Shown one piece after another: positions 1-53,247 of a stretch of DNA of 53,247 nucleotides. A program made the translations under genes and the position numbers. The stretch spans positions 1 to 53,247 of the forward strand of contig JAAYCR010000095.1 of NCBI GenBank assembly GCA_012729675.1, written 5' to 3'. The notes beneath the pieces were generated by a model. That model searched no databases. It had not been told where the DNA came from and saw only the letters and a list, made by a program, of their open reading frames with translations. Within the stretch, counting starts at the first letter, position 1, and each line of letters begins with the position of its first letter. This DNA comes from Phycisphaerae bacterium (GTDB lineage: Bacteria; Planctomycetota; Phycisphaerae; Sedimentisphaerales; Anaerohalosphaeraceae).

Positions 1-489
1 CTGATCAAATGGCCGAAATCGTACAGGCAAATTCAAATCGTTTGTAGTTGTTTTTTTGTTCAACATATTGTAAATTATGAAGTTACAAGAAAATCAAAAT
101 TCAATAACCGGACAGTAGTGATATTTGTTAAAATCTACTCTCAGAGTATCCTTTTTGCTTTCACCCGTTGGGTTCTCCAGTTTCAGATGGTATTAAATGG
201 CTTTTGAGTAGTCTCCATAAGCTTTATACTGCCATTTTCCAGTTTATAAGTAACGCACTATCCGGGAAATCCGATTTTAAGATCATGTATGAATTATCGC
301 CCGATTTGCGTGAAAGCAGGCTTGACCTCAGCCGAGCGGCTGAGATGGCTGAAATGCTTGAAACCGAACAGGCAAAGTCCATCTCGCAGAGATAATGAAG
401 AAGCCGCCCAATAAGGCCGACATCGATTAAGCGGGTACAGTTATGAAACGATGTAAGCCGTATATGCGGGATATCCAAGCATTCGTCTG

Positions 490-2313
490 TTAGTTGGTTT
501 GGCTGCTTTCGTAAAAGGTCAGGGATACTCCGCCGGCGCCCATGCCGGGATTGGAGCTTAGGTATTTGCCGTCGTTGAGCCATGCGTATTTACCGTCGAT
601 TTTGGCTTCAAAGGTCGGTACGAGTCCGCCAAAGGAACCGGTATTGCGAACGACGATCACCTCACCGTCATCGGTCTGCCAGAGATACCGTGCGTCAATT
701 GTCGGGGCTGCGGAGAAGTTTTGGTAGTCCGCTCCGCCAAACAGGACTTTTCCGGCAATTTTTCCCGACAGGGTGCCGCCTGTGATCGGGATGATATTGC
801 GATTGCCTCTCTTGCTCGCTCCGACGGAGGTGCTGGCGCCCAGCGCGACATTCTCCACGATAAGCTGCGGCCCCTGTCTTTCGGATGCATCGGTCCGGCG
901 ATAATCCCAGGGCTGGGCAGGCGTGTCTTTCGGCTTGGCCATTTTAACGGCATCGGCAACGTCAATTCCGGCGGCGGCTTCGGAGACCTCATAGACGGTC
1001 AGGGTGAGTGTTTTGGCTTCAAGGTCTAAGGTGCGTCTTGCGACATAGCTGCCGGAGTTGAGCCAGTTGAACGGGCTTGCGTTCGGGGCTTCAAAATCCA
1101 TCACAACCCGCACATCGGACTGACTTGTGCCGGTTCCGGCGTTTCGCATAAAGATATAACTTCCGTCGTTCGTCCGGAAAACCATTACCTGCTCGATCTC
1201 GACAACCCCATTGGACAGCGTCAGTTGTAAATCGAGCGCGCCGGGCGAAACCTGGCCCTGAATTTTTTCGCCGGATACGGTGCCGCCTGCAACGACAAAT
1301 GCCATGCGCCGGCCGTATTGCGTCTTGCCGACATCATAACTATCTCTCAGATTCATTTTGGCCTCAAGCACCGCAACGCCCTTTTCAGGCACAGGAATCC
1401 CGCCGGGCATACCACACGCCCAGGACGCATCGGGGATGATCGCCTTTTGTGCTGCGTCGGGCTGGCCCTGGTCCCCATATCCCAGCAGTGTCAGCATTTT
1501 TTCGCCGTATCGCTTGCCCAGTTCCCTGTAGCCGGCCGGGTTGAAATGCAGACGGTCCGGCTGAGCCTGGCACCCCGTTGAGGAGACAGCATGTGCAGTG
1601 GGAATGGTTTCGGGTAATGCGGCGATAATCGGATTCATACTGGCGCAGGCGCCGCCCTGATCGGCCGGCACAAGTTCACCGGCCAGCAGCGGTACGTCTT
1701 CGGCCTTCAGTCCCAGGTCCTTGAGCAGGTTGTCGTAGACGCCTTTGACTTTGGCGGGCCACTGTCGGTCGCCGGTGTTGGATTCACCCTGGTGCAGCAG
1801 GATACCTTTGATGACGCCGTCCTTTTGGGCTGTCCGGGCCATATCGACGAGATATTGATAGGGATTTCCGCCGTATGTCGTGATGATCGTCTTCATCCAA
1901 GGGGCCGCCGTTGAGGCGTAGGACTGAAAGGTATCTTTCTCGAACAGTTCGATTTTGCAGCCGGCCACCGAAACGTTGACCACACCGACTTTGATATTCT
2001 CCGGAAGCTTTGCGACCAGCGTTCTGCCGAAGTAGTCAGCCGGGCTGATGCCGGAATTGCCCCGGCATAACGGAGGCGTCGCGGTGTACCAGTTGCCCTT
2101 GGTTCTTCCCATGGCCGGGTTGTCAACAGCCGCAAGAACCCGAAATCGCTCGTCCACTCCCGTTTTGTCCTGGTCTGCAATACCCGGATAGCCTTCCATA
2201 TTGGATTGTCCAAAACACAGATAAATATGGAAATTCGGATCCCGTTCGGCCGCACTGATTGCAGTTAGCGAGAGCACAAGTACAAGAATGCATAACCCCA
2301 GCTTCATTTTCAT
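490..2313 (-). CDS. Secreted SASA-family carbohydrate esterase (sialate O-acetylesterase-like) with a ~330-aa C-terminal beta-rich domain of unknown function
   Basis: The track ORF 490..2838 carries a long in-frame N-terminal extension. The internal start MKMKLGLCILVLVLSLTAISAAE (ATG at 2313) has a GGAGG Shine-Dalgarno ~9 nt upstream and a signal peptide. It is followed directly by DPNFHIYLCFGQSNMEGY, matching the GQSN motif of SASA/SGNH esterases. The C-terminal half is Gly/Ser/Thr-rich and beta-like. Confidence 0.75.
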   Translation of the reverse strand: MKMKLGLCILVLVLSLTAISAAERDPNFHIYLCFGQSNMEGYPGIADQDKTGVDERFRVLAAVDNPAMGRTKGNWYTATPPLCRGNSGISPADYFGRTLVAKLPENIKVGVVNVSVAGCKIELFEKDTFQSYASTAAPWMKTIITTYGGNPYQYLVDMARTAQKDGVIKGILLHQGESNTGDRQWPAKVKGVYDNLLKDLGLKAEDVPLLAGELVPADQGGACASMNPIIAALPETIPTAHAVSSTGCQAQPDRLHFNPAGYRELGKRYGEKMLTLLGYGDQGQPDAAQKAIIPDASWACGMPGGIPVPEKGVAVLEAKMNLRDSYDVGKTQYGRRMAFVVAGGTVSGEKIQGQVSPGALDLQLTLSNGVVEIEQVMVFRTNDGSYIFMRNAGTGTSQSDVRVVMDFEAPNASPFNWLNSGSYVARRTLDLEAKTLTLTVYEVSEAAAGIDVADAVKMAKPKDTPAQPWDYRRTDASERQGPQLIVENVALGASTSVGASKRGNRNIIPITGGTLSGKIAGKVLFGGADYQNFSAAPTIDARYLWQTDDGEVIVVRNTGSFGGLVPTFEAKIDGKYAWLNDGKYLSSNPGMGAGGVSLTFYESSQTN

Positions 2314-2695
2314 GATATTGGCCTCCCGATTTAGTGTGAATGTATATGTTTTCAGTAAAGAGCTTCTATAACCGGCTGGACGAAAATCGCACCACCGTGT
2401 GTCTGTATAGCCGAGACTGTATTGTTTGTCAATAGTGATTTTTTGCCCTTTTTTTGCGTTTTTTTGGCGGGTTTTGCGGATCGGGCGACCTGCTGCCTTT
2501 GATGCTTTTTCAAGAGAATTATCTTTGGCCACGGGTGTATTCACAGCCCTATCAAGTTCGGGCTGAAGCATTTGGGGATGCCGGGGTATGAAGGTGTGCT
2601 GTCGGACGCACAGATCAATCAGCTTACGACATTTCTTCTTCTGGAGGCCGAGCGGAGCGCGGAGGTAATGCGTCCGGCCGTAAACCGGATTTGGC

Positions 2696-2723
2696 TTTAC
2701 AGGCATTTTTAATCGCTTATAAT
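2696..2723 (+). promoter_or_regulatory. Sigma70-like promoter (TTTACA-16 nt-TATAAT) upstream of the lipoprotein gene
   Basis: TTTACA at 2696-2701, 16-nt spacer, TATAAT at 2718-2723, about 60 nt upstream of the ATG at 2783. Confidence 0.3.
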
Positions 2724-2782
2724 CTCTTTGATCATACGTGTCGGGATTTGGCAGGGCAATGCGGGTGTTACAGCGTTTAAAA

Positions 2783-4144
2783 ATGCGATGGCTGCCGCTG
2801 GCGGCGGTGTGGGCGGCGATTGCCGCGGGGGGGTGCAATGCGCCGCGCGAACATCTGGCGGCATTTAATCGACAGTTTGAGACCGGTCAGTGGGCCAGTG
2901 CGTCCTCATTTGCCCATAGGATAATCAACAAAAGCGAGACCCCCAAAGGAGACGATTTGCTGTGGGCGCTGCAACTGGGGGCGACCGAACGGATGCAGGG
3001 GCGATACGCCGAGAGCACGGCGTGGTTTGACAAAGCCGAAGAGATGATGCAATACTATGCGACCGATCCGGCGGCGATCGCTCGTTCGGTTGCGGCGGCC
3101 GTGGTGAATGACAATGTTATCCCTTATACCGGAAGCATTTACGACGGGATCATGGTCAATACCTACAAGGCGCTGAATTATATGTGTGAGGAAAACGCGG
3201 AATTGGCTCGCGTGGAATTCAACCGCGCGATGGATCGCCAGCGAAGGGCCAAGGAAGACTTTGCCAAACAGATTCAGGCGGTGCGGGACGAACTGGACAA
3301 AAACCAGCACAGTACCCTGGCTCGCCGCAGCACTGAAAACGCCGATTTGCGGTCGCGGTTGGAGCAGAAGTATTCGAGTTTGTACAGCTTTGAGGCGTAT
3401 TCGGACTTTATCAGTCCGTTTTCCACTTATCTGGCCGGAGTTTTTTTTGCGGCAACAGACGACTACGCCAAGGCGTCTGACTTGTTGAAAGAAAGTGCCG
3501 GAATGCTGCCGGACAATCACGCCGTCCTCGAGGATTTTGCGGAAGTTGAGCAGGCGCTCAATACCGGCTTGTCCCTTCCGCCGACGGTGTGGGTGTTTTT
3601 TGAGAACGGGCTTGGACCGGTCAAGGAGGAGGTTCGGCTCGATCTGCCGTTGTTTGTTGTGACGAACAATGTGCGGTATTTCGGGATTGCGCTGCCGATG
3701 CTGGTGTTTCGGCCCGCCGCGACGGCCTATTTGGACCTCCGGGCGCAAGGGCAGTCGTATCAGACCGAGCCTGTGGCGGATATGGATCGGATCATTCAGA
3801 CGGAATTCAAGAACGAATTTGACGGGATCGTGCTGCGGGCGGTGTTGTCAGCCACCGCCAAGGCGGCGGCACAATATTCCCTTGAGCGCAACAAATCCGA
3901 GGCTGCGGCCATTCTGATGGCGCTGTACAGTTACGCGACGACGGCCGCCGATGTGCGCATCTGGTCTGCCCTGCCGAAAAACGTTCAGGCGGCCCGCCTG
4001 CCTCGACCCGCCGACGGCCGGCTCATCCTGGCCGCCGGGCAGACGCCGATGACGGTACAACTTCCTGATTGCAGGCATGCGATCGTGTATGTTAAAATGG
4101 TGTCGTCGGTAACGAATCCGACGATCGAACTGATAACGTTTTGA
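2783..4144 (+). CDS. Lipoprotein of unknown function (~453 aa)
   Basis: The start MRWLPLAAVWAAIAAGGC (ATG 2783) gives a signal peptide plus lipobox Cys; the track start 2738 is an upstream extension. It is the first of three consecutive lipoprotein genes. No family recognised. Confidence 0.55.
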   Translation: MRWLPLAAVWAAIAAGGCNAPREHLAAFNRQFETGQWASASSFAHRIINKSETPKGDDLLWALQLGATERMQGRYAESTAWFDKAEEMMQYYATDPAAIARSVAAAVVNDNVIPYTGSIYDGIMVNTYKALNYMCEENAELARVEFNRAMDRQRRAKEDFAKQIQAVRDELDKNQHSTLARRSTENADLRSRLEQKYSSLYSFEAYSDFISPFSTYLAGVFFAATDDYAKASDLLKESAGMLPDNHAVLEDFAEVEQALNTGLSLPPTVWVFFENGLGPVKEEVRLDLPLFVVTNNVRYFGIALPMLVFRPAATAYLDLRAQGQSYQTEPVADMDRIIQTEFKNEFDGIVLRAVLSATAKAAAQYSLERNKSEAAAILMALYSYATTAADVRIWSALPKNVQAARLPRPADGRLILAAGQTPMTVQLPDCRHAIVYVKMVSSVTNPTIELITF

Positions 4145-4162
4145 GCGATAAGGAGAAGTCCT

Positions 4163-4600
4163 ATGAAAACAGCGGCATTATGTGTTCTTGCGGCGATGGG
4201 GTGGGTGTTGTGCGGGTGCGGCAATCCGTCATCCGATCCGCGTGTAAATGTGGCCGATCAAGTCGGCAGCGATTCGCCCGGCAGCAACATCATCCTGCGG
4301 CCTGTGGGGCAGGCGTTCAGTGCCTTGCTCGGAGAAGGCATCGAGGTCAACGAGACCACCCTCCGGACGACCGCACAGGGGTATAAGGAAATTCAAATCC
4401 GCGGGTATAACCGCGCCCACAACATTCGGCGGTTCGATTATATGGTCGAATGGCTGGATGCCGAAGGGGTGGTGATCCCGTCGACGACGGCGGTCTGGCA
4501 GCCCAAGTCGGTCCAGCCCAAGTCCGTCTTCACCATTCGTTCGGTTGCGCCGCGTAAAGACGCAATCGATTTTCGTATGAACACACGAAGTCAACCCTGA
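4163..4600 (+). CDS. YcfL-like (DUF1425) small lipoprotein
   Basis: Signal peptide plus lipobox (VLCGCGN), ~145 aa. The motif VEWLDAEGVVIPSTTAVWQP resembles the W-x-D-x-x-G...WQP region of enterobacterial YcfL. It lies immediately upstream of an LpoB-like gene, as ycfL-lpoB does in E. coli. Confidence 0.5.
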   Translation: MKTAALCVLAAMGWVLCGCGNPSSDPRVNVADQVGSDSPGSNIILRPVGQAFSALLGEGIEVNETTLRTTAQGYKEIQIRGYNRAHNIRRFDYMVEWLDAEGVVIPSTTAVWQPKSVQPKSVFTIRSVAPRKDAIDFRMNTRSQP

Positions 4601-4651
4601 GCGGATTGACGCGTTATTTTCAAAACCAGACGATCTGAAAGGAATACTGAG

Positions 4652-5266
4652 ATGAAAAGCGTATGGATAATCGCAGCGGTGGTATCGGTTGTGCTGTGCG
4701 GCTGTCAGCAGCAGACGCGGAATATTGATATGGTCAACGATACGGGCAAGGCGGTGATGGCGCTGGACTACCGGGATTTTGACCAGGCGGCGACGGCGAT
4801 GGTCGAATCGCTGATTCAGTCGGGCGTTCTGAGCAAGCCCGGCGGCGGGCGGTATGTGGTGGCGACGGGGCGTATCGTCAACGATACGATGCAGCGGATC
4901 GACACCGACCAGTTGATGGCCAAGATCGAACAGGAGATTATGAACAGCGGCCAGGTGGTGATGACGTCGGCGGTCGGAGGTCGGGGCGCGACCGATATAA
5001 TGATCGATGAGATGCGTTATATCCGCGACTCCGCGGGGGCCGGGGAGTTCGCCGGCGAAACACTGCCCCAGGCCGGCCAGCTTATTGCGCCGGAACTGAG
5101 CATTTCCGGGAAAATCATTCAGCGAAATATCCGGTATGATCAAAACACCGAGCAAGTCGAATACTATTTTCAGCTTCAACTGAGCGAAATCGCCCGCGGT
5201 CTGCGCTACTGGCAGGAAGAGACACTCATCGGCAAGCGCGGCGACCGGCGAGCCGTCTCGTGGTGA
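4652..5266 (+). CDS. LpoB-like (COG3417 / CsgG-clan) lipoprotein
   Basis: Lipoprotein signal (VVLCGCQQ), ~204 aa. The VATGRIVNDTMQRIDTDQL stretch resembles the 'VDSVNNRTNGSL' region of LpoB. Gene order with the YcfL-like gene matches ycfL-lpoB. Confidence 0.45.
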   Translation: MKSVWIIAAVVSVVLCGCQQQTRNIDMVNDTGKAVMALDYRDFDQAATAMVESLIQSGVLSKPGGGRYVVATGRIVNDTMQRIDTDQLMAKIEQEIMNSGQVVMTSAVGGRGATDIMIDEMRYIRDSAGAGEFAGETLPQAGQLIAPELSISGKIIQRNIRYDQNTEQVEYYFQLQLSEIARGLRYWQEETLIGKRGDRRAVSW

Positions 5267-5395
5267 CATCGAAGCAGTTGACATTCTGGATGCAGTTTCG
5301 TCCTGTAAAAGGTTGTTTGCACGGTTTGAATAACCGGGTATAATGAGGGATTAAGCGGCACGATAAACCAGAGAGTGTACATCGAGATAATAGAT

Positions 5396-6454
5396 ATGAA
5401 AATGCTGACCTATACTGTTTGGCTGGTGACAGGGGTATTGTTTGCTATGGCTGTGCCGGTGCAGGCCGAGTTGTTACGGCTGGATCCGCAGGGCGATTGG
5501 CATCCGGCGACGGATGTCCCGGAAGCGATGCATCCAGGGCTGGCGCAGGTTCACGCGGCGATGGCGTCCGCCGACAGCGGCGACGTGGTCAAGGCGCTGG
5601 AAGCGATCCAACGTGACTACCCCGAACTGGCCGGGGGCGATTTGGACGCCTTTCTGGCCGCCGAACGCATCTACGCCCGCAAAAACCTCGGCAAGGCGGG
5701 CAAGCTGTACAAGGAGTTTCTGGACAAATGGCCCGACAGCCTCTATCAGCCGGCGGCGATGGAGCGGTATTTTTCCATCGGGGCGGCGTTTTTGCAGGGC
5801 CAAAAGCGGGAGTTTTTGGGCTTTTTGAGACTGCCGGCGTTTGACGACGGGCTGACGATCATGCGGACGATTTCCGACAAGGCGGGCAATGCGCCCATCG
5901 CACTGCGGGCCTTGCAGGTGACGGCTGAGAATCAGGAACGTCGCAGTAAGTATATCGACGCCTATCATACCTGGGCCGAAATTTCCGTGCGCTGGCCGAC
6001 GGGGGCCGAAGGTCGCGACGCTCTGCTGCGGATGGGCCGGGTGCTGCACGCCTCGTATGACGGGCCGGATTATGATGTGACGGTGCTCCACAGCGCGCAA
6101 AGCTACTTCGAGGATTACATCCTTCGGTATCCCCAGATCGCCGAGGAACTGAATCTGGCCGCTACGCTCGATCAGATTACCGAACAACTGGCGCATAAAC
6201 ATTATGAAGTGGGTTTGTATTACGAACGCGCCGGCAACACGGAGATCGCTGACAAGTACTACCGCGACGTAATATCGCGATGGCCCCACACCAGCGCCGC
6301 GCAGATGGCCGCGCTGCGACTGGCGACTGACGCCGACCCGGCGATTGCGAAAACGTTCCGCCGACAAATCTTCAATGCGAGCACCGGATTTCTGGACAGT
6401 TGGTTCGGGGTCGGGATGATTTTCGACGGCGACACAGAAGCGGTCGAGCAGTAA
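5396..6454 (+). CDS. BamD/YfiO-like TPR-type outer-membrane assembly protein
   Basis: Signal peptide (cleavage near VQA-EL). The C-terminal region LAHKHYEVGLYYERAGNTEIADKYYRDVISRWPHTSAAQMAAL aligns closely with E. coli BamD '[42 protein letters not shown]'. The start may be 5396 or 5402. Confidence 0.55.
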   Translation: MKMLTYTVWLVTGVLFAMAVPVQAELLRLDPQGDWHPATDVPEAMHPGLAQVHAAMASADSGDVVKALEAIQRDYPELAGGDLDAFLAAERIYARKNLGKAGKLYKEFLDKWPDSLYQPAAMERYFSIGAAFLQGQKREFLGFLRLPAFDDGLTIMRTISDKAGNAPIALRALQVTAENQERRSKYIDAYHTWAEISVRWPTGAEGRDALLRMGRVLHASYDGPDYDVTVLHSAQSYFEDYILRYPQIAEELNLAATLDQITEQLAHKHYEVGLYYERAGNTEIADKYYRDVISRWPHTSAAQMAALRLATDADPAIAKTFRRQIFNASTGFLDSWFGVGMIFDGDTEAVEQ

Positions 6455-6481
6455 CACGAACCCTCAAAAGGATTTTTGAAG

Positions 6482-6997
6482 ATGAAATTGATTTATGCGA
6501 TGGCGGGAGTCGTCCTCTCCGTCCTGATGATCGGTTGCGGACAGGGCGGTTTTGCGGGCTATCAGAACGAGTGGCTGCATCCGCAGGATATGTCCAGCGT
6601 CTATGTCGAGATGTTCGACGCGGGCGGGTTTCGGCGCGGCCATGAATTCAAGCTGACCGAGGCCGTCTGTAAACGGATCGAGGCCCAGACGCCGTACAAG
6701 ATTGTCACCGACCGCTCGCTGGCCGATTCGATCCTGAGCGGCACCGTGACCACCGGATCGGGCGTCATCGCCGGCGACCGCCACACCGGCCGACCGCTGG
6801 AACAGGAAGCACTGGTGGAGGTCCGCGTGACGTGGAAAAACCTCAAGACCGGGCACATCCTGCTGGACAACGAGACCGTCTATGCCTCGGCAAGCTTTTC
6901 CGAGCAGATGGGGCAGACGTTTGACTCTTCCGCGGATGCCGCACTGAACAAAGCGGCCCACCGCGTGGTAGAACTGATGGAACGGCCATGGCAATAA
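6482..6997 (+). CDS. LptE-like lipoprotein
   Basis: Lipobox (LMIGCGQ), ~170 aa. Overall LptE-like layout, with a C-terminal 'VYASASF...AALNKAAHRVVELM' segment comparable to the C-terminal alpha/beta region of E. coli LptE. AAAGGA Shine-Dalgarno 10 nt upstream of ATG 6482. Confidence 0.4.
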   Translation: MKLIYAMAGVVLSVLMIGCGQGGFAGYQNEWLHPQDMSSVYVEMFDAGGFRRGHEFKLTEAVCKRIEAQTPYKIVTDRSLADSILSGTVTTGSGVIAGDRHTGRPLEQEALVEVRVTWKNLKTGHILLDNETVYASASFSEQMGQTFDSSADAALNKAAHRVVELMERPWQ

Positions 6998-7095
6998 CAA
7001 ATAAAAAGTAAACGATAAAAAAGAAAAGATAATAATGACGGATTCGGCGTTTGGCCGAAGCTGTTTCGATCAAGCAAGCAATTTTATAGGATATA

Positions 7096-9159
<2,064 letters not shown>

Positions 9160-9340
9160 ATGCGTCACGGGGCAGCGGGCAGGCTCGCAGGTCTTCTGCA
9201 ATGGCGTCGGGCGCGATGGTTTGACGGCGGAAAAAAATTAAAAAAAGGCCGGACGCTGTTTCATTGAGACACATATAAATATTTGCCTTATAGAAATTTA
9301 CGGCGATTTTTCAGAATCCGAATAAATCGGAATTTTATGT

Positions 9341-9368
9341 TTGACTATCCCGTAGGAGACGGTATAAT
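9341..9368 (+). promoter_or_regulatory. Near-consensus sigma70 promoter (TTGACT-16 nt-TATAAT) driving the pspA operon
   Basis: TTGACT at 9341-9346 and a perfect TATAAT at 9363-9368. A ~125-nt leader with inverted repeats (cagcttc...gaagctg; ccggtttcgggccgg) precedes the pspA ATG at 9500. Confidence 0.4.
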
Positions 9369-9499
9369 TATGTCAGCTTCGTGCCGCTCGCGTGAAGCAG
9401 CACACGTTATGAAGCTGGAAAAATGATCAGAAAGTCTCGAATGGCTTTCGTCATTGGTGATTCCGGTTTCGGGCCGGAAGCCGAAGAAAGGGGAACACT

Positions 9500-10183
9500 A
9501 TGGGCATTTTCAAACGTCTCCACCGTATCACCCTCGGTCGGATCGAAGCTTTTTTGGACAGAGCGGAAGATCCGGAAAAAGTATTTCCTGTTCTTATTCA
9601 GGAAATGGAATCTCAACTCCAGGCCGCCACAGACGCCGAGGCCAAAGCCTTGGCCGCCCTGAAAGGGGCACAGCGGGATTTTCAGCGTCAACAGGACAAG
9701 GTCCAGCGGTTTGCGCAGGGTGCGGCATTGGCCCTCAAAAACGGCGATGAGGCCACCGCTCGCATGTCCGTCGAGGCGCAACTCGAAGCGGAAAAAATGC
9801 TTGCGATTTCCCAGCAGAACGTGGACATGGCCACAGACGCGCGCGATCACGCCACGGCGGCACGACGGAGAATTCAGCGTCAGCTTGAAGAACTGATGAT
9901 GAAAAAGGACGATCTTCTGACTCGTGCCCGCGTGGCCAAAACGCAGCAAAAGATCCAGCGTACCGTCGGCGGCTCTGTCGGGTCGTCGGACAGCATTTTG
10001 GATGCGGTTGCCCGGCTGGAGTCCGGCATCGAAGAGGCCGAGGCCGAATTGGAGATTCAGGCCGATCTGACCGGCGAGTCGTATGCCGCGCCGTCGCTGG
10101 AACGGCGATTGGCGGAACTGGATCGCCAGTCCGAGATCGAAAAACGGCTCGATGCGATTCGACAGCAGGTCGCTAACGAATAA
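9500..10183 (+). CDS. pspA: PspA/IM30/Vipp1 family protein (paralog 1)
   Basis: The N-terminus MGIFKRLHRITLGRIEAFLDRAEDPEKVFPVLIQEMESQL matches the canonical PspA start (MGIF..., AEDP, QEME). Coiled-coil-rich, 227 aa. Shine-Dalgarno AAAGGGGAA. Confidence 0.9.
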   Translation: MGIFKRLHRITLGRIEAFLDRAEDPEKVFPVLIQEMESQLQAATDAEAKALAALKGAQRDFQRQQDKVQRFAQGAALALKNGDEATARMSVEAQLEAEKMLAISQQNVDMATDARDHATAARRRIQRQLEELMMKKDDLLTRARVAKTQQKIQRTVGGSVGSSDSILDAVARLESGIEEAEAELEIQADLTGESYAAPSLERRLAELDRQSEIEKRLDAIRQQVANE

Positions 10184-10306
10184 GAACCGACGGGCATTCT
10201 CCGTCGGATCGGATGTCGGTCTATAGATGAGAGGTCTGAATCGTGCGGGGTGACCGCGCATCAGGTCTCGACGGGGAGTTGCCGTCTTGTGCAAAGGAGA
10301 TTGACG

Positions 10307-10975
10307 ATGAGTATTTTTGATCGAATACGCCGTATCACCAAGTCCAATGTGAATTGGCTGCTGGATATGGCCGAGCCGGCCGAGCAGGAACTGGAAGCTC
10401 GCATCCGTGAACTGGAAGAAACCCTGATGGAAGGGCGTGAAAGCGCCGCCGCTTATGGCGCCACCTGCCGACGGCTTGCCAATGAACTCTCCCAGTTGAA
10501 GACGCGGGAAGCAGAGTGTCTGCAACGCGCCGAAGCCGCCATGAAGGCCGGGGATGAAAAAACGGCCCGTGCGGTTCTCCAGCAGAAGGTTCAGTTGTCC
10601 GAGCGCATCGCGCAAATGACGCCGGGCGCCGAAAAAGCCCAACACACGTTTGAGAAGCTCCGGGACAATCTGGTTGTGCTCCAACAGCAGTTAAAAGATG
10701 CCAAGCTCAAGCTTCAGGACCTGCGTACGCGCCTGAAGATTGCCGACGCCCAAAAGCAGTTTGATGCGCATTTGCAGAAATCCGTCTCGACGCATCCGGA
10801 CGGTCTGGCGTTTGAGCGTCTGGAAGATCAGGTTGCTCAACGCGAGGCGGAGGTCGAAGTCCGCGCCGAGTTGCAGGCCGGGGCGATGAGCGATTACGAG
10901 CTGGACCGGCAGTCGCGCGACTTGCAGGTCGAGGCCGAATTGCAGGCGCTCAAAGATAAACTGGACGGCCGGTAG
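10307..10975 (+). CDS. PspA/IM30 family protein (paralog 2)
   Basis: The start MSIFDRIRRITKSNVNWLLDMAEPAEQELE (ATG 10307) has a strong AAAGGAG Shine-Dalgarno 7 nt upstream; the track start 10250 is an extension. Coiled-coil, 223 aa. A 7-bp stem hairpin (ccgacgg...ccgtcgg, 10186-10215) lies in the 123-nt spacer after paralog 1. Confidence 0.85.
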   Translation: MSIFDRIRRITKSNVNWLLDMAEPAEQELEARIRELEETLMEGRESAAAYGATCRRLANELSQLKTREAECLQRAEAAMKAGDEKTARAVLQQKVQLSERIAQMTPGAEKAQHTFEKLRDNLVVLQQQLKDAKLKLQDLRTRLKIADAQKQFDAHLQKSVSTHPDGLAFERLEDQVAQREAEVEVRAELQAGAMSDYELDRQSRDLQVEAELQALKDKLDGR

Positions 10976-10995
10976 CGCAGAAAGGAGCCGATGCG

Positions 10996-11655
10996 ATGAT
11001 GGAATTGCTCTATGCGGCGTTTTTGCCGGGCAATCTGTTCTTTACAGTGCTCTTGCTGCTGGTGCTGCTCTATTGGCTTCTGGTGATACTGGGCGCAATG
11101 GATTTTAATTTTCTGGACATCACCTTTGACGGCGATGTGGACATGGATGTCGATGTGGACGCCGATGCGGATATGGAGTTTCACCCCGGCGGCATTATGC
11201 GGAGCATAATGGATTTTTTTTACATCGGCGAAGTGCCGATGATGGTCTTGGTCAGCCTGTTCGCGCTGTCGGCCTGGACGATTTCGGTATTGGCCAATTA
11301 TTACCTTAATCCGAACGGATTGCTGATTCTGCTGCTGCCGATTCAGGCCGCCAATCTGCTGGTCAGCGGCGTCATCGTCAAGGTCGTCGGCGTGCCGCTG
11401 AAAGTGCTGTTTCGCTCGTTCGAGAAGGACGCCAACGCGCCGCGGCAGGTGGTCGGACGCATCTGTAAAATCGTCACCACCGAAGTATCCGGCAAGCGCA
11501 TCGGCCAGGGCGAAATGAGCGGCAAAGGCGCCCCGATTCTGCTGAATGTCATTGCCGAAGGCGACCATGTGTTTCACAAAAATGACGAGGCGGTCGTGGT
11601 CGGGAAAGACCCCGAAACAAACGTGTATAAAATCGCACCTGTAGAAATCGATTAA
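10996..11655 (+). CDS. YqiJ/NfeD-like membrane protein (DUF1449-type; flotillin partner)
   Basis: N-terminal TM helices, an acidic DVDMDVDVDADADME stretch, further TM helices, and a C-terminal soluble OB-like domain. Its position immediately upstream of a flotillin gene matches yqiJ-yqiK and yuaF-floT. AAGGAG Shine-Dalgarno. Confidence 0.6.
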   Translation: MMELLYAAFLPGNLFFTVLLLLVLLYWLLVILGAMDFNFLDITFDGDVDMDVDVDADADMEFHPGGIMRSIMDFFYIGEVPMMVLVSLFALSAWTISVLANYYLNPNGLLILLLPIQAANLLVSGVIVKVVGVPLKVLFRSFEKDANAPRQVVGRICKIVTTEVSGKRIGQGEMSGKGAPILLNVIAEGDHVFHKNDEAVVVGKDPETNVYKIAPVEID

Positions 11656-11672
11656 TGTTAAAGGAGATGATT

Positions 11673-13664
11673 ATGTTGGCGATAGTAACCGAAGCATTGG
11701 GCGTGGTCTTGACCCTTTCACTGATTATTGTGGTCGGGCTTCTTGCCCTGTTTGTCAAGTGTTATAAGAAAGTATCTCAAGGCCAGGCGCTGATTCGCAA
11801 CGGCATGGGAGGAACGCAGGTGAGCTTTTCGGGAAAGATGGTCATCCCGATCCTCCACAAAGTCGAGTTTATGGATATTTCCGTCAAACGCATCGAGATC
11901 GACCGGCACGGCGAGTCGGGGCTGGTCTGCAAAGACAACCTGCGCGCCGATATCAAGGTGGCGTTTTTCGTGCGGGTCAACAATTCGATTGATGACGTCA
12001 AAAAGGTCGCCCAGTCGCTGGGCTGTGCCCGCGCGTCGGACGAACGGGCGCTGTACGAGCTGTTTGACGCCAAGTTTTCCGAGGCCCTCAAGAGCGTCGG
12101 CAAGCGCTTTGATTTTGCGGAGCTGTACGTGTCCCGCGTGGAATTCAAAGAGGAGATCCTCCAGATCATCGGCACAGACCTGAACGGGTATGTGCTTGAG
12201 GATGCGGCCATCGATTACCTGGAGCAGACCGACAAGAAACTGCTCAACCCCGACAACATTCTGGACGCCGAGGGCATCAAGAAGATTACCGTGCTGACCG
12301 CTGCGCAATACGAGATGGCCAACAGCCGCGAACGCGAAAAAGATAAGACCATCACACAGCAGAATGTCGAGGCACAGGAAGCGATTCTTGAACTGAACAA
12401 GCAATTGGCCGAGGCGGAAGCCAAGCAGAAACGCGAAATCGCCACTGTTCAGGCGCGCGAAGAAGCCGAAGCCAAAAAAGTGCAGGCCGAAGAACGCCAG
12501 AAGCACGAACGCGCACGCATCACCGCTGACGAAGAAATCGCGGTGGCCGAAGAAAACCGGCTGCGGCAGATCATTGTCGCGGCCAAAAATAAAGAACGCA
12601 CCGACGCGGTTGAAACCGAGCGCGTCGAACGCGACCGCGGGCTTGAGCGCGTCGAACGCGAACGGCTGGTGACGATTGCACAGGTCGAAAAAGACAAGAT
12701 CGTCGAAGGCGAGAAGAAGAATCTTCAGGCCGCGATCCGGGAGCGCGTCACGGTCGAAAAGACGGTGGTCGCCGAAGAGGAACGCATCAAAGACACCCGC
12801 GAATTCGCCACCGCCGACCGAAGCAAGCGCGTCGAGATCACCAAGGCCGAAGAACAGGCCGAACAGGCGCTGGTCATCGACATCAAAAAGGCCGAGGCGG
12901 CCAAGAAGGCCGAAGAGTTTTACGCCCAGCAGAAGCTTATCGACGCCGAGGCCAATCTGGAAGCGTCCCGGAAAAACGCCGAGGCCAAAAAAACCATCGC
13001 CGCCGCCCAGATCAAGGAACACGCCGTGCAGGGCATGGCCGAGGCCGAGGTGCAGGAAGCCAAGGCCGTCGCGCTGGAAAAAGAAGGCACTGCTGAGGCG
13101 ACGGTGATGGAGCGCAAGTATCATGCCGAGGCCGACGGCATCCGCGACAAGGCCGAAGCGATGAAGATTTTCGACGCCGTGGGCAAAGAGCACGAGGAAT
13201 TCAAGCTCAAGCTCAACAAAGATCTGAAAATCGAGCTGGCCGAGGTGCACGTCCACAAAGACATCGCCGCCGAACAGGCCAAGATTGTCGGCGAAGCCCT
13301 TAAGTCGGCCCGCATCGACATCGTCGGCGGCGACAACAACTTCTTCAATCGGCTGGTCAATTCGATCACCACGGGCAAATCCGTTGACCGGATGGTCGAT
13401 AACAGCGCTGTGCTGGCCGACGTTCGGCAGGCACTGCTGGGCAAAGACGCCGATGAATCGGTCGCCAAGATTCGCCAGTTTGTCTCCCGGTTCGGCGTTA
13501 CCAGCGAAGACGTCAAAAACCTGTCCGTCTCGGCGCTGGTGATGCAGATGATGGACAAGGCCGACAAAAAAGACAAGGGCGTGCTTGGCTCGATTCTGGA
13601 AACGGTCAAACAAAGCGGCCTGGCCGATCTGCCCGCCAAAGACCTTGGTTTATCGGGCAAATAA
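11673..13664 (+). CDS. Flotillin-like SPFH/Band-7 protein (YqiK/FloT-type) with a long E/A/K-rich coiled-coil
   Basis: An N-terminal TM helix, then an SPFH domain (…VSKRIEIDRHGESGLVCKDNLRADIKVAFFVRV…), then ~300 aa of EA-repeat coiled-coil. AAGGAG Shine-Dalgarno 6 nt before ATG 11673; the track start 11655 overlaps the upstream stop. Confidence 0.85.
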   Translation: MLAIVTEALGVVLTLSLIIVVGLLALFVKCYKKVSQGQALIRNGMGGTQVSFSGKMVIPILHKVEFMDISVKRIEIDRHGESGLVCKDNLRADIKVAFFVRVNNSIDDVKKVAQSLGCARASDERALYELFDAKFSEALKSVGKRFDFAELYVSRVEFKEEILQIIGTDLNGYVLEDAAIDYLEQTDKKLLNPDNILDAEGIKKITVLTAAQYEMANSREREKDKTITQQNVEAQEAILELNKQLAEAEAKQKREIATVQAREEAEAKKVQAEERQKHERARITADEEIAVAEENRLRQIIVAAKNKERTDAVETERVERDRGLERVERERLVTIAQVEKDKIVEGEKKNLQAAIRERVTVEKTVVAEEERIKDTREFATADRSKRVEITKAEEQAEQALVIDIKKAEAAKKAEEFYAQQKLIDAEANLEASRKNAEAKKTIAAAQIKEHAVQGMAEAEVQEAKAVALEKEGTAEATVMERKYHAEADGIRDKAEAMKIFDAVGKEHEEFKLKLNKDLKIELAEVHVHKDIAAEQAKIVGEALKSARIDIVGGDNNFFNRLVNSITTGKSVDRMVDNSAVLADVRQALLGKDADESVAKIRQFVSRFGVTSEDVKNLSVSALVMQMMDKADKKDKGVLGSILETVKQSGLADLPAKDLGLSGK

Positions 13665-13774
13665 CAGACGGTGACCGCTAACTGAACCCTGCGGTCGGTC
13701 TGTGGTGGCGCTGGACAGCATAGCGCCGCCGCGGCCGAACCCGGCGTGAATCGAATTTCGCAAAGAAACGACCT

Positions 13775-16700
13775 ATGGCAGACAAAAACGAACACACGAC
13801 ACAGGCCCCCGCCGCATCGGATACGCTGCAGGGCGGCACCTACGAGGTGATTCAGAATCGCCTCGCAACGCACGGCAAAGACCTGCTGGGCCGCCTGACC
13901 AAACTCAATACGCTGCGTAAGAGCGTTTTCGGCGCCATCGATACCAAGCTGCTGTCCAGCGACCGCATTACCACCGACAACTACTGTGTGCCGCGCGATA
14001 TGGTGTCCATCGGGGATTGTTTTATCTTCGGCTACAATGTCTTTATCGGGCTTCGCACGGAAACGACGCTGGCAGATGTCTTCACGATTTATCGCCGGCA
14101 GGACGGGACGATGGTTCCCTGCGGGCTGGAGATGATCGGCAATGCGACGTTTGAGACGGATTTCAAAAATCTCTACAAATACTATCGCTACGCGACTTTT
14201 GTCAAGTTCGCCATCATCGGCCCTCATCTGTTTATGGTCTTTCGCATCGGCAAAGACATCACCGACATCAAGACCTTTAAATGGCTCATGCGCAGCGACC
14301 GTCTGGAATACATCGATAACCGCAGCGATCACGAGTACCGATACCCCCCGCAGCATGAGTTCGAATGGACGCGCGTCACGCAGGATATGCATCGCAGCGG
14401 CCTGCATCCGCACATCTCCATCGAAGACAAGGTCTTCGTCGAGACCACCGAAGGCGATTTGACAATCAAGGTCGAAGACAACACCGCAAGCGGGCAGGGC
14501 ATTTACAGCGAACCGGTTGACGATCCCGACCAGACGCTCAGCGATGCGGAGATCTATTACGCGATTGTCGGCGAGATTGTCCTGCTGAAAATCCGTCCGT
14601 ACAAGGAAAAGCTCTTCCGCTATTTCATTTATAACCATAAGATTCAGCAGGCGCTTCGGGTCGATTCGATCCAGGACGCCTGTGTGCTGCTGCCGGAAGG
14701 CCACGGCCTGGTGTTCCCCCGCGGCTACTATCTCAAGACCGGCCAGGTCAAGCAGTTCGATACCGACATCCGCGACCTGATTTTTGAAAAACGCATCGGG
14801 TCGCCCAACGGCGAGGACACGCTGTATGTGTTTTACAATCGGCTCAGCGGCGATTATGTGCTGCTGTCGTACAATATGATCGAACAGACCATGCTGGTGC
14901 CGACCGTCTGCAACGGCTACTCGTTTTTTGACGACGGCACGCTGCTGCTGTTCCGCGCCGACGGCGAGCCGCAAAAGCACCACGTCGTTCAAATCTGGCA
15001 GACGCCGTACTACCATCCCGATCACCCGATCGCGGTTCGCACCGATACAGACCTCTACAAAATCGGCAACAAAACCATTGTCCGCTGTATGGCCGAGTGT
15101 ACGGAATTGCTGAACCTGATTCATAAAGACAAGCCCTATGCGGAGTTGTATGTCGATATCAGCAAGAAGGCCGAAGGGTTGTGCGACAGCTATTTCTGGC
15201 TGGGCGAGGCGGTCGTCGGCAACCTTCTGGAGCCGCTCAAGGCCATTCAGCAGGCGGCGACGGCGGCGATTGACGAATACGAAAAAGTCGTGCGGACCCG
15301 CCAAAGCACCCGCGACCAGATCCAGCAGGTCCGGCAGCGCATCACCGAGGCGATTGATGCGATTGACGATGCCGTCCCCGACGACATCGATTTTTATGTG
15401 ACGCATCTGACGACACTGCGAACGCTTCGCGGCCAGGCCGTATCGCTCAAAGACCTGCGGTACGCCGACCTCGACCTGGTCGCGTCGCTCGAAAACGACG
15501 TGGCCGAACACGCCGATCGGCTTGCCGAACAATGCGTGCAATTTTTGCTCCAGCCGGAATCGCTGGAGCCGTACCGGCAGCGCACACAGCATCTGGCCGA
15601 GCAGGTGCCCGGTCTTGAAAAGGCCGCCGACGCCAAAGCACTTCGCCAACAGACGGATGAGGCGGCCGGACAACTGGAAATGCTCACCGAGATCGTCAGC
15701 AACCTGAAGATTACCGACGCGACCGAAACCGTGGCGATCATCGACGCGATCTCGCTGGTCTATTCGGAGATCAATCAGCTCAAGTCGCGCCTGCGCAACA
15801 AGCATCAGGACCTGGCCGCCGTCGAAGGCCGCGCCGAGTTCGCCTCGCAGATCAAACTCATCGAACAATCCGTGATTAACTATCTGGAGGTCTGCGATAC
15901 GCCGGAAAAATGCGATGAGTACTTGACCAAAATTTCCGTGCAGCTCGAAACGCTGGACAGCCGCTTTGCCGAGTTCGACGAATTCGTGCTGCTGCTGACC
16001 GAAAAACGCGAGGATGTCTATAACGCCTTCGAATCGCGAAAGCAGTTGCTCATCCAGCAGCGTAATCAGCGAGCGGTGGTGGTGATGACCGCCGCCGAGC
16101 GCGTCCTCAAGGGCATCCAAAACCGCGTCTATGCGATGACCGATGTCAACGAGATCAACGGCTACTTCGCCTCCAACCCGATGATCGAGCGGGTGCGGGA
16201 CAATATCGCCCAACTCGAACAACTGGGCGATTCGGTCAAGGCCGAAGACATCAAGAGCCGCCTCAAGACCCTCCAGCAGGACGCCATCCGCCAACTCAAA
16301 GACAAGCAGGCCCTGTACGAAGACGGCGACAACATCATCCGGTTCGGCAGCCACCGCTTCTCCGTCAACAAGCAGCCGCTGGAAGGCACCCTCGTCCGAC
16401 AGGGCGAGGCGCTGTATTATCATCTGACCGGTACGGGCTTTTTCGAACCGATTGACGATGTCGCCATCACGGCCGCCAAAGACCTCTGGCAGATGGACGT
16501 CGTCTCCGAAAGCGAAGCGGTCTATCGCGCCGAATATCTCGCCTGGCAGATGCTCGAACAGATGGACGACGCCGCCCGCGCCGAAGCGCTTCGTGATGAA
16601 TCGCTTGAGGGGCTGACCGGCCGCATCCAGGCGTTTATGGCGCCTCGGTTCGATGAGGGTTATGTCAAGGGCGTGCACGACCATGACGCCGCCAAAATTC

Positions 16701-19108
16701 TGCACGCGCTGCTGATGCTGCACGCGACCATCGGTCTGCTGCGTTACCCGGCGGCTTGCCGGACGCTGGCGGCGGTCTTCTGGGCGTTGTTTGAAGAAGG
16801 GCAGGAAAAGAAGCGCATCGCCGACTTGCTGGCCGGGGCAGGCCATATCCAATCGCTCTTTGCCGACCCGAACGTCCGCAAGAGCTATCAGGCGAGGTTG
16901 GCCGAACACATCGGCCGCTTTGCCGAAACCTCCGGCCTGTTTGATTCGGCGCAGGCCGGGCTGGCGGCCGAGTATCTGTTTGAGGAGCTTGCCGAGACAG
17001 GCCCCTTTGCGGCCAGCCGACGGGCGAGCGATCTGCGGCGGGACTTCGAGCAATACCTCCGCGATCAGGATTCCTTCGAGCGGTTCGCCGATACGATTCA
17101 GTCGCTGGCGTCGGATCCGCCGGCCGTGTTCGGCCTGCTGCGGGACTGGGTGGCGTCATGGCTGGCTCGCACCGACCGAAACGAGATGGCCGAATACATC
17201 GACGAGGCCGCCTTCCTGCTCCATCCGCTGTCGCCGCCGCGTACGGTGATCGATCACGCGGTCACGTGTACCATCGCGGAGATGGCCGGGTCGCATCCGA
17301 GGATACAGCAGGGCCTCTACAGGCTGCATTACGGTGATTTTGTGACGCGGCTTTACCACCATATGCATCATGTCACGCCCCGGTTTATCCAGTGCCAGCA
17401 GGCCAAAAAACGGCTCGTCGAACAATACAACCAGGCGCTTTGCCTGGAGGAATTCCAGAGCAAGGTGCTGACCACCTTTGTGCGCAACAAACTCATCGAT
17501 TTGGTCTATCTGCCGCTGATCGGCGACAGCCTGGCCAAGCAGATCGGCACTGCCGATCAAACCAAACGCACCGACCGGCAGGGCCTGCTGCTGCTGATAT
17601 CTCCGCCCGGCTACGGCAAAACAACGCTGATGGAATACGTCGCCAACCGGCTGGGGCTGATTTTCGTCAAGGTCAACGGCCCGGCCCTCGGCCGTCAGGT
17701 CACCTCGTTCGATCCCGGCGAGGTGTCCAACGCCGCCGCCCGCAAGGAACTGGAAAAGCTGAATCTGTCCTTCGAGATGGGCGACAACGTGATGATTTAC
17801 GTCGACGACATCCAGCACACCAACCCGGAATTCTTGCAGCAGTTTATCTCGCTGTGCGACGCCCAGCGCCGCGTCGAAGGCGTCTATAAAGGCCGCTGGC
17901 GCACCTATGATTTTCGCGGCAAGCGGGTTTGCGTGGTCATGGCGGGCAACCCCTACACCGAAAGCGGCGAAAAGTTCAAAATTCCCGATATGCTCAGCAA
18001 CCGCGCCGACACTTACAACATCGGCGATATCGTCGGGGATAACGCCGACGCCTTTGAACTGAGCTTCATCGAAAACAGCCTGACGTCCAACTCGGTTCTG
18101 CAAAGCGTTGCCCGACGCAGCCAGAACGACATCGATGTTATGATCAAAATGGCTCAAACCGGCGACAAAGAGGGCATTGAGTTCGAAGACACGTACTCGG
18201 CCGACGACCTGAACGAGTACGTCAACACGCTTCGGAAGCTCTTTGTTGTGCGTGATGTCGTGCTCAAGGTCAACCAGCAGTACATCGCCTCCGCCGGGCA
18301 GGCCGACGCATACCGTACCGAACCGCCGTTTCTGCTGCAAGGCTCGTACCGCAATATGAACCGCATCGCATCCCGCGTGCTGCCGGTGATGAACGATCAG
18401 GAACTGTGGACGCAAATCTATTCCAGCTATGAGCAGGACGCCCAGACGCTGACTTCCGGGGCCGAGTCGAATCTGCTCAAGTTTCGCGAGATGATCGGGC
18501 AATTGGACGACACGCAGGCCGCCCGCTGGTCGGACATCAAGAAAACGTTCTGTCGTAACAAGCTGCTCGGCGGCGACTCCGACGACAAAATCTCTCAGGT
18601 CGTCGGCCAGTTGAATGCCTTCGGCGCCGGGCTGGACGCCATCCGCGACACCATCGCCGACAGCGTGATGACCCTCGCCGCCAAAACGGTCGAGCCGGCT
18701 CAAACGGCATTGGCACAGGAACAGTTCAATCAAGTTTCTGATCAGATGCTCGAACGCCTCAATCAGGTGATTGCGGCCATCAAAGAACAAGGGACGGCAC
18801 TGGTGCAGCGGCAAACCGAACACGGGCAGCTCGAAGAGGCCAAACAGTCGCAAAAAAGTACCGAAATGCTGGTCTCCGTTCTGGAAGAGCAATTCCGCAC
18901 GCTGGAAACATGGCTGATTCCGGTACACAAAAGCGACGCGGATCGAGTCGAATATTTTCAACACCTGATGGAACGCTTCGAAACGATGGTCTCCGGCTAC
19001 ACGCGCCTGATGGACGCCTTGAGGAAAAAATACGAACCATTGCTGAAAAAATCAAAAACCGAAAACCCGTCCCCTTCAAAGCCGTCGCATAAAAAGGGGC
19101 AAAAATAA
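13775..19108 (+). CDS. Giant (1777 aa) protein with N-terminal beta-rich region, long helical middle, and a C-proximal AAA_5/MoxR-type ATPase domain
   Basis: Uninterrupted ORF in frame with its neighbours. Walker A-like LLLLISPPGYGKTT (17609-17626). Walker B VMIYVDDIQH (17789-17809). Sensor VCVVMAGNPYTESGEKFKIPDMLSNRADTY (~17945), like the xNP/'DRF' region of MoxR/McrB/midasin-type AAA_5 domains. No other domain recognised by eye. Confidence 0.75.
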   Translation: MADKNEHTTQAPAASDTLQGGTYEVIQNRLATHGKDLLGRLTKLNTLRKSVFGAIDTKLLSSDRITTDNYCVPRDMVSIGDCFIFGYNVFIGLRTETTLADVFTIYRRQDGTMVPCGLEMIGNATFETDFKNLYKYYRYATFVKFAIIGPHLFMVFRIGKDITDIKTFKWLMRSDRLEYIDNRSDHEYRYPPQHEFEWTRVTQDMHRSGLHPHISIEDKVFVETTEGDLTIKVEDNTASGQGIYSEPVDDPDQTLSDAEIYYAIVGEIVLLKIRPYKEKLFRYFIYNHKIQQALRVDSIQDACVLLPEGHGLVFPRGYYLKTGQVKQFDTDIRDLIFEKRIGSPNGEDTLYVFYNRLSGDYVLLSYNMIEQTMLVPTVCNGYSFFDDGTLLLFRADGEPQKHHVVQIWQTPYYHPDHPIAVRTDTDLYKIGNKTIVRCMAECTELLNLIHKDKPYAELYVDISKKAEGLCDSYFWLGEAVVGNLLEPLKAIQQAATAAIDEYEKVVRTRQSTRDQIQQVRQRITEAIDAIDDAVPDDIDFYVTHLTTLRTLRGQAVSLKDLRYADLDLVASLENDVAEHADRLAEQCVQFLLQPESLEPYRQRTQHLAEQVPGLEKAADAKALRQQTDEAAGQLEMLTEIVSNLKITDATETVAIIDAISLVYSEINQLKSRLRNKHQDLAAVEGRAEFASQIKLIEQSVINYLEVCDTPEKCDEYLTKISVQLETLDSRFAEFDEFVLLLTEKREDVYNAFESRKQLLIQQRNQRAVVVMTAAERVLKGIQNRVYAMTDVNEINGYFASNPMIERVRDNIAQLEQLGDSVKAEDIKSRLKTLQQDAIRQLKDKQALYEDGDNIIRFGSHRFSVNKQPLEGTLVRQGEALYYHLTGTGFFEPIDDVAITAAKDLWQMDVVSESEAVYRAEYLAWQMLEQMDDAARAEALRDESLEGLTGRIQAFMAPRFDEGYVKGVHDHDAAKILHALLMLHATIGLLRYPAACRTLAAVFWALFEEGQEKKRIADLLAGAGHIQSLFADPNVRKSYQARLAEHIGRFAETSGLFDSAQAGLAAEYLFEELAETGPFAASRRASDLRRDFEQYLRDQDSFERFADTIQSLASDPPAVFGLLRDWVASWLARTDRNEMAEYIDEAAFLLHPLSPPRTVIDHAVTCTIAEMAGSHPRIQQGLYRLHYGDFVTRLYHHMHHVTPRFIQCQQAKKRLVEQYNQALCLEEFQSKVLTTFVRNKLIDLVYLPLIGDSLAKQIGTADQTKRTDRQGLLLLISPPGYGKTTLMEYVANRLGLIFVKVNGPALGRQVTSFDPGEVSNAAARKELEKLNLSFEMGDNVMIYVDDIQHTNPEFLQQFISLCDAQRRVEGVYKGRWRTYDFRGKRVCVVMAGNPYTESGEKFKIPDMLSNRADTYNIGDIVGDNADAFELSFIENSLTSNSVLQSVARRSQNDIDVMIKMAQTGDKEGIEFEDTYSADDLNEYVNTLRKLFVVRDVVLKVNQQYIASAGQADAYRTEPPFLLQGSYRNMNRIASRVLPVMNDQELWTQIYSSYEQDAQTLTSGAESNLLKFREMIGQLDDTQAARWSDIKKTFCRNKLLGGDSDDKISQVVGQLNAFGAGLDAIRDTIADSVMTLAAKTVEPAQTALAQEQFNQVSDQMLERLNQVIAAIKEQGTALVQRQTEHGQLEEAKQSQKSTEMLVSVLEEQFRTLETWLIPVHKSDADRVEYFQHLMERFETMVSGYTRLMDALRKKYEPLLKKSKTENPSPSKPSHKKGQK

Positions 19109-19122
19109 CGAAATGACGTCAA

Positions 19123-19839
19123 ATGGGCAAGATCGATCGCCTAAAACGCATTACCATGGCCCGGATTGAGGCCTTTTTGGATTCGCTCGAAAAACCCGAA
19201 CTGATACTGCCCCAACTCCTCAACGAGATGGAACAGCAGATGCGCGAGGCGGCCGCGGCCAAGGCCAAGGCACTCTCGGCGGTCAAGGGCGCGCGGCGTC
19301 GGCTTGATGAGGCCGCCGGAAGATCGCTTCGGCTGGAACGGGGCGCGGCGCTGGCCGTCCGGGCCAATGATCTGAAAACCGCCCGTCAGGCGCTGGCTGC
19401 CCAACTTGAGGCCGAAAAGCAGTATCAACGGCATCAGACGGAACTGGAAAACGTGGAGAAGGCCTATCTGGCCGCGGAGGCGGTCTTTAAACAGATTTCG
19501 GAAAACCGGGATGCGCTTAAGAAGAAAAACGCACAGCTTCTCAAGCAGCATCGCCAACAGCAGGTAATCCAGATACTGTGCGACCAATATACGCGATCCG
19601 TCATCGAACCCAAACAGAGTATCCTGGACGCCGTGATCCGCATCGAGACCAATATCGAGCAGCAGCAAATCAAACTTGAGGCGAATAACGACCTCGCCAG
19701 GATTCTCGGTGCCGGCGCCATTGAAGAACACATCAAATCCCTCGAACACATAGCCCAGGTCGAGGAGCGTCTGGCCGCGTTAAAAAAACAGCTTCGCGCG
19801 GAAAACGCCCCGGATTCGCAACACAACCCGGGCAATTGA
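19123..19839 (+). CDS. PspA/IM30 family protein (paralog 3)
   Basis: MGKIDRLKRITMARIEAFLDSLEKPELILPQLLNEMEQQMREA has the PspA-like N-terminus (ARIEAFLD…EKPE…NEMEQQ). It starts 15 nt after the stop of the giant ORF. 238 aa coiled-coil. Confidence 0.8.
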   Translation: MGKIDRLKRITMARIEAFLDSLEKPELILPQLLNEMEQQMREAAAAKAKALSAVKGARRRLDEAAGRSLRLERGAALAVRANDLKTARQALAAQLEAEKQYQRHQTELENVEKAYLAAEAVFKQISENRDALKKKNAQLLKQHRQQQVIQILCDQYTRSVIEPKQSILDAVIRIETNIEQQQIKLEANNDLARILGAGAIEEHIKSLEHIAQVEERLAALKKQLRAENAPDSQHNPGN

Positions 19840-19881
19840 CCGCCCCTCTCATTGTCGAGCAAACAAACCCAACCGGGGGTA

Positions 19882-19909
19882 TTGAGCTTTCCTGGAGTGG
19901 GGGTATAAT
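19882..19909 (+). promoter_or_regulatory. Sigma70-like promoter (TTGAGC-16 nt-TATAAT) upstream of the permease gene
   Basis: TTGAGC at 19882-19887 and TATAAT at 19904-19909, ~60 nt upstream of ATG 19973. Confidence 0.3.
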
Positions 19910-19972
19910 CGGCGTTTCGCGGCGCGGCGTGAGCGCTTGGTCTGATTTCAAACAAGAGATGACAGGCGGTAT

Positions 19973-21211
19973 ATGATTACGGCGATTTTGATTTTTGCGT
20001 TGACGTATCTGATAATCTGCGGACGCAGGCTGCATTTTATCCGGCTGGGGCGACCGGCCGGCGTTATGCTGGGGGCGGTGCTGATGGTCGCCGCACGGGT
20101 CATCACCCCGGCACAGGCGTATGAACTGGTCAACTGGAACACGATAGTCCTGCTGCTGGGGATGATGATTATTATCGAGCATCTGGCGGATGCGGAATTT
20201 TTCGAGCTGATCGCCGGGTGGATTCTCGGCCGCGGGCTGTCCTCGCGCGGGCTGCTGGCAGTGGTGGTGTTTCTCATCGGCTCGCTGGCGGCGTTTCTGG
20301 TCAATGATATCGTGTGCATTTTTTTTACGCCGCTGCTGCTGGTGATGCTGCGAAGGCGCAGCCTGCCGCCGCTGCCGTTTTTGCTGGCGCTGGCGACTTC
20401 GGCCAATCTGGGCGGGCTGATTGCGTTTACCGGCAACCCGCAGAATATGATTATCGGACATCTGTCGGGGATTTCGTATGCCCGGTTTTTTGTGCTGATG
20501 CTGCCGGTGGGCCTGCTGACGCTGGCGGTCAACTATGCCCTGTTGGTGTGGATGTATCGAAAGGAACTGGACAAGGCCGACGGTCATCCGGCCGCCAAAG
20601 AAGATATCCCCTCGCCGAAACCGCTGCTGAAGCGATCGCTGCTGGTGACCGCGCTGGTCATCGCGGGGTTTTTTGCGGGCGGCAATATGGCCTGGGTCGC
20701 GCTGGCCGGGGCAACGCTGCTGCTGCTTTTGGCGCGACGGGAGGAGGTCGCCGTCTTGAGACGCATCGACTGGAATCTGCTGGTGTTCTTTGCGGGGCTG
20801 TTTGTGGTGGTCGGGGCATTGTCGCGCTCCGGGGCAACGGCGTATATCGCCGCCGCGGCGGATCGCTATATTCACGGCCAAAGCATCGCATCGTTCTGGG
20901 CGTTCGGCGCTATCAGCGTCGTCTGTTCGAATCTGTTTTCCAACGTGCCCTATGTGTTGGTGGCGGCCGAATGGGTCGAGCAACTGCCCGACCCGACGCT
21001 GATGTGGTACATCCTGGCGTTTGCCAGCACGGTGGCGGGCAATCTGACGATCCTCGGGTCGGTGGCCAATGTCATCGTCGTCGAACGGGCGCGGGGGGCC
21101 TGCGACATCGGCTTCGGCGACTTCCTGCGGTTCGGGGTACCCTCGACCGTGCTGAATTTTGTCGTGGGTATGGCGTTTCTGACGCTCTATCACCATTTGG
21201 AATGGATATAA
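19973..21211 (+). CDS. ArsB/NhaD-superfamily anion permease (YbiR-like)
   Basis: ~12 TM helices and a two-repeat permease architecture. The motif NWNTIVLLLGMMII is typical of ArsB/NhaD/CitMHS permeases. Confidence 0.65.
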   Translation: MITAILIFALTYLIICGRRLHFIRLGRPAGVMLGAVLMVAARVITPAQAYELVNWNTIVLLLGMMIIIEHLADAEFFELIAGWILGRGLSSRGLLAVVVFLIGSLAAFLVNDIVCIFFTPLLLVMLRRRSLPPLPFLLALATSANLGGLIAFTGNPQNMIIGHLSGISYARFFVLMLPVGLLTLAVNYALLVWMYRKELDKADGHPAAKEDIPSPKPLLKRSLLVTALVIAGFFAGGNMAWVALAGATLLLLLARREEVAVLRRIDWNLLVFFAGLFVVVGALSRSGATAYIAAAADRYIHGQSIASFWAFGAISVVCSNLFSNVPYVLVAAEWVEQLPDPTLMWYILAFASTVAGNLTILGSVANVIVVERARGACDIGFGDFLRFGVPSTVLNFVVGMAFLTLYHHLEWI

Positions 21212-21293
21212 TACACCGTATATGGGGTGTCCTCAGCATCTTCGGGTAGCGTGCAAATGTAATATTCGATATTAAATTTACACGAGATGCGCC

Positions 21294-22535
21294 CTATAAG
21301 GCCGATGCGGTTTTTGCGGCTGATTGGGCGGCGAGCATTCCAGTTGACCACGCGATTTGGAGGTTGTAGCCGCCGCAGGGGCCGTCGGCGTTGAGGGTCT
21401 CGCCGGCGAAGAACAGGCCGGGGCAAAGGCGTGACTGCATGGTTTTGGGGTTGATCTCGTTGAGGGCAACGCCGCCGCGGGTGACCGTCGCCTGGGCCAG
21501 CGGGGCGGTAGCAGTGAGGGTCAGGGGAAGCTTTTTGATCAGATCGGCCAGTTTTCGGCGGTGTTCCTTTTTGAGCTGCCCGGCCAGCACGGTATGCGAC
21601 GGCTCAGTCATCTCGGTCAGCTTGATCGCCAGCGCCCGCGGCAGTAGGCCGGTCAGGATGGCCGCCATCTCGCGTTTGGCGTGGGCGGCACACTGTTCGA
21701 TGAGCAGGGCGTCGAGGGCGTCGGGCGGCGTGTCTGGGAGAAAATCGACAGTGACGGGCACGGGGCCGCGGCTTTCGAACAGGGTGTCGGTGATCTGGCG
21801 GCTCAGATCGAAGGCGGCCGGACCGCCGAGGCCGTTTTCGGTAAAGATCATCGCGCCGGCGCATTTTTTGCGGTTGCCTTTGGCCTGAAGGACGACCTGC
21901 TCAATGGCCACGCCCTGCAGGTCATTGATCCACGGCTCAGAGGCGACGACCGGGCAGACGGAGGCGCGGGGCGGGACGATGGTGTGGCCGAAGCTTTTGG
22001 CGAAGCGATAACCGTCGCCGTCGCTGCCGGTGTGCGGCCAGGAGACGCCCCCGGTGGCGATCAGGATCGTCCGCGCGGAGATCGTTTGGTCAGGGGTGCG
22101 GAGCGTAAAGGTGTCGGCGGACTTCTCGACCGCCTCGACGCGGCGGCCGTAGATGTACTGTACGCCGGCTCGGCGGGCGTCGTCCCGCAGGATGCGGCAG
22201 ACATCGGTCGCGCGGTCGGTGATGGGAAAGACGCAGCCGTCTTTTTCGATCTTGCAGGCCAAGCGGCGCTCGGCGAAGAATTGGACGACGGTATCCGGGC
22301 TGAAGGTGTAGAGGGCGTGCCTGAGAAATTTGCCGCAGTCGGTGTAGGTGCGGACGAGTTCATCGACGGGGGCTTGGTGTGTCAGGTTGCAGCGGCCGCC
22401 GCCGGTCTTGAGGAGCTTGCGGCCCAGGGCACTGTTGCGTTCGATGACGCAGACGGATGCGCCGGTTTGCCCGGCATGCACCGCCGCCATCAATCCCGCC
22501 GCCCCGCCGCCGATAATCGCTATGTCAAACGGCAT
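21294..22535 (-). CDS. HI0933/BaiN-family FAD-dependent flavoprotein (NAD(P)/FAD-dependent oxidoreductase)
   Basis: Start MPFDIAIIGGGAAGLMAAVHAG (ATG 22535, GGGAGA Shine-Dalgarno) with the GxGxxG dinucleotide fold, then RKLLKTGGGRCNLTH as in HI0933-like proteins. The track ORF extends to 22760 across the rnpB region and is an artefact. Confidence 0.8.
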   Translation of the reverse strand: MPFDIAIIGGGAAGLMAAVHAGQTGASVCVIERNSALGRKLLKTGGGRCNLTHQAPVDELVRTYTDCGKFLRHALYTFSPDTVVQFFAERRLACKIEKDGCVFPITDRATDVCRILRDDARRAGVQYIYGRRVEAVEKSADTFTLRTPDQTISARTILIATGGVSWPHTGSDGDGYRFAKSFGHTIVPPRASVCPVVASEPWINDLQGVAIEQVVLQAKGNRKKCAGAMIFTENGLGGPAAFDLSRQITDTLFESRGPVPVTVDFLPDTPPDALDALLIEQCAAHAKREMAAILTGLLPRALAIKLTEMTEPSHTVLAGQLKKEHRRKLADLIKKLPLTLTATAPLAQATVTRGGVALNEINPKTMQSRLCPGLFFAGETLNADGPCGGYNLQIAWSTGMLAAQSAAKTASAL

Positions 22536-22613
22536 TTTCAGTCTCCCATCGGTCTGATGCGCAGAACCGATGCCACCCGACCAATAGTCACTACTAATCA
22601 CTAGCCAATCATA

Positions 22614-23002
22614 AATGAGTGGGTCTGTAAGCCGAGTTCTGTCTCCGCCCGAAGGCGGATGGCGGTCATTACACTCGACCGGCCGTCGCCGACCGGCTCT
22701 GCCGAAAGGTCTCCCCGTCGGCATGCAACCTACCCGCTGCGAGATGCCCGGGCCGAGCACGCAGCATACTTGGTCTTGCAGGCGGTGGGGTTTGCCCTGC
22801 CGTCGCCGTTACCGACGACGCGGTGCGCTCTTACCGCACCATTTCACCCTTACCGCGGGGGATTCAAACCCCCGCGGCGGTATATTTTCTGCGGCACTTT
22901 CCCGCGGGTCGCCCCGGGCGGCCGTTAGCCGCCACCGTGCCCTATCCTGCTCGGACTTTCCTCCGGATGTGTTTCAATCCGGCGACCGCCCGACCCACTC
23001 AA
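22614..23002 (-). ncRNA. rnpB: RNase P RNA (bacterial type A)
   Basis: The minus strand reads …GAGUGGGUCGGGCGGUCGCCGGAUUGAAACACAUCCGGAGGAAAGUCCGAGC… (P4 motif), …GGUGCGGUAAGAGCGCACC…, and a 3' end …ACAGAACUCGGCUUACAGACCCACUC. The P1 helix pairs GAGUGGGUC with GACCCACUC. The ORFs 22615..23016, 22659..22928 and 22823..23062 on this span are spurious. Confidence 0.85.
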
Positions 23003-23750
23003 TCTTTCTATTATAGCCGCCGTTTCAAAAAGGTTCAAATACTATCCCACGGCAGGGCATAAACGAAAAAACTGTCTTTTTAATGATGCCATCATTAGAA
23101 GCACAGGAAATTTAAACAAAACGGGACATCTCAGGTCCTTTTGTTGCAAGGCAAGAGTATGATTCAAATCCTACTGGATTTGCAAAATTAGGGAGAGAAA
23201 CGCTCATTTGTTGCGAGCATCCTGTTTGTGAGGTATTATGTTAACATTGTCGGAAAACATGAAGGTATAAAGGTTTATTTCAGGCAGTTTTATGGATCAA
23301 GAATCAAACAGGCAGTTGATACGTTTGTCGCGCACATTGAAGAAGTAAAACATAAATACATTGAAAAAAGATAGAACAATACATTCAGGCGTTGGGGCGG
23401 GACCGCATCAATGGTTTGATTATCGAAATGCGAGAAAATATGATTCTCGATACGATTGGATATGACCGCATCATGAAAAAAGCGGACGATCTATGCTCCG
23501 TCAATATCGCCGGTTTTCGAAAGGAAAGGCAGTAACACCTCTGCCGGCCACCAAAACTGAGGTATTATCGGAGTCCCACGAGCATCCACGCTCCGCTATC
23601 GCGATTCGGTTGCGATGGCGGCCACGGCGTATTTTGGAAAACGTAATTTTCAGCATTGAAAAAGGGCACTTGAAACGATAAAATTGACGTGCTTAACACA
23701 CCATAAGTCTTTGTAATGGCTAAATTTGTATTTCTGTTGGCGTATTTTTC

Positions 23751-23779
23751 TTGAATTTCGTAGAATAATTAGCTATACT
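23751..23779 (+). promoter_or_regulatory. Near-consensus sigma70 promoter (TTGAAT-17 nt-TATACT) inside the AT-rich islet
   Basis: TTGAAT at 23751-23756, 17-nt spacer, TATACT at 23774-23779; the predicted TSS is ~23786. Confidence 0.35.
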
Positions 23780-23851
23780 GCGCTTGTAGTTAAGGTCATG
23801 GCTTCGGTCATGGGGGGTTCACGCGTTCGAGATGAAACTTATTTCGGAGAG

Positions 23852-23956
23852 ATGAAAATGACACGCTACTATTATTATCGATTTTGGGTTCCGTTCGTCG
23901 CCACGAAAAAGAAAATTTTGGTGCTTGCCATCGCCAGCTTTATGGCGCTGTGCTAA
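23852..23956 (+). CDS. Small ORF (34 aa) MKMTRYYYYRFWVPFVATKKKILVLAIASFMALC; Tyr run plus hydrophobic C-terminus (possible small membrane protein)
   Basis: GGAGAG Shine-Dalgarno immediately upstream, a promoter ~70 nt upstream, and an intrinsic terminator ~45 nt downstream. No homology recognised. It could instead be part of a small RNA. Confidence 0.3.
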   Translation: MKMTRYYYYRFWVPFVATKKKILVLAIASFMALC

Positions 23957-24003
23957 CTGCCGCCGCGAGACATAAGACACCGTTTAAACGGAGTTAAGAC
24001 CAA

Positions 24004-24040
24004 ACGCCGGGCCTTCGGGGGCTTGGCGTTTTTTTGCGCA
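24004..24040 (+). terminator. Rho-independent terminator (AACGCCGGGCC-ttcg-GGGGCTTGGCGTT + T7)
   Basis: A GC-rich imperfect hairpin followed by TTTTTTT. It may also act for the convergent minus-strand small gene. Confidence 0.5.
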
Positions 24041-24069
24041 GATCAGGGTTCGCTATTCATTCTTTTGGC

Positions 24070-24306
24070 TCAATACGTAAATAAATCCCCCAGTCCATAC
24101 GCCTGTTCGGTGGCGGCATTGAGGGCGCGGAGGACTTTGAGCTGCACATTGCGGCTCAAACGGCGGCCCTTGCAGGCACGGGTGACCATCTTGTGCGTGA
24201 TCTGCTCGGTCGAGACCGCGACGAGGTCGTGCGGTTTGAGCGCGTGCTTGTCCATCAATTCCGAAATCGGCTGCGGGCCGAGGTCGCGGTCGGTTGCGTT
24301 GTCCAT
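24070..24306 (-). CDS. Small hypothetical protein (78 aa)
   Basis: Good AGAGGAAG Shine-Dalgarno 2 nt before ATG 24306; coding-like composition; no family recognised. Confidence 0.45.
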   Translation of the reverse strand: MDNATDRDLGPQPISELMDKHALKPHDLVAVSTEQITHKMVTRACKGRRLSRNVQLKVLRALNAATEQAYGLGDLFTY

Positions 24307-24574
24307 ATCTTCCTCTTATACTGCAATCCATGGTTTTTTTGTTTTAATCACCCCAAGGTAAAATCCTGAGGTTTGGACGATTGAACTCAAAATGCCCTGA
24401 AAGAGCAATAGATAATAGGGGCGATTGGCTTCGTTTGTTCAAGTTCAGCTTCCTGCTTCCAGCTTCCAGTCGCAGAGGACAGGAGTCAGCAGGTCGAGTT
24501 TCTCCTTTTCGGCCACCGATTAACACAAAAGGGGCACAAATTAATTTGGAAGAAGATGAAAATGGTCAATATGA

Positions 24575-26035
24575 CTAAAATAGGCGACTGTTCCCGGCGT
24601 TTCCGTTTCGTAATCTCTTATGCTCTTCATTTTCCGTCTCAGTTGGTTTAACGATTATTCTGCGGTAAGCGGAAAGGTTATGCACGCCGTCATCGACAAC
24701 CTCGCAAATCACATGAAAACTCTTTCCTGCAGAGTCCGGCGGCAGATCGATAACGGCAATGCGTGATCTGCTGTTTGAGATATTGACATTACCGGGGTAG
24801 TCGCCCGCTTCGGATAAAATCCACCACTTGAACGTCAGCGTATCGCCCTCCGGATCATACGATTGGGATGCATCGAGCGTAACCGTCGTGCCTTGCGGAG
24901 CGGTGCAGGTCATTAGTCCAATCCCGTTGTCGCCGTTGATGACAACAATCGGGTTTCGGTTTCCCGTGCCGTCTTTGGCCCAGTCCATCCGGGCCGCAAA
25001 ATTGTTAAACGTTGCCGGATAGAAATACTGTTGATACTTTGAGGAGATGTTTTTTGCATTGCCGCTGTGGTTTTGATACGCACGGGTGGCGTTGTCCTTG
25101 CAGTCGCCGAACTCAAAGTAGCCGCCCCAGCCGACTTGACCGGGAACGTCCGGGTCATTGAGTCCGGTCGGCATCAGATGAAGAAATGCGGGCGTATCGC
25201 CTTCGACTCCATATTTGTATTTAGGATACCTGCCGCCCAGGCTGCCATGATTCTGGATATGGGTTTCATAGTCGTTCCATTTGTTTCTGCCGGCGCTATT
25301 CTGGAAAAGCCAGGCGCTTTCATCCCAGATGAACAGAAGATCCTTCTCAAACTCCCGGCGCATCCATTGATGAGAGCTTTCGGGCCAGTCGATGACGTTG
25401 CCGGGTTTCTGTGCCCCATCCTGATCGGTGATCGTATAGATGCGGATTTTATGCAGGAAGTCTTTGAGCTGCGCTGCGTTTCGCGTCTGCCGGATCTGCC
25501 AGCATGACTGGGCGAGCGTGTTGCCCCCGCCCCAGACGGTGATCCAGATGGGGCGATCATCGGCTTCATCGGCCAGCGCGATAATCCTGTTGCTTCCGTC
25601 AGATACATTATCAGCACCGATGTACCGAAAGCCCCTGTTTTTGCTGCCATAGAGGGTACGGTCTCTTAGATATTGCGCACTTGGCCAGTAGCCGATTTGC
25701 TGTCGCTCATCGTCGTGTAAATGTCCGGTCTGGCCGGAGCGTTTCATCAAATTGGGTAAATCCTTTTCGTACAGATCAATCGCTTCGTGGATCAGTTGAT
25801 AATAAGCCTCTTTCGTGGTGGTCGCACTCCAGCCGGTTGAGTGAATCAGCGTTTCAATTTCGAACAGGTCGGCATGGACAAGGAGCCGGATCATGGATTC
25901 CATGTCATCAGGTTCCACCGTGTCAGGTGCAATGTCAGTGAGAACTACAAGTCGCGGTTTTAAAGGGGCTGCAAGGGACCAGGCAGATATCGCCAAGGAA
26001 AGCAGCAGAGACAGCGTTATTCTGTTAGTCTTCAT
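24575..26035 (-). CDS. Secreted DUF1593-family protein (nucleoside-hydrolase-like 'cellulose-binding Sde182' N-domain plus C-terminal Ig-like domain)
   Basis: Signal peptide and a GGAGGA Shine-Dalgarno. LVVLTDIAPDTVEPDDMESMIRLLVHADLFEIE and the following region match the DUF1593 architecture. The C-terminal ~100 aa are beta-sandwich-like. Confidence 0.7.
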   Translation of the reverse strand: MKTNRITLSLLLSLAISAWSLAAPLKPRLVVLTDIAPDTVEPDDMESMIRLLVHADLFEIETLIHSTGWSATTTKEAYYQLIHEAIDLYEKDLPNLMKRSGQTGHLHDDERQQIGYWPSAQYLRDRTLYGSKNRGFRYIGADNVSDGSNRIIALADEADDRPIWITVWGGGNTLAQSCWQIRQTRNAAQLKDFLHKIRIYTITDQDGAQKPGNVIDWPESSHQWMRREFEKDLLFIWDESAWLFQNSAGRNKWNDYETHIQNHGSLGGRYPKYKYGVEGDTPAFLHLMPTGLNDPDVPGQVGWGGYFEFGDCKDNATRAYQNHSGNAKNISSKYQQYFYPATFNNFAARMDWAKDGTGNRNPIVVINGDNGIGLMTCTAPQGTTVTLDASQSYDPEGDTLTFKWWILSEAGDYPGNVNISNSRSRIAVIDLPPDSAGKSFHVICEVVDDGVHNLSAYRRIIVKPTETENEEHKRLRNGNAGNSRLF

Positions 26036-26287
26036 TTGGTCCTCCGGTTACATTCGTTAGCCTGAAAACAATTAAGGGCGAAAAATCAAGAGGCCAGACA
26101 ACCTATATGTCCGGCGGCCGTACTTGGCGCAATGATACCATTTCCCCCCAAAACCCTCAACACACTTTTCGCGAAGCGACCTCACAGGTTCGCCTTTGCG
26201 GCAGAGGGGGCAAGCTGAAACGTGGACTGCCAATGGCGGGGGAAATCGGGGAAATGGAGTCTTGACGCGGGGGGTGGTTTGGGGTAG

Positions 26288-27676
<1,389 letters not shown>

Positions 27677-27692
27677 GCTGTCCGATAAAACC

Positions 27693-27732
27693 AAGGCACA
27701 GATGCAACCGTTGCGTCTGTGCCTTTTTTGTA
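27693..27732 (+). terminator. Rho-independent terminator after eno
   Basis: GGCACAGATGCAaccgtTGCGTCTGTGCC hairpin followed by TTTTTTGTATTTTG. Confidence 0.7.
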
Positions 27733-27736
27733 TTTT

Positions 27737-27875
27737 GAAAATTCGAAATCCGTATATCGAAACTCGAAACAAATTCATAAGACAAAAATTCAAATGTCTC
27801 AAACAAGTCGTTTTTGATTTTTGTCATTATGATTTAGATATTGTTTCGGATTTCGGATTTCGTGCTTCGGATTTC
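27737..27875. repeat. Large imperfect inverted repeat built from GAAATCCG/CGGATTTC units flanking a ~70-bp AT-rich spacer
   Basis: Left arm 27737-27770 (gaaaattcgaaatccgtatatcgaaactcgaaac); right arm 27843-27875 (gtttcggatttcggatttcgtgcttcggatttc). The arms are reverse complements of each other apart from mismatches. Confidence 0.5.
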
Positions 27876-27880
27876 TACCG

Positions 27881-28375
27881 TTGACACGTTTGGCGCTGAC
27901 AATTCGGTTTTTGTTTTTTTGCCTGTTCTTTGGCGTCGGGGCCGGGGCGATGACGCTGGCGATTTTGGCCGAGCCTGAGCTTCGGGATTTTTATCTGAGC
28001 CGCCGGGCCTTGGATGAGGTGTACGCGCAGAACGAAATAATCAAGGACCTGACCGACCAGTATGTCGCCCGGATCGAGCTGATTGAGCGGGAACCGAATG
28101 TGCTGGATCGGGTTCGGATCCTGGCGTTCAATCAGCCGCCGCAGCGGGAGGATACGGTGTTTCCGCGGGGCGATGACGCGCAGCTGGGCCAGCAAACGCA
28201 GGCGCTGTTTGAGATGCTGGAGGCCAGGGAGATAGCGCCCCGTCCGCTGCCGGATTGGCTTATGCGGTGTCTTGAGCCGAACATCCGGCGTGCGTTGTTT
28301 TTGGCTGGGGCGGGGCTGGCGATGCTGACGTTTATCTTTTTCGGCTCGTCGAGGCGGACGGCGGAAGATATGTGA
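27881..28375 (+). CDS. Hypothetical membrane protein (two predicted TM helices)
   Basis: The ORF has a TTG start in the track; an alternative ATG at 27950 would remove the first helix. Weak call. Confidence 0.3.
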   Translation: MTRLALTIRFLFFCLFFGVGAGAMTLAILAEPELRDFYLSRRALDEVYAQNEIIKDLTDQYVARIELIEREPNVLDRVRILAFNQPPQREDTVFPRGDDAQLGQQTQALFEMLEAREIAPRPLPDWLMRCLEPNIRRALFLAGAGLAMLTFIFFGSSRRTAEDM

Positions 28376-28394
28376 TGGCTGTCTTGGTGGGAAG

Positions 28395-28500
28395 CCATCG
28401 GTCTGCTGCGCAGACGCGCTGCCACCCATCGCGCTGCCACCCGGTTCTGTGTGGGATAGGCGTGGGTGGCATCGGTTCTGCGCAGCAGACCGATGGGAGA
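28395..28500. repeat. REP-type repeat cluster (REPIN-like doublet): palindromic core GTCTGCTGCGCAGAC + GCGCTGCCACCC, with an inverted copy 28467-28499
   Basis: ccatcggtctgctgcgcagacgcgctgccacccatcgcgctgccaccc (28395-28441) is followed by the approximate reverse complement gggtggcatcggttctgcgcagcagaccgatgg. Confidence 0.7.
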
Positions 28501-28537
28501 ATTGTTCTGTGAGCAAAGGAGGTTGAAACTTCAGATT

Positions 28538-29101
28538 ATGCAGATGGGAGCACGCTTCACAAAATGCTGTAAGCGTTATGATGTGCCGGGACACGCCCAC
28601 GAGCTAACGTTCAGTTGTTATCAGAGTCGCTGGTTTATGAAAAAGCAACAGCCCTGCCAGTGGCTTTGTGACTCCCTCCAAAAGGCACGCACCGAATTGA
28701 ACTTTGCACTCTGGGCGTATGTCTTTATGCCCAACCACGTTCATTTGCTCATTTGGCCGCGTGAACGGGAGTATTCCATTTCGCGTATCCTTCATCGCAT
28801 CAAACAGCCCGTGGCACAAAAAGCCATTGCGTGGCTGAAAACTCACAACCCCGAAGGGCTTCGAGTGCTTGACACGGGGCATACTTCGCAGCGTTACCGG
28901 TTCTGGCAAAAAGGCGGCGGCTATGACCGCAATATCAGACAGATCGATGCACTCATTCAGTGTGTGCATTACATTCATTTGAATCCGGTGCGGAAAAGGC
29001 TTGTGCAGGCCCCACAGGAGTGGTTCTATTCCAGCGCCGCAGAATGGGACAAGGCCGGGACGGGGCCGTTGAGCGTTGATCGGCAGGATTGGCCGAGATG
29101 A
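28538..29101 (+). CDS. REP-associated tyrosine transposase (RAYT; IS200/IS605-like Y1 HuH transposase)
   Basis: HuH motif FMPNHVHLLIWP and catalytic-Tyr region FWQKGGGYDRNIRQIDALIQCVHYIHLNPVRKRLV, compared with E. coli RayT '…WQ..Y.DH.IR…YIHINPVKHGLV'. Flanked by REP copies. AAGGAGG Shine-Dalgarno 14 nt upstream of ATG 28538; the track start 28466 lies inside the REP. Confidence 0.8.
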   Translation: MQMGARFTKCCKRYDVPGHAHELTFSCYQSRWFMKKQQPCQWLCDSLQKARTELNFALWAYVFMPNHVHLLIWPREREYSISRILHRIKQPVAQKAIAWLKTHNPEGLRVLDTGHTSQRYRFWQKGGGYDRNIRQIDALIQCVHYIHLNPVRKRLVQAPQEWFYSSAAEWDKAGTGPLSVDRQDWPR

Positions 29102-29121
29102 GACGCCTTGCCTGTATCGCC

Positions 29122-29168
29122 ATTGGTCTGCTGCGCAGACGCGCTGCCACCCAATGCGCTGCCACCTA
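29122..29168. repeat. REP-type repeat copy (direct orientation relative to 28395-28441)
   Basis: ccattggtctgctgcgcagacgcgctgccacccaatgcgctgccacc is near-identical to the left copy. Confidence 0.7.
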
Positions 29169-29171
29169 TTC

Positions 29172-29447
29172 TCAATAGGTGATCTGAAAGTCGGTGTAAC
29201 GGGGGTTGACGGGGGCTTCGGTCAGGGTTATGTCGCGGACATAGCGGCCGAAGTGGTCTTTGATTTCAGCAATGCACAGGTCGATTTTGTTTTCGGTGCC
29301 CTGCATCAAGGCCAGAACTGTGCCGTCGGGGCAGTTTCGCACAAACCCCGTCAGGCCGTATTTGCCCGCAATGCGGCAGGTTGTGTAGCGAAACCCCACG
29401 CCCTGGACGCGTCCGCGAAACATCACTTGTCTGGCCGTCTGTTCCAT
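29172..29447 (-). CDS. acyP: Acylphosphatase
   Basis: MEQTARQVMFRGRVQGVGFRYTT… carries the acylphosphatase signature V-x-G-x-V-Q-G-V-x-F-R. ~91 aa from ATG 29447. Confidence 0.8.
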   Translation of the reverse strand: MEQTARQVMFRGRVQGVGFRYTTCRIAGKYGLTGFVRNCPDGTVLALMQGTENKIDLCIAEIKDHFGRYVRDITLTEAPVNPRYTDFQITY

Positions 29448-29498
29448 GGGACGGATTATAACCGCTGCATCGGCGGCGTTCAAGGGTCGCTTGTTTGA

Positions 29499-30650
29499 TT
29501 AATAGACCAGTGCGCTGCTGAGCCAGTCGGCGGCGATGACGGCCAAGTCTGTCAGATCGACCCGGCAATCGCCGTTGACATCGCCGGCCGGGGGCGCTGG
29601 ACAGTCGGCTGTCAAGGGTCCGTCGAGCCTGACGGCAAAGATCGCCGGATTGCCGTAACGGTCGTCTTCGTAGGCGACCAGCGTTCCGTCGATGGCGGGG
29701 CGGGTCTGGTTCCAGCCGTCGTCGGTGATGGCGAATTCCTGCCCGGTGATGAGGTTATAGCCGTACAGGTTCCAGACGCCGGAGCGGTTGTCCTGCCAGA
29801 CGACCAAGGGAGCGCTGATGGCGGGGTTGTCTTTTAGGCCGGGGGCGTCGGAAATCAAAAACTCGACCGGATGTTCGGGATTGGACACGTCGGCCCCGAA
29901 CAGAAGATCCGTCGCGGCGTCGATTTGTTCGCGCCAGACGACGTATTTGCCGTCTGTAACCGGCTGGATTTGTTCAATCGCAAACTCCGAGACGACGGAC
30001 AGCAATGGGGCGTTGCGCCGCCAGGCATCGGCCATCAGGATATCGTTCTCGCCGTAATAGTTGTCCTGCCAGACAATACGGCTGCGATACACGTCAGGCC
30101 GCTGCTGGTCGCCTACAAGGCCCGCCACTGTATAGATCAACGGTTTGTTCGGGTCGGTGATGTCGGCGGCGCGGATGTCCCAGTCGGATGCCTGCGTTTC
30201 CGCATCGACATACACATGCTGCCAGACGACCGTATTGCCGTGGACGCGCGGGAACGCCTGGTCGTCTTCGTAGTCGTCTTCGGTAATCGCGACAGGATAG
30301 CGTAAGACATTTTCGGTGTCAGTGATATCCGAGACATAGACATCAAGGTCGCCGTAATAGTTGTCTTCCCAAGTAACCCATGTACCCCAGATGGACGGGC
30401 GGGTCTGGTCGGCGTTCATGTAGGCGACGAAAATCAGGCCGCTCGGGTCGTTGGCCAGATCAACGCCATAGATATCCCAATCCCACTCCAACTGTTCCTC
30501 GTACTGGACGTATTCCTGCCAGACCACGACCTCACCGCTAACCGAGGGCCGCTCCTGACGATTGGTGGTCGGGGACACCTCAAACGGCGTCCATCCCCAT
30601 CCGATGGCTGAACACAGCAGTATGACGGCGAGTTGTGATGTGAAGTTCAT
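29499..30650 (-). CDS. Secreted repeat protein (repeated 'VVWQ…Y' units, beta-propeller-like) with a C-terminal dockerin-like Ca-binding repeat
   Basis: Signal peptide MNFTSQLAVILLCSAIG (ATG 30650; GGAGG Shine-Dalgarno). Internal repeats (…VVWQEYVQYEE…, …VVWQHVYVDAE…, …IVWQDNYYGEN…, …VVWREQIDAAT…, …VVWQDNRSGVW…). C-terminal DVNGDCRVDLTDLAVIAADWLSS resembles a dockerin type-I segment. Confidence 0.65.
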   Translation of the reverse strand: MNFTSQLAVILLCSAIGWGWTPFEVSPTTNRQERPSVSGEVVVWQEYVQYEEQLEWDWDIYGVDLANDPSGLIFVAYMNADQTRPSIWGTWVTWEDNYYGDLDVYVSDITDTENVLRYPVAITEDDYEDDQAFPRVHGNTVVWQHVYVDAETQASDWDIRAADITDPNKPLIYTVAGLVGDQQRPDVYRSRIVWQDNYYGENDILMADAWRRNAPLLSVVSEFAIEQIQPVTDGKYVVWREQIDAATDLLFGADVSNPEHPVEFLISDAPGLKDNPAISAPLVVWQDNRSGVWNLYGYNLITGQEFAITDDGWNQTRPAIDGTLVAYEDDRYGNPAIFAVRLDGPLTADCPAPPAGDVNGDCRVDLTDLAVIAADWLSSALVY

Positions 30651-30737
30651 TGTAAGCCTCCTGAAACAGTGTTGTTCGACGATGTTATAATAAGGATGGG
30701 CGTTTGACGGCCCATCCTTTCTGACTCTTTTTTGCAT

Positions 30738-33032
30738 TTACGATTGCTCGCGTTCCTGCTGCAACTGTGTCGTCAGATTCAGCAGTTTGGCGACGGCGTC
30801 GGCGTTGGCTTCGTCGGCCGCGGCCCGCTGCAGCGGCCCCACCGCTTCGTCCAGCCGACCCAGGCCGAGGTAGTGATAGCCCAGCAGCAGCTGCATATCT
30901 GTATAATCCGGCAGAATGTCGGCTATACGCTGCAGCATGGCGACCTGGGCGTCGAGCGTGGCGTCGTCGGCATACAGTCCGCGCGGATAATAGATCGTCG
31001 GGTCGTCGGCGGGAATCCGAGCCATCGCCGCTCGCAGCACGTCGGCGGCGTCGGGGTAGTTAACCGCCGCAAACAGCGCCTGTACATACGTGAAGGGCAG
31101 GATCGCATCATCCGGCGACAGCTCGATGGCCTCGAGGAACTGCTTGGCGGCATCGTCATAGTTGCCCGCCTCGAACAGCTTGACGGCATGGGCAAACGTC
31201 AAGTCCGCCGCCGTCTCAAAGTACGGCACATCAACTGCCGTCTGTTCGGCCGGCACCCTGACGCGAACATCGCTGAAATCATCCGTGGACGGGTCGAAGT
31301 GATAATCGCCGCCGACGGCAGTCGTCGTGACGCTGCTTGCGGCCGGCGTCGTATAGGTGTTGTATGTATTGTATGTGTTATAGGTGTTGTAGGTTTCCGG
31401 TGCGGTGACCACCTGCGAACCGTACCAGTGGTATGGATGCGCGCCATACCAGTAATACCGCACGTGCCGATAGCTCGGCCAGTAGCCGCCCAGACTGACA
31501 AACAAAAACCTGCGGTGATAGGCGGGGTAGTAGTAGGTGACGCCGTAATAATCGTAGTACGGCACCACCGCCACCAGGCCGCAACTGCGGCTCGACCACC
31601 TATACACAAAGCTGGCGCCGTATGAGTACCAGTACGGGCTGGTACTGATGAGACTGATACTGGTGATCCGCCGCGGCGGAATATAAGGCCGCGGATGCGT
31701 CGTGGTGACCTCGCCCTGAACGATCACATTGTTATTGCCGTTGATGATGATCTGGCTGGAGGAATCGCGCGACGAGCGGTGATGGGAGGACGACCGGATG
31801 TTTTCGGTTGTCAGGCTCGTCGTCTCATTGCTGGCGGGGGTTGAACCCGGCTGCCGAAAGGACGAACGGTCCGTTTCCGTGCGAAGCGATGTGGTTGTTG
31901 TCAGGTCTCTGCCTACGTCCGAATCTGCAGACGAACGGTCGCGTCGTGTGTCGTCGTCACGTGTCCGAGTGCGGTCAAAACCGTCGCGACCGGCGGCGGA
32001 GATCGATGCGGGTGTTACGGCATTCGATTCATTCGAGGCGATCCGCTGTGTGGTGCGATTCGGGCGGTCGAGAGCATCGACCGATACGCGATCCGGTCGC
32101 GACTGGATATCATCGGCGCCGACGCGCACCGGCTCGACCGTCCGCTGGCGCAGAGACTCGGCTCTCTCGCTGCGTTCTGTGGCGGCGGCGATTGTCGGAG
32201 TCGTGCGCTCGATAGAGGCGGCGCCGCTAACCACAACCGCGTCGCTGCGGGTCGTTACGGCGGATTTCTGCGGGGCCGCGCGAACGGCCGTCTGCGCTGT
32301 ATCCGCAGCACGCGCTCGTGACGTATCACCGATGGACTGCACGATGCTGTCGCGGGTTACGCGATCATCCGGTGTGGAGCGCGTTTGCGGCTGTGCGCTG
32401 GGTTGCACCGGGCGAATGGTTGTCGCGATCGAGTCGCGTGTAAAGGACGGTTGCTGTGTTACTGCCGGTCTGGACGCCGCTGCGGCAGCACTTCGCGTTT
32501 GCGTTGCTGACGATGTAACGGCGGGTTGACTGGGCGCAACGGGGACGACGGCTCGTTCAACCGTCCGGGGCGCTTCAGCGACTTGTTGCTGCGGCCGAAC
32601 CGCACTCGTTCGGGTGTTTGTCGCGGCGCTGGAGGGTTGAGCCTGCGTCACAGGGGCAGGTACCCGTGTTGCCGTCGCGGCAGGAGCGGGACGCGCAGTT
32701 TGCGTCGTCGCCGCAGGCTGTCGCGCGGAGGCCGGGGCCGGACGGCTTTCCGTACTCGCCGCCGTACGAGCAGCAGCCCGTGATGAACTCGCCGCCGCGG
32801 CAGGAGCGGGACGCGCACTTTGCGTACTCGTCGCCGCAGGCTGTCGCGCGGGGGCCGGGGCCGGACGGCTTTCCTTCGTCGCCGCGGGGGGGGTACTTTG
32901 CTTACTCTCCGCCTTACGAGCGGCAGCCCGTGAACTCGCCGCCGGGGCGATTGCCGCCGGCAGGATCACCACCATCAGACACACGACCCACGTCAGTTGT
33001 TGCTTTTTGCTTTGCGTTTTCATAGCACACAT
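30738..33032 (-). CDS. Secreted low-complexity protein: Ala/Pro/Thr/Ser-rich repeats, an extremely Tyr/Trp-rich segment, and a C-terminal TPR-like domain
   Basis: Signal/TM LTWVVCLMVVILPAAIAPAASS. Repeated AARTAASTESRPAPA.ARQPAAT units. YWYSYGASFVYRWSS…VVPYYDYYGVTYYYPAYH…YYWYGAHPYHWYG…NTYNTYNTYNTY. C-terminal helical TPR-like repeats (AVKLFEAGNYDDAAKQFLEAIELSPDDA…). The start may be 33032 or 33023. Confidence 0.65.
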   Translation of the reverse strand: MCAMKTQSKKQQLTWVVCLMVVILPAAIAPAASSRAAARKAESKQSTPPAATKESRPAPAPARQPAATSTQSARPAPAAAASSSRAAARTAASTESRPAPASARQPAATTQTARPAPAATATRVPAPVTQAQPSSAATNTRTSAVRPQQQVAEAPRTVERAVVPVAPSQPAVTSSATQTRSAAAAASRPAVTQQPSFTRDSIATTIRPVQPSAQPQTRSTPDDRVTRDSIVQSIGDTSRARAADTAQTAVRAAPQKSAVTTRSDAVVVSGAASIERTTPTIAAATERSERAESLRQRTVEPVRVGADDIQSRPDRVSVDALDRPNRTTQRIASNESNAVTPASISAAGRDGFDRTRTRDDDTRRDRSSADSDVGRDLTTTTSLRTETDRSSFRQPGSTPASNETTSLTTENIRSSSHHRSSRDSSSQIIINGNNNVIVQGEVTTTHPRPYIPPRRITSISLISTSPYWYSYGASFVYRWSSRSCGLVAVVPYYDYYGVTYYYPAYHRRFLFVSLGGYWPSYRHVRYYWYGAHPYHWYGSQVVTAPETYNTYNTYNTYNTYTTPAASSVTTTAVGGDYHFDPSTDDFSDVRVRVPAEQTAVDVPYFETAADLTFAHAVKLFEAGNYDDAAKQFLEAIELSPDDAILPFTYVQALFAAVNYPDAADVLRAAMARIPADDPTIYYPRGLYADDATLDAQVAMLQRIADILPDYTDMQLLLGYHYLGLGRLDEAVGPLQRAAADEANADAVAKLLNLTTQLQQEREQS
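32672..32905. repeat. Two tandem ~115-bp DNA repeats inside the low-complexity gene
   Basis: ggcaggagcgggacgcgca[g/c]tttgcgt…ccgcaggctgtcgcgcg[g/a]gggccggggccggacggctttcc… occurs twice in tandem, encoding the repeated peptide units. A short TACAAC-type hexamer x4 at ~31350-31395 encodes NTYNTYNTYNTY. Confidence 0.6.
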
Positions 33033-33126
33033 GCCTTTCTCCCGTTTGGGCTATTCGGCCGACGGCCGGAGCACCTTGGTTCGGGTTTAACAATTGTCAA
33101 TTTAGACAGATGCCGTGCAATGCTGC

Positions 33127-33597
33127 TTATTTTTCATTTATAACAGTATGTTCCAGTCCGAGAACATTGTCCAAATACTTGACGCCGCGCTGACAGATAT
33201 GAATCACAAGCTCTTTTTCTTCCGGCGTTAACCGGATCGCGTTGAACAGCGCCTGGAATCGCTCGCTGCGCTGTCGGAGGATATTGGCCAGTTCGTCGCG
33301 TCCCTGATCCGTCAGATCGATCAGCGTTATACGCTGGTTTTCCTGACTGATGGTCTTGGAGACGAGTTTGCGTTTCCAGAGCTTGGTCAGCGTCATCGAG
33401 ATGGTGCTTTCGCTGACGTTCGGCCATGCCTCAGCGATCTGCGAGACACTCATCGGCCCGCGTTCGGCCAGTTGCTGGAAAATGAGTGATTCACGTTCGG
33501 TCAAGGCCTCTTCCGGTTCCTGGTCTTCCTGTACCGCCCGAATCAACCGCATTCGAAGACTGAGTTCGTGTATCGCCTTTTCTAAATCCGGACCCAT
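33127..33597 (-). CDS. MarR-family transcriptional regulator
   Basis: A winged-helix MarR pattern (…LTERESLIFQQLAERGPMSVSQIAEAWPNVSESTISMTLTKLWKRKLVSK…); AGGAGA Shine-Dalgarno; the first gene of a minus-strand cluster. Confidence 0.85.
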   Translation of the reverse strand: MGPDLEKAIHELSLRMRLIRAVQEDQEPEEALTERESLIFQQLAERGPMSVSQIAEAWPNVSESTISMTLTKLWKRKLVSKTISQENQRITLIDLTDQGRDELANILRQRSERFQALFNAIRLTPEEKELVIHICQRGVKYLDNVLGLEHTVINEK

Positions 33598-34062
33598 AAC
33601 ATCTCCTGTTCTTCGTTCACTTGTCTTTCTATAATAAAGTACGCTCGACAGTTCGATTATATAACATTTTATTTATTAAACGATTTAATTTTTGAAATAT
33701 CGATTCGCAATCCTCCTTGAGAATAGCTATAAGTTGTTTTATTTAAATAATTAAAGGATCACTTGGCCGATCTGAAATATGTTTGAATTTATGTAAATAT
33801 ATTGTTTTTTCTCAAATTTTTTTGGGAAACTGAGTCGCAGAATCGGCCTCCTGCCATAAATTCACTTTAGGGAACTGCAACATTCGGTATTACGGGCCTC
33901 TTGCCCGTCGGCTATTCGCTGAAACACAGAGCAGATCGATTGAAAAATGGTCGAAAAAAGACTTCAAAAGGGCAAAAGATTTGATATACTTGCGCGACAT
34001 CGGATAATTCAGAGTCTCGATGTCGACCCGGAGTTTGGTAAAATCTTGCTGGTTGTATCGTT

Positions 34063-34134
34063 GCCAACGTAGCTCAATGGTAGAGCACTGGTTTTGTAAA
34101 CCTGAGGTTGGGGGTTCAAGTCCCCCCGTTGGCT
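34063..34134 (+). tRNA. tRNA-Thr (anticodon UGU)
   Basis: Cloverleaf: acceptor GCCAACG/CGTTGGC, D-arm GCTC-AATGGTA-GAGC, anticodon loop tt-TGT-aa, T-arm GGGGG-TTCAAGT-CCCCC. Followed by TTTTTT. A promoter-like TTGATA-16 nt-GATAAT lies at 33981-34008. Confidence 0.75.
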
Positions 34135-34198
34135 TTTTTGTATTTTTATGGTAAATTCTTTTATTCAATGCAGTTAGAAACGAAGGCAACGGGCGTTT

Positions 34199-35074
34199 AT
34201 GGAACAGGCAATCGAAAAGGCCGGCGCGCTGATTGAAGCGATGGAGTACATTCGCAGCTTTAAAGGCAAGACCGTCGTCGTCAAGCTGGGCGGCAGCATC
34301 CTCGACGACGAGCAGCTTCGCCGAAAGTTGCTTCTGGATGTCGTTTTTATGGCCACAGTCGGGATGCGTCCTCTCCTCGTCCACGGCGGCGGCAAGGCCA
34401 TCACCGCCGCGATGAACGAGGCGGGGCTGGAGCCGGTTTGGGTGCAGGGCCGCCGCTACACCGACGAGCGCACGCTGGCCATCGCCGAGCATACACTGGT
34501 CAATAAGCTCAACAAGCCCATCTGCCAGACGCTGACTGAACTCGGCTGCCGGCCGATGGGGTTGCATTCGCTGAGCAGTTGCGTCGTTTTTGCCGAGCCG
34601 ATGCGGCTTCAGGGTGAAGACGGCCGCAAACTCGACCTCGGACTGGTCGGCAAAGTCTTCGATATCAACAGTGAACTGCTGACGACACTCTGCCAGAGCG
34701 GCGTCATCCCGGTCGTCGCCCCGGTCGCCCGCGCCAAGACCGGCGGCAAGCTCAACGTCAACGCCGACAGCGTCGCCGGGAACATTGCCGCGGCGATTCA
34801 GGCCGAGAAACTGGTCGTCCTCAGCGATACGCACGGCATCCGCCGCGACGTCAGCGACCCGGAAAGCTGGATCTCCAGCGTCAGCGAAATCGAAATCGAA
34901 AAGATGATTGCCAACGGCACCATCTCCAGCGGGATGATGCCCAAAGTCGAATCGTGCCTGATCGCCATCAACGGCGGCGCACGCAAGGCCCATATCATCG
35001 ACGGCCGTATCCCCCATTCGCTGCTGCTGGAAATCTATACGTCCAGAGGGATTGGGACGCAAATAACAAAGTAA
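34199..35074 (+). CDS. argB: Acetylglutamate kinase
   Basis: …KTVVVKLGGSILDDEQ…LLVHGGGKAITAAM… amino-acid-kinase fold motifs with full-length ArgB similarity. Confidence 0.95.
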   Translation: MEQAIEKAGALIEAMEYIRSFKGKTVVVKLGGSILDDEQLRRKLLLDVVFMATVGMRPLLVHGGGKAITAAMNEAGLEPVWVQGRRYTDERTLAIAEHTLVNKLNKPICQTLTELGCRPMGLHSLSSCVVFAEPMRLQGEDGRKLDLGLVGKVFDINSELLTTLCQSGVIPVVAPVARAKTGGKLNVNADSVAGNIAAAIQAEKLVVLSDTHGIRRDVSDPESWISSVSEIEIEKMIANGTISSGMMPKVESCLIAINGGARKAHIIDGRIPHSLLLEIYTSRGIGTQITK

Positions 35075-35135
35075 GTGCAAACGTTAAAATCCAATATGTA
35101 AAATTGTGGAGGCCGCCTGCGGCGGCATTAACGAT

Positions 35136-36323
35136 ATGAATACACAAGATGTTATCGCAATGTTCAACGAATACGTCATCGGCAACTACGGGCGGCTGCC
35201 GCGGGTCATTACCAGAGGGCAGGGCAACCGGCTGCGGGACCTGGACGGCAATGAGATTCTGGATATGTTCCCCGGCTGGGCGGTCAGCGGCATCGGCCAC
35301 TGTCATCCCAAGGTCGTCGAGGCCATCCGCAAACAGGCCGGCGAACTGCTCCACATGGACAACACCTTTTACAATATTCCGCAGGGGCAACTGGCAAAGC
35401 TGCTCAGCGAGCGAGCCTTCGGCGGCAAGTGTTTTTTCTGCAACAGCGGCGCTGAGGCCAATGAAGCGGCGCTGAAGCTGGCGCGACGGCACACGGCCAA
35501 GGAAAAATACAAATTCATCACCGCCGAGCGCGGCTTTCACGGGCGAACCTTTGCCGCGGTCACCGCCACGGCGCAGCCCAAATACCACGACGGCTTTCTG
35601 CCGATGCTGCCGGGGTTCGTCTATGTGCCCTACAACGATATCGACGCGATGCACGAGGCCTTCACCGAAGAAGTCGCCGCCGTTCTGATCGAACCGATTC
35701 AGGGCGAAGGCGGCATCCACGAAGCAACGCCCGAATATATGCAGACCATCCGCGATCTGTGCGATGAGCATGGCGCGCTGATGATTCTCGACGAAGTGCA
35801 GACGGGCCTGGGGCGCACCGGCCGCTGGTTCGGCTACCAGCACTATGAAGTGACGCCGGACATCATCACGCTGGCCAAGGCCCTCGGCGGCGGCGCCGCC
35901 ATCGGAGCAATGATGGCACGGCCGAATATCGCCGCCTCACTCGTGCCCGGTACGCACGCCTCGACTTTCGGCGGCAACCCGCTGGCCTGTGCCGCCGGCA
36001 TCGCCGTCATCGAGGCCATCGAAGAAGGCGGCCTGCTGGAACACGCCGTCACGATGGGCGACTATACGCGGAATAAACTTGAAGCGCTTAAAGAAAAGCA
36101 TCCCGTCATCGACCACATTCGCGGCAAGGGCCTGATGCTTGGCGTTCAATTGACCATGCCCGGCGCGGCCATCGTCAGCCGGTGTCTGGGAAAAGGCCTC
36201 CGCGTCAATTGCACACAGGACAGCGTGCTGCGGTTTATGCCCTCGATGGTCGTAACGACCGATGAGATCGACCAGGCGATTTCCATTCTTGACGAGGTCC
36301 TCGGCGAAGGAGAGACGCTATGA
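35136..36323 (+). CDS. argD: Acetylornithine aminotransferase (class-III PLP aminotransferase)
   Basis: …GWAVSGIGHCHPKVVEA… and …ILDEVQTGLGRTGRWF… are hallmarks of ArgD/class III aminotransferases. Start taken as ATG 35136 (MNTQDV…); the track GTG 35106 has no better Shine-Dalgarno. Confidence 0.92.
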   Translation: MNTQDVIAMFNEYVIGNYGRLPRVITRGQGNRLRDLDGNEILDMFPGWAVSGIGHCHPKVVEAIRKQAGELLHMDNTFYNIPQGQLAKLLSERAFGGKCFFCNSGAEANEAALKLARRHTAKEKYKFITAERGFHGRTFAAVTATAQPKYHDGFLPMLPGFVYVPYNDIDAMHEAFTEEVAAVLIEPIQGEGGIHEATPEYMQTIRDLCDEHGALMILDEVQTGLGRTGRWFGYQHYEVTPDIITLAKALGGGAAIGAMMARPNIAASLVPGTHASTFGGNPLACAAGIAVIEAIEEGGLLEHAVTMGDYTRNKLEALKEKHPVIDHIRGKGLMLGVQLTMPGAAIVSRCLGKGLRVNCTQDSVLRFMPSMVVTTDEIDQAISILDEVLGEGETL

Positions 36324-37237
36324 GAAGCTTTCTGACGATTCGGGATTGCACGAGCGACCAACTGAACGAACTGCTGACGATCAGTCACGATCTCAAGAAG
36401 CTCTATAAAAACGGCGGGCGCGACCTGTGCCTGTCCGGCAAGGTGTTGGCGATGCTGTTCGAAAAGACCAGTCTCCGCACCCGCGTCAGCTTTCAGGTGG
36501 CGATGTACGACCTCGGCGGGCTGGCGATTTATATGAAGCCCGAAGACATCGGCGTCATCGGCCAGCGCGAGCCGGCCAAGGACATGGCCCGCGTCTTCGC
36601 CCGGTATGTCGATGGCATCATGGCCCGCACCTTCGCCCACGACACGCTCATCGAGCTGGATCGCTGGTCGCATGTGCCGGTCATCAACGCCTTGAGCGAC
36701 TGGTCGCACCCTTGTCAGGCGATGGCCGATATGATGACGATTCAGGAACACCTCGGACGGCTGGAAGGCCTCAAGCTGGCGTACGTCGGCGACGGCAACA
36801 ACGTCGCCCGGTCGCTGGCGTTTGCCTGTGCCAAATTCAAGATGAAATACGTTGTCGCCTCACCTGCCGGCTATGAACTGGACGCCGAGACCTTCACAGT
36901 CGTCAATCAGATGCGCCCCGGCTGTGCCGAGCAGACACAGGATCCCGTCGCCGCTGTCAAAGACGCAGACGTGATCTATACCGACACCTGGGTCAGCATG
37001 GGCCAGGAAGATGAAAAGGAAAAGCGGCTGCGCGACTTTGCCGGGTTTGCCGTGGATGAAGCCCTGATGCAGCACGCTCCCAAGGCCAAGGTGATGCACT
37101 GCCTGCCGGCCTATCGCGGCTATGAAATCACCGACGGCGTGGCCGAATCGCCCAACTCCATCCTCTTCGATCAGGCCGAGAACCGCCTGCACTTCCAGCG
37201 CGGCCTGCTCAAAAAACTGATGAGCTCGACTCGATAA
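36320..37237 (+). CDS. argF: Ornithine carbamoyltransferase
   Basis: STRTR-type motif (TSLRTRVSF), HPCQ motif and HCLPA motif. Its start overlaps the argD stop (ATGA). Confidence 0.93.
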   Translation: MRSFLTIRDCTSDQLNELLTISHDLKKLYKNGGRDLCLSGKVLAMLFEKTSLRTRVSFQVAMYDLGGLAIYMKPEDIGVIGQREPAKDMARVFARYVDGIMARTFAHDTLIELDRWSHVPVINALSDWSHPCQAMADMMTIQEHLGRLEGLKLAYVGDGNNVARSLAFACAKFKMKYVVASPAGYELDAETFTVVNQMRPGCAEQTQDPVAAVKDADVIYTDTWVSMGQEDEKEKRLRDFAGFAVDEALMQHAPKAKVMHCLPAYRGYEITDGVAESPNSILFDQAENRLHFQRGLLKKLMSSTR

Positions 37238-37244
37238 CGGTACA

Positions 37245-37886
37245 ATGAAACACAAAATTCTGGTTGCTACGACCAATCCCGGCAAGCTTAAAGAGCTGTC
37301 CGAGATGCTGGCCGACTTGGCCGGGCGGATTGCGTGGTTGAGCCTGCGCGATTTTTCCGAAGTTCCCGAAGTTGAAGAAGACGGCGCGACCTTTGCCGAC
37401 AATGCCCGCAAAAAGGCGATCGGCTACGCGGCGGCGACCGGCCTGTGGACGCTGGCCGACGATTCGGGATTGGTCATTGATGCGCTGGACGGCGCCCCCG
37501 GCGTGTTGAGCGCACGCTTCGCCGCCGAGGAGTGCTCAGCCGGCGACCGAAAAACCATTGACCGTGCCAACTACGAAAAGGCCCTCCGGCTGCTCAGCAA
37601 TGTCCCTGACAAACAACGCACCGCGCGCTTTGTCTGCCATCTGTGCCTGGCCGGCCCGGACGAAATCCAGCTGGAAGTGACCGGCTCGGTCGAAGGCGTG
37701 ATTACCCGCGCCCCCATCGGCGAGAGCGGCTTCGGCTACGACCCGGTCTTTTACATCCCCGCTCTCGGCAAAACCGCCGCCCAGCTCGATCCCGACGAGA
37801 AAAACCGCATTTCTCACCGAGGCCGCGCCATCGCCGCCCTGCTGCCGCGACTTGCAACCCTGTTATCCGGCGTCGGTGACTGTTAG
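37245..37886 (+). CDS. rdgB: Non-canonical purine NTP pyrophosphatase (dITP/XTP pyrophosphatase, RdgB/HAM1 family)
   Basis: ILVATTNPGKLKE…, FGYDPVF, and SHRG near the C-terminus. Confidence 0.9.
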   Translation: MKHKILVATTNPGKLKELSEMLADLAGRIAWLSLRDFSEVPEVEEDGATFADNARKKAIGYAAATGLWTLADDSGLVIDALDGAPGVLSARFAAEECSAGDRKTIDRANYEKALRLLSNVPDKQRTARFVCHLCLAGPDEIQLEVTGSVEGVITRAPIGESGFGYDPVFYIPALGKTAAQLDPDEKNRISHRGRAIAALLPRLATLLSGVGDC

Positions 37887-37908
37887 ATATACGCCGCAAA
37901 CATTGACG

Positions 37909-38586
37909 ATGGAAATTAAGGACTTACATCACTGGACTCTGACGTATGCCGAGGCCAGAGCGCTTCAAACACAACTGGCCCGGCAGGTGAAACTGAGACC
38001 GATTGGCCGCTCAATCCGTTCGGTGGCGGGGCTGGATTGTGCCGTGGACAAAAAGGCTGGCAGGATATTGGCCGCAGTGGTGGTGATGTCGTTTCCGGGA
38101 CTGCAAGTGATTGAAACTGCCGCCGCCTGCGCCGAGCTGACGTTTCCCTACGTTCCCGGCCTGCTGAGCTTTCGGGAATCGCCCGTTTGTCTGGCCGCGG
38201 CCGCAAAGCTCCGGACAACCCCCGACCTGTTCCTCATCGACGGCCAGGGCATCGCCCATCCGCGGCGGCTGGGGCTGGCGTCGCATCTGGGCCTTTTCCT
38301 CGACCGCCCGACCATCGGCTGCGCCAAGAGCCGCCTGATCGGGACGTATGATGAACCGGGGCCAAACAAGGGCGACACAAGCCCGCTTTGCGACGGCGAC
38401 CAAACCCTCGGCGCTGTCGTCCGCACCCGTACAGGCGTCAAACCCCTCTTCATCTCCCCCGGTCACCTGTGTACCCTGGAAGATGCGATTTTTGTGACGC
38501 TCCTGCTGACCGACCGCTATCGCCTGCCCGAACCGACCCGTTTGGCACACCAACAGGTGACGGCGTTCAAAAAAAAGAGGTGTTGA
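37909..38586 (+). CDS. nfi: Endonuclease V (deoxyinosine 3' endonuclease)
   Basis: VAGLDCAV…FPYVPGLLSFRE…IDGQGIAHPRRLGLASHLG… Endonuclease V motifs. ATG 37909 (MEIKDL…). Confidence 0.9.
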   Translation: MEIKDLHHWTLTYAEARALQTQLARQVKLRPIGRSIRSVAGLDCAVDKKAGRILAAVVVMSFPGLQVIETAAACAELTFPYVPGLLSFRESPVCLAAAAKLRTTPDLFLIDGQGIAHPRRLGLASHLGLFLDRPTIGCAKSRLIGTYDEPGPNKGDTSPLCDGDQTLGAVVRTRTGVKPLFISPGHLCTLEDAIFVTLLLTDRYRLPEPTRLAHQQVTAFKKKRC

Positions 38587-38612
38587 CGATCTTGTCTTTT
38601 TCTGGATAATCG

Positions 38613-39515
38613 GTGTATGCAGCAAACAAGTCGGTAAAAGGGTTTATGAGGATATCTGCGATGACCAAAGAAGAGGCGCTTGCCATATTTGAAGATTTCC
38701 ATATCCGTCGTGTCTTCGATGAGGAGACTGAAACGTGGTATTTTTCCGTCGTGGATATCATCGCCGCACTGCTTGGCCAGCGGGATTATCAGACGGCGAG
38801 AAATTACTGGAAAGTTCTAAAAAACCGCCTCAATAAGGAAGGCAGTCAGTCGGTTACAAAATGTAACCGACTGAAGTTAAAGGCTTCCGATGGAAAGAGT
38901 TATCTTACGGACGTCGCAAGTCCGGAGATATTATTGCGGCTTATCCAGTCCGTTCCCAGCCCCAAGGCCGAGCCGGTGAAATTGTGGCTGGCCAAGGTCG
39001 GCTATGAACGCATCCAGGACATGAGCGACCCGGCCCGGTCGGTGGACCGCGCCCGCGATTACTGGCGCCAGCACGGCCGCAGCGAAAAGTGGATACAGCA
39101 GCGAATGACGGGACAGGAAACCCGCAACAAGCTGACCGACTACTGGAAAGACCACGAGATTGCGGGCGAAAAGGAGTTTGCGATTCTGACCAACATCATC
39201 CATCAGGAATGGAGCGGCGTCTCGGTCAAAATGCATAAGGAACTCAAGGGACTCAAGACCCAGAATCTGCGCGATCACATGAGCGAAGCGGAACTGATTT
39301 TTACCGCGCTGGCGGAACTGTCCACCCGACAAATCGCCGAAAGCGTCGAGGCGACCGGCATGAGCCGGAACGCCCAAGCGGGTAAAAAAGGCGGAGCGAT
39401 TGCCAAAAAAGCACGCCTCGAACTGGAGCAGAATACCGGCAAAAGCGTCGTCACCGGCGAAAACTTTCTGACCCCGCCGGCCCCAAAACCAAAACTGAAC
39501 CGCGGCAAAAAATAA
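38613..39515 (+). CDS. DinD-like DNA-damage-inducible protein (Bro-N-type N-domain plus DinD C-domain)
   Basis: …HKELKGLKTQNLRDHMSEAELIFTALAELSTRQ… aligns with E. coli DinD '…HQRKGLKKNQKILDHMGSTELAANLFRATQTEE…'. The true start may be the internal MTKEEALAIF at 38661. Confidence 0.6.
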   Translation: MYAANKSVKGFMRISAMTKEEALAIFEDFHIRRVFDEETETWYFSVVDIIAALLGQRDYQTARNYWKVLKNRLNKEGSQSVTKCNRLKLKASDGKSYLTDVASPEILLRLIQSVPSPKAEPVKLWLAKVGYERIQDMSDPARSVDRARDYWRQHGRSEKWIQQRMTGQETRNKLTDYWKDHEIAGEKEFAILTNIIHQEWSGVSVKMHKELKGLKTQNLRDHMSEAELIFTALAELSTRQIAESVEATGMSRNAQAGKKGGAIAKKARLELEQNTGKSVVTGENFLTPPAPKPKLNRGKK

Positions 39516-39526
39516 AACACATCGCA

Positions 39527-39560
39527 TAAAAAAAAGCCGGACACCTCGCCCGGCTTGGCT
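39527..39560 (-). terminator. Intrinsic terminator oriented for minus-strand transcripts (hairpin GCCGG…CCGGC + T8 on minus strand)
   Basis: The minus strand reads aagccgggcgaggtgtccggcttttttttatg. On the plus strand the A-run precedes the hairpin, so it is poor for plus-strand termination. Confidence 0.35.
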
Positions 39561-39710
39561 GCGTTGATGATGGGGGATTCATTTCCGACACGACGCTCTA
39601 TGTCCCGTTGGGCTATGGTCACGACCGGCAGAGAGGCATTTTTGATTGCATCCCCTCCGGTCTTCCGGTAAAATTGCCGCCATAACGAAATCTTTATCAG
39701 AGAAAGCTCA

Positions 39711-40010
39711 ATGGCTCAAAAACAGAACCCCAAAACCCGGCAGGTCTGCATCGTGACCGTTACGGGCAAAGACAAAGTCGGCATCATCGCCCGCATCGCC
39801 AATGCGATGGCCAAGGCCAACGTCAACATCATCGACGTCAGCCAGCGGATTATGGAAGAGTACTTCGTGATGACGATGGCCTGCGACATCACCGACACCA
39901 CCGCCGATATGGACAAACTTCACACTCAGCTTTCCCGCATCGCCAAAGACATGGAGCTGAACATCACCTTCCAGCACGAAAACATCTTCAAGATGATGCA
40001 CCGGGTGTAG
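39711..40010 (+). CDS. ACT-domain protein (UPF0237-like small regulatory ACT protein)
   Basis: …VCIVTVTGKDKVGIIARIANAMAKANVNIIDVSQ… is a typical ACT-domain ligand-binding fold signature. 99 aa. Confidence 0.65.
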   Translation: MAQKQNPKTRQVCIVTVTGKDKVGIIARIANAMAKANVNIIDVSQRIMEEYFVMTMACDITDTTADMDKLHTQLSRIAKDMELNITFQHENIFKMMHRV

Positions 40011-40041
40011 CGGCAACGGCAAACAACGTGGGGTTTCTTTG

Positions 40042-42096
40042 CTATTGCGGCGATTTAAGCCGGTCTTGAGCGATGGCATTCACGGCGTCGTGTTCGGCCC
40101 TGTTCGCATACCCTATCTTCGGCGTCGGAGGCGGGTCCATCTGTGCACCGAGAAAAAACCCCGGATGCGGCGGCTGGTTGTAGCCGACATTCTGCCAGGC
40201 CACACTCATGCGATACACCGGGTCGTGCATCAGCGTATAAAGCCGATGCTCCGTTGGAATCGTCGTGGTAAAGACCAGCAGGCGGGTGTTATCCTGATGC
40301 CGCCAGATGACCTCTTCGCGCCAGTCGCCGAGAATATCGGCGACGAGGCCGGGCGTTTTTTTGGTGCCGTTATTGGACGCCGCTCCGTCGTCATGCGCCG
40401 CCAGGATACGATCCAGACGGTTGGTGTTCCAGTTCCACTTCTCGATCACCGTCCCGTCCAGCAGTTCGCGCAGCAGGTCACCCGTCCACCAGACGCCGAA
40501 ATTGACCTGGGACGGCCGTGACGACGCGATGATTTCGCCTTTGGCACTGTACAGCGCACGGCTGTTGGTCGCCCATGCCTCGTAACCGGGATGACGCGGG
40601 TCAATATCAAACGCAACGCCGCGGCCCACATCACCGGTCGCCGGCGCCGACCACAGCACCTGCCCCGTGGCGGCATCGCGGAACGACATTCCGATGCCGC
40701 CGTTGGAACCCGGCGATTCATGGGGCATGAACACCTCAAGCCCGGGCCGCGAGGGATCCATATTCGACAGATGCAGCGCGTCGCCGTGTCCCAGCCCGGT
40801 CGAATACAGTCCTGTTCCGTCATGCCGGATGGCGGCCGAACCGTAAATAATATCGTCCTTACCGTTGCCGGTTACGTCCGCGACGGCGAGGCTGTGATTG
40901 CCTTGGCCGATATAGGCGATGTTAATGTTGTCGTTGATGCCCCGGCCGGCCTTAAATATCCATTCCTTCGTCAGTTTTCCGTCTCGCCAGTTGTAGGCGG
41001 CAATCTCGTTTCGTGCCGGATACCCCGACTGCGGCCCGTAATAGCCCCGCGCCATAATCAGGCTCGGCCGTGCGCCGTCGAGGTACGCCACGCCGGCCAG
41101 GAAGCGATCCGCACGGTTGCCGTAGTTGTCTCCCCATTGCTTGACATCGACGCGATTCGGATAGAAATCCGTCGTCGCCAGCGCCGCTCCGGTCAAGCCG
41201 TCAAAAACGGTAAGGTATTCCGGGCCGGCGAGAATATAGCCTGCGGAATTGCGATAGTCGGCGTCTGCGTCGCCGATGACCGTTCCCGCACCGTCTATCG
41301 TCGCCTCGGCCGTTTTACAGGCGATCTCGGCCCGTCCGTTGCCGTCAAAGTCATAGACGATAAATTGGGTGTAATGAGCCCCGGCGCGGATATTCCGCCC
41401 CAAGTCAATTCGCCACAGAAACCGTCCGTCCAGCGTGTAGGCGTCCAGATAGACATTGCCTGTATAACCGGAATGAGAATTGTCTTTGGCGTTGGAGGGG
41501 TCCCACTTGACGATGATTTCATATCGGCCGTCGCCGGTCAGGTCGCCCACGCTCAGGTCGTTGGGGCTGTAGTCGTAGCGCACGCCGTCGGGTGTTATCC
41601 CTCCTGCCGGCCGCCGCAGGGGGATCTCCAGATAGGGGTGACGCCAGACCGAAACCGGTTCGGACGCCGGCTGTTCGACCCCGTCAACCACCGCCGCAAC
41701 ACGGTAGGTACTGTTGATTGCCGTGGTATCGATGTACTGTGTCGCCCCGGTCAGCGGTGCAGAAGTGATCCTTGTCGAACCCCGATAGAGATGGAAGCCG
41801 ATGTCCTGTCCCCACTCCGTGCCCAGCAGCCGCCAGCTCACGAAGACCTCGTCGCCGCTGGTCCGCACCGCCGTCACCCCGCGATCCAGCCATTCCATCT
41901 GGCGACCGACGGGGCGGCTCTGCCCGGCCCATGCATCAGAATCGCCGGCATCTGTGTCGCTTTCGCCGATGGGTATGCCCTCTGCCTTGGCGTCTTCGGC
42001 CAGCCTTGCCGATGCCGGATCAAGCAGATTCGATTCTTCGCCCGCCGCGGCGGACACACATAAGCCAATGAATCCCAATAAGATAAGGTTTCGCAT
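40042..42096 (-). CDS. Polysaccharide lyase family 11 rhamnogalacturonan lyase (YesW/YesX-like beta-propeller)
   Basis: Signal peptide, then FG-GAP-like repeats (…DLTGDGRYEIIVKWD…, …VYDFDGNGRAEIACK…, …VADVTGNGKDDIIYG…) with overall similarity to PL11 lyases. Confidence 0.75.
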   Translation of the reverse strand: MRNLILLGFIGLCVSAAAGEESNLLDPASARLAEDAKAEGIPIGESDTDAGDSDAWAGQSRPVGRQMEWLDRGVTAVRTSGDEVFVSWRLLGTEWGQDIGFHLYRGSTRITSAPLTGATQYIDTTAINSTYRVAAVVDGVEQPASEPVSVWRHPYLEIPLRRPAGGITPDGVRYDYSPNDLSVGDLTGDGRYEIIVKWDPSNAKDNSHSGYTGNVYLDAYTLDGRFLWRIDLGRNIRAGAHYTQFIVYDFDGNGRAEIACKTAEATIDGAGTVIGDADADYRNSAGYILAGPEYLTVFDGLTGAALATTDFYPNRVDVKQWGDNYGNRADRFLAGVAYLDGARPSLIMARGYYGPQSGYPARNEIAAYNWRDGKLTKEWIFKAGRGINDNINIAYIGQGNHSLAVADVTGNGKDDIIYGSAAIRHDGTGLYSTGLGHGDALHLSNMDPSRPGLEVFMPHESPGSNGGIGMSFRDAATGQVLWSAPATGDVGRGVAFDIDPRHPGYEAWATNSRALYSAKGEIIASSRPSQVNFGVWWTGDLLRELLDGTVIEKWNWNTNRLDRILAAHDDGAASNNGTKKTPGLVADILGDWREEVIWRHQDNTRLLVFTTTIPTEHRLYTLMHDPVYRMSVAWQNVGYNQPPHPGFFLGAQMDPPPTPKIGYANRAEHDAVNAIAQDRLKSPQ

Positions 42097-42199
42097 CCAC
42101 TATACCCCAAGCGGCCAATCCCTATACTTTCAAGGGATCGCACCACAAAAAAAAAGACCCGTCATTCCTTATTACGGAAAGTGACGGGTCTGGCCAAAT

Positions 42200-42273
<74 letters not shown>

Positions 42274-42284
42274 GGATACTCACA

Positions 42285-42458
42285 TTATTCCATGTTGATG
42301 GCTTCGACGGGGCACTCGTCCACGCAGACGCCGCAATCGACGCACTTTTCGGCATCGACGAACGCCTTGCCGTTCTTCATTTCAATCGCTTCGCTGGGGC
42401 ATGAATCCACACACGACTCGCAACCGGTACAGGTACTGGCTTCAACTTTTGCCGGCAT
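42285..42458 (-). CDS. 2x[4Fe-4S] ferredoxin (57 aa)
   Basis: MPAKVEASTCTGCESCVDSCPSEAIEM…AEKCVDCGVCVDECPVEAINME contains two CxxCxxCxxxCP clusters. GGAAAGGA Shine-Dalgarno before ATG 42458; the track TTG start 42533 is an extension. Confidence 0.85.
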   Translation of the reverse strand: MPAKVEASTCTGCESCVDSCPSEAIEMKNGKAFVDAEKCVDCGVCVDECPVEAINME

Positions 42459-43042
42459 CGTAAAATCCTTTCCAAAAGATCGATTACTTGTATTTATTAA
42501 ACAGGCAGAAGAATTTACGAAATTTTTGCCCAATACTCAACAAAAATTTTATTATTTTCAACGTATTTATCAAAACAGCCCCAATATCCCCATAAAACCA
42601 CGCCGGGATGTGGCTGCACACGCTGGCCTGTGGTTCTGGGTGCTTGCTGTCCGGTTCCGGCGTTGATTGGCTTTTTTTCAGTCAACAGTGATCAGTTATC
42701 AGTAAACAGTTGTTGAATAAGATCTTATGGTTTATGCAAAATAGAAAATTGGGTTCGTGTGGTCATTGTTGAGATGATAGAGGTTAGGGATTAGAGGATA
42801 GAAGATAGATATGAGTTCTTATTGGCTATTGAATAATTATCTAAACACATTACAGTTTCAACTTTGCACAGTGAAAAAACGAACGAAGCAAATTTTGCTG
42901 CCGCGACTGTCTTACAAGGCTATCTCATACCCATAGTATCGGCAGGAATACGTTCGTTTATTTGACTTTTCAAAGATGAATAAAATGCAGACTCGACCTT
43001 GGACAATGCTGATAATGTTAACAGGTTGGCTATTGAAATGAA

Positions 43043-43405
43043 ATGGACCCAAAATCAAACCCCTACAAATTCTCCCTCCTCCTCACCCTGATTCTGTCCA
43101 TTGTGATAGGTATAGCCCTATGGTATTTCAACCGTATACACCCCCTGTGGATTTACCTTCTTACCCTGAGCCTGACTATATTTTTATTTTACGGTTATGA
43201 CAAATATCAGGCAATCAACCAAAATACCAGAATCCCTGAGGCAATACTCCACCTTATAGCCTTGGCAGGAGGCACAGTAGGTGCATTTGCCGGTCAGCTA
43301 TTTTTTTGACATAAAACAAAGAAATTGAGTTTCAGGGTAATTTTTATTACAATTGCAATTGTACAAATAGGATTAATCTTGTGGTGGTATGCAAGAAGGG
43401 TATAA
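43043..43405 (+). pseudogene. DUF1294-family small membrane protein interrupted by an in-frame TGA (43307-43309)
   Basis: The N-part ends …RIPEAILHLIALAGGTVGAFAGQLFF*. The same frame continues HKTKKLSFRVIFITIAIVQIGLILWWYARRV*. Intact DUF1294 proteins read …GG..GA..G..LF-R-HKT(R/K)K…, so the TGA sits where an Arg (CGA) codon is expected. It is preceded by a T7 homopolymer. Confidence 0.55.
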
Positions 43406-43527
43406 AAAAACAGGGAAATGTTTCCTATTGTTTATGTAGAATTCTCAATACCTATAGAAATAAAAACGTGTTTTTTTGCGATAAACGAAAAACAATCAAA
43501 AAACCATTTTGTCGGAAAGGAAGCGTT

Positions 43528-43803
43528 ATGGGAAACTTAATCATTCAATTGATCAGCGGGGCTGTTGGTGGGAATATTGCAGGGGGTTTGTTTAAGAAAA
43601 TATCCCTTGGTACACTGTGGAATTCTGTTGCCGGTATTGTCGGCGGTGGGATTGGAGGCCAACTGCTGGGTCTTCTGGGCATTTCCACGGGCAGCGGCGG
43701 GATGGATATCGGCAGTATTGTGGGAAATATTGCAGGTGGTGGAGTGGGCGGCGGCGTCTTGTTGGCAATCGTAGGTCTTATCAAGAAAGCCATGAGCAAA
43801 TAA
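43528..43803 (+). CDS. GlsB/YeaQ/YmgE-family small Gly-zipper membrane protein (transglycosylase-associated protein family)
   Basis: MGNLIIQLISGAVGGNIAGG…GIVGGGIGGQLLGLLG…GNIAGGGVGGGVLLAIVGLI. AAAGGAAG Shine-Dalgarno before ATG 43528; the track start 43381 is an extension. Confidence 0.65.
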   Translation: MGNLIIQLISGAVGGNIAGGLFKKISLGTLWNSVAGIVGGGIGGQLLGLLGISTGSGGMDIGSIVGNIAGGGVGGGVLLAIVGLIKKAMSK

Positions 43804-43954
43804 AACTGCCGTTGTTTCGATTGATTATGTTTTACCGGCCTGACAACTTTGCCAGTACGCACCCCTGAGCGAATGGTCTGAGAAAAGCAGAACAGAGAGG
43901 GGACACTGTCACAGCTCTGACTACTTTTCCAATGGATTTTATAAGGAAAATAAA

Positions 43955-45457
43955 ATGACCAAACCAATGCTGATTGCTAAAAATTCCATGAATATTGAGT
44001 TTCATTTGCTTCCCCGCATGGCCAACCGTCACGGCCTGGTGGCCGGGGCTACGGGAACAGGCAAAACCGTCACACTGCAGCGAATAGCCGAGTGTCTCAG
44101 TGAAAACGGCGTTCCTGTGTTTCTGGCGGATGTAAAAGGGGATCTTGCCGGCGTCAGTCAAAAGGGAACCGAGCAGCCCAAAATCATGGAACGCATTAAA
44201 CTGCTGGGTCTTTCCGATCATTGCTTCCAACCTTTTCCGGCGGCGTTTTGGGATGTGTTCGGGCAAAGCGGACATCCCATCCGGACGACGGTTTCCGATA
44301 TGGGACCGCTTCTGATGGGTCGGCTTTTGGATCTCAACAAAGTGCAGACCGGCGTTTTAAACCTGATTTTCAAGCTCGCTGATGATAACGGCCTATTGCT
44401 GCTGGACCTCAAAGACCTGCGATCCATGGTCCAGTATGCCGGAGAAAATGCCTCACAATTCACTACGGAATACGGCAATATTTCCAAAGCGTCTGTGGGC
44501 GCCATTCAGAGGGGCTTACTGGAATTGGAAACGCAGGGGGGCAGTCAGTTTTTTGGTGAACCGATGCTGGATATCTTTCATCTGATTCAAACCCATTCGG
44601 ATGGAAGGGGGGTTATCAATATTTTAGCGGCCGATCAATTGATCAACCGGCCGAAAGTCTATGCGACGTTTCTGCTGTGGCTCCTGGCGGAACTGTATGA
44701 GCGCTTGCCTGAAGCGGGGGATCTGGAGAAACCCAGGATGGTTTTCTTCTTCGATGAAGCCCATTTTCTCTTTGAAGACGCCCCCGAGGCCCTGCTGGAC
44801 AAAATCGAGCAGGTCGTGCGGCTTATCCGGTCAAGGGGCGTAGGTGTTTATTTTATCACCCAGAATCCCCGCGATGTGCCCGACAAAGTATTAGCCCAGT
44901 TAGGCAATCGTGTGCAGCATGCCCTAAGGGCCTTCACGCCGCTGGAGCAAAAAGCCGTCAAGCTGATGGCTCAGACCTTCCGCCCGAATCCTCAGTTGGA
45001 CATAGAGAAGGTGATTACGGAACTGGGCACAGGCGAGGCCCTCATTTCTTTCCTGGAAGAAAAAGGGACGCCCGCCGTGGTCGATCGTGCCTTTGTTTGC
45101 CCTCCCCAGGGCCGCCTGGGCACAATTACCCCCGACGAACGCCAGAGGATTATTCAAAGTTCGATCCATTTCGGCCGTTATGAACAGGTTATTGACCGGG
45201 AATCGGCCTTTGAAGTGATAAAAAAACGGACCGAGCAGAGAGCGGCACAAAGTCAGCCCTACCCCAGCAAACAGATGACATATCCATACCCGTCTCCGTC
45301 TCCTCGGTACAAGGAGCCGGCGCCGCGTCGAAGTCCGGGCAGGCCCAAGGACAGCTTGGGCGAAGCTTTTGCCAAAAGCGCCATGCGTACCATGGGAAGT
45401 TCACTGGGTCGTCAGATCCTTCGCGGGGTGCTGGGCTCGATCCTGGGGAAACGATAA
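43955..45457 (+). CDS. HerA-like DUF853-family P-loop NTPase (E. coli YjgR-like)
   Basis: …[21 protein letters not shown]… Walker A, …[12 protein letters not shown]… Walker B, 500 aa as for YjgR. AAGGAAAA Shine-Dalgarno. Confidence 0.8.
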
Positions 45458-45586
45458 GGTACACACCCTATCGGGGGGTGTTCTGTGTTCCCGTGCAAAT
45501 TGTCGAGCAAAGATGAGGAAACAAGGTTTCTAAAAATCAGAACCTGGATTGATGACCGATCAGGTCCTGTTGAAAATCTTGCGGAG

Positions 45587-46432
45587 TCATAAATTTTCCG
45601 CCTTAAACGTATCTCCCTCATCTAAATTACCTGCGGTGAATCCTTTGTAAAACCATCGTTTCCTCTGCTCAGAAGTCCCATGCGTAAAACTATCCGGCAC
45701 AACATATCCCTGCGCTGCTTTTTGGATACGGTCATCGCCCACGGCGCTGGCAGCATTCAACGCCTCGTCCAGATCCCCTTCTTCCAGCAGGTTCATTCGG
45801 TTAGCGTAGTGAGCCCACACGCCTGACAAATAGTCCGCCTGCAATTCAAGACGAACGAGATATTTGTTAAACTCATCTTCATTAAGCCTTGATCGGAGAG
45901 ACATCACTTGCTCATTGATTCCCAGAAGTGTTTGAACGTGGTGGCCAATTTCGTGTGCAATCACATAGGCCATCGCAAAATCGCCCGGTGCCTGAAAACG
46001 TTCCTGTAATTCCTGATAAAAACTCAAATCAATATACACTTTGTGATCGCCCGGACAGTAAAATGGACCTGTGGCAGAACCGGCGTATCCGCACGCCGAC
46101 TGTACACTGCCTGTAAAAAGAACCAGTTTCGGGTACTCATAATTCAAGCCCTGCTCACTGAATAACTGGGTCCAGACATCTTCGGTCTCAGCCAGCACCA
46201 CGGACACAAATTGCGCCAGTTCATTCTCTTCGGCACTCGGTACATATGGTACAGTGCTTGCTGAATCTTCAAGCGGCAGCGTATTTAAGATTTGTGATGG
46301 ATCACCCCCCAGAAAATAAATAGCCAGAACGATAATGATTGTCCCTATACCGCCTCCGATCAAACCTGGTTTAGGAGAAAGTCCTCTGCGGTCTTCAACG
46401 TTTGAACTTGATCGTCTGTCTTTCCAGCGCAC
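45587..46432 (-). CDS. YpfJ-family neutral zinc metallopeptidase (Zn_peptidase_2)
   Basis: MRWKDRRSSSNVEDRRG… start and …AYVIAHEIGHHVQ… HExxH, with end-to-end similarity to E. coli YpfJ (…LELQADYLSGVWAH…DSFTHGTSEQRKRWF…). Confidence 0.88.
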   Translation of the reverse strand: MRWKDRRSSSNVEDRRGLSPKPGLIGGGIGTIIIVLAIYFLGGDPSQILNTLPLEDSASTVPYVPSAEENELAQFVSVVLAETEDVWTQLFSEQGLNYEYPKLVLFTGSVQSACGYAGSATGPFYCPGDHKVYIDLSFYQELQERFQAPGDFAMAYVIAHEIGHHVQTLLGINEQVMSLRSRLNEDEFNKYLVRLELQADYLSGVWAHYANRMNLLEEGDLDEALNAASAVGDDRIQKAAQGYVVPDSFTHGTSEQRKRWFYKGFTAGNLDEGDTFKAENL

Positions 46433-47300
46433 CGTAGTCCTTGTGGATTAGTATTCAATCGCAGCCGGCAGTTTTTTGGCTTGCTCAATCCAATCGGTAA
46501 CTACCGATTCTGTCGGCACACGGCGGGTTGATTTCTTCTGTTCATTCACTTCGGTCATCTTTTTGGTCAGATTGGCCGGAACACGGTTCTTAAGTTCTTT
46601 GACCGAGCCACCATACTTATCCTTTCAACTAATTCACTCCCATATCAGTTAAAAGGGCTTCGGAGGGAGATGAGGAGTTAACCCCAGAGCTCGGTTCCAC
46701 CCTTACACTATTCGAGATTATACCCTAGGGGAGAATATTGGCAAGCAGATTTTGAAAATCCTCAAAAATCCGCCTTTGGAGCAAAAAAAGGAGGAAAAGC
46801 AGTCGGTGAGGCTGCCCAGGGCAAACTCCACAGACGGCAGAAGGAGCAAAATAGAGCATATCTAAAACAAACCGGCTGTCAACTCTGTTTTTTGGTCTCG
46901 CGTTGCATCGCGCGATATTCCGAAGATAGAAAGAGCGATATGGCGACAACAAAAAAGGAAATTTGCGAAAAAATAGCAGAAACCCAGAACAGGCAGGCAG
47001 ATTGTACACAATCGGTCTGGGATGGGAAATGGGCGGCGTCAGGCCTGCAGGAAAATAAAACGCTGGCGGTTTTATAGAAAAGGCGGTCAAAGGATGAATC
47101 GAAGCCATATTCTTATATCCAGACCACAATTATCAATTACCGGTTTGGATACTACCGCAACGATAATCGCTTATCAAGCGGGAGATAAAACAATGAGGGA
47201 GAATTCAAAGTGGGGGAAAATTTACGCCCAAAATTACGCCCACTTGATATGCAGGACACAAAAAAAGCCCAATAATCTGCATTATCAGGCTAAAAACAAG

Positions 47301-47375
47301 GGTGGAAGAGGGGACTCGAACCCCCGACCCCCAGAACCACAATCTGGTGCTCTAACCAACTGAGCTACTACCACC
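47301..47375 (-). tRNA. tRNA-His (anticodon GUG) with the encoded extra 5' G(-1) and C73 discriminator
   Basis: The minus strand reads G-GUGGUAGUAGCUCAGUUGGUUAGAGCACCAGAUUGUGGUUCUGGGGGUCGGGGGUUCGAGUCCCCUCUUCCAC-C. Confidence 0.8.
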
Positions 47376-47559
47376 GCAAAAATACCGAGAAAGAGTATAA
47401 CGGCCCCGTATAGGCCTGTCAAGCCATGAATTTGTGATGGGGGAATTTCAGGCCGCATTTGCCGACAACAAGACACCCATAAATTTGAATCCAGCGATTA
47501 TCCTATGACTATTGGCTTCGGCTGGGCCGGGCGATTCTTACCCAATCTCTGCGGGAAGA

Positions 47560-48642
47560 CTACGGTACCAAAAAGATGTCGTCTGGATTGCAGGGCGTTT
47601 CCATGCCCCGATAGACATCCACGCCCAGCACCGTAAAGATATCGTCGCCGTTGACGATCCGTGTTGTAATAAACTCCACGGACCCGTCACTGTACAGAAC
47701 GCTTTGGCCTTTATGGCGGTGGTTGGCGCTCATCATCTGGCGCAGTTGCTCGTCAAGCTGGATGCGTTCGAATTCGTTGAGCTGATGATAAACCGAAGGT
47801 TGAAAAGGGACTTGCCGGAACAGCGGGTTCAGGTCGCCAGCGATAATGCGGCGTGACTGGCGGGTCAGGCTATTAGCATTATCGTCGCACAAAAGGATAA
47901 AGCTGTAGCTGATGTTGCGGCGCAACGGGAAATCCTCCAACTCGGCCATTTGGGCGGCATTGTACTGCACCGGGATCCCTTCACTATCGCCGCCGCACAC
48001 AAACACGCTGCCTTTGGCATAGCCGTCCTTGACAAGTTGCCAGACATAGCGCGTATTGGAGTGGATTTCCGGCCCTTGATAGCCGATTTTCCACCATGGT
48101 GAGCCGCTTTTGACCAGCGTTTCACCGATACGGCCATTGTGGTCGCTGCCAAACGCGGCCATGGCTTGGCCGATCTGACGGAGGTGGTCGGCACAGACGA
48201 CCTGTCGGCTGCGGTCGCGCATCGCGCCAAACGACGGAAACAAGATGCCCGCCACCAAGACAACCGCCGCGGCGGTCGCCAAAACCTCAAACGCCGGCCT
48301 CCAGAAACGAACGCCAGCGGAAAGGGCGGGGACTGGTGCAGGATGATAATCGAGATTATCCTGCTCTTGTTTCAGCAAGGTTTCCAGCTTGCTTGTGCCT
48401 ACCAGCCGAGCGGAGGCCGCAAGTTTGAGTCGCGCAACCGTCAACTCGGCAAGATTTTCGGGGCAGGGTTCGTATTTGAGGGTGTCCAATTCTGTCAGGG
48501 TATCTTCCAGATTGGCATAAAGACGAGCCGCCTCAGGATTGGAGGCAATCAGATCGCGCCCCCGAGAAATGTCTTCCTCATCGCCGCAGCGAAAATAAAA
48601 GTCCAAAATAAGTTGCTGATCTTCAGATTTCAGATAACCCAT
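47560..48642 (-). CDS. Anti-sigma-factor-like membrane protein with C-terminal DUF1559-type (Planctomycete prepilin-like H-x9-DG) domain
   Basis: N-terminal cytoplasmic region, one TM (AAVVLVAGILFPSF), then …CADHLRQIGQAMAAFGSDHNG… and C-terminal …HRHKGQSVLYSDGSVEFI…, as in DUF1559 proteins. Its start overlaps the sigma factor stop by 20 nt. Confidence 0.6.
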   Translation of the reverse strand: MGYLKSEDQQLILDFYFRCGDEEDISRGRDLIASNPEAARLYANLEDTLTELDTLKYEPCPENLAELTVARLKLAASARLVGTSKLETLLKQEQDNLDYHPAPVPALSAGVRFWRPAFEVLATAAAVVLVAGILFPSFGAMRDRSRQVVCADHLRQIGQAMAAFGSDHNGRIGETLVKSGSPWWKIGYQGPEIHSNTRYVWQLVKDGYAKGSVFVCGGDSEGIPVQYNAAQMAELEDFPLRRNISYSFILLCDDNANSLTRQSRRIIAGDLNPLFRQVPFQPSVYHQLNEFERIQLDEQLRQMMSANHRHKGQSVLYSDGSVEFITTRIVNGDDIFTVLGVDVYRGMETPCNPDDIFLVP

Positions 48643-49264
48643 GATTATCGGTCCCGCGATTGGCAGCTTTCCATTTCTTCATAAAATGCACAACAGCCGT
48701 GTGCAACCGGCTCTTTACCGTCCCTATAGGTATACTGAGAATCTCGGACATATGTTTGTAGGAAAATTGTTCAAAATATGCCAAAATCAGAATTCCCCGA
48801 AGATTTTCCGGCATCTCGGCTATTACCTCCCGAACCCGGCGGGCGGTTTCGTCCTGTGAGACCTCGTCCTCGGGGGTGATTTCGTAGGAGGTCAGGATAT
48901 TGACGACCTCATCTATCGACACATCCCCTGCGTCGGCCATTGTCCCCATGCTCAGCGAGGATTGCCGCTGAATCTTGCGGAGGGCGTCTTTGGCCTTGTT
49001 GGCCGCAATGGTGAATAGCCACGGCCGGAGCGGACGTTCCATATCAAAACTGTCCTGGCTGGTGTAAAGTTGCAAAAAGGTCTCTTGGAAGATATCTTCG
49101 ACAAGGTCCTGCTGGCTGACAAACCGACGCAAAAAGGCGTACAGAGAATTCTTGTAGCGATCCACGATCTCGCGGAAAGCCCATTCGTGCCCTTGCCGAT
49201 ACTGCTCAAGCAGCTCAGAATCGGTCAACTGGCTGATCTGGTTTTTCGTATTCTCCGTATCCAT
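48623..49264 (-). CDS. ECF-type RNA polymerase sigma factor (sigma-70 family group 4)
   Basis: Region 2 (…YRQGHEWAFREIVDRYKNSLYAFLRRF…DIFQETFLQLY…) and a region 4 HTH (…FSYKHMSEILSIPIGTVKSRLHTAV…). ATG 49264 (MDTENTK…). Confidence 0.85.
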   Translation of the reverse strand: MDTENTKNQISQLTDSELLEQYRQGHEWAFREIVDRYKNSLYAFLRRFVSQQDLVEDIFQETFLQLYTSQDSFDMERPLRPWLFTIAANKAKDALRKIQRQSSLSMGTMADAGDVSIDEVVNILTSYEITPEDEVSQDETARRVREVIAEMPENLRGILILAYFEQFSYKHMSEILSIPIGTVKSRLHTAVVHFMKKWKAANRGTDNHGLSEI

Positions 49265-49463
49265 AGTAGGATATAGAATCGCCTTACACGGTTTAGCCAC
49301 TCTTTGGGGCCGCACTATTAGTATAGATGAATCAGACAGGCATTTGAATTCAAAAAAACGATTCTTCTGAAAAAACTGTCGCCGTCGACCGCAATTTCAG
49401 GAATTAATTGTTGCAAATCGAGCGCGGCTCCGTTAATAAGGTATTTTCTTGGCTTTCTGATTC

Positions 49464-50943
<1,480 letters not shown>

Positions 50944-50947
<4 letters not shown>

Positions 50948-51195
50948 CGTTTGCCCCCCTGCGATTTGCGCTTGACCCGCTTCAGTTCCAGCCCGACAAC
51001 GGCGGCGACGCGCTCGGCGGTCGTAATGCTCAAGCCCCGTTCACCCCGCATAAACCGGCTTAGCTGCGAATGGTCAACGCCGGTTTGTCGCGTGATCTCC
51101 ATCAGCGGCCAGCCGGTTTCTTCAATGGCGGCTCTGAATTGCTGTTCCCAAGAATACGCATCAGATTGTTTTTTTTTCTTGCTCATAAGTCCCAT
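50944..51195 (-). CDS. Small XRE/excisionase-like HTH DNA-binding protein
   Basis: …LMEITRQTGVDHSQLSRFMRGERGLSITTAERVAAVVGLEL… has an HTH pattern. Its stop overlaps the integrase start (ATGA). Start uncertain (the track uses TTG 51222). Confidence 0.45.
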
Positions 51196-51231
51196 CTTAC
51201 GCTTAATGTCGGTTCGTGTCAATAGTCTTGT

Positions 51232-51627
51232 TTACTTTTTTTTCACAAAATCTGCAAATTTTTCCAGATCGTCCAAAAGCATCTTTAAAATCCCGTCGTC
51301 CCCATCGCCCCCGGTTCCCTTCTCCGCGCCCCGCAGAATCCGGCAGACCGCCCGCGCCGTCCAGGGCTTGCCCCTATGCAGCACCCCCCGACTATTCAGT
51401 GAATCGGCAATCCATCGCCCAGACCGCCCGCAAAATCGCGCGTACCGCATCGCCACGATCACAGCCTGCTCGTGCGGCGCTGCGAGCAGGCGGACACCAA
51501 AGGGCAGGCATCGGCGGGCAAGCCCCGGCCTGTCGGCTTCTGTCTTTGCAAATGCCCGCTCCATCCCGGCAGCGCAGGCAGTACCAATCGAAACGATCTC
51601 GTCTGCCGGTTTATACTTTCGTCCCAT
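51232..51627 (-). CDS. Hypothetical protein (element-borne)
   Basis: ORF with coding-like composition. The segment …GKPWTARAVCRILRG… faintly resembles the 'recombinase' domain W…IL.N motif; otherwise unrecognised. Confidence 0.35.
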   Translation of the reverse strand: MGRKYKPADEIVSIGTACAAGMERAFAKTEADRPGLARRCLPFGVRLLAAPHEQAVIVAMRYARFCGRSGRWIADSLNSRGVLHRGKPWTARAVCRILRGAEKGTGGDGDDGILKMLLDDLEKFADFVKKK

Positions 51628-51741
51628 CGTCGTAACCTTTCAAAAAATCATCTGTCAGTTCATCCCCGGCCAGCCGCCGGAGTTCGTCCAGTGCCATCGC
51701 CGCCCGCTCTACGTCGGCGTCGGACCGTGCCGACCGTAAGA

Positions 51742-52890
51742 TCAGAATGGAATTTCCTCATCATCTGCCGCCGTCCATTTGTAGGTTTGAGCTTCTCTTT
51801 GATTACGGTCTGTCTGCACCTTCTCGATGTACCCGCGATCGCAAAACACGCTCAGTATGTTTCGTGCTGTCTCACGGCTGTAACCAATGATCGAACCGGC
51901 TTTACGACTGGACATAAAAAACGTTCCATCGGGAGACTGCAAGGCCAACTCAAATAAGACCTCGAGCAAAAGTTTGATGCTGTCGGATTCAAAATCGGCT
52001 TGCTTTATCCCTCTCCCCTCATCAATCCGCTGCCGTGCCGTCATCACCGCCTGGCCGAGTACGCCGCTACCAGATGGAAACTTGACGCGACCCCACGCCG
52101 CCACGAAGTCGAACCAAGTCGGCTCAAAGTCTTTCGTCCTGATGATAGGTTGCGCCGCCTTGTGCCATTTCTCAACTGCTGGCCGGGCTTCTTCGGGTGT
52201 GTTGTATATCGCCTTTAGCCTGGCCGCCAAAAGGAAAAGCCTGTTGTTCCGTTGCCCCGGCTCTGTCGGAAGGGTCTCACGAATCGCAGCCGCCACAACA
52301 CCACCATCACCACCACCCACCACCACCCCTAAACGGTTATGGGGAGTCCTGTGGAGTCTTTGTGGTGTCTTTGTGGTGTCATAGTGATGTCTTGTGGCGT
52401 CTTGTGGCAAGTTGAGGGATTCAAGGTCAATTTTTGGTAACTGCTGGCCGTTCGGCGGGGTAGTCCATCGGTAGATCGTGCCGGACGTGTGGACGCTCGG
52501 CGGTGCGACGACGTACCCGCTCGCCTTGATGTCGATGCCGTCAAGCGTCAGAGTTTTAGTCTCGTCGGTTACGGCGTAAACGTGAAAGCCCCGGCCTGTC
52601 TGAACGGTCGGCAGGGCGGCGGCAAGGTCTGGATGGTCGGCTTTCCATCGCTGATACAGTTCGGCCTCGTCGAAGTCGATCACCGTCAGCGAGCCGGATA
52701 CCGCGCCGCAAATTATCCCGATGCCGTGCTGTCCTTTGACAAACCACTTTCGCACCTGCGCCTCGGTGGGGCGTGTGGACTGATACTGTTTCCACGTCTT
52801 GAGGCTCGGCTTCTTCGTCCCCGTCTTGATCGGGATGATCGACCAGCCGCGCCGCAGATAGTCCAGAGCTACGCTTAGCGTGTCCATCAT
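51742..52890 (-). CDS. Bifunctional DNA primase/polymerase (Prim-Pol, N-terminal domain family)
   Basis: …GWSIIPIKTGTKKPSLKTWKQYQ…, catalytic …SLTVIDFDEAE… (hhhDhD) and …GRGFHVYAV… (G-x-H-x-Y) motifs. GGAAGGG Shine-Dalgarno before ATG 52890; the track start 53061 is an extension. Confidence 0.7.
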   Translation of the reverse strand: MMDTLSVALDYLRRGWSIIPIKTGTKKPSLKTWKQYQSTRPTEAQVRKWFVKGQHGIGIICGAVSGSLTVIDFDEAELYQRWKADHPDLAAALPTVQTGRGFHVYAVTDETKTLTLDGIDIKASGYVVAPPSVHTSGTIYRWTTPPNGQQLPKIDLESLNLPQDATRHHYDTTKTPQRLHRTPHNRLGVVVGGGDGGVVAAAIRETLPTEPGQRNNRLFLLAARLKAIYNTPEEARPAVEKWHKAAQPIIRTKDFEPTWFDFVAAWGRVKFPSGSGVLGQAVMTARQRIDEGRGIKQADFESDSIKLLLEVLFELALQSPDGTFFMSSRKAGSIIGYSRETARNILSVFCDRGYIEKVQTDRNQREAQTYKWTAADDEEIPF

Positions 52891-53123
52891 TTGCCCTTCC
52901 AATGCCAAGCCCGGCGCGGCGGACAACCGGCGGCCACCCACTGCTCGACCTCGGCGCGACGTAAAAGGATTTTTCGTCCAAGCTTGATCTCCTTCGGCCC
53001 GATGCGCCCGGCGCTGCGTTGCTCGAAATAGTGCGCCCTTGAGATCTGCAACAGCTTGCAAGCGACGTTCACGTCAACCAGTAGGCTTTGATCTTCCGGG
53101 GTGAGGTGCTTATCGTTGCTCAT
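52887..53123 (-). CDS. AlpA/excisionase-family HTH regulator
   Basis: …LLQISRAHYFEQRSAGRIGPKEIKLGRKILLRRAEVEQWV… matches the AlpA/PrtN-type MerR-like HTH pattern. Confidence 0.55.
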   Translation of the reverse strand: MSNDKHLTPEDQSLLVDVNVACKLLQISRAHYFEQRSAGRIGPKEIKLGRKILLRRAEVEQWVAAGCPPRRAWHWKGK

Positions 53124-53247
53124 CGCCGCCCCCTTTCTCAGCCAGTCGATCAAGCGCGGCCTGTACCGCTACGGGGTTGAATCTAAGCCGCCCATTGACG
53201 GACAAAGAAGGTATGATGTTTTCTTTAGCCAGTCGTCGTAAATATGC

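Follow-up and report, generated by a model that had tools for sequence, protein, structure and literature searches.

A YqiJ-like, flotillin-like and giant-ATPase membrane module with three PspA paralogues in a Phycisphaerae bacterium

The window, that is, the whole stretch of 53,247 nt from a Phycisphaerae bacterium that was analysed, contains six + strand genes behind one promoter. They encode, in order, two PspA proteins (pspA-1 and pspA-2), a YqiJ/YuaF-like protein, a flotillin-like protein, a giant protein of 1777 aa and a third PspA (pspA-3). The features of this region are the following:

7096-9159: FtsH gene, upstream of the operon
9341..9368, + strand: predicted sigma-70-like promoter, TTGACT-16-TATAAT (11/12 consensus match, best in the region; presumed active)
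9371..9499, + strand: structured 5' leader RNA of pspA-1, ~130 nt (covariation, covariance model)
9500..10183, + strand: pspA-1, 227 aa, group A1 (PF04012, 84.9 bits)
10187..10207, + strand: GC-rich hairpin past pspA-1 (inverted repeat, reported by the scan on the minus strand; sequence read)
10307..10975, + strand: pspA-2, 222 aa, group A2 (PF04012, 98.7 bits; mechanical ORF from GTG 10250)
10996..11655, + strand: YqiJ/YuaF-like membrane protein, 219 aa (YqiJ_N 22.9 bits for a cut-off of 23, borderline)
11655..13664, + strand: flotillin-like SPFH protein, 669 aa (Band_7 47.9 bits on residues 1-230)
13775..19108, + strand: giant ATPase, 1777 aa, DUF3686 family (DUF3686 E 3e-182)
13946..15001, + strand: predicted beta-propeller, residues 58-409, within DUF3686 (all-beta, AlphaFold mean pLDDT 81.5)
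15050..16312, + strand: long helical rods, residues 426-846, with DUF7902 at 596-678
16526..17554, + strand: predicted alpha-helical domain before the ATPase, residues 918-1260 (model)
17558..18574, + strand: single AAA+ module, residues 1262-1600 (Pfam AAA and AAA_5, motifs, Foldseek)
18575..19105, + strand: low-confidence helical tail, residues 1601-1777 (pLDDT mostly 41-65)
19123..19839, + strand: pspA-3, 238 aa, group A3 (PF04012, 48.0 bits)

The promoter sequence and the six same-strand genes reported by the initial annotation are thus present. Related loci have a TTGAC -35 box at a similar distance, and the promoter scan is not enriched overall (5 sites, 4.8 being expected in shuffles). 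The junctions had been described as short or overlapping, which is true of those between pspA-2 and the YqiJ-like gene (20 nt), between the YqiJ-like and flotillin genes (a 1-nt overlap) and between the giant gene and pspA-3 (14 nt), but not of those between pspA-1 and pspA-2 (123 nt) and between the flotillin and giant genes (110 nt). The 123-nt junction holds the hairpin at 10187-10207, which is not a canonical terminator since it has no T tract, and which might affect the ratio of pspA-1 to downstream transcript. The same six-gene order is found in 8/8 clade relatives, in which the giant protein is 61-72% identical and the flanking genes are unrelated; the six genes are a unit conserved within the clade. 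The upstream ftsH gene was considered as a partner of the module by analogy with HflK/C-FtsH, and was ruled out: it adjoins the module in 0/8 relatives, so that its adjacency in the window is coincidental. Flanking genes are completely different between close relatives, and in one of them (L082) a transposase and an integrase lie immediately upstream of the module.

The stretch of ~130 nt from the promoter to pspA-1 is not an empty spacer: it is a conserved, clade-specific structured leader. Helices P1a, P2 (13 bp) and P3 (10 bp) were tested. RNAalifold finds compensatory changes at 13/32 pairs of the leader alignment, and in the pair count 97.8% of the cells are paired, with double changes in 11-12 pairs; this support is reached by 0/500 shuffles, and slid controls are 26-55% paired. 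Taken by itself, the leader of the window exceeds shuffles in stability only marginally (z -1.7), and the support for the structure is therefore covariation, not energy. A covariance model built on the leader (R1) matches solely upstream of pspA-1 orthologues, and no Rfam family matches positions 9100-20100, operon and leader included, at E up to 1. An outer stem, P1, is seen by eye only, and its pairs cannot be counted because the alignment register shifts; it was preferred as a local pairing to the alternative proposed by RNAalifold, in which the start codon pairs over a long range with the leader 5' end, and which was not adopted. Two other candidates were rejected: a leader peptide, the 18-codon ORF from ATG 9371 not being kept in relatives (read by eye), and a conserved anti-Shine-Dalgarno pairing, which was not found, the CUUUC of the window P2 being replaced in L083.

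All three PspAs score above the 33.9-bit cut-off of PspA_IM30 (PF04012) and belong to that family, with matches covering positions 1-216 (pspA-1), 1-210 (pspA-2) and 4-217 (pspA-3) of a profile 220 positions long. The likely pspA-2 gene is 10307-10975, since its PspA domain starts at residue 20-21 of the GTG-started ORF, its orthologues are 221-225 aa long and an AAGGAG box precedes ATG 10307. The three proteins represent three orthologous groups that are kept in 8/8 clade relatives. pspA-1 is 78% and 71% identical to its orthologues in L081 and L083; the corresponding values are 71% and 58% for pspA-2 and 56% and 42% for pspA-3, the latter being 38% identical to pspA-1. Outside the clade, pspA-2, of the A2 type, shares 32% identity with the PspA encoded in the module of a Kiritimatiellota locus (L023) but only ~22% with the Bacteroidota module PspAs, to which the three window PspAs together show ~16-23% identity. 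In L001, L003, L081-L083 and L087-L089, the giant gene is followed after 11-37 nt by the orthologue of pspA-3. With TIGR02977, the NCBIfam PspA equivalog, the three proteins score 97.7, 91.2 and 49.1 bits, far under the cut-off of 242.95, and the operon, which encodes no PspB, PspC or PspF, is not a canonical proteobacterial Psp system. No TM segment was found in the window PspAs. Their N-terminal segments, of the MGIFKRLHRIT type, resemble helix alpha0 by eye.

The family assignments of the initial annotation all hold in profile searches, that of the YqiJ-like protein being borderline (YqiJ_N) and that of the flotillin holding for the N-terminal 230 aa only. The YqiJ-like protein has three hydrophobic, putative TM segments, an acidic D-x-D loop and a soluble C-terminal domain. 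YqiJ_N matches 7/21 and NfeD 1/21 of its orthologues, whose profile has YuaF (2k14) as its sole, weak PDB match (E 0.035). The full-length flotillin-like protein has no Pfam or NCBIfam match at E up to 10, possibly because of its EA-rich coiled coil, while its first 230 aa match Band_7 over residues 39-181 (cut-off 23.6) and qualify it as an SPFH protein. It comprises an N-terminal hydrophobic anchor, Band_7, a coiled coil of ~270-300 aa and a C-terminal domain. The ~300-aa EA-rich coiled coil noted earlier is real, E, A, K, R and Q making up 50-78% of residues ~230-500. A KCYKK lysine-rich stretch after the anchor fits the positive-inside rule. The match to the Flot domain (PF15975) is sub-threshold (13.9 bits for a cut-off of 27, E 0.059), and that of the flotillin profile to QmcA in the PDB is weak (E 0.003); PDB searches with single sequences were uninformative for the flotillin, for its SPFH part and for the YqiJ-like C-terminus. 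The orthologous Bacteroidota protein has been classed as Band-7 plus coiled coil plus flotillin (PMC11237479).

The giant protein, in which no TM segment was found and which is predicted to be soluble, matches DUF3686, DUF7902, AAA (31.9 bits) and AAA_5 (24.5 bits, cut-off 22). Its predicted propeller resembles those of Elp1, CyRPA, the clathrin terminal domain, prolyl oligopeptidase and EED in Foldseek searches. The helical domain at residues 918-1260 is the least conserved internal region (mean column conservation 0.36-0.46 over 1001-1200), and the tail at 1601-1777 is variable or absent in most phyla (conservation 0.08-0.29, gap fraction 0.3-0.7). The AAA+ module carries a Walker A (SPPGYGKT), a Walker B (VDDIQH), a sensor 1 (AGNP) and an arginine (NRAD). 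Across 79 homologues, which span at least six phyla, the conservation of GYGKT, DDIQH, AGNP and NRAD is 97-100%, and the giant protein is, to judge from these motifs, a conserved and apparently active ATPase. Its family comprises 436 clusters at 50% identity.

The model of the AAA+ module displays a pre-sensor-1 beta-hairpin at residues 1366-1379, between helix alpha3 and strand beta4. The best whole-module fits found by Foldseek are NorQ (9qh4) and CbbQ (6l1q/5c3c), with TMt values of 0.55-0.60; fits are poorer for spastin (0.39-0.43) and RuvB (~0.34), spastin and p97 together ranging over ~0.15-0.43. The modelled module therefore fits the MoxR class (NorQ, CbbQ, RavA) best, and AAA_5, as noted, scores above its cut-off; the sensor-1/arginine region, AGNP...PDML.NRAD, resembles the MoxR motif. 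PF00004 (AAA) scores above AAA_5 on this protein. Several characters set it apart from the MoxR class: its Walker B reads DD, not DE; ~1260 N-terminal residues (propeller, rods and helical domain) are fused to the AAA+ module; and no VWA partner gene occurs in the loci inspected. MoxR-class ATPases usually act with a VWA-domain partner. No gene for such a protein was found in the window operon, in 22 loci inspected in detail or in Pfam-annotated relatives, nor among the recurrent neighbour clusters identified across the 80 loci, where the Pfam scan covered a minority of the minor clusters.

The neighbourhood of the giant gene was surveyed in the best-scoring 80 of at least 595 homologous loci, which are therefore not a random sample and which come from Planctomycetota, Bacteroidota, Verrucomicrobiota, Desulfobacterota, Kiritimatiellota, Omnitrophota and Clostridia. 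Within this best-scoring set, a flotillin gene lies directly upstream of the ATPase gene on the same strand in 60 of 63 informative loci, the three without an adjacent flotillin being L017, L037 and L043, and a YqiJ-like gene lies upstream of the flotillin in 54 of the 63. A PspA gene is nearby in only 17/52 of the loci from the same best 80, where four phyla have pspA within the module, and pspA is absent from all sampled Verrucomicrobiota, Clostridia, Desulfobacterota and Pirellulales loci. It is also absent from two sister Phycisphaerae loci, L041 and L076, despite full flanks. A relaxed PspA search (E up to 10) gave no extra candidates, and the HMM may still miss some. The consistent co-occurrence with pspA and flotillin that the initial annotation had named as a check thus holds for flotillin, whereas that with pspA is facultative. 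Since the flotillin/YqiJ linkage is near-constant and sister loci do without pspA, flotillin/YqiJ, and not PspA, is the obligate partner. The core is YqiJ-flotillin-ATPase, near-obligately linked in at least six phyla, and PspA is added to it recurrently but facultatively. Bacteroidota loci carry in addition a CesT_Tir_1 gene (E 1e-52) and a divergent HTH+S24 regulator, the PspA type of their module following the CesT/Tir gene.

This operon class has been described in a comparative-genomics study that proposed a role in membrane dynamics (Ravi et al. 2024, PMC11237479), with ANH61663.1 of Dokdonia donghaensis as an example, and the Bacteroidota homologues of the window protein reproduce the Dokdonia context. 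The window resembles the published class in the giant-ATPase family (propeller, coiled coil and AAA+), in the YqiJ/YuaF-like and TM-band-7-flotillin partners encoded beside it in the same order, and in the presence of PspA. It differs in having its own structured leader RNA and in the number of its PspA paralogues, which is three rather than one, with two encoded before the core and one after it. It also has neither the CesT/Tir-PspA dyad core nor the divergent cHTH+protease regulator of the published class; the CesT/Tir gene and the HTH-S24 regulator are likewise absent from the eight clade relatives. The same study noted abbreviated operons without PspA, which match the counts given above. 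The architecture, for which the initial annotation could not confirm an earlier description, therefore belongs to a known operon class, of which the three-PspA version is a variant that differs from the published one.

Other known systems share parts of this organization. As in the SPFH-NfeD pairs of E. coli (YqiK-YqiJ) and B. subtilis (FloT-YuaF), an NfeD/YqiJ-type gene adjoins an SPFH gene, whose product combines an N-terminal anchor with a long coiled coil. E. coli yqiJK and B. subtilis yuaFGI are not known to include this giant ATPase. The pairing of an SPFH scaffold with an AAA+ enzyme recalls HflK/C-FtsH, but the window ATPase is predicted to be soluble and has no protease domain; SPFH assemblies join AAA+ machines elsewhere, HflK/C with FtsH being an example (PMC10936438). 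B. subtilis pspA-ydjGHI (samGHI) and E. coli pspFABCDE likewise combine PspA with membrane partners, though the window operon lacks PspB, PspC, PspF, YdjG and YdjH. In B. subtilis, the SPFH protein YdjI recruits PspA to the membrane (PMC9239133; PMC10936438).

I consider the operon to be probably a lineage-specific elaboration of a widespread membrane module made of YqiJ/NfeD-like, flotillin-like and giant-ATPase proteins, to which a Phycisphaerae clade added three PspA groups. The whole operon would be read from the single sigma-70-like promoter through the clade-specific leader, which probably sets operon output after transcription start. The flotillin, to judge from its predicted topology, would be anchored in the inner membrane, the SPFH domain and the coiled coil being cytoplasmic, and, by analogy with other SPFH/NfeD pairs, would build an oligomeric scaffold with its YqiJ-like partner. 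The giant protein, which probably oligomerizes via its AAA+ module as MoxR-class ATPases do, may dock on this scaffold via its propeller and rods, ATP hydrolysis serving to assemble, reshape or dismantle it. The operon-encoded PspAs may be recruited to the same membrane patches, where they could seal or reshape damaged membrane, and may be a second client of the giant ATPase. A membrane-associated role of the giant ATPase fits the gene context, and the similar functional inference reached in the published description of the operon class (PMC11237479) supports this scheme, while the MoxR-like module having no VWA partner in the loci inspected speaks against it, as do the three of 63 informative loci whose ATPase has no adjacent flotillin. 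Of the membrane machine first proposed, in which the ATPase would act on PspA or flotillin polymers, the conserved ATPase and the membrane context stand; PspA is not a constant partner.

A rather different division of labour, which I regard as unlikely, would have the giant AAA+ protein dedicated to the energy-consuming remodelling or disassembly of PspA polymers, in a role analogous to that of Vps4, with flotillin and YqiJ as a mere membrane platform. Its appeal comes from the encoding of an AAA+ ATPase beside genes of the ESCRT-III superfamily, as for Vps4/CdvC, which makes polymer remodelling conceivable; ATP-dependent PspA remodelling has also been raised before (PMC11237479). A module pspA is found in four phyla and derives from at least two distant PspA lineages (the Bacteroidota and A2 types), pspA-3 starts 14 nt past the ATPase stop with a spacing conserved in the clade, and the retention of three paralogues as orthologous groups suggests a heteropolymer with regulated dynamics. 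By contrast, about two thirds of the loci have no PspA (in the best 80 of at least 595), including the close Phycisphaerae relatives L041 and L076; PspA encoded elsewhere in the genome might still be a client of the ATPase. At the protein level the Vps4 analogy, already put forward in the initial annotation, is weak. A Pfam scan of the giant protein found no MIT domain, which makes it not Vps4-like, nor any other recognizable ESCRT-III-binding domain. Its AAA+ module is of the MoxR-like type with a pre-sensor-1 hairpin, fitting NorQ and CbbQ best, and not of the classical clade that threads ESCRT-III. The protein is moreover >4 times larger than Vps4/CdvC, with a propeller and rods, and its linkage to PspA is facultative. 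It is similarly doubtful that, in the pspA-bearing lineages, the giant protein is the missing ATP-driven remodeller of PspA polymers on a flotillin/YqiJ platform, the three paralogues forming a heteropolymer with ATPase-controlled turnover, and, separately, that the leader is a novel cis-regulatory RNA through which an envelope-related signal governs operon output.

Two further readings were considered. A mobile system for anti-phage defence or abortive infection, in which the module senses or executes membrane perturbation, is suggested by the flanks that differ between close relatives, by the transposase and integrase upstream of the module in L082 and by the divergent HTH + S24-peptidase regulator of the Bacteroidota versions, which is of the phage-repressor type. 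This is quite improbable, given that PADLOC returned no significant match for the six proteins (weak P-loop/coiled-coil matches to IetA and LmuB, E ~0.004), that the family has a broad, stable distribution and keeps one uniform architecture, and that the components are members of housekeeping envelope-stress families. Still harder to credit is a DNA repair ATPase with unrelated membrane genes as neighbours. The name is that of the Pfam description of DUF3686, copied into NCBI names, and no paper mentioning DUF3686 or PF12458 was found in the literature. A weak RuvB_N/RuvB P-loop match and the presence of RuvB among the Foldseek matches of the AAA+ core agree with that name, but these matches are limited to the P-loop, the whole-module fit to RuvB is poor, and no DNA-binding or nuclease domain was found in the giant protein by the Pfam scan. 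The linkage to a flotillin gene on the same strand, which 60/63 loci from different phyla show, cannot be chance, and DNA-repair genes are not recurrent in the neighbourhoods (both in the best-scoring 80 of at least 595 loci).

The idea that such an operon acts on membranes is not new, since it was already proposed in 2024 (PMC11237479); specific to the window are the three conserved PspA groups, the absence of a CesT/Tir chaperone and of an HTH-S24 regulator, and a structured leader that matches no Rfam family. As the initial annotation correctly stated, bacterial PspA has no established ATPase partner (PMC7619361). Bacteria have no Vps4, which leaves in question how PspA/Vipp1 polymers are disassembled or recycled (PMC7619361), and the role of bacterial flotillin scaffolds is equally unsettled. 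No candidate for an energy source acting on either polymer is therefore more obvious than this conserved ATPase, which is encoded beside flotillin in hundreds of species and, in a sizeable minority, beside PspA; the counts sharpen this hypothesis by pointing to flotillin/YqiJ as the candidate primary client and to PspA as a secondary one. The leader offers a minor lead of its own, as a putative new regulatory element linked to a single pspA paralogue. No interaction, localization, expression or phenotype data were found in the literature for any member of the giant-ATPase family. The PspA-containing version is found in the cultured genera Hymenobacter, Leeuwenhoekiella, Aquimarina and Flavobacterium.

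All six plus-strand ORFs of the operon described in the initial annotation are present (pspA-1, pspA-2, a YqiJ/YuaF-like gene, a flotillin-like gene, a giant gene and pspA-3; 9500-19839), preceded by the promoter TTGACT-16-TATAAT (9341-9368, an 11/12 match). The three PspA_IM30 assignments are borne out by Pfam (84.9, 98.7 and 48.0 bits against a cut-off of 33.9), while the YqiJ-like protein is borderline against YqiJ_N (22.9 bits, cut-off 23). The full-length 669-aa flotillin-like protein gave no match, even at E up to 10; residues 1-230 scanned alone gave Band_7 at 47.9 bits, and the Flot domain at the C-terminus scored below threshold. According to hydropathy, the flotillin-like protein has one N-terminal anchor and the YqiJ-like protein three TM segments, and no TM segment was found in the giant protein or the three PspAs. 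The start of pspA-2 is most likely ATG 10307 rather than GTG 10250. The gene junctions were said to be short or overlapping, which does not hold for two of them (123 and 110 nt).

The giant protein (1777 aa, gene 13775-19108) matches DUF3686 over residues 37-474 (E 3e-182) and DUF7902 over residues 596-678 in Pfam, and contains a single AAA module (PF00004, 31.9 bits; AAA_5, 24.5 bits). Its family is called 'DNA repair ATPase' or 'MoxR-like ATPase' depending on the source; its nearest named relatives belong to Sedimentisphaerales and Anaerohalosphaeraceae (Phycisphaerae, Planctomycetota), and the top non-identical match is 73% identical. Among 1.84 billion representatives searched with the N-terminal 1150 residues, 436 clusters at 50% identity were recovered (E up to 1e-30), and full-length family members are mostly ~1600-1900 aa long. 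AlphaFold models (residues 1-1150, mean pLDDT 81.5; residues 1101-1777, mean pLDDT 73) predict the following elements:

Residues 21-52: helix
Residues 58-409: all-beta domain
After the all-beta domain: long helices, ~420 residues, then a small beta unit
Residues 918-1149: helical domain

Across 79 homologues the ATPase motifs are ~100% conserved (GYGKT in Walker A, DDIQH in Walker B, AGNP in sensor 1, and the arginine of NRAD); judging from them, the giant protein is very probably an active ATPase. The final ~170 residues are variable or missing outside a few lineages. In the model of the AAA+ core, helix alpha3 and strand beta4 are separated by a beta-hairpin, a pre-sensor-1 insert that is missing from ATPases of the classical clade, Vps4, p97 and FtsH among them. 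Foldseek E-values for the module are alike for RuvB, NorQ/CbbQ and Cdc48; whole-module fit is best with the MoxR-class proteins NorQ and CbbQ (TMt 0.55-0.60), as against ~0.34 for RuvB and 0.39-0.43 for spastin. No MIT domain was found in the giant protein, which is not Vps4-like.

The initial annotation pointed to Vps4 as a precedent and proposed that the giant protein could be the energy-consuming remodeller of PspA and/or flotillin polymers. When one genome per species was scanned, at least 595 relatives of the giant protein were found, and gene neighbourhoods were analyzed in the best 80 of these loci, which come from Planctomycetota, Bacteroidota, Verrucomicrobiota, Desulfobacterota, Kiritimatiellota, Omnitrophota and Clostridia. 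ORFs were called in each locus and searched with the window proteins and iterated HMMs; the counts cover loci whose flanks were long enough. In 60 of 63 of these the giant gene is immediately preceded by a flotillin gene on the same strand, and a YqiJ-like gene lies upstream of flotillin in 54 of 63. PspA is encoded in just 17 of 52, and a relaxed search of the loci (E up to 10) added no candidate. The loci with PspA come from Bacteroidota (upstream of yqiJ), Kiritimatiellota, Omnitrophota and part of Phycisphaerae; no PspA was found in the sampled Verrucomicrobiota, Clostridia, Desulfobacterota and Pirellulales loci, nor in the Phycisphaerae loci L041 and L076, both with full flanks. Clustering all neighbours revealed just two more recurrent families. 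One is a CesT_Tir_1 protein (131 aa, E 1e-52), whose gene immediately precedes that of PspA in 12 loci with the PspA-containing Bacteroidota-type layout; the other, a divergent HTH+S24-like regulator, occurs in 14 loci.

The evidence best supports a core machine formed by the YqiJ-like protein, flotillin and the ATPase, with PspA as a recurrent accessory drawn from at least two PspA lineages and fixed in three copies in the window's clade. Gene content, linkage, architecture and motif conservation are observed; the mechanism that I infer is one in which the giant ATPase would most plausibly remodel or assemble the flotillin/YqiJ scaffold on the cytoplasmic side of the membrane. PspA would be a co-recruited effector and possibly a second client of the ATPase. 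That the giant ATPase is a strict 'Vps4 analogue for PspA' is unlikely; its gene linkage and its AAA+ clade both weaken this reading. The earlier interpretation is retained in part: on this evidence flotillin, not PspA, is the likely primary client.

This operon class has been published before, predicted from comparative genomics. Operons combining CesT/Tir-PspA with a 3-TM YqiJ/YuaF protein among their parts are described in PMC11237479 (section 19), together with more widespread, abbreviated PspA-less operons that may act with PspAs encoded elsewhere; the Dokdonia donghaensis example in its supplement has the layout recovered independently here in Bacteroidota. The window locus is a variant of this class that differs in having three PspAs and its own structured leader and in having neither a CesT/Tir gene nor an HTH-S24 regulator, and it is new in those features. 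Literature searches found no experimental paper on the giant-ATPase family. According to a 2025 review (PMC7619361), bacterial PspA has no known Vps4-like ATPase; the system bears on this question, but the idea is not new.

The order PspA-PspA-YqiJ-flotillin-giant-PspA is shared by the window and all seven of its clade relatives (L081, L082, L083, L086-L089), whose giant proteins are 61-72% identical, while the genes flanking the module are entirely different. Conservation of the order despite these differing flanks indicates that the six genes are one unit and that the adjacency of ftsH is due to chance. The ftsH gene directly upstream (7096-9159, +; TIGR01241, 757 bits) is a tempting partner given the HflK/C-FtsH precedent, but no relative has ftsH beside the module and the adjacency is coincidental. 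The CitMHS transporter gene downstream, with a promoter-like site of its own, is unrelated.

The three PspAs fall into three orthologous groups, A1, A2 and A3 (those of pspA-1, pspA-2 and pspA-3), whose identities to the orthologues in L081 and L083 are 78% and 71% (A1), 71% and 58% (A2), and 56% and 42% (A3). A1 and A3 are 38% identical; A2 shares ~21-26% identity with A1/A3 and 32% with the module PspA of Kiritimatiellota. This greater closeness suggests an older origin in the module for A2 and a later duplication for A1/A3.

The ~130 nt from the -10 box to the pspA-1 start codon are conserved in relatives at 61-78% protein identity. Three hairpins are predicted by RNAalifold, with compensatory changes in 13 of 32 predicted pairs. 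The leader lies at these positions:

Window 9371-9499 (+): leader, three tested helices, 11-12 covarying pairs
L081:3999-4138, L082:4544-4682, L083:4699-4830, L086:1439-1571: leader in relatives
L087:983-1116, L088:2216-2346, L089:2195-2324: leader in relatives; also L090-L094

When 8 sequences were aligned with MAFFT, 97.8% of cells were paired and double changes occurred at 11 pairs, a value reached by 0 of 500 shuffles; slid controls are 26-51% paired. Five further instances came from a pattern scan of metagenome contigs, four directly upstream of pspA-1 orthologues and a fifth (L093) with no pspA ORF readable downstream, and the model-fitted alignment of 13 distinct sequences gave 97.8% paired, 12 pairs and 0 of 500 shuffles. 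A covariance-model search found the leader nowhere else in the window, nor in 28 other loci searched, PspA-less modules included. All instances with a readable downstream gene lie upstream of pspA-1 orthologues of the window's Phycisphaerae clade. There is no Rfam match to the leader, and neither a conserved leader peptide nor anti-Shine-Dalgarno pairing was seen in it. The leader is a candidate new cis-regulatory element.

Directly 3' of the pspA-1 stop, within the 123-nt gap before pspA-2 (45-171 nt, variable, in relatives), lies a 7-bp GC-rich hairpin without a T tract (10187-10207), which might attenuate or stabilize the transcript and thereby set the ratio of pspA-1 to downstream genes. 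Residues 45-60 of the YqiJ-like protein (11128-11175) form an acidic repeat loop between TM1 and TM2, DGDVDMDVDVDADADME, whose D-x-D pattern is also visible in the consensus of orthologues; the loop could bind a cation. An extra 184-189 aa Band_7-only gene lies between the yqiJ-like and full-length flotillin genes at L081:6331-6885, L086:3797-4366 and L008:6996-7547 and is not present in the window. The flotillin and giant genes are nearly adjacent in Planctomycetota and most Verrucomicrobiota loci; in Bacteroidota they are separated by 0.6-2.3 kb containing 1-3 small, poorly conserved ORFs (e.g. L012:8609-9695, L063:7874-9774, L060:9036-9940).

Anaerohalosphaeraceae-type relatives have a PQQ-like beta-propeller gene (405-440 aa) directly after pspA-3 (L083:15208-16425, L088:12588-13910, L089:12570-13853), in the place of the window's CitMHS gene. 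The three closest relatives have a conserved 239-240 aa gene, with no Pfam match, ~300 nt upstream of pspA-1 (L081:3092-3811, L082:3639-4358, L086:531-1253), where the window has ftsH. Directly upstream of the module in L082 (1422-3483) are genes for a DDE transposase and a phage-type integrase; taken with the unrelated flanks of all relatives, this suggests that the six-gene module is mobile as a cassette. Elsewhere in the window, a low-GC patch with few ORFs (42001-44000; 43% against ~56% for the window) lies beside tRNA-Glu (42200-42273, -), is followed by genes for a HerA_C-type ATPase (43955-45457, E 5e-219) and a Zn-metallopeptidase (45587-46432), and could be an insertion site.

What the first reader, a model, noticed from the sequence alone, without database searches (positions are those of the whole stretch)
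13775..19108. Giant protein with a single C-proximal AAA_5/MoxR-like ATPase module and ~1200 aa of unassigned N-terminal sequence
Seen in the sequence: a 5.3-kb uninterrupted ORF. Residues ~1-440 are aromatic and beta-strand-like (e.g. YNVFIGLRTE, YRYATFVKFAIIG, LYVFYNRLSGDYVLLSYNM, GYSFFDDGTLLLFRADGE). Residues ~450-1230 are strongly helical with coiled-coil-like heptads. Residues ~1260-1430 carry the ATPase motifs LLLLISPPGYGKTT (Walker A), VMIYVDDIQH (Walker B) and VVMAGNPYTE…IPDMLSNRADTY (sensor/xNP region typical of MoxR, McrB, GvpN, midasin and dynein AAA_5 domains). About 350 further helical residues follow.

Inference: a single-AAA_5, multi-domain architecture of this size is unusual for bacteria. 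Together with its placement between PspA paralogs it is a candidate for a new family of membrane-remodelling or polymer-disassembling ATPases. The N-terminal beta region could be a propeller-like interaction platform.
Basis: partly seen in the sequence, partly recalled or inferred. Interest (0 to 1): 0.8.

Follow-up and report, generated by a model that had tools for sequence, protein, structure and literature searches.

The report
Flotillin-linked giant MoxR-type AAA+ ATPase
The 1777-residue protein is real, but it belongs to a widespread and already catalogued (though never experimentally studied) bacterial family of giant ATPases that almost always sits next to a flotillin-type membrane scaffold gene and only sometimes next to PspA.

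Summary

The N-terminus is not unassigned. Pfam DUF3686 covers residues 37-474 (E 3e-182) and DUF7902 covers 596-678. The family is not new. It has more than 4600 clusters at 90% identity, occurs in at least 589 species across about ten phyla, and NCBI names it "DNA repair ATPase" without visible basis. Ravi et al. 2024 (mSystems) already described this operon type: PspA, YqiJ, Band-7/flotillin and a "β-propeller + coiled-coil + AAA+" protein.

My context count changes the emphasis. A YqiK-type flotillin lies directly upstream in 63 of 66 loci and a YqiJ/NfeD-like gene in 55 of 63, but PspA is nearby in only 21 of 84.

Best reading (inferred): an ATP-driven remodeller of the flotillin/YqiJ membrane scaffold, with PspA as a lineage-specific co-client. 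It is a new member of a known, uncharacterised kind, of moderate interest.

The parts
9341..9368 (+). Sigma-70-like promoter match (TTGACT-16-TATAAT, 11/12) upstream of PspA1. It is a possible operon promoter, and the evidence is weak.
   Evidence: The total number of such matches in the region is no higher than in shuffled sequence.
9500..10183 (+). PspA/IM30 paralog 1 (ESCRT-III superfamily), 227 aa.
   Evidence: Pfam PspA_IM30 E=7.8e-24. TIGR02977 E=7.6e-28, below the equivalog cut-off.
10250..10975 (+). PspA/IM30 paralog 2. The listed GTG start adds 19 non-conserved residues, so the likely true start is the ATG at 10307.
   Evidence: Pfam PspA_IM30 E=4.7e-28 over residues 21-234. Alignment with the other two paralogs.
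10996..11655 (+). YqiJ/NfeD-like membrane protein, 219 aa: N-terminal hydrophobic segments and a C-terminal OB-like tail.
   Evidence: Pfam YqiJ_N E=1e-4. Homologs lie upstream of the ATPase in 55 of 63 related loci. The Deinococcus counterpart has a weak NfeD C-terminal hit.
11655..13664 (+). YqiK-type flotillin (SPFH) protein, 669 aa: TM anchor, SPFH domain, a long E/A/K-rich coiled coil and a conserved C-terminal region.
   Evidence: No Pfam hit. BLASTP against E. coli K-12 YqiK gives 29% identity over 447 aa, E=2e-46. The N-terminus is 46% identical to a Band_7-positive protein of L001. The gene lies directly upstream of the ATPase in 63 of 66 loci. It is 86% identical to the L001 ortholog.
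13775..19108 (+). Giant DUF3686-family AAA+ ATPase, 1777 aa, with no predicted TM segment.
13940..15019 (+). Residues 56-415: all-beta, divergent beta-propeller-like domain, the core of Pfam DUF3686 (37-474).
   Evidence: Pfam E=2.8e-182. The AF2 model has about 26 strands with pLDDT mostly 80-95. Foldseek matches DCAF1 WDR (E=1.2e-5), CyRPA, KLHDC3, prolyl oligopeptidase and the clathrin terminal domain. No internal sequence repeats were found.
15050..16315 (+). Residues 426-847: long helices of up to 58 residues in spectrin-like or bundle arrangements. This stretch includes Pfam DUF7902 (residues 596-678, nt 15560-15808).
16337..17221 (+). Residues 855-1149: a small beta unit (855-892) followed by a helical domain (918-1149). 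Residues 1001-1160 are the least conserved stretch upstream of the ATPase core.
17567..18094 (+). Residues 1265-1440: MoxR-type AAA+ core.
- Walker A GYGKT, residues 1279-1283 (nt 17609-17623)
- Walker B D1344-D1345 (nt 17804-17809)
- pre-sensor-1 beta-hairpin, residues 1366-1379 (nt 17870-17911)
- sensor-1 N1392
- arginine-finger candidate R1410
18095..18574 (+). Residues 1441-1600: helical lid region with the invariant motif LQGSYR(N/D)M. R1526 is a sensor-2 candidate.
18575..19105 (+). Residues 1601-1777: coiled-coil tail. It is poorly conserved and absent from most distant family members (the 1600-1650 aa forms).
   Evidence: pLDDT 55-70. Gap fraction is 0.16 for residues 1601-1640 and 0.5-0.85 beyond that in alignment A2.
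19123..19839 (+). PspA/IM30 paralog 3, starting 14 nt after the ATPase stop codon. The same arrangement occurs in related Phycisphaerae loci.
   Evidence: Pfam PspA_IM30 E=1.5e-12. Loci L001, L002, L003, L005 and L074. Junction sequence.

Best explanation
The gene encodes a full-length member of the DUF3686 giant AAA+ family. Databases name this family 'DNA repair ATPase' or 'MoxR-like ATPase'.

It is a soluble cytoplasmic protein. A divergent beta-propeller-like head is joined, through about 800 residues of helical bundles, to one MoxR-class AAA+ module.

The gene is the third member of a conserved three-gene module: a YqiJ/NfeD-like membrane protein, a YqiK-type flotillin, and the giant ATPase. 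In this Phycisphaerae genome the module is embedded among three PspA (ESCRT-III-like) paralogs, probably as one operon from about 9500 to 19839.

Proposed mechanism (inferred, not shown):
1. The AAA+ modules form a ring, as MoxR proteins do.
2. The long helical arms place the propeller heads on the cytoplasmic flotillin/YqiJ scaffold.
3. ATP turnover assembles, opens or dismantles that scaffold.
4. In lineages such as this one it also acts on the PspA polymers that SPFH proteins recruit to stressed membrane.
For: Shown:
- Intact ORF, collinear with homologs.
- Domain content.
- Invariant GYGKT, DD, N1392, R1410 and R1526 in 62 members at 30-48% identity.
- The 669-aa neighbour is a YqiK homolog (E=2e-46).
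- Flotillin lies directly upstream on the same strand in 63 of 66 loci, and YqiJ-like in 55 of 63. These loci span Planctomycetota, Bacteroidota, Verrucomicrobiota, Desulfobacterota, Clostridia and Fibrobacterota. The same holds in Proteus, Vibrio, Pseudomonas pQBR103, Streptomyces and Deinococcus.
- PspA is adjacent in Phycisphaerae, Bacteroidota and pQBR103.
- There is no TM segment.

From the literature:
- The same operon type was described, and a chaperone or membrane-dynamics role proposed (PMC11237479).
- The SPFH protein YdjI is required to place PspA on the membrane in B. subtilis (PMC8581546).
- SPFH proteins form large cages (PMC13086221; PMC13000311, abstract).
Against: - No experiment exists on any family member, and searches by Pfam id found no paper.
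- No physical contact with flotillin, YqiJ or PspA has been tested or modelled.
- Walker B is DD rather than DE in every member, so the protein may be a slow ATPase or a switch rather than a motor.
- Characterised MoxR proteins work with a VWA/MIDAS partner, and none is encoded nearby.
- The relative arrangement of domains in the AF2 model is uncertain (pTM 0.51).
- Gene adjacency cannot tell a role as remodeller of the scaffold from a role as client or user of the scaffold.
Confidence: 0.5

Rival explanations
1. PspA-specific disassembly ATPase. In this reading it is a bacterial functional analogue of Vps4 that recycles ESCRT-III-like PspA polymers.
For: There are three PspA paralogs in the putative operon, and PspA3 starts 14 nt after the ATPase stop. 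PspA adjacency recurs in Phycisphaerae, Bacteroidota and pQBR103. Reviews state that no Vps4-like partner is known for bacterial PspA (PMC7619361).
Against: Only 21 of 84 loci have PspA within 10 kb. Verrucomicrobiota, Pirellulales, Clostridia, Proteus, Vibrio, Streptomyces and Deinococcus loci lack it, while flotillin is nearly always present. There is no MIT domain, and the AAA+ fold is MoxR-type rather than Vps4/classical.
Confidence: 0.17
2. MoxR-style maturation chaperone for a client membrane complex. The flotillin/YqiJ platform only concentrates the client, and the ATPase acts on the client (cofactor insertion or complex assembly), not on the scaffold.
For: The nearest folds are CbbQ and NorQ, both maturation or activation chaperones. 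Ravi et al. propose chaperone-like assembly roles for Band-7 and AAA+ partners.
Against: No VWA/MIDAS adaptor and no conserved candidate client gene lies next to the triad. Clustering of neighbours found only flotillin, YqiJ and PspA, plus CesT/Tir and an HTH regulator in Bacteroidota.
Confidence: 0.15
3. DNA repair ATPase, as the Pfam description and NCBI product name state.
For: Only the database names support this. A Shewanella YqiK mutant had a raised spontaneous mutation rate, which the authors attributed to iron and oxidative stress (PMC1468410).
Against: No DNA-binding or nuclease domain was detected. No DNA-repair gene is conserved nearby; all conserved neighbours are membrane-scaffold proteins. 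No NCBIfam model passes its threshold.
Confidence: 0.03
4. Membrane-acting stress or anti-phage module carried on accessory DNA.
For: In Vibrio vulnificus the triad sits among HipA, RNA-ligase, KTI12-like, TelA and NUDIX genes. It also occurs on megaplasmids and chromids, including pQBR103.
Against: There is no meaningful PADLOC hit: only IetA at E=0.004 over the P-loop. There is no match in phage genomes. In most phyla, and here, the locus is ordinary chromosome, with RNase P RNA and tRNAs nearby.
Confidence: 0.05

Closest known systems
DUF3686 / 'DNA repair ATPase' family, and the PspA / CesT-Tir / YqiJ / Band-7-flotillin / 'beta-propeller+coiled-coil+AAA+ ATPase' operon of Ravi et al. 2024 (mSystems, PMC11237479)
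   Same: It has the same Pfam domains (DUF3686, DUF7902, AAA), the same length class and the same YqiJ-flotillin-ATPase gene order. PspA is adjacent, as in the Dokdonia example ANH61663.1.
   Different: This locus has three PspA paralogs, one of them immediately downstream of the ATPase. It has no CesT/Tir gene. Unlike its nearest relatives L001 and L002, it has no separate short Band_7 gene.
MoxR-class AAA+ ATPases (CbbQ, NorQ, RavA; Pfam AAA_5/AAA_3)
   Different: It is about 1777 aa rather than about 270-500 aa and carries a 1260-residue N-terminal extension. Walker B is DD rather than DE. No VWA/MIDAS partner gene is present. The P-loop stretch resembles p97/Cdc48 at sequence level.
Vps4 / CdvC with ESCRT-III
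   Same: It is an AAA+ ATPase encoded next to ESCRT-III-superfamily genes (PspA), which suggests polymer remodelling.
E. coli yqiJ-yqiK and B. subtilis pspA-ydjGHI (SPFH/NfeD modules)
   Same: The window flotillin is a YqiK homolog (E=2e-46) and is preceded by a YqiJ-like gene. A PspA-SPFH functional link has been shown in B. subtilis.
   Different: Those operons have no giant ATPase. The triad-type flotillin carries a C-terminal region of about 100 aa that E. coli YqiK matches poorly.
Midasin/Rea1 and dynein (AAA_5-related motors with long extensions)
   Same: An AAA_5-type module is joined to long helical extensions that end in a binding domain.

Membership tests
DUF3686 giant AAA+ family ('DNA repair ATPase') | N-terminal PF12458 domain above the gathering score | tested here: met
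   606.6 bits against a cut-off of 25, residues 37-474.
DUF3686 giant AAA+ family ('DNA repair ATPase') | Full-length collinearity with family members (DUF3686 - DUF7902 - AAA) | tested here: met
   99-100% coverage against 1774-1788 aa homologs. The same precomputed Pfam set occurs in 120 of 120 top hits and in distant Gammaproteobacteria.
DUF3686 giant AAA+ family ('DNA repair ATPase') | A role in DNA repair, as the name implies | not testable with these tools
   No supporting domain, neighbour or paper was found. The name looks like a legacy label.
Ravi et al. PspA-flotillin-YqiJ-AAA+ operon | YqiJ/YuaF-type TM protein, then a Band-7+coiled-coil+flotillin protein, then the beta-propeller+coiled-coil+AAA+ protein, all on one strand | tested here: met
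   Genes at 10996-11655, 11655-13664 and 13775-19108.
Ravi et al. PspA-flotillin-YqiJ-AAA+ operon | CesT/Tir-PspA dyad at the head of the operon | tested here: not met
   PspA is present three times, but there is no CesT/Tir gene: only 340 bp lie between FtsH and PspA1. CesT_Tir_1 is present in Bacteroidota locus L010.
MoxR-class AAA+ (clade 7, AAA_5/AAA_3) | Closest solved folds are MoxR proteins | tested here: met
MoxR-class AAA+ (clade 7, AAA_5/AAA_3) | Pre-sensor-1 beta-hairpin | tested here: met
   The AF2 model has strands at 1366-1371 and 1374-1379 just before beta4 (1385-1391). This is a prediction, not a solved structure.
MoxR-class AAA+ (clade 7, AAA_5/AAA_3) | Helix-2 insert | tested here: inconclusive
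   An 18-residue conserved loop (VTS[FL]DP) lies between beta2 and alpha2, but no hairpin is modelled.
MoxR-class AAA+ (clade 7, AAA_5/AAA_3) | Canonical Walker B hhhhDE | tested here: not met
   DD (D1344, D1345) is invariant in 62 diverse members.
MoxR-class AAA+ (clade 7, AAA_5/AAA_3) | Pfam AAA_5 or AAA_3 hit above threshold | tested here: met
   AAA_5 scores 24.5 bits against a cut-off of 22. Generic AAA scores higher (31.9 bits), and there is no AAA_3 hit.
MoxR-class AAA+ (clade 7, AAA_5/AAA_3) | VWA/MIDAS partner encoded nearby | tested here: not met
   No VWA domain occurs in any neighbour, here or in L001, L002, L084 or L085.
Vps4/CdvC | N-terminal MIT domain and a classical-clade AAA without a pre-sensor-1 hairpin | tested here: not met
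Canonical beta-propeller (WD40/Kelch-type) | Repeated four-stranded blades recognisable by sequence or strong fold match | tested here: inconclusive

The most novel reading that the evidence does not exclude
The DUF3686 ATPase is the missing energy source of bacterial ESCRT-III/flotillin membrane repair. In this reading it is a roughly 1.2-MDa ring with six long arms that uses ATP to open or recycle flotillin cages and PspA polymers. That would make it a non-homologous functional counterpart of Vps4, and its unusual DD Walker B would tune it as a slow, load-dependent remodeller.
Probability: 0.2. Interest if true: 0.8.

Novelty: new member of a known kind. Interest (0 to 1): 0.45.

Why it matters
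Bacterial PspA/Vipp1 and flotillin scaffolds are currently thought to work without a dedicated ATPase; a 2025 review says a Vps4-like partner appears absent in bacteria. A widespread family of about 1700-aa MoxR-type ATPases that is tightly linked to flotillin genes, and recurrently to PspA genes, is the obvious candidate to fill that gap. No member has been studied experimentally.

This window adds no new family. It does offer a clean example with three PspA paralogs. The survey done here points experiments toward flotillin/YqiJ as the primary partner and toward tractable hosts: Proteus mirabilis, P. fluorescens pQBR103, Streptomyces and Hymenobacter. It also flags the database name 'DNA repair ATPase' as unsupported.

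Tried and rejected
- hhalign of putative blades against the whole beta domain found no internal repeats.
- Pfam gave nothing for the 669-aa neighbour, even at E up to 10. BLASTP against E. coli YqiK identified it.
- BLASTP of the YqiJ-like protein against E. coli YqiJ was not significant (E=0.15). The assignment rests on a borderline Pfam YqiJ_N hit and on conserved position.
- PADLOC gave no real hit, and phage genomes gave no match, so I did not pursue a defence role.
- NCBIfam has no family model for the protein.
- Literature searches for DUF3686, PF12458, DUF7902, 'flotillin + MoxR' and 'DNA repair ATPase + flotillin' found nothing relevant.
- FtsH just upstream looked interesting because HflK/C regulate FtsH, but the adjacency is absent from the closest relatives.
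Full report
**Observation**

The ORF at 13775-19108 on the + strand is real. It begins with ATG, runs 1777 codons and has one stop, at the end.

A frameshift or assembly join is excluded. Homologs of 1774-1788 aa align over 99-100% of the length at 70-73% identity. Relatives down to about 30% identity keep the same length class of 1600-1930 aa. An exact-sequence cluster member is NLW85154.1, 'AAA family ATPase [Phycisphaerae bacterium]', on a 53,275-nt contig. The window is therefore very probably a Phycisphaerae (Planctomycetota) MAG contig. It is ordinary chromosome, with RNase P RNA and four tRNAs.

**Anatomy of the protein**

Pfam assigns three regions:
- DUF3686 (PF12458) to residues 37-474, E=2.8e-182
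- DUF7902 (PF25472) to residues 596-678, E=3.7e-24
- generic AAA (31.9 bits) and AAA_5 (24.5 bits, threshold 22) to residues 1272-1397

The N-terminal two thirds are therefore catalogued, although as domains of unknown function.

Two AF2 models built on 70-sequence alignments were reasonably confident: residues 1-1160 with pLDDT 82.1 and pTM 0.51, and residues 1149-1777 with pLDDT 79.6. Together they give:
- a helix at 20-52
- an all-beta domain of about 26 strands at 58-410
- long helices (up to 58 residues) at 426-847
- a small beta unit at 855-892
- a helical domain at 918-1149
- the AAA+ core at about 1265-1440
- a helical lid region to about 1600
- a lower-confidence coiled-coil tail at 1601-1777

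There is no transmembrane segment: the maximum 19-residue hydropathy is 1.48.

**The ATPase module**

Sequence searches of the PDB matched only about 40 residues around the P-loop of p97/Cdc48. That says little about the AAA+ clade.

Across 62 family members at 30-48% identity the following are invariant:
- SPPGYGKT
- D1344 and D1345
- MAGNPYTE, which contains sensor-1 N1392
- PDML[AS]NRAD, which contains R1410
- LQGSYR in the lid, which contains R1526

The family is therefore not a set of degenerate pseudo-ATPases. One departure is unexplained: Walker B is DD, followed by invariant Q-H, in every member, instead of the usual DE.

**The beta domain**

**How common the family is**

The family is large:
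- 720 clusters at 50% identity match residues 1-480, 254 of them at E below 1e-30.

Named hosts span Planctomycetota, Bacteroidota, Verrucomicrobiota, Desulfobacterota, Clostridia, Fibrobacterota, Gammaproteobacteria (Proteus mirabilis, Vibrio, Pseudoalteromonas, and Pseudomonas fluorescens plasmid pQBR103), Persicimonas, Actinomycetota (Streptomyces, Nonomuraea) and Deinococcus.

NCBI calls these proteins 'DNA repair ATPase' and JGI calls them 'MoxR-like ATPase'. I found no domain, neighbour or paper that supports a DNA-repair role.

**Surroundings**

On the same strand the window encodes, in order:
- FtsH (7096-9159)
- PspA1 (9500-10183)
- PspA2 (10250-10975)
- a YqiJ_N-positive membrane protein (10996-11655)
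- a 669-aa protein (11655-13664)
- the giant ATPase (13775-19108)
- PspA3 (19123-19839)
- a CitMHS transporter (19973-21211)

The 669-aa protein has no Pfam hit. It is nevertheless a clear homolog of E. coli flotillin YqiK, at 29% identity over 447 aa with E=2e-46. Gaps between the genes from PspA1 to PspA3 are 0-110 nt. A good sigma-70-like match lies at 9341-9368, so a single operon is plausible but not shown.

**Conservation of context**

I searched six-frame ORFs of 84 related loci with profiles built from the window's neighbours.
- A flotillin homolog lies directly upstream on the same strand in 63 of 66 loci that have enough upstream sequence. One search counted 58. Five further loci were scored as missing only because the two ORFs overlap, and one search shows the flotillin there.
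- A YqiJ-like gene precedes the flotillin in 55 of 63 loci.
- PspA occurs within 10 kb in only 21 of 84 loci. These are some Phycisphaerae and many Bacteroidota.
- Proteus, Vibrio, Streptomyces and Deinococcus have the triad without PspA.
- pQBR103 has it at the end of a PspA / DUF2491 / DUF350 / DUF1190 / glutathionylspermidine-synthase operon.
- Bacteroidota loci add a CesT_Tir_1 gene and an HTH regulator.

The flotillin is the most conserved partner. It is 86% identical between the window and L001, where the ATPase is 72% identical, and it averages about 3 bits per column across phyla. It also has a C-terminal region of about 100 aa that E. coli YqiK matches poorly.

**Prior knowledge**

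Ravi, Anantharaman, Aravind, Gennaro and colleagues (mSystems 2024, PMC11237479) describe this neighbourhood. [quoted passage not shown] They note that shorter operons with only flotillin, YqiJ and sometimes the ATPase are more widespread. Their Table S3 entry for Dokdonia reads 'Betapropeller+Coiled-coil+AAA-ATPase'.

The PspA-SPFH link has experimental support in B. subtilis, where YdjI is needed to place PspA on the membrane (PMC8581546). A 2025 review still states that a Vps4-like ATPase appears absent in bacteria (PMC7619361). I found no experimental paper on this ATPase family.

**Interpretation**

Identity is secure. This is a DUF3686-family, MoxR-class giant AAA+ ATPase in a YqiJ-flotillin-ATPase module, here expanded with three PspA paralogs.

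Mechanism is inferred. By analogy with MoxR rings and with AAA_5 motors that carry long extensions, I propose a ring whose helical arms put propeller heads on the cytoplasmic flotillin/YqiJ scaffold. ATP turnover would assemble, open or dismantle that scaffold. PspA polymers would be co-clients where PspA genes are linked.

The near-obligate flotillin linkage favours this reading over a PspA-specific, Vps4-like role. The Vps4-like role remains possible in this lineage. A MoxR-style client-maturation role, a defence role and the 'DNA repair' label are less well supported, for the reasons given under rivals.

The main weaknesses are:
- No interaction has been tested.
- Walker B is DD.
- MoxR proteins usually need a VWA partner, and none is present.
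- The domain arrangement in the AF2 model is uncertain.

**Verdict**

The claims of an unassigned N-terminus and of a new, unusual family are wrong, and the emphasis on PspA should shift to flotillin/YqiJ. I rate it a new member of a known but experimentally untouched kind, of moderate interest.

Noticed in passing
window 7096-9159 (+): A full-length FtsH (TIGR01241, E=1.8e-227) lies 340 bp upstream of PspA1. This is suggestive, because SPFH proteins HflK/C regulate FtsH. However, the adjacency is absent in the closest relatives L001 and L002.
   Followed up: partly
L001 7331-7885; L002 7229-7801; L010 6993-7544: Close relatives carry an extra short (184-190 aa) TM+Band_7-only paralog between the YqiJ and flotillin genes. 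The window lacks it.
   Followed up: partly
window 17804-17815 (residues 1344-1347): Walker B is DD followed by Q-H, invariant across the family, instead of DE. The catalytic base is unclear.
   Followed up: partly
window 13365-13664 (flotillin residues ~570-669): The triad-type flotillin has a moderately conserved C-terminal extension of about 100 aa that aligns poorly with E. coli YqiK. It is a possible docking site for the ATPase.
   Followed up: partly
L085 (Vibrio vulnificus) 4000-19800: Here the triad sits in what looks like an accessory island, among RNA ligase, KTI12/AAA_33, R2K, HipA/HTH, TelA and NUDIX genes.
   Followed up: no
L086 (P. fluorescens SBW25 plasmid pQBR103) 1-12247: The megaplasmid carries PspA - rhomboid - DUF2491 - DUF350 - DUF1190 - glutathionylspermidine synthase - YqiJ-like - SPFH - ATPase in one direction. 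This joins the yjf-type polyamine/PspA operon to the triad.
   Followed up: no
window 19973-21211 (+); L009 5108-6778; L087 1-324; L084 1925-3250: Anion or ArsB/NhaD/CitMHS-type transporters lie near the triad in several unrelated lineages. This may be coincidence.
   Followed up: no
window 42001-44000 and 43955-45457 (+): GC content drops to 0.43, against about 0.56 elsewhere, next to tRNA-Glu (42200-42273, -). The adjacent gene is a HerA_C/DUF87 ATPase (E=4.8e-219). This may be an acquired segment.
   Followed up: no
window 22612-23001 (-): Bacterial RNase P RNA class A (275.8 bits). An aminoacetone-oxidase-family flavoprotein gene is called at 21294-22760 (-), and its listed 5' end overlaps the RNase P RNA by about 150 nt.
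   Followed up: no
window 10250-10306: The GTG start listed for PspA2 adds 19 residues that have no counterpart in PspA1 or PspA3. The ATG at 10307 is the likely start.
   Followed up: partly
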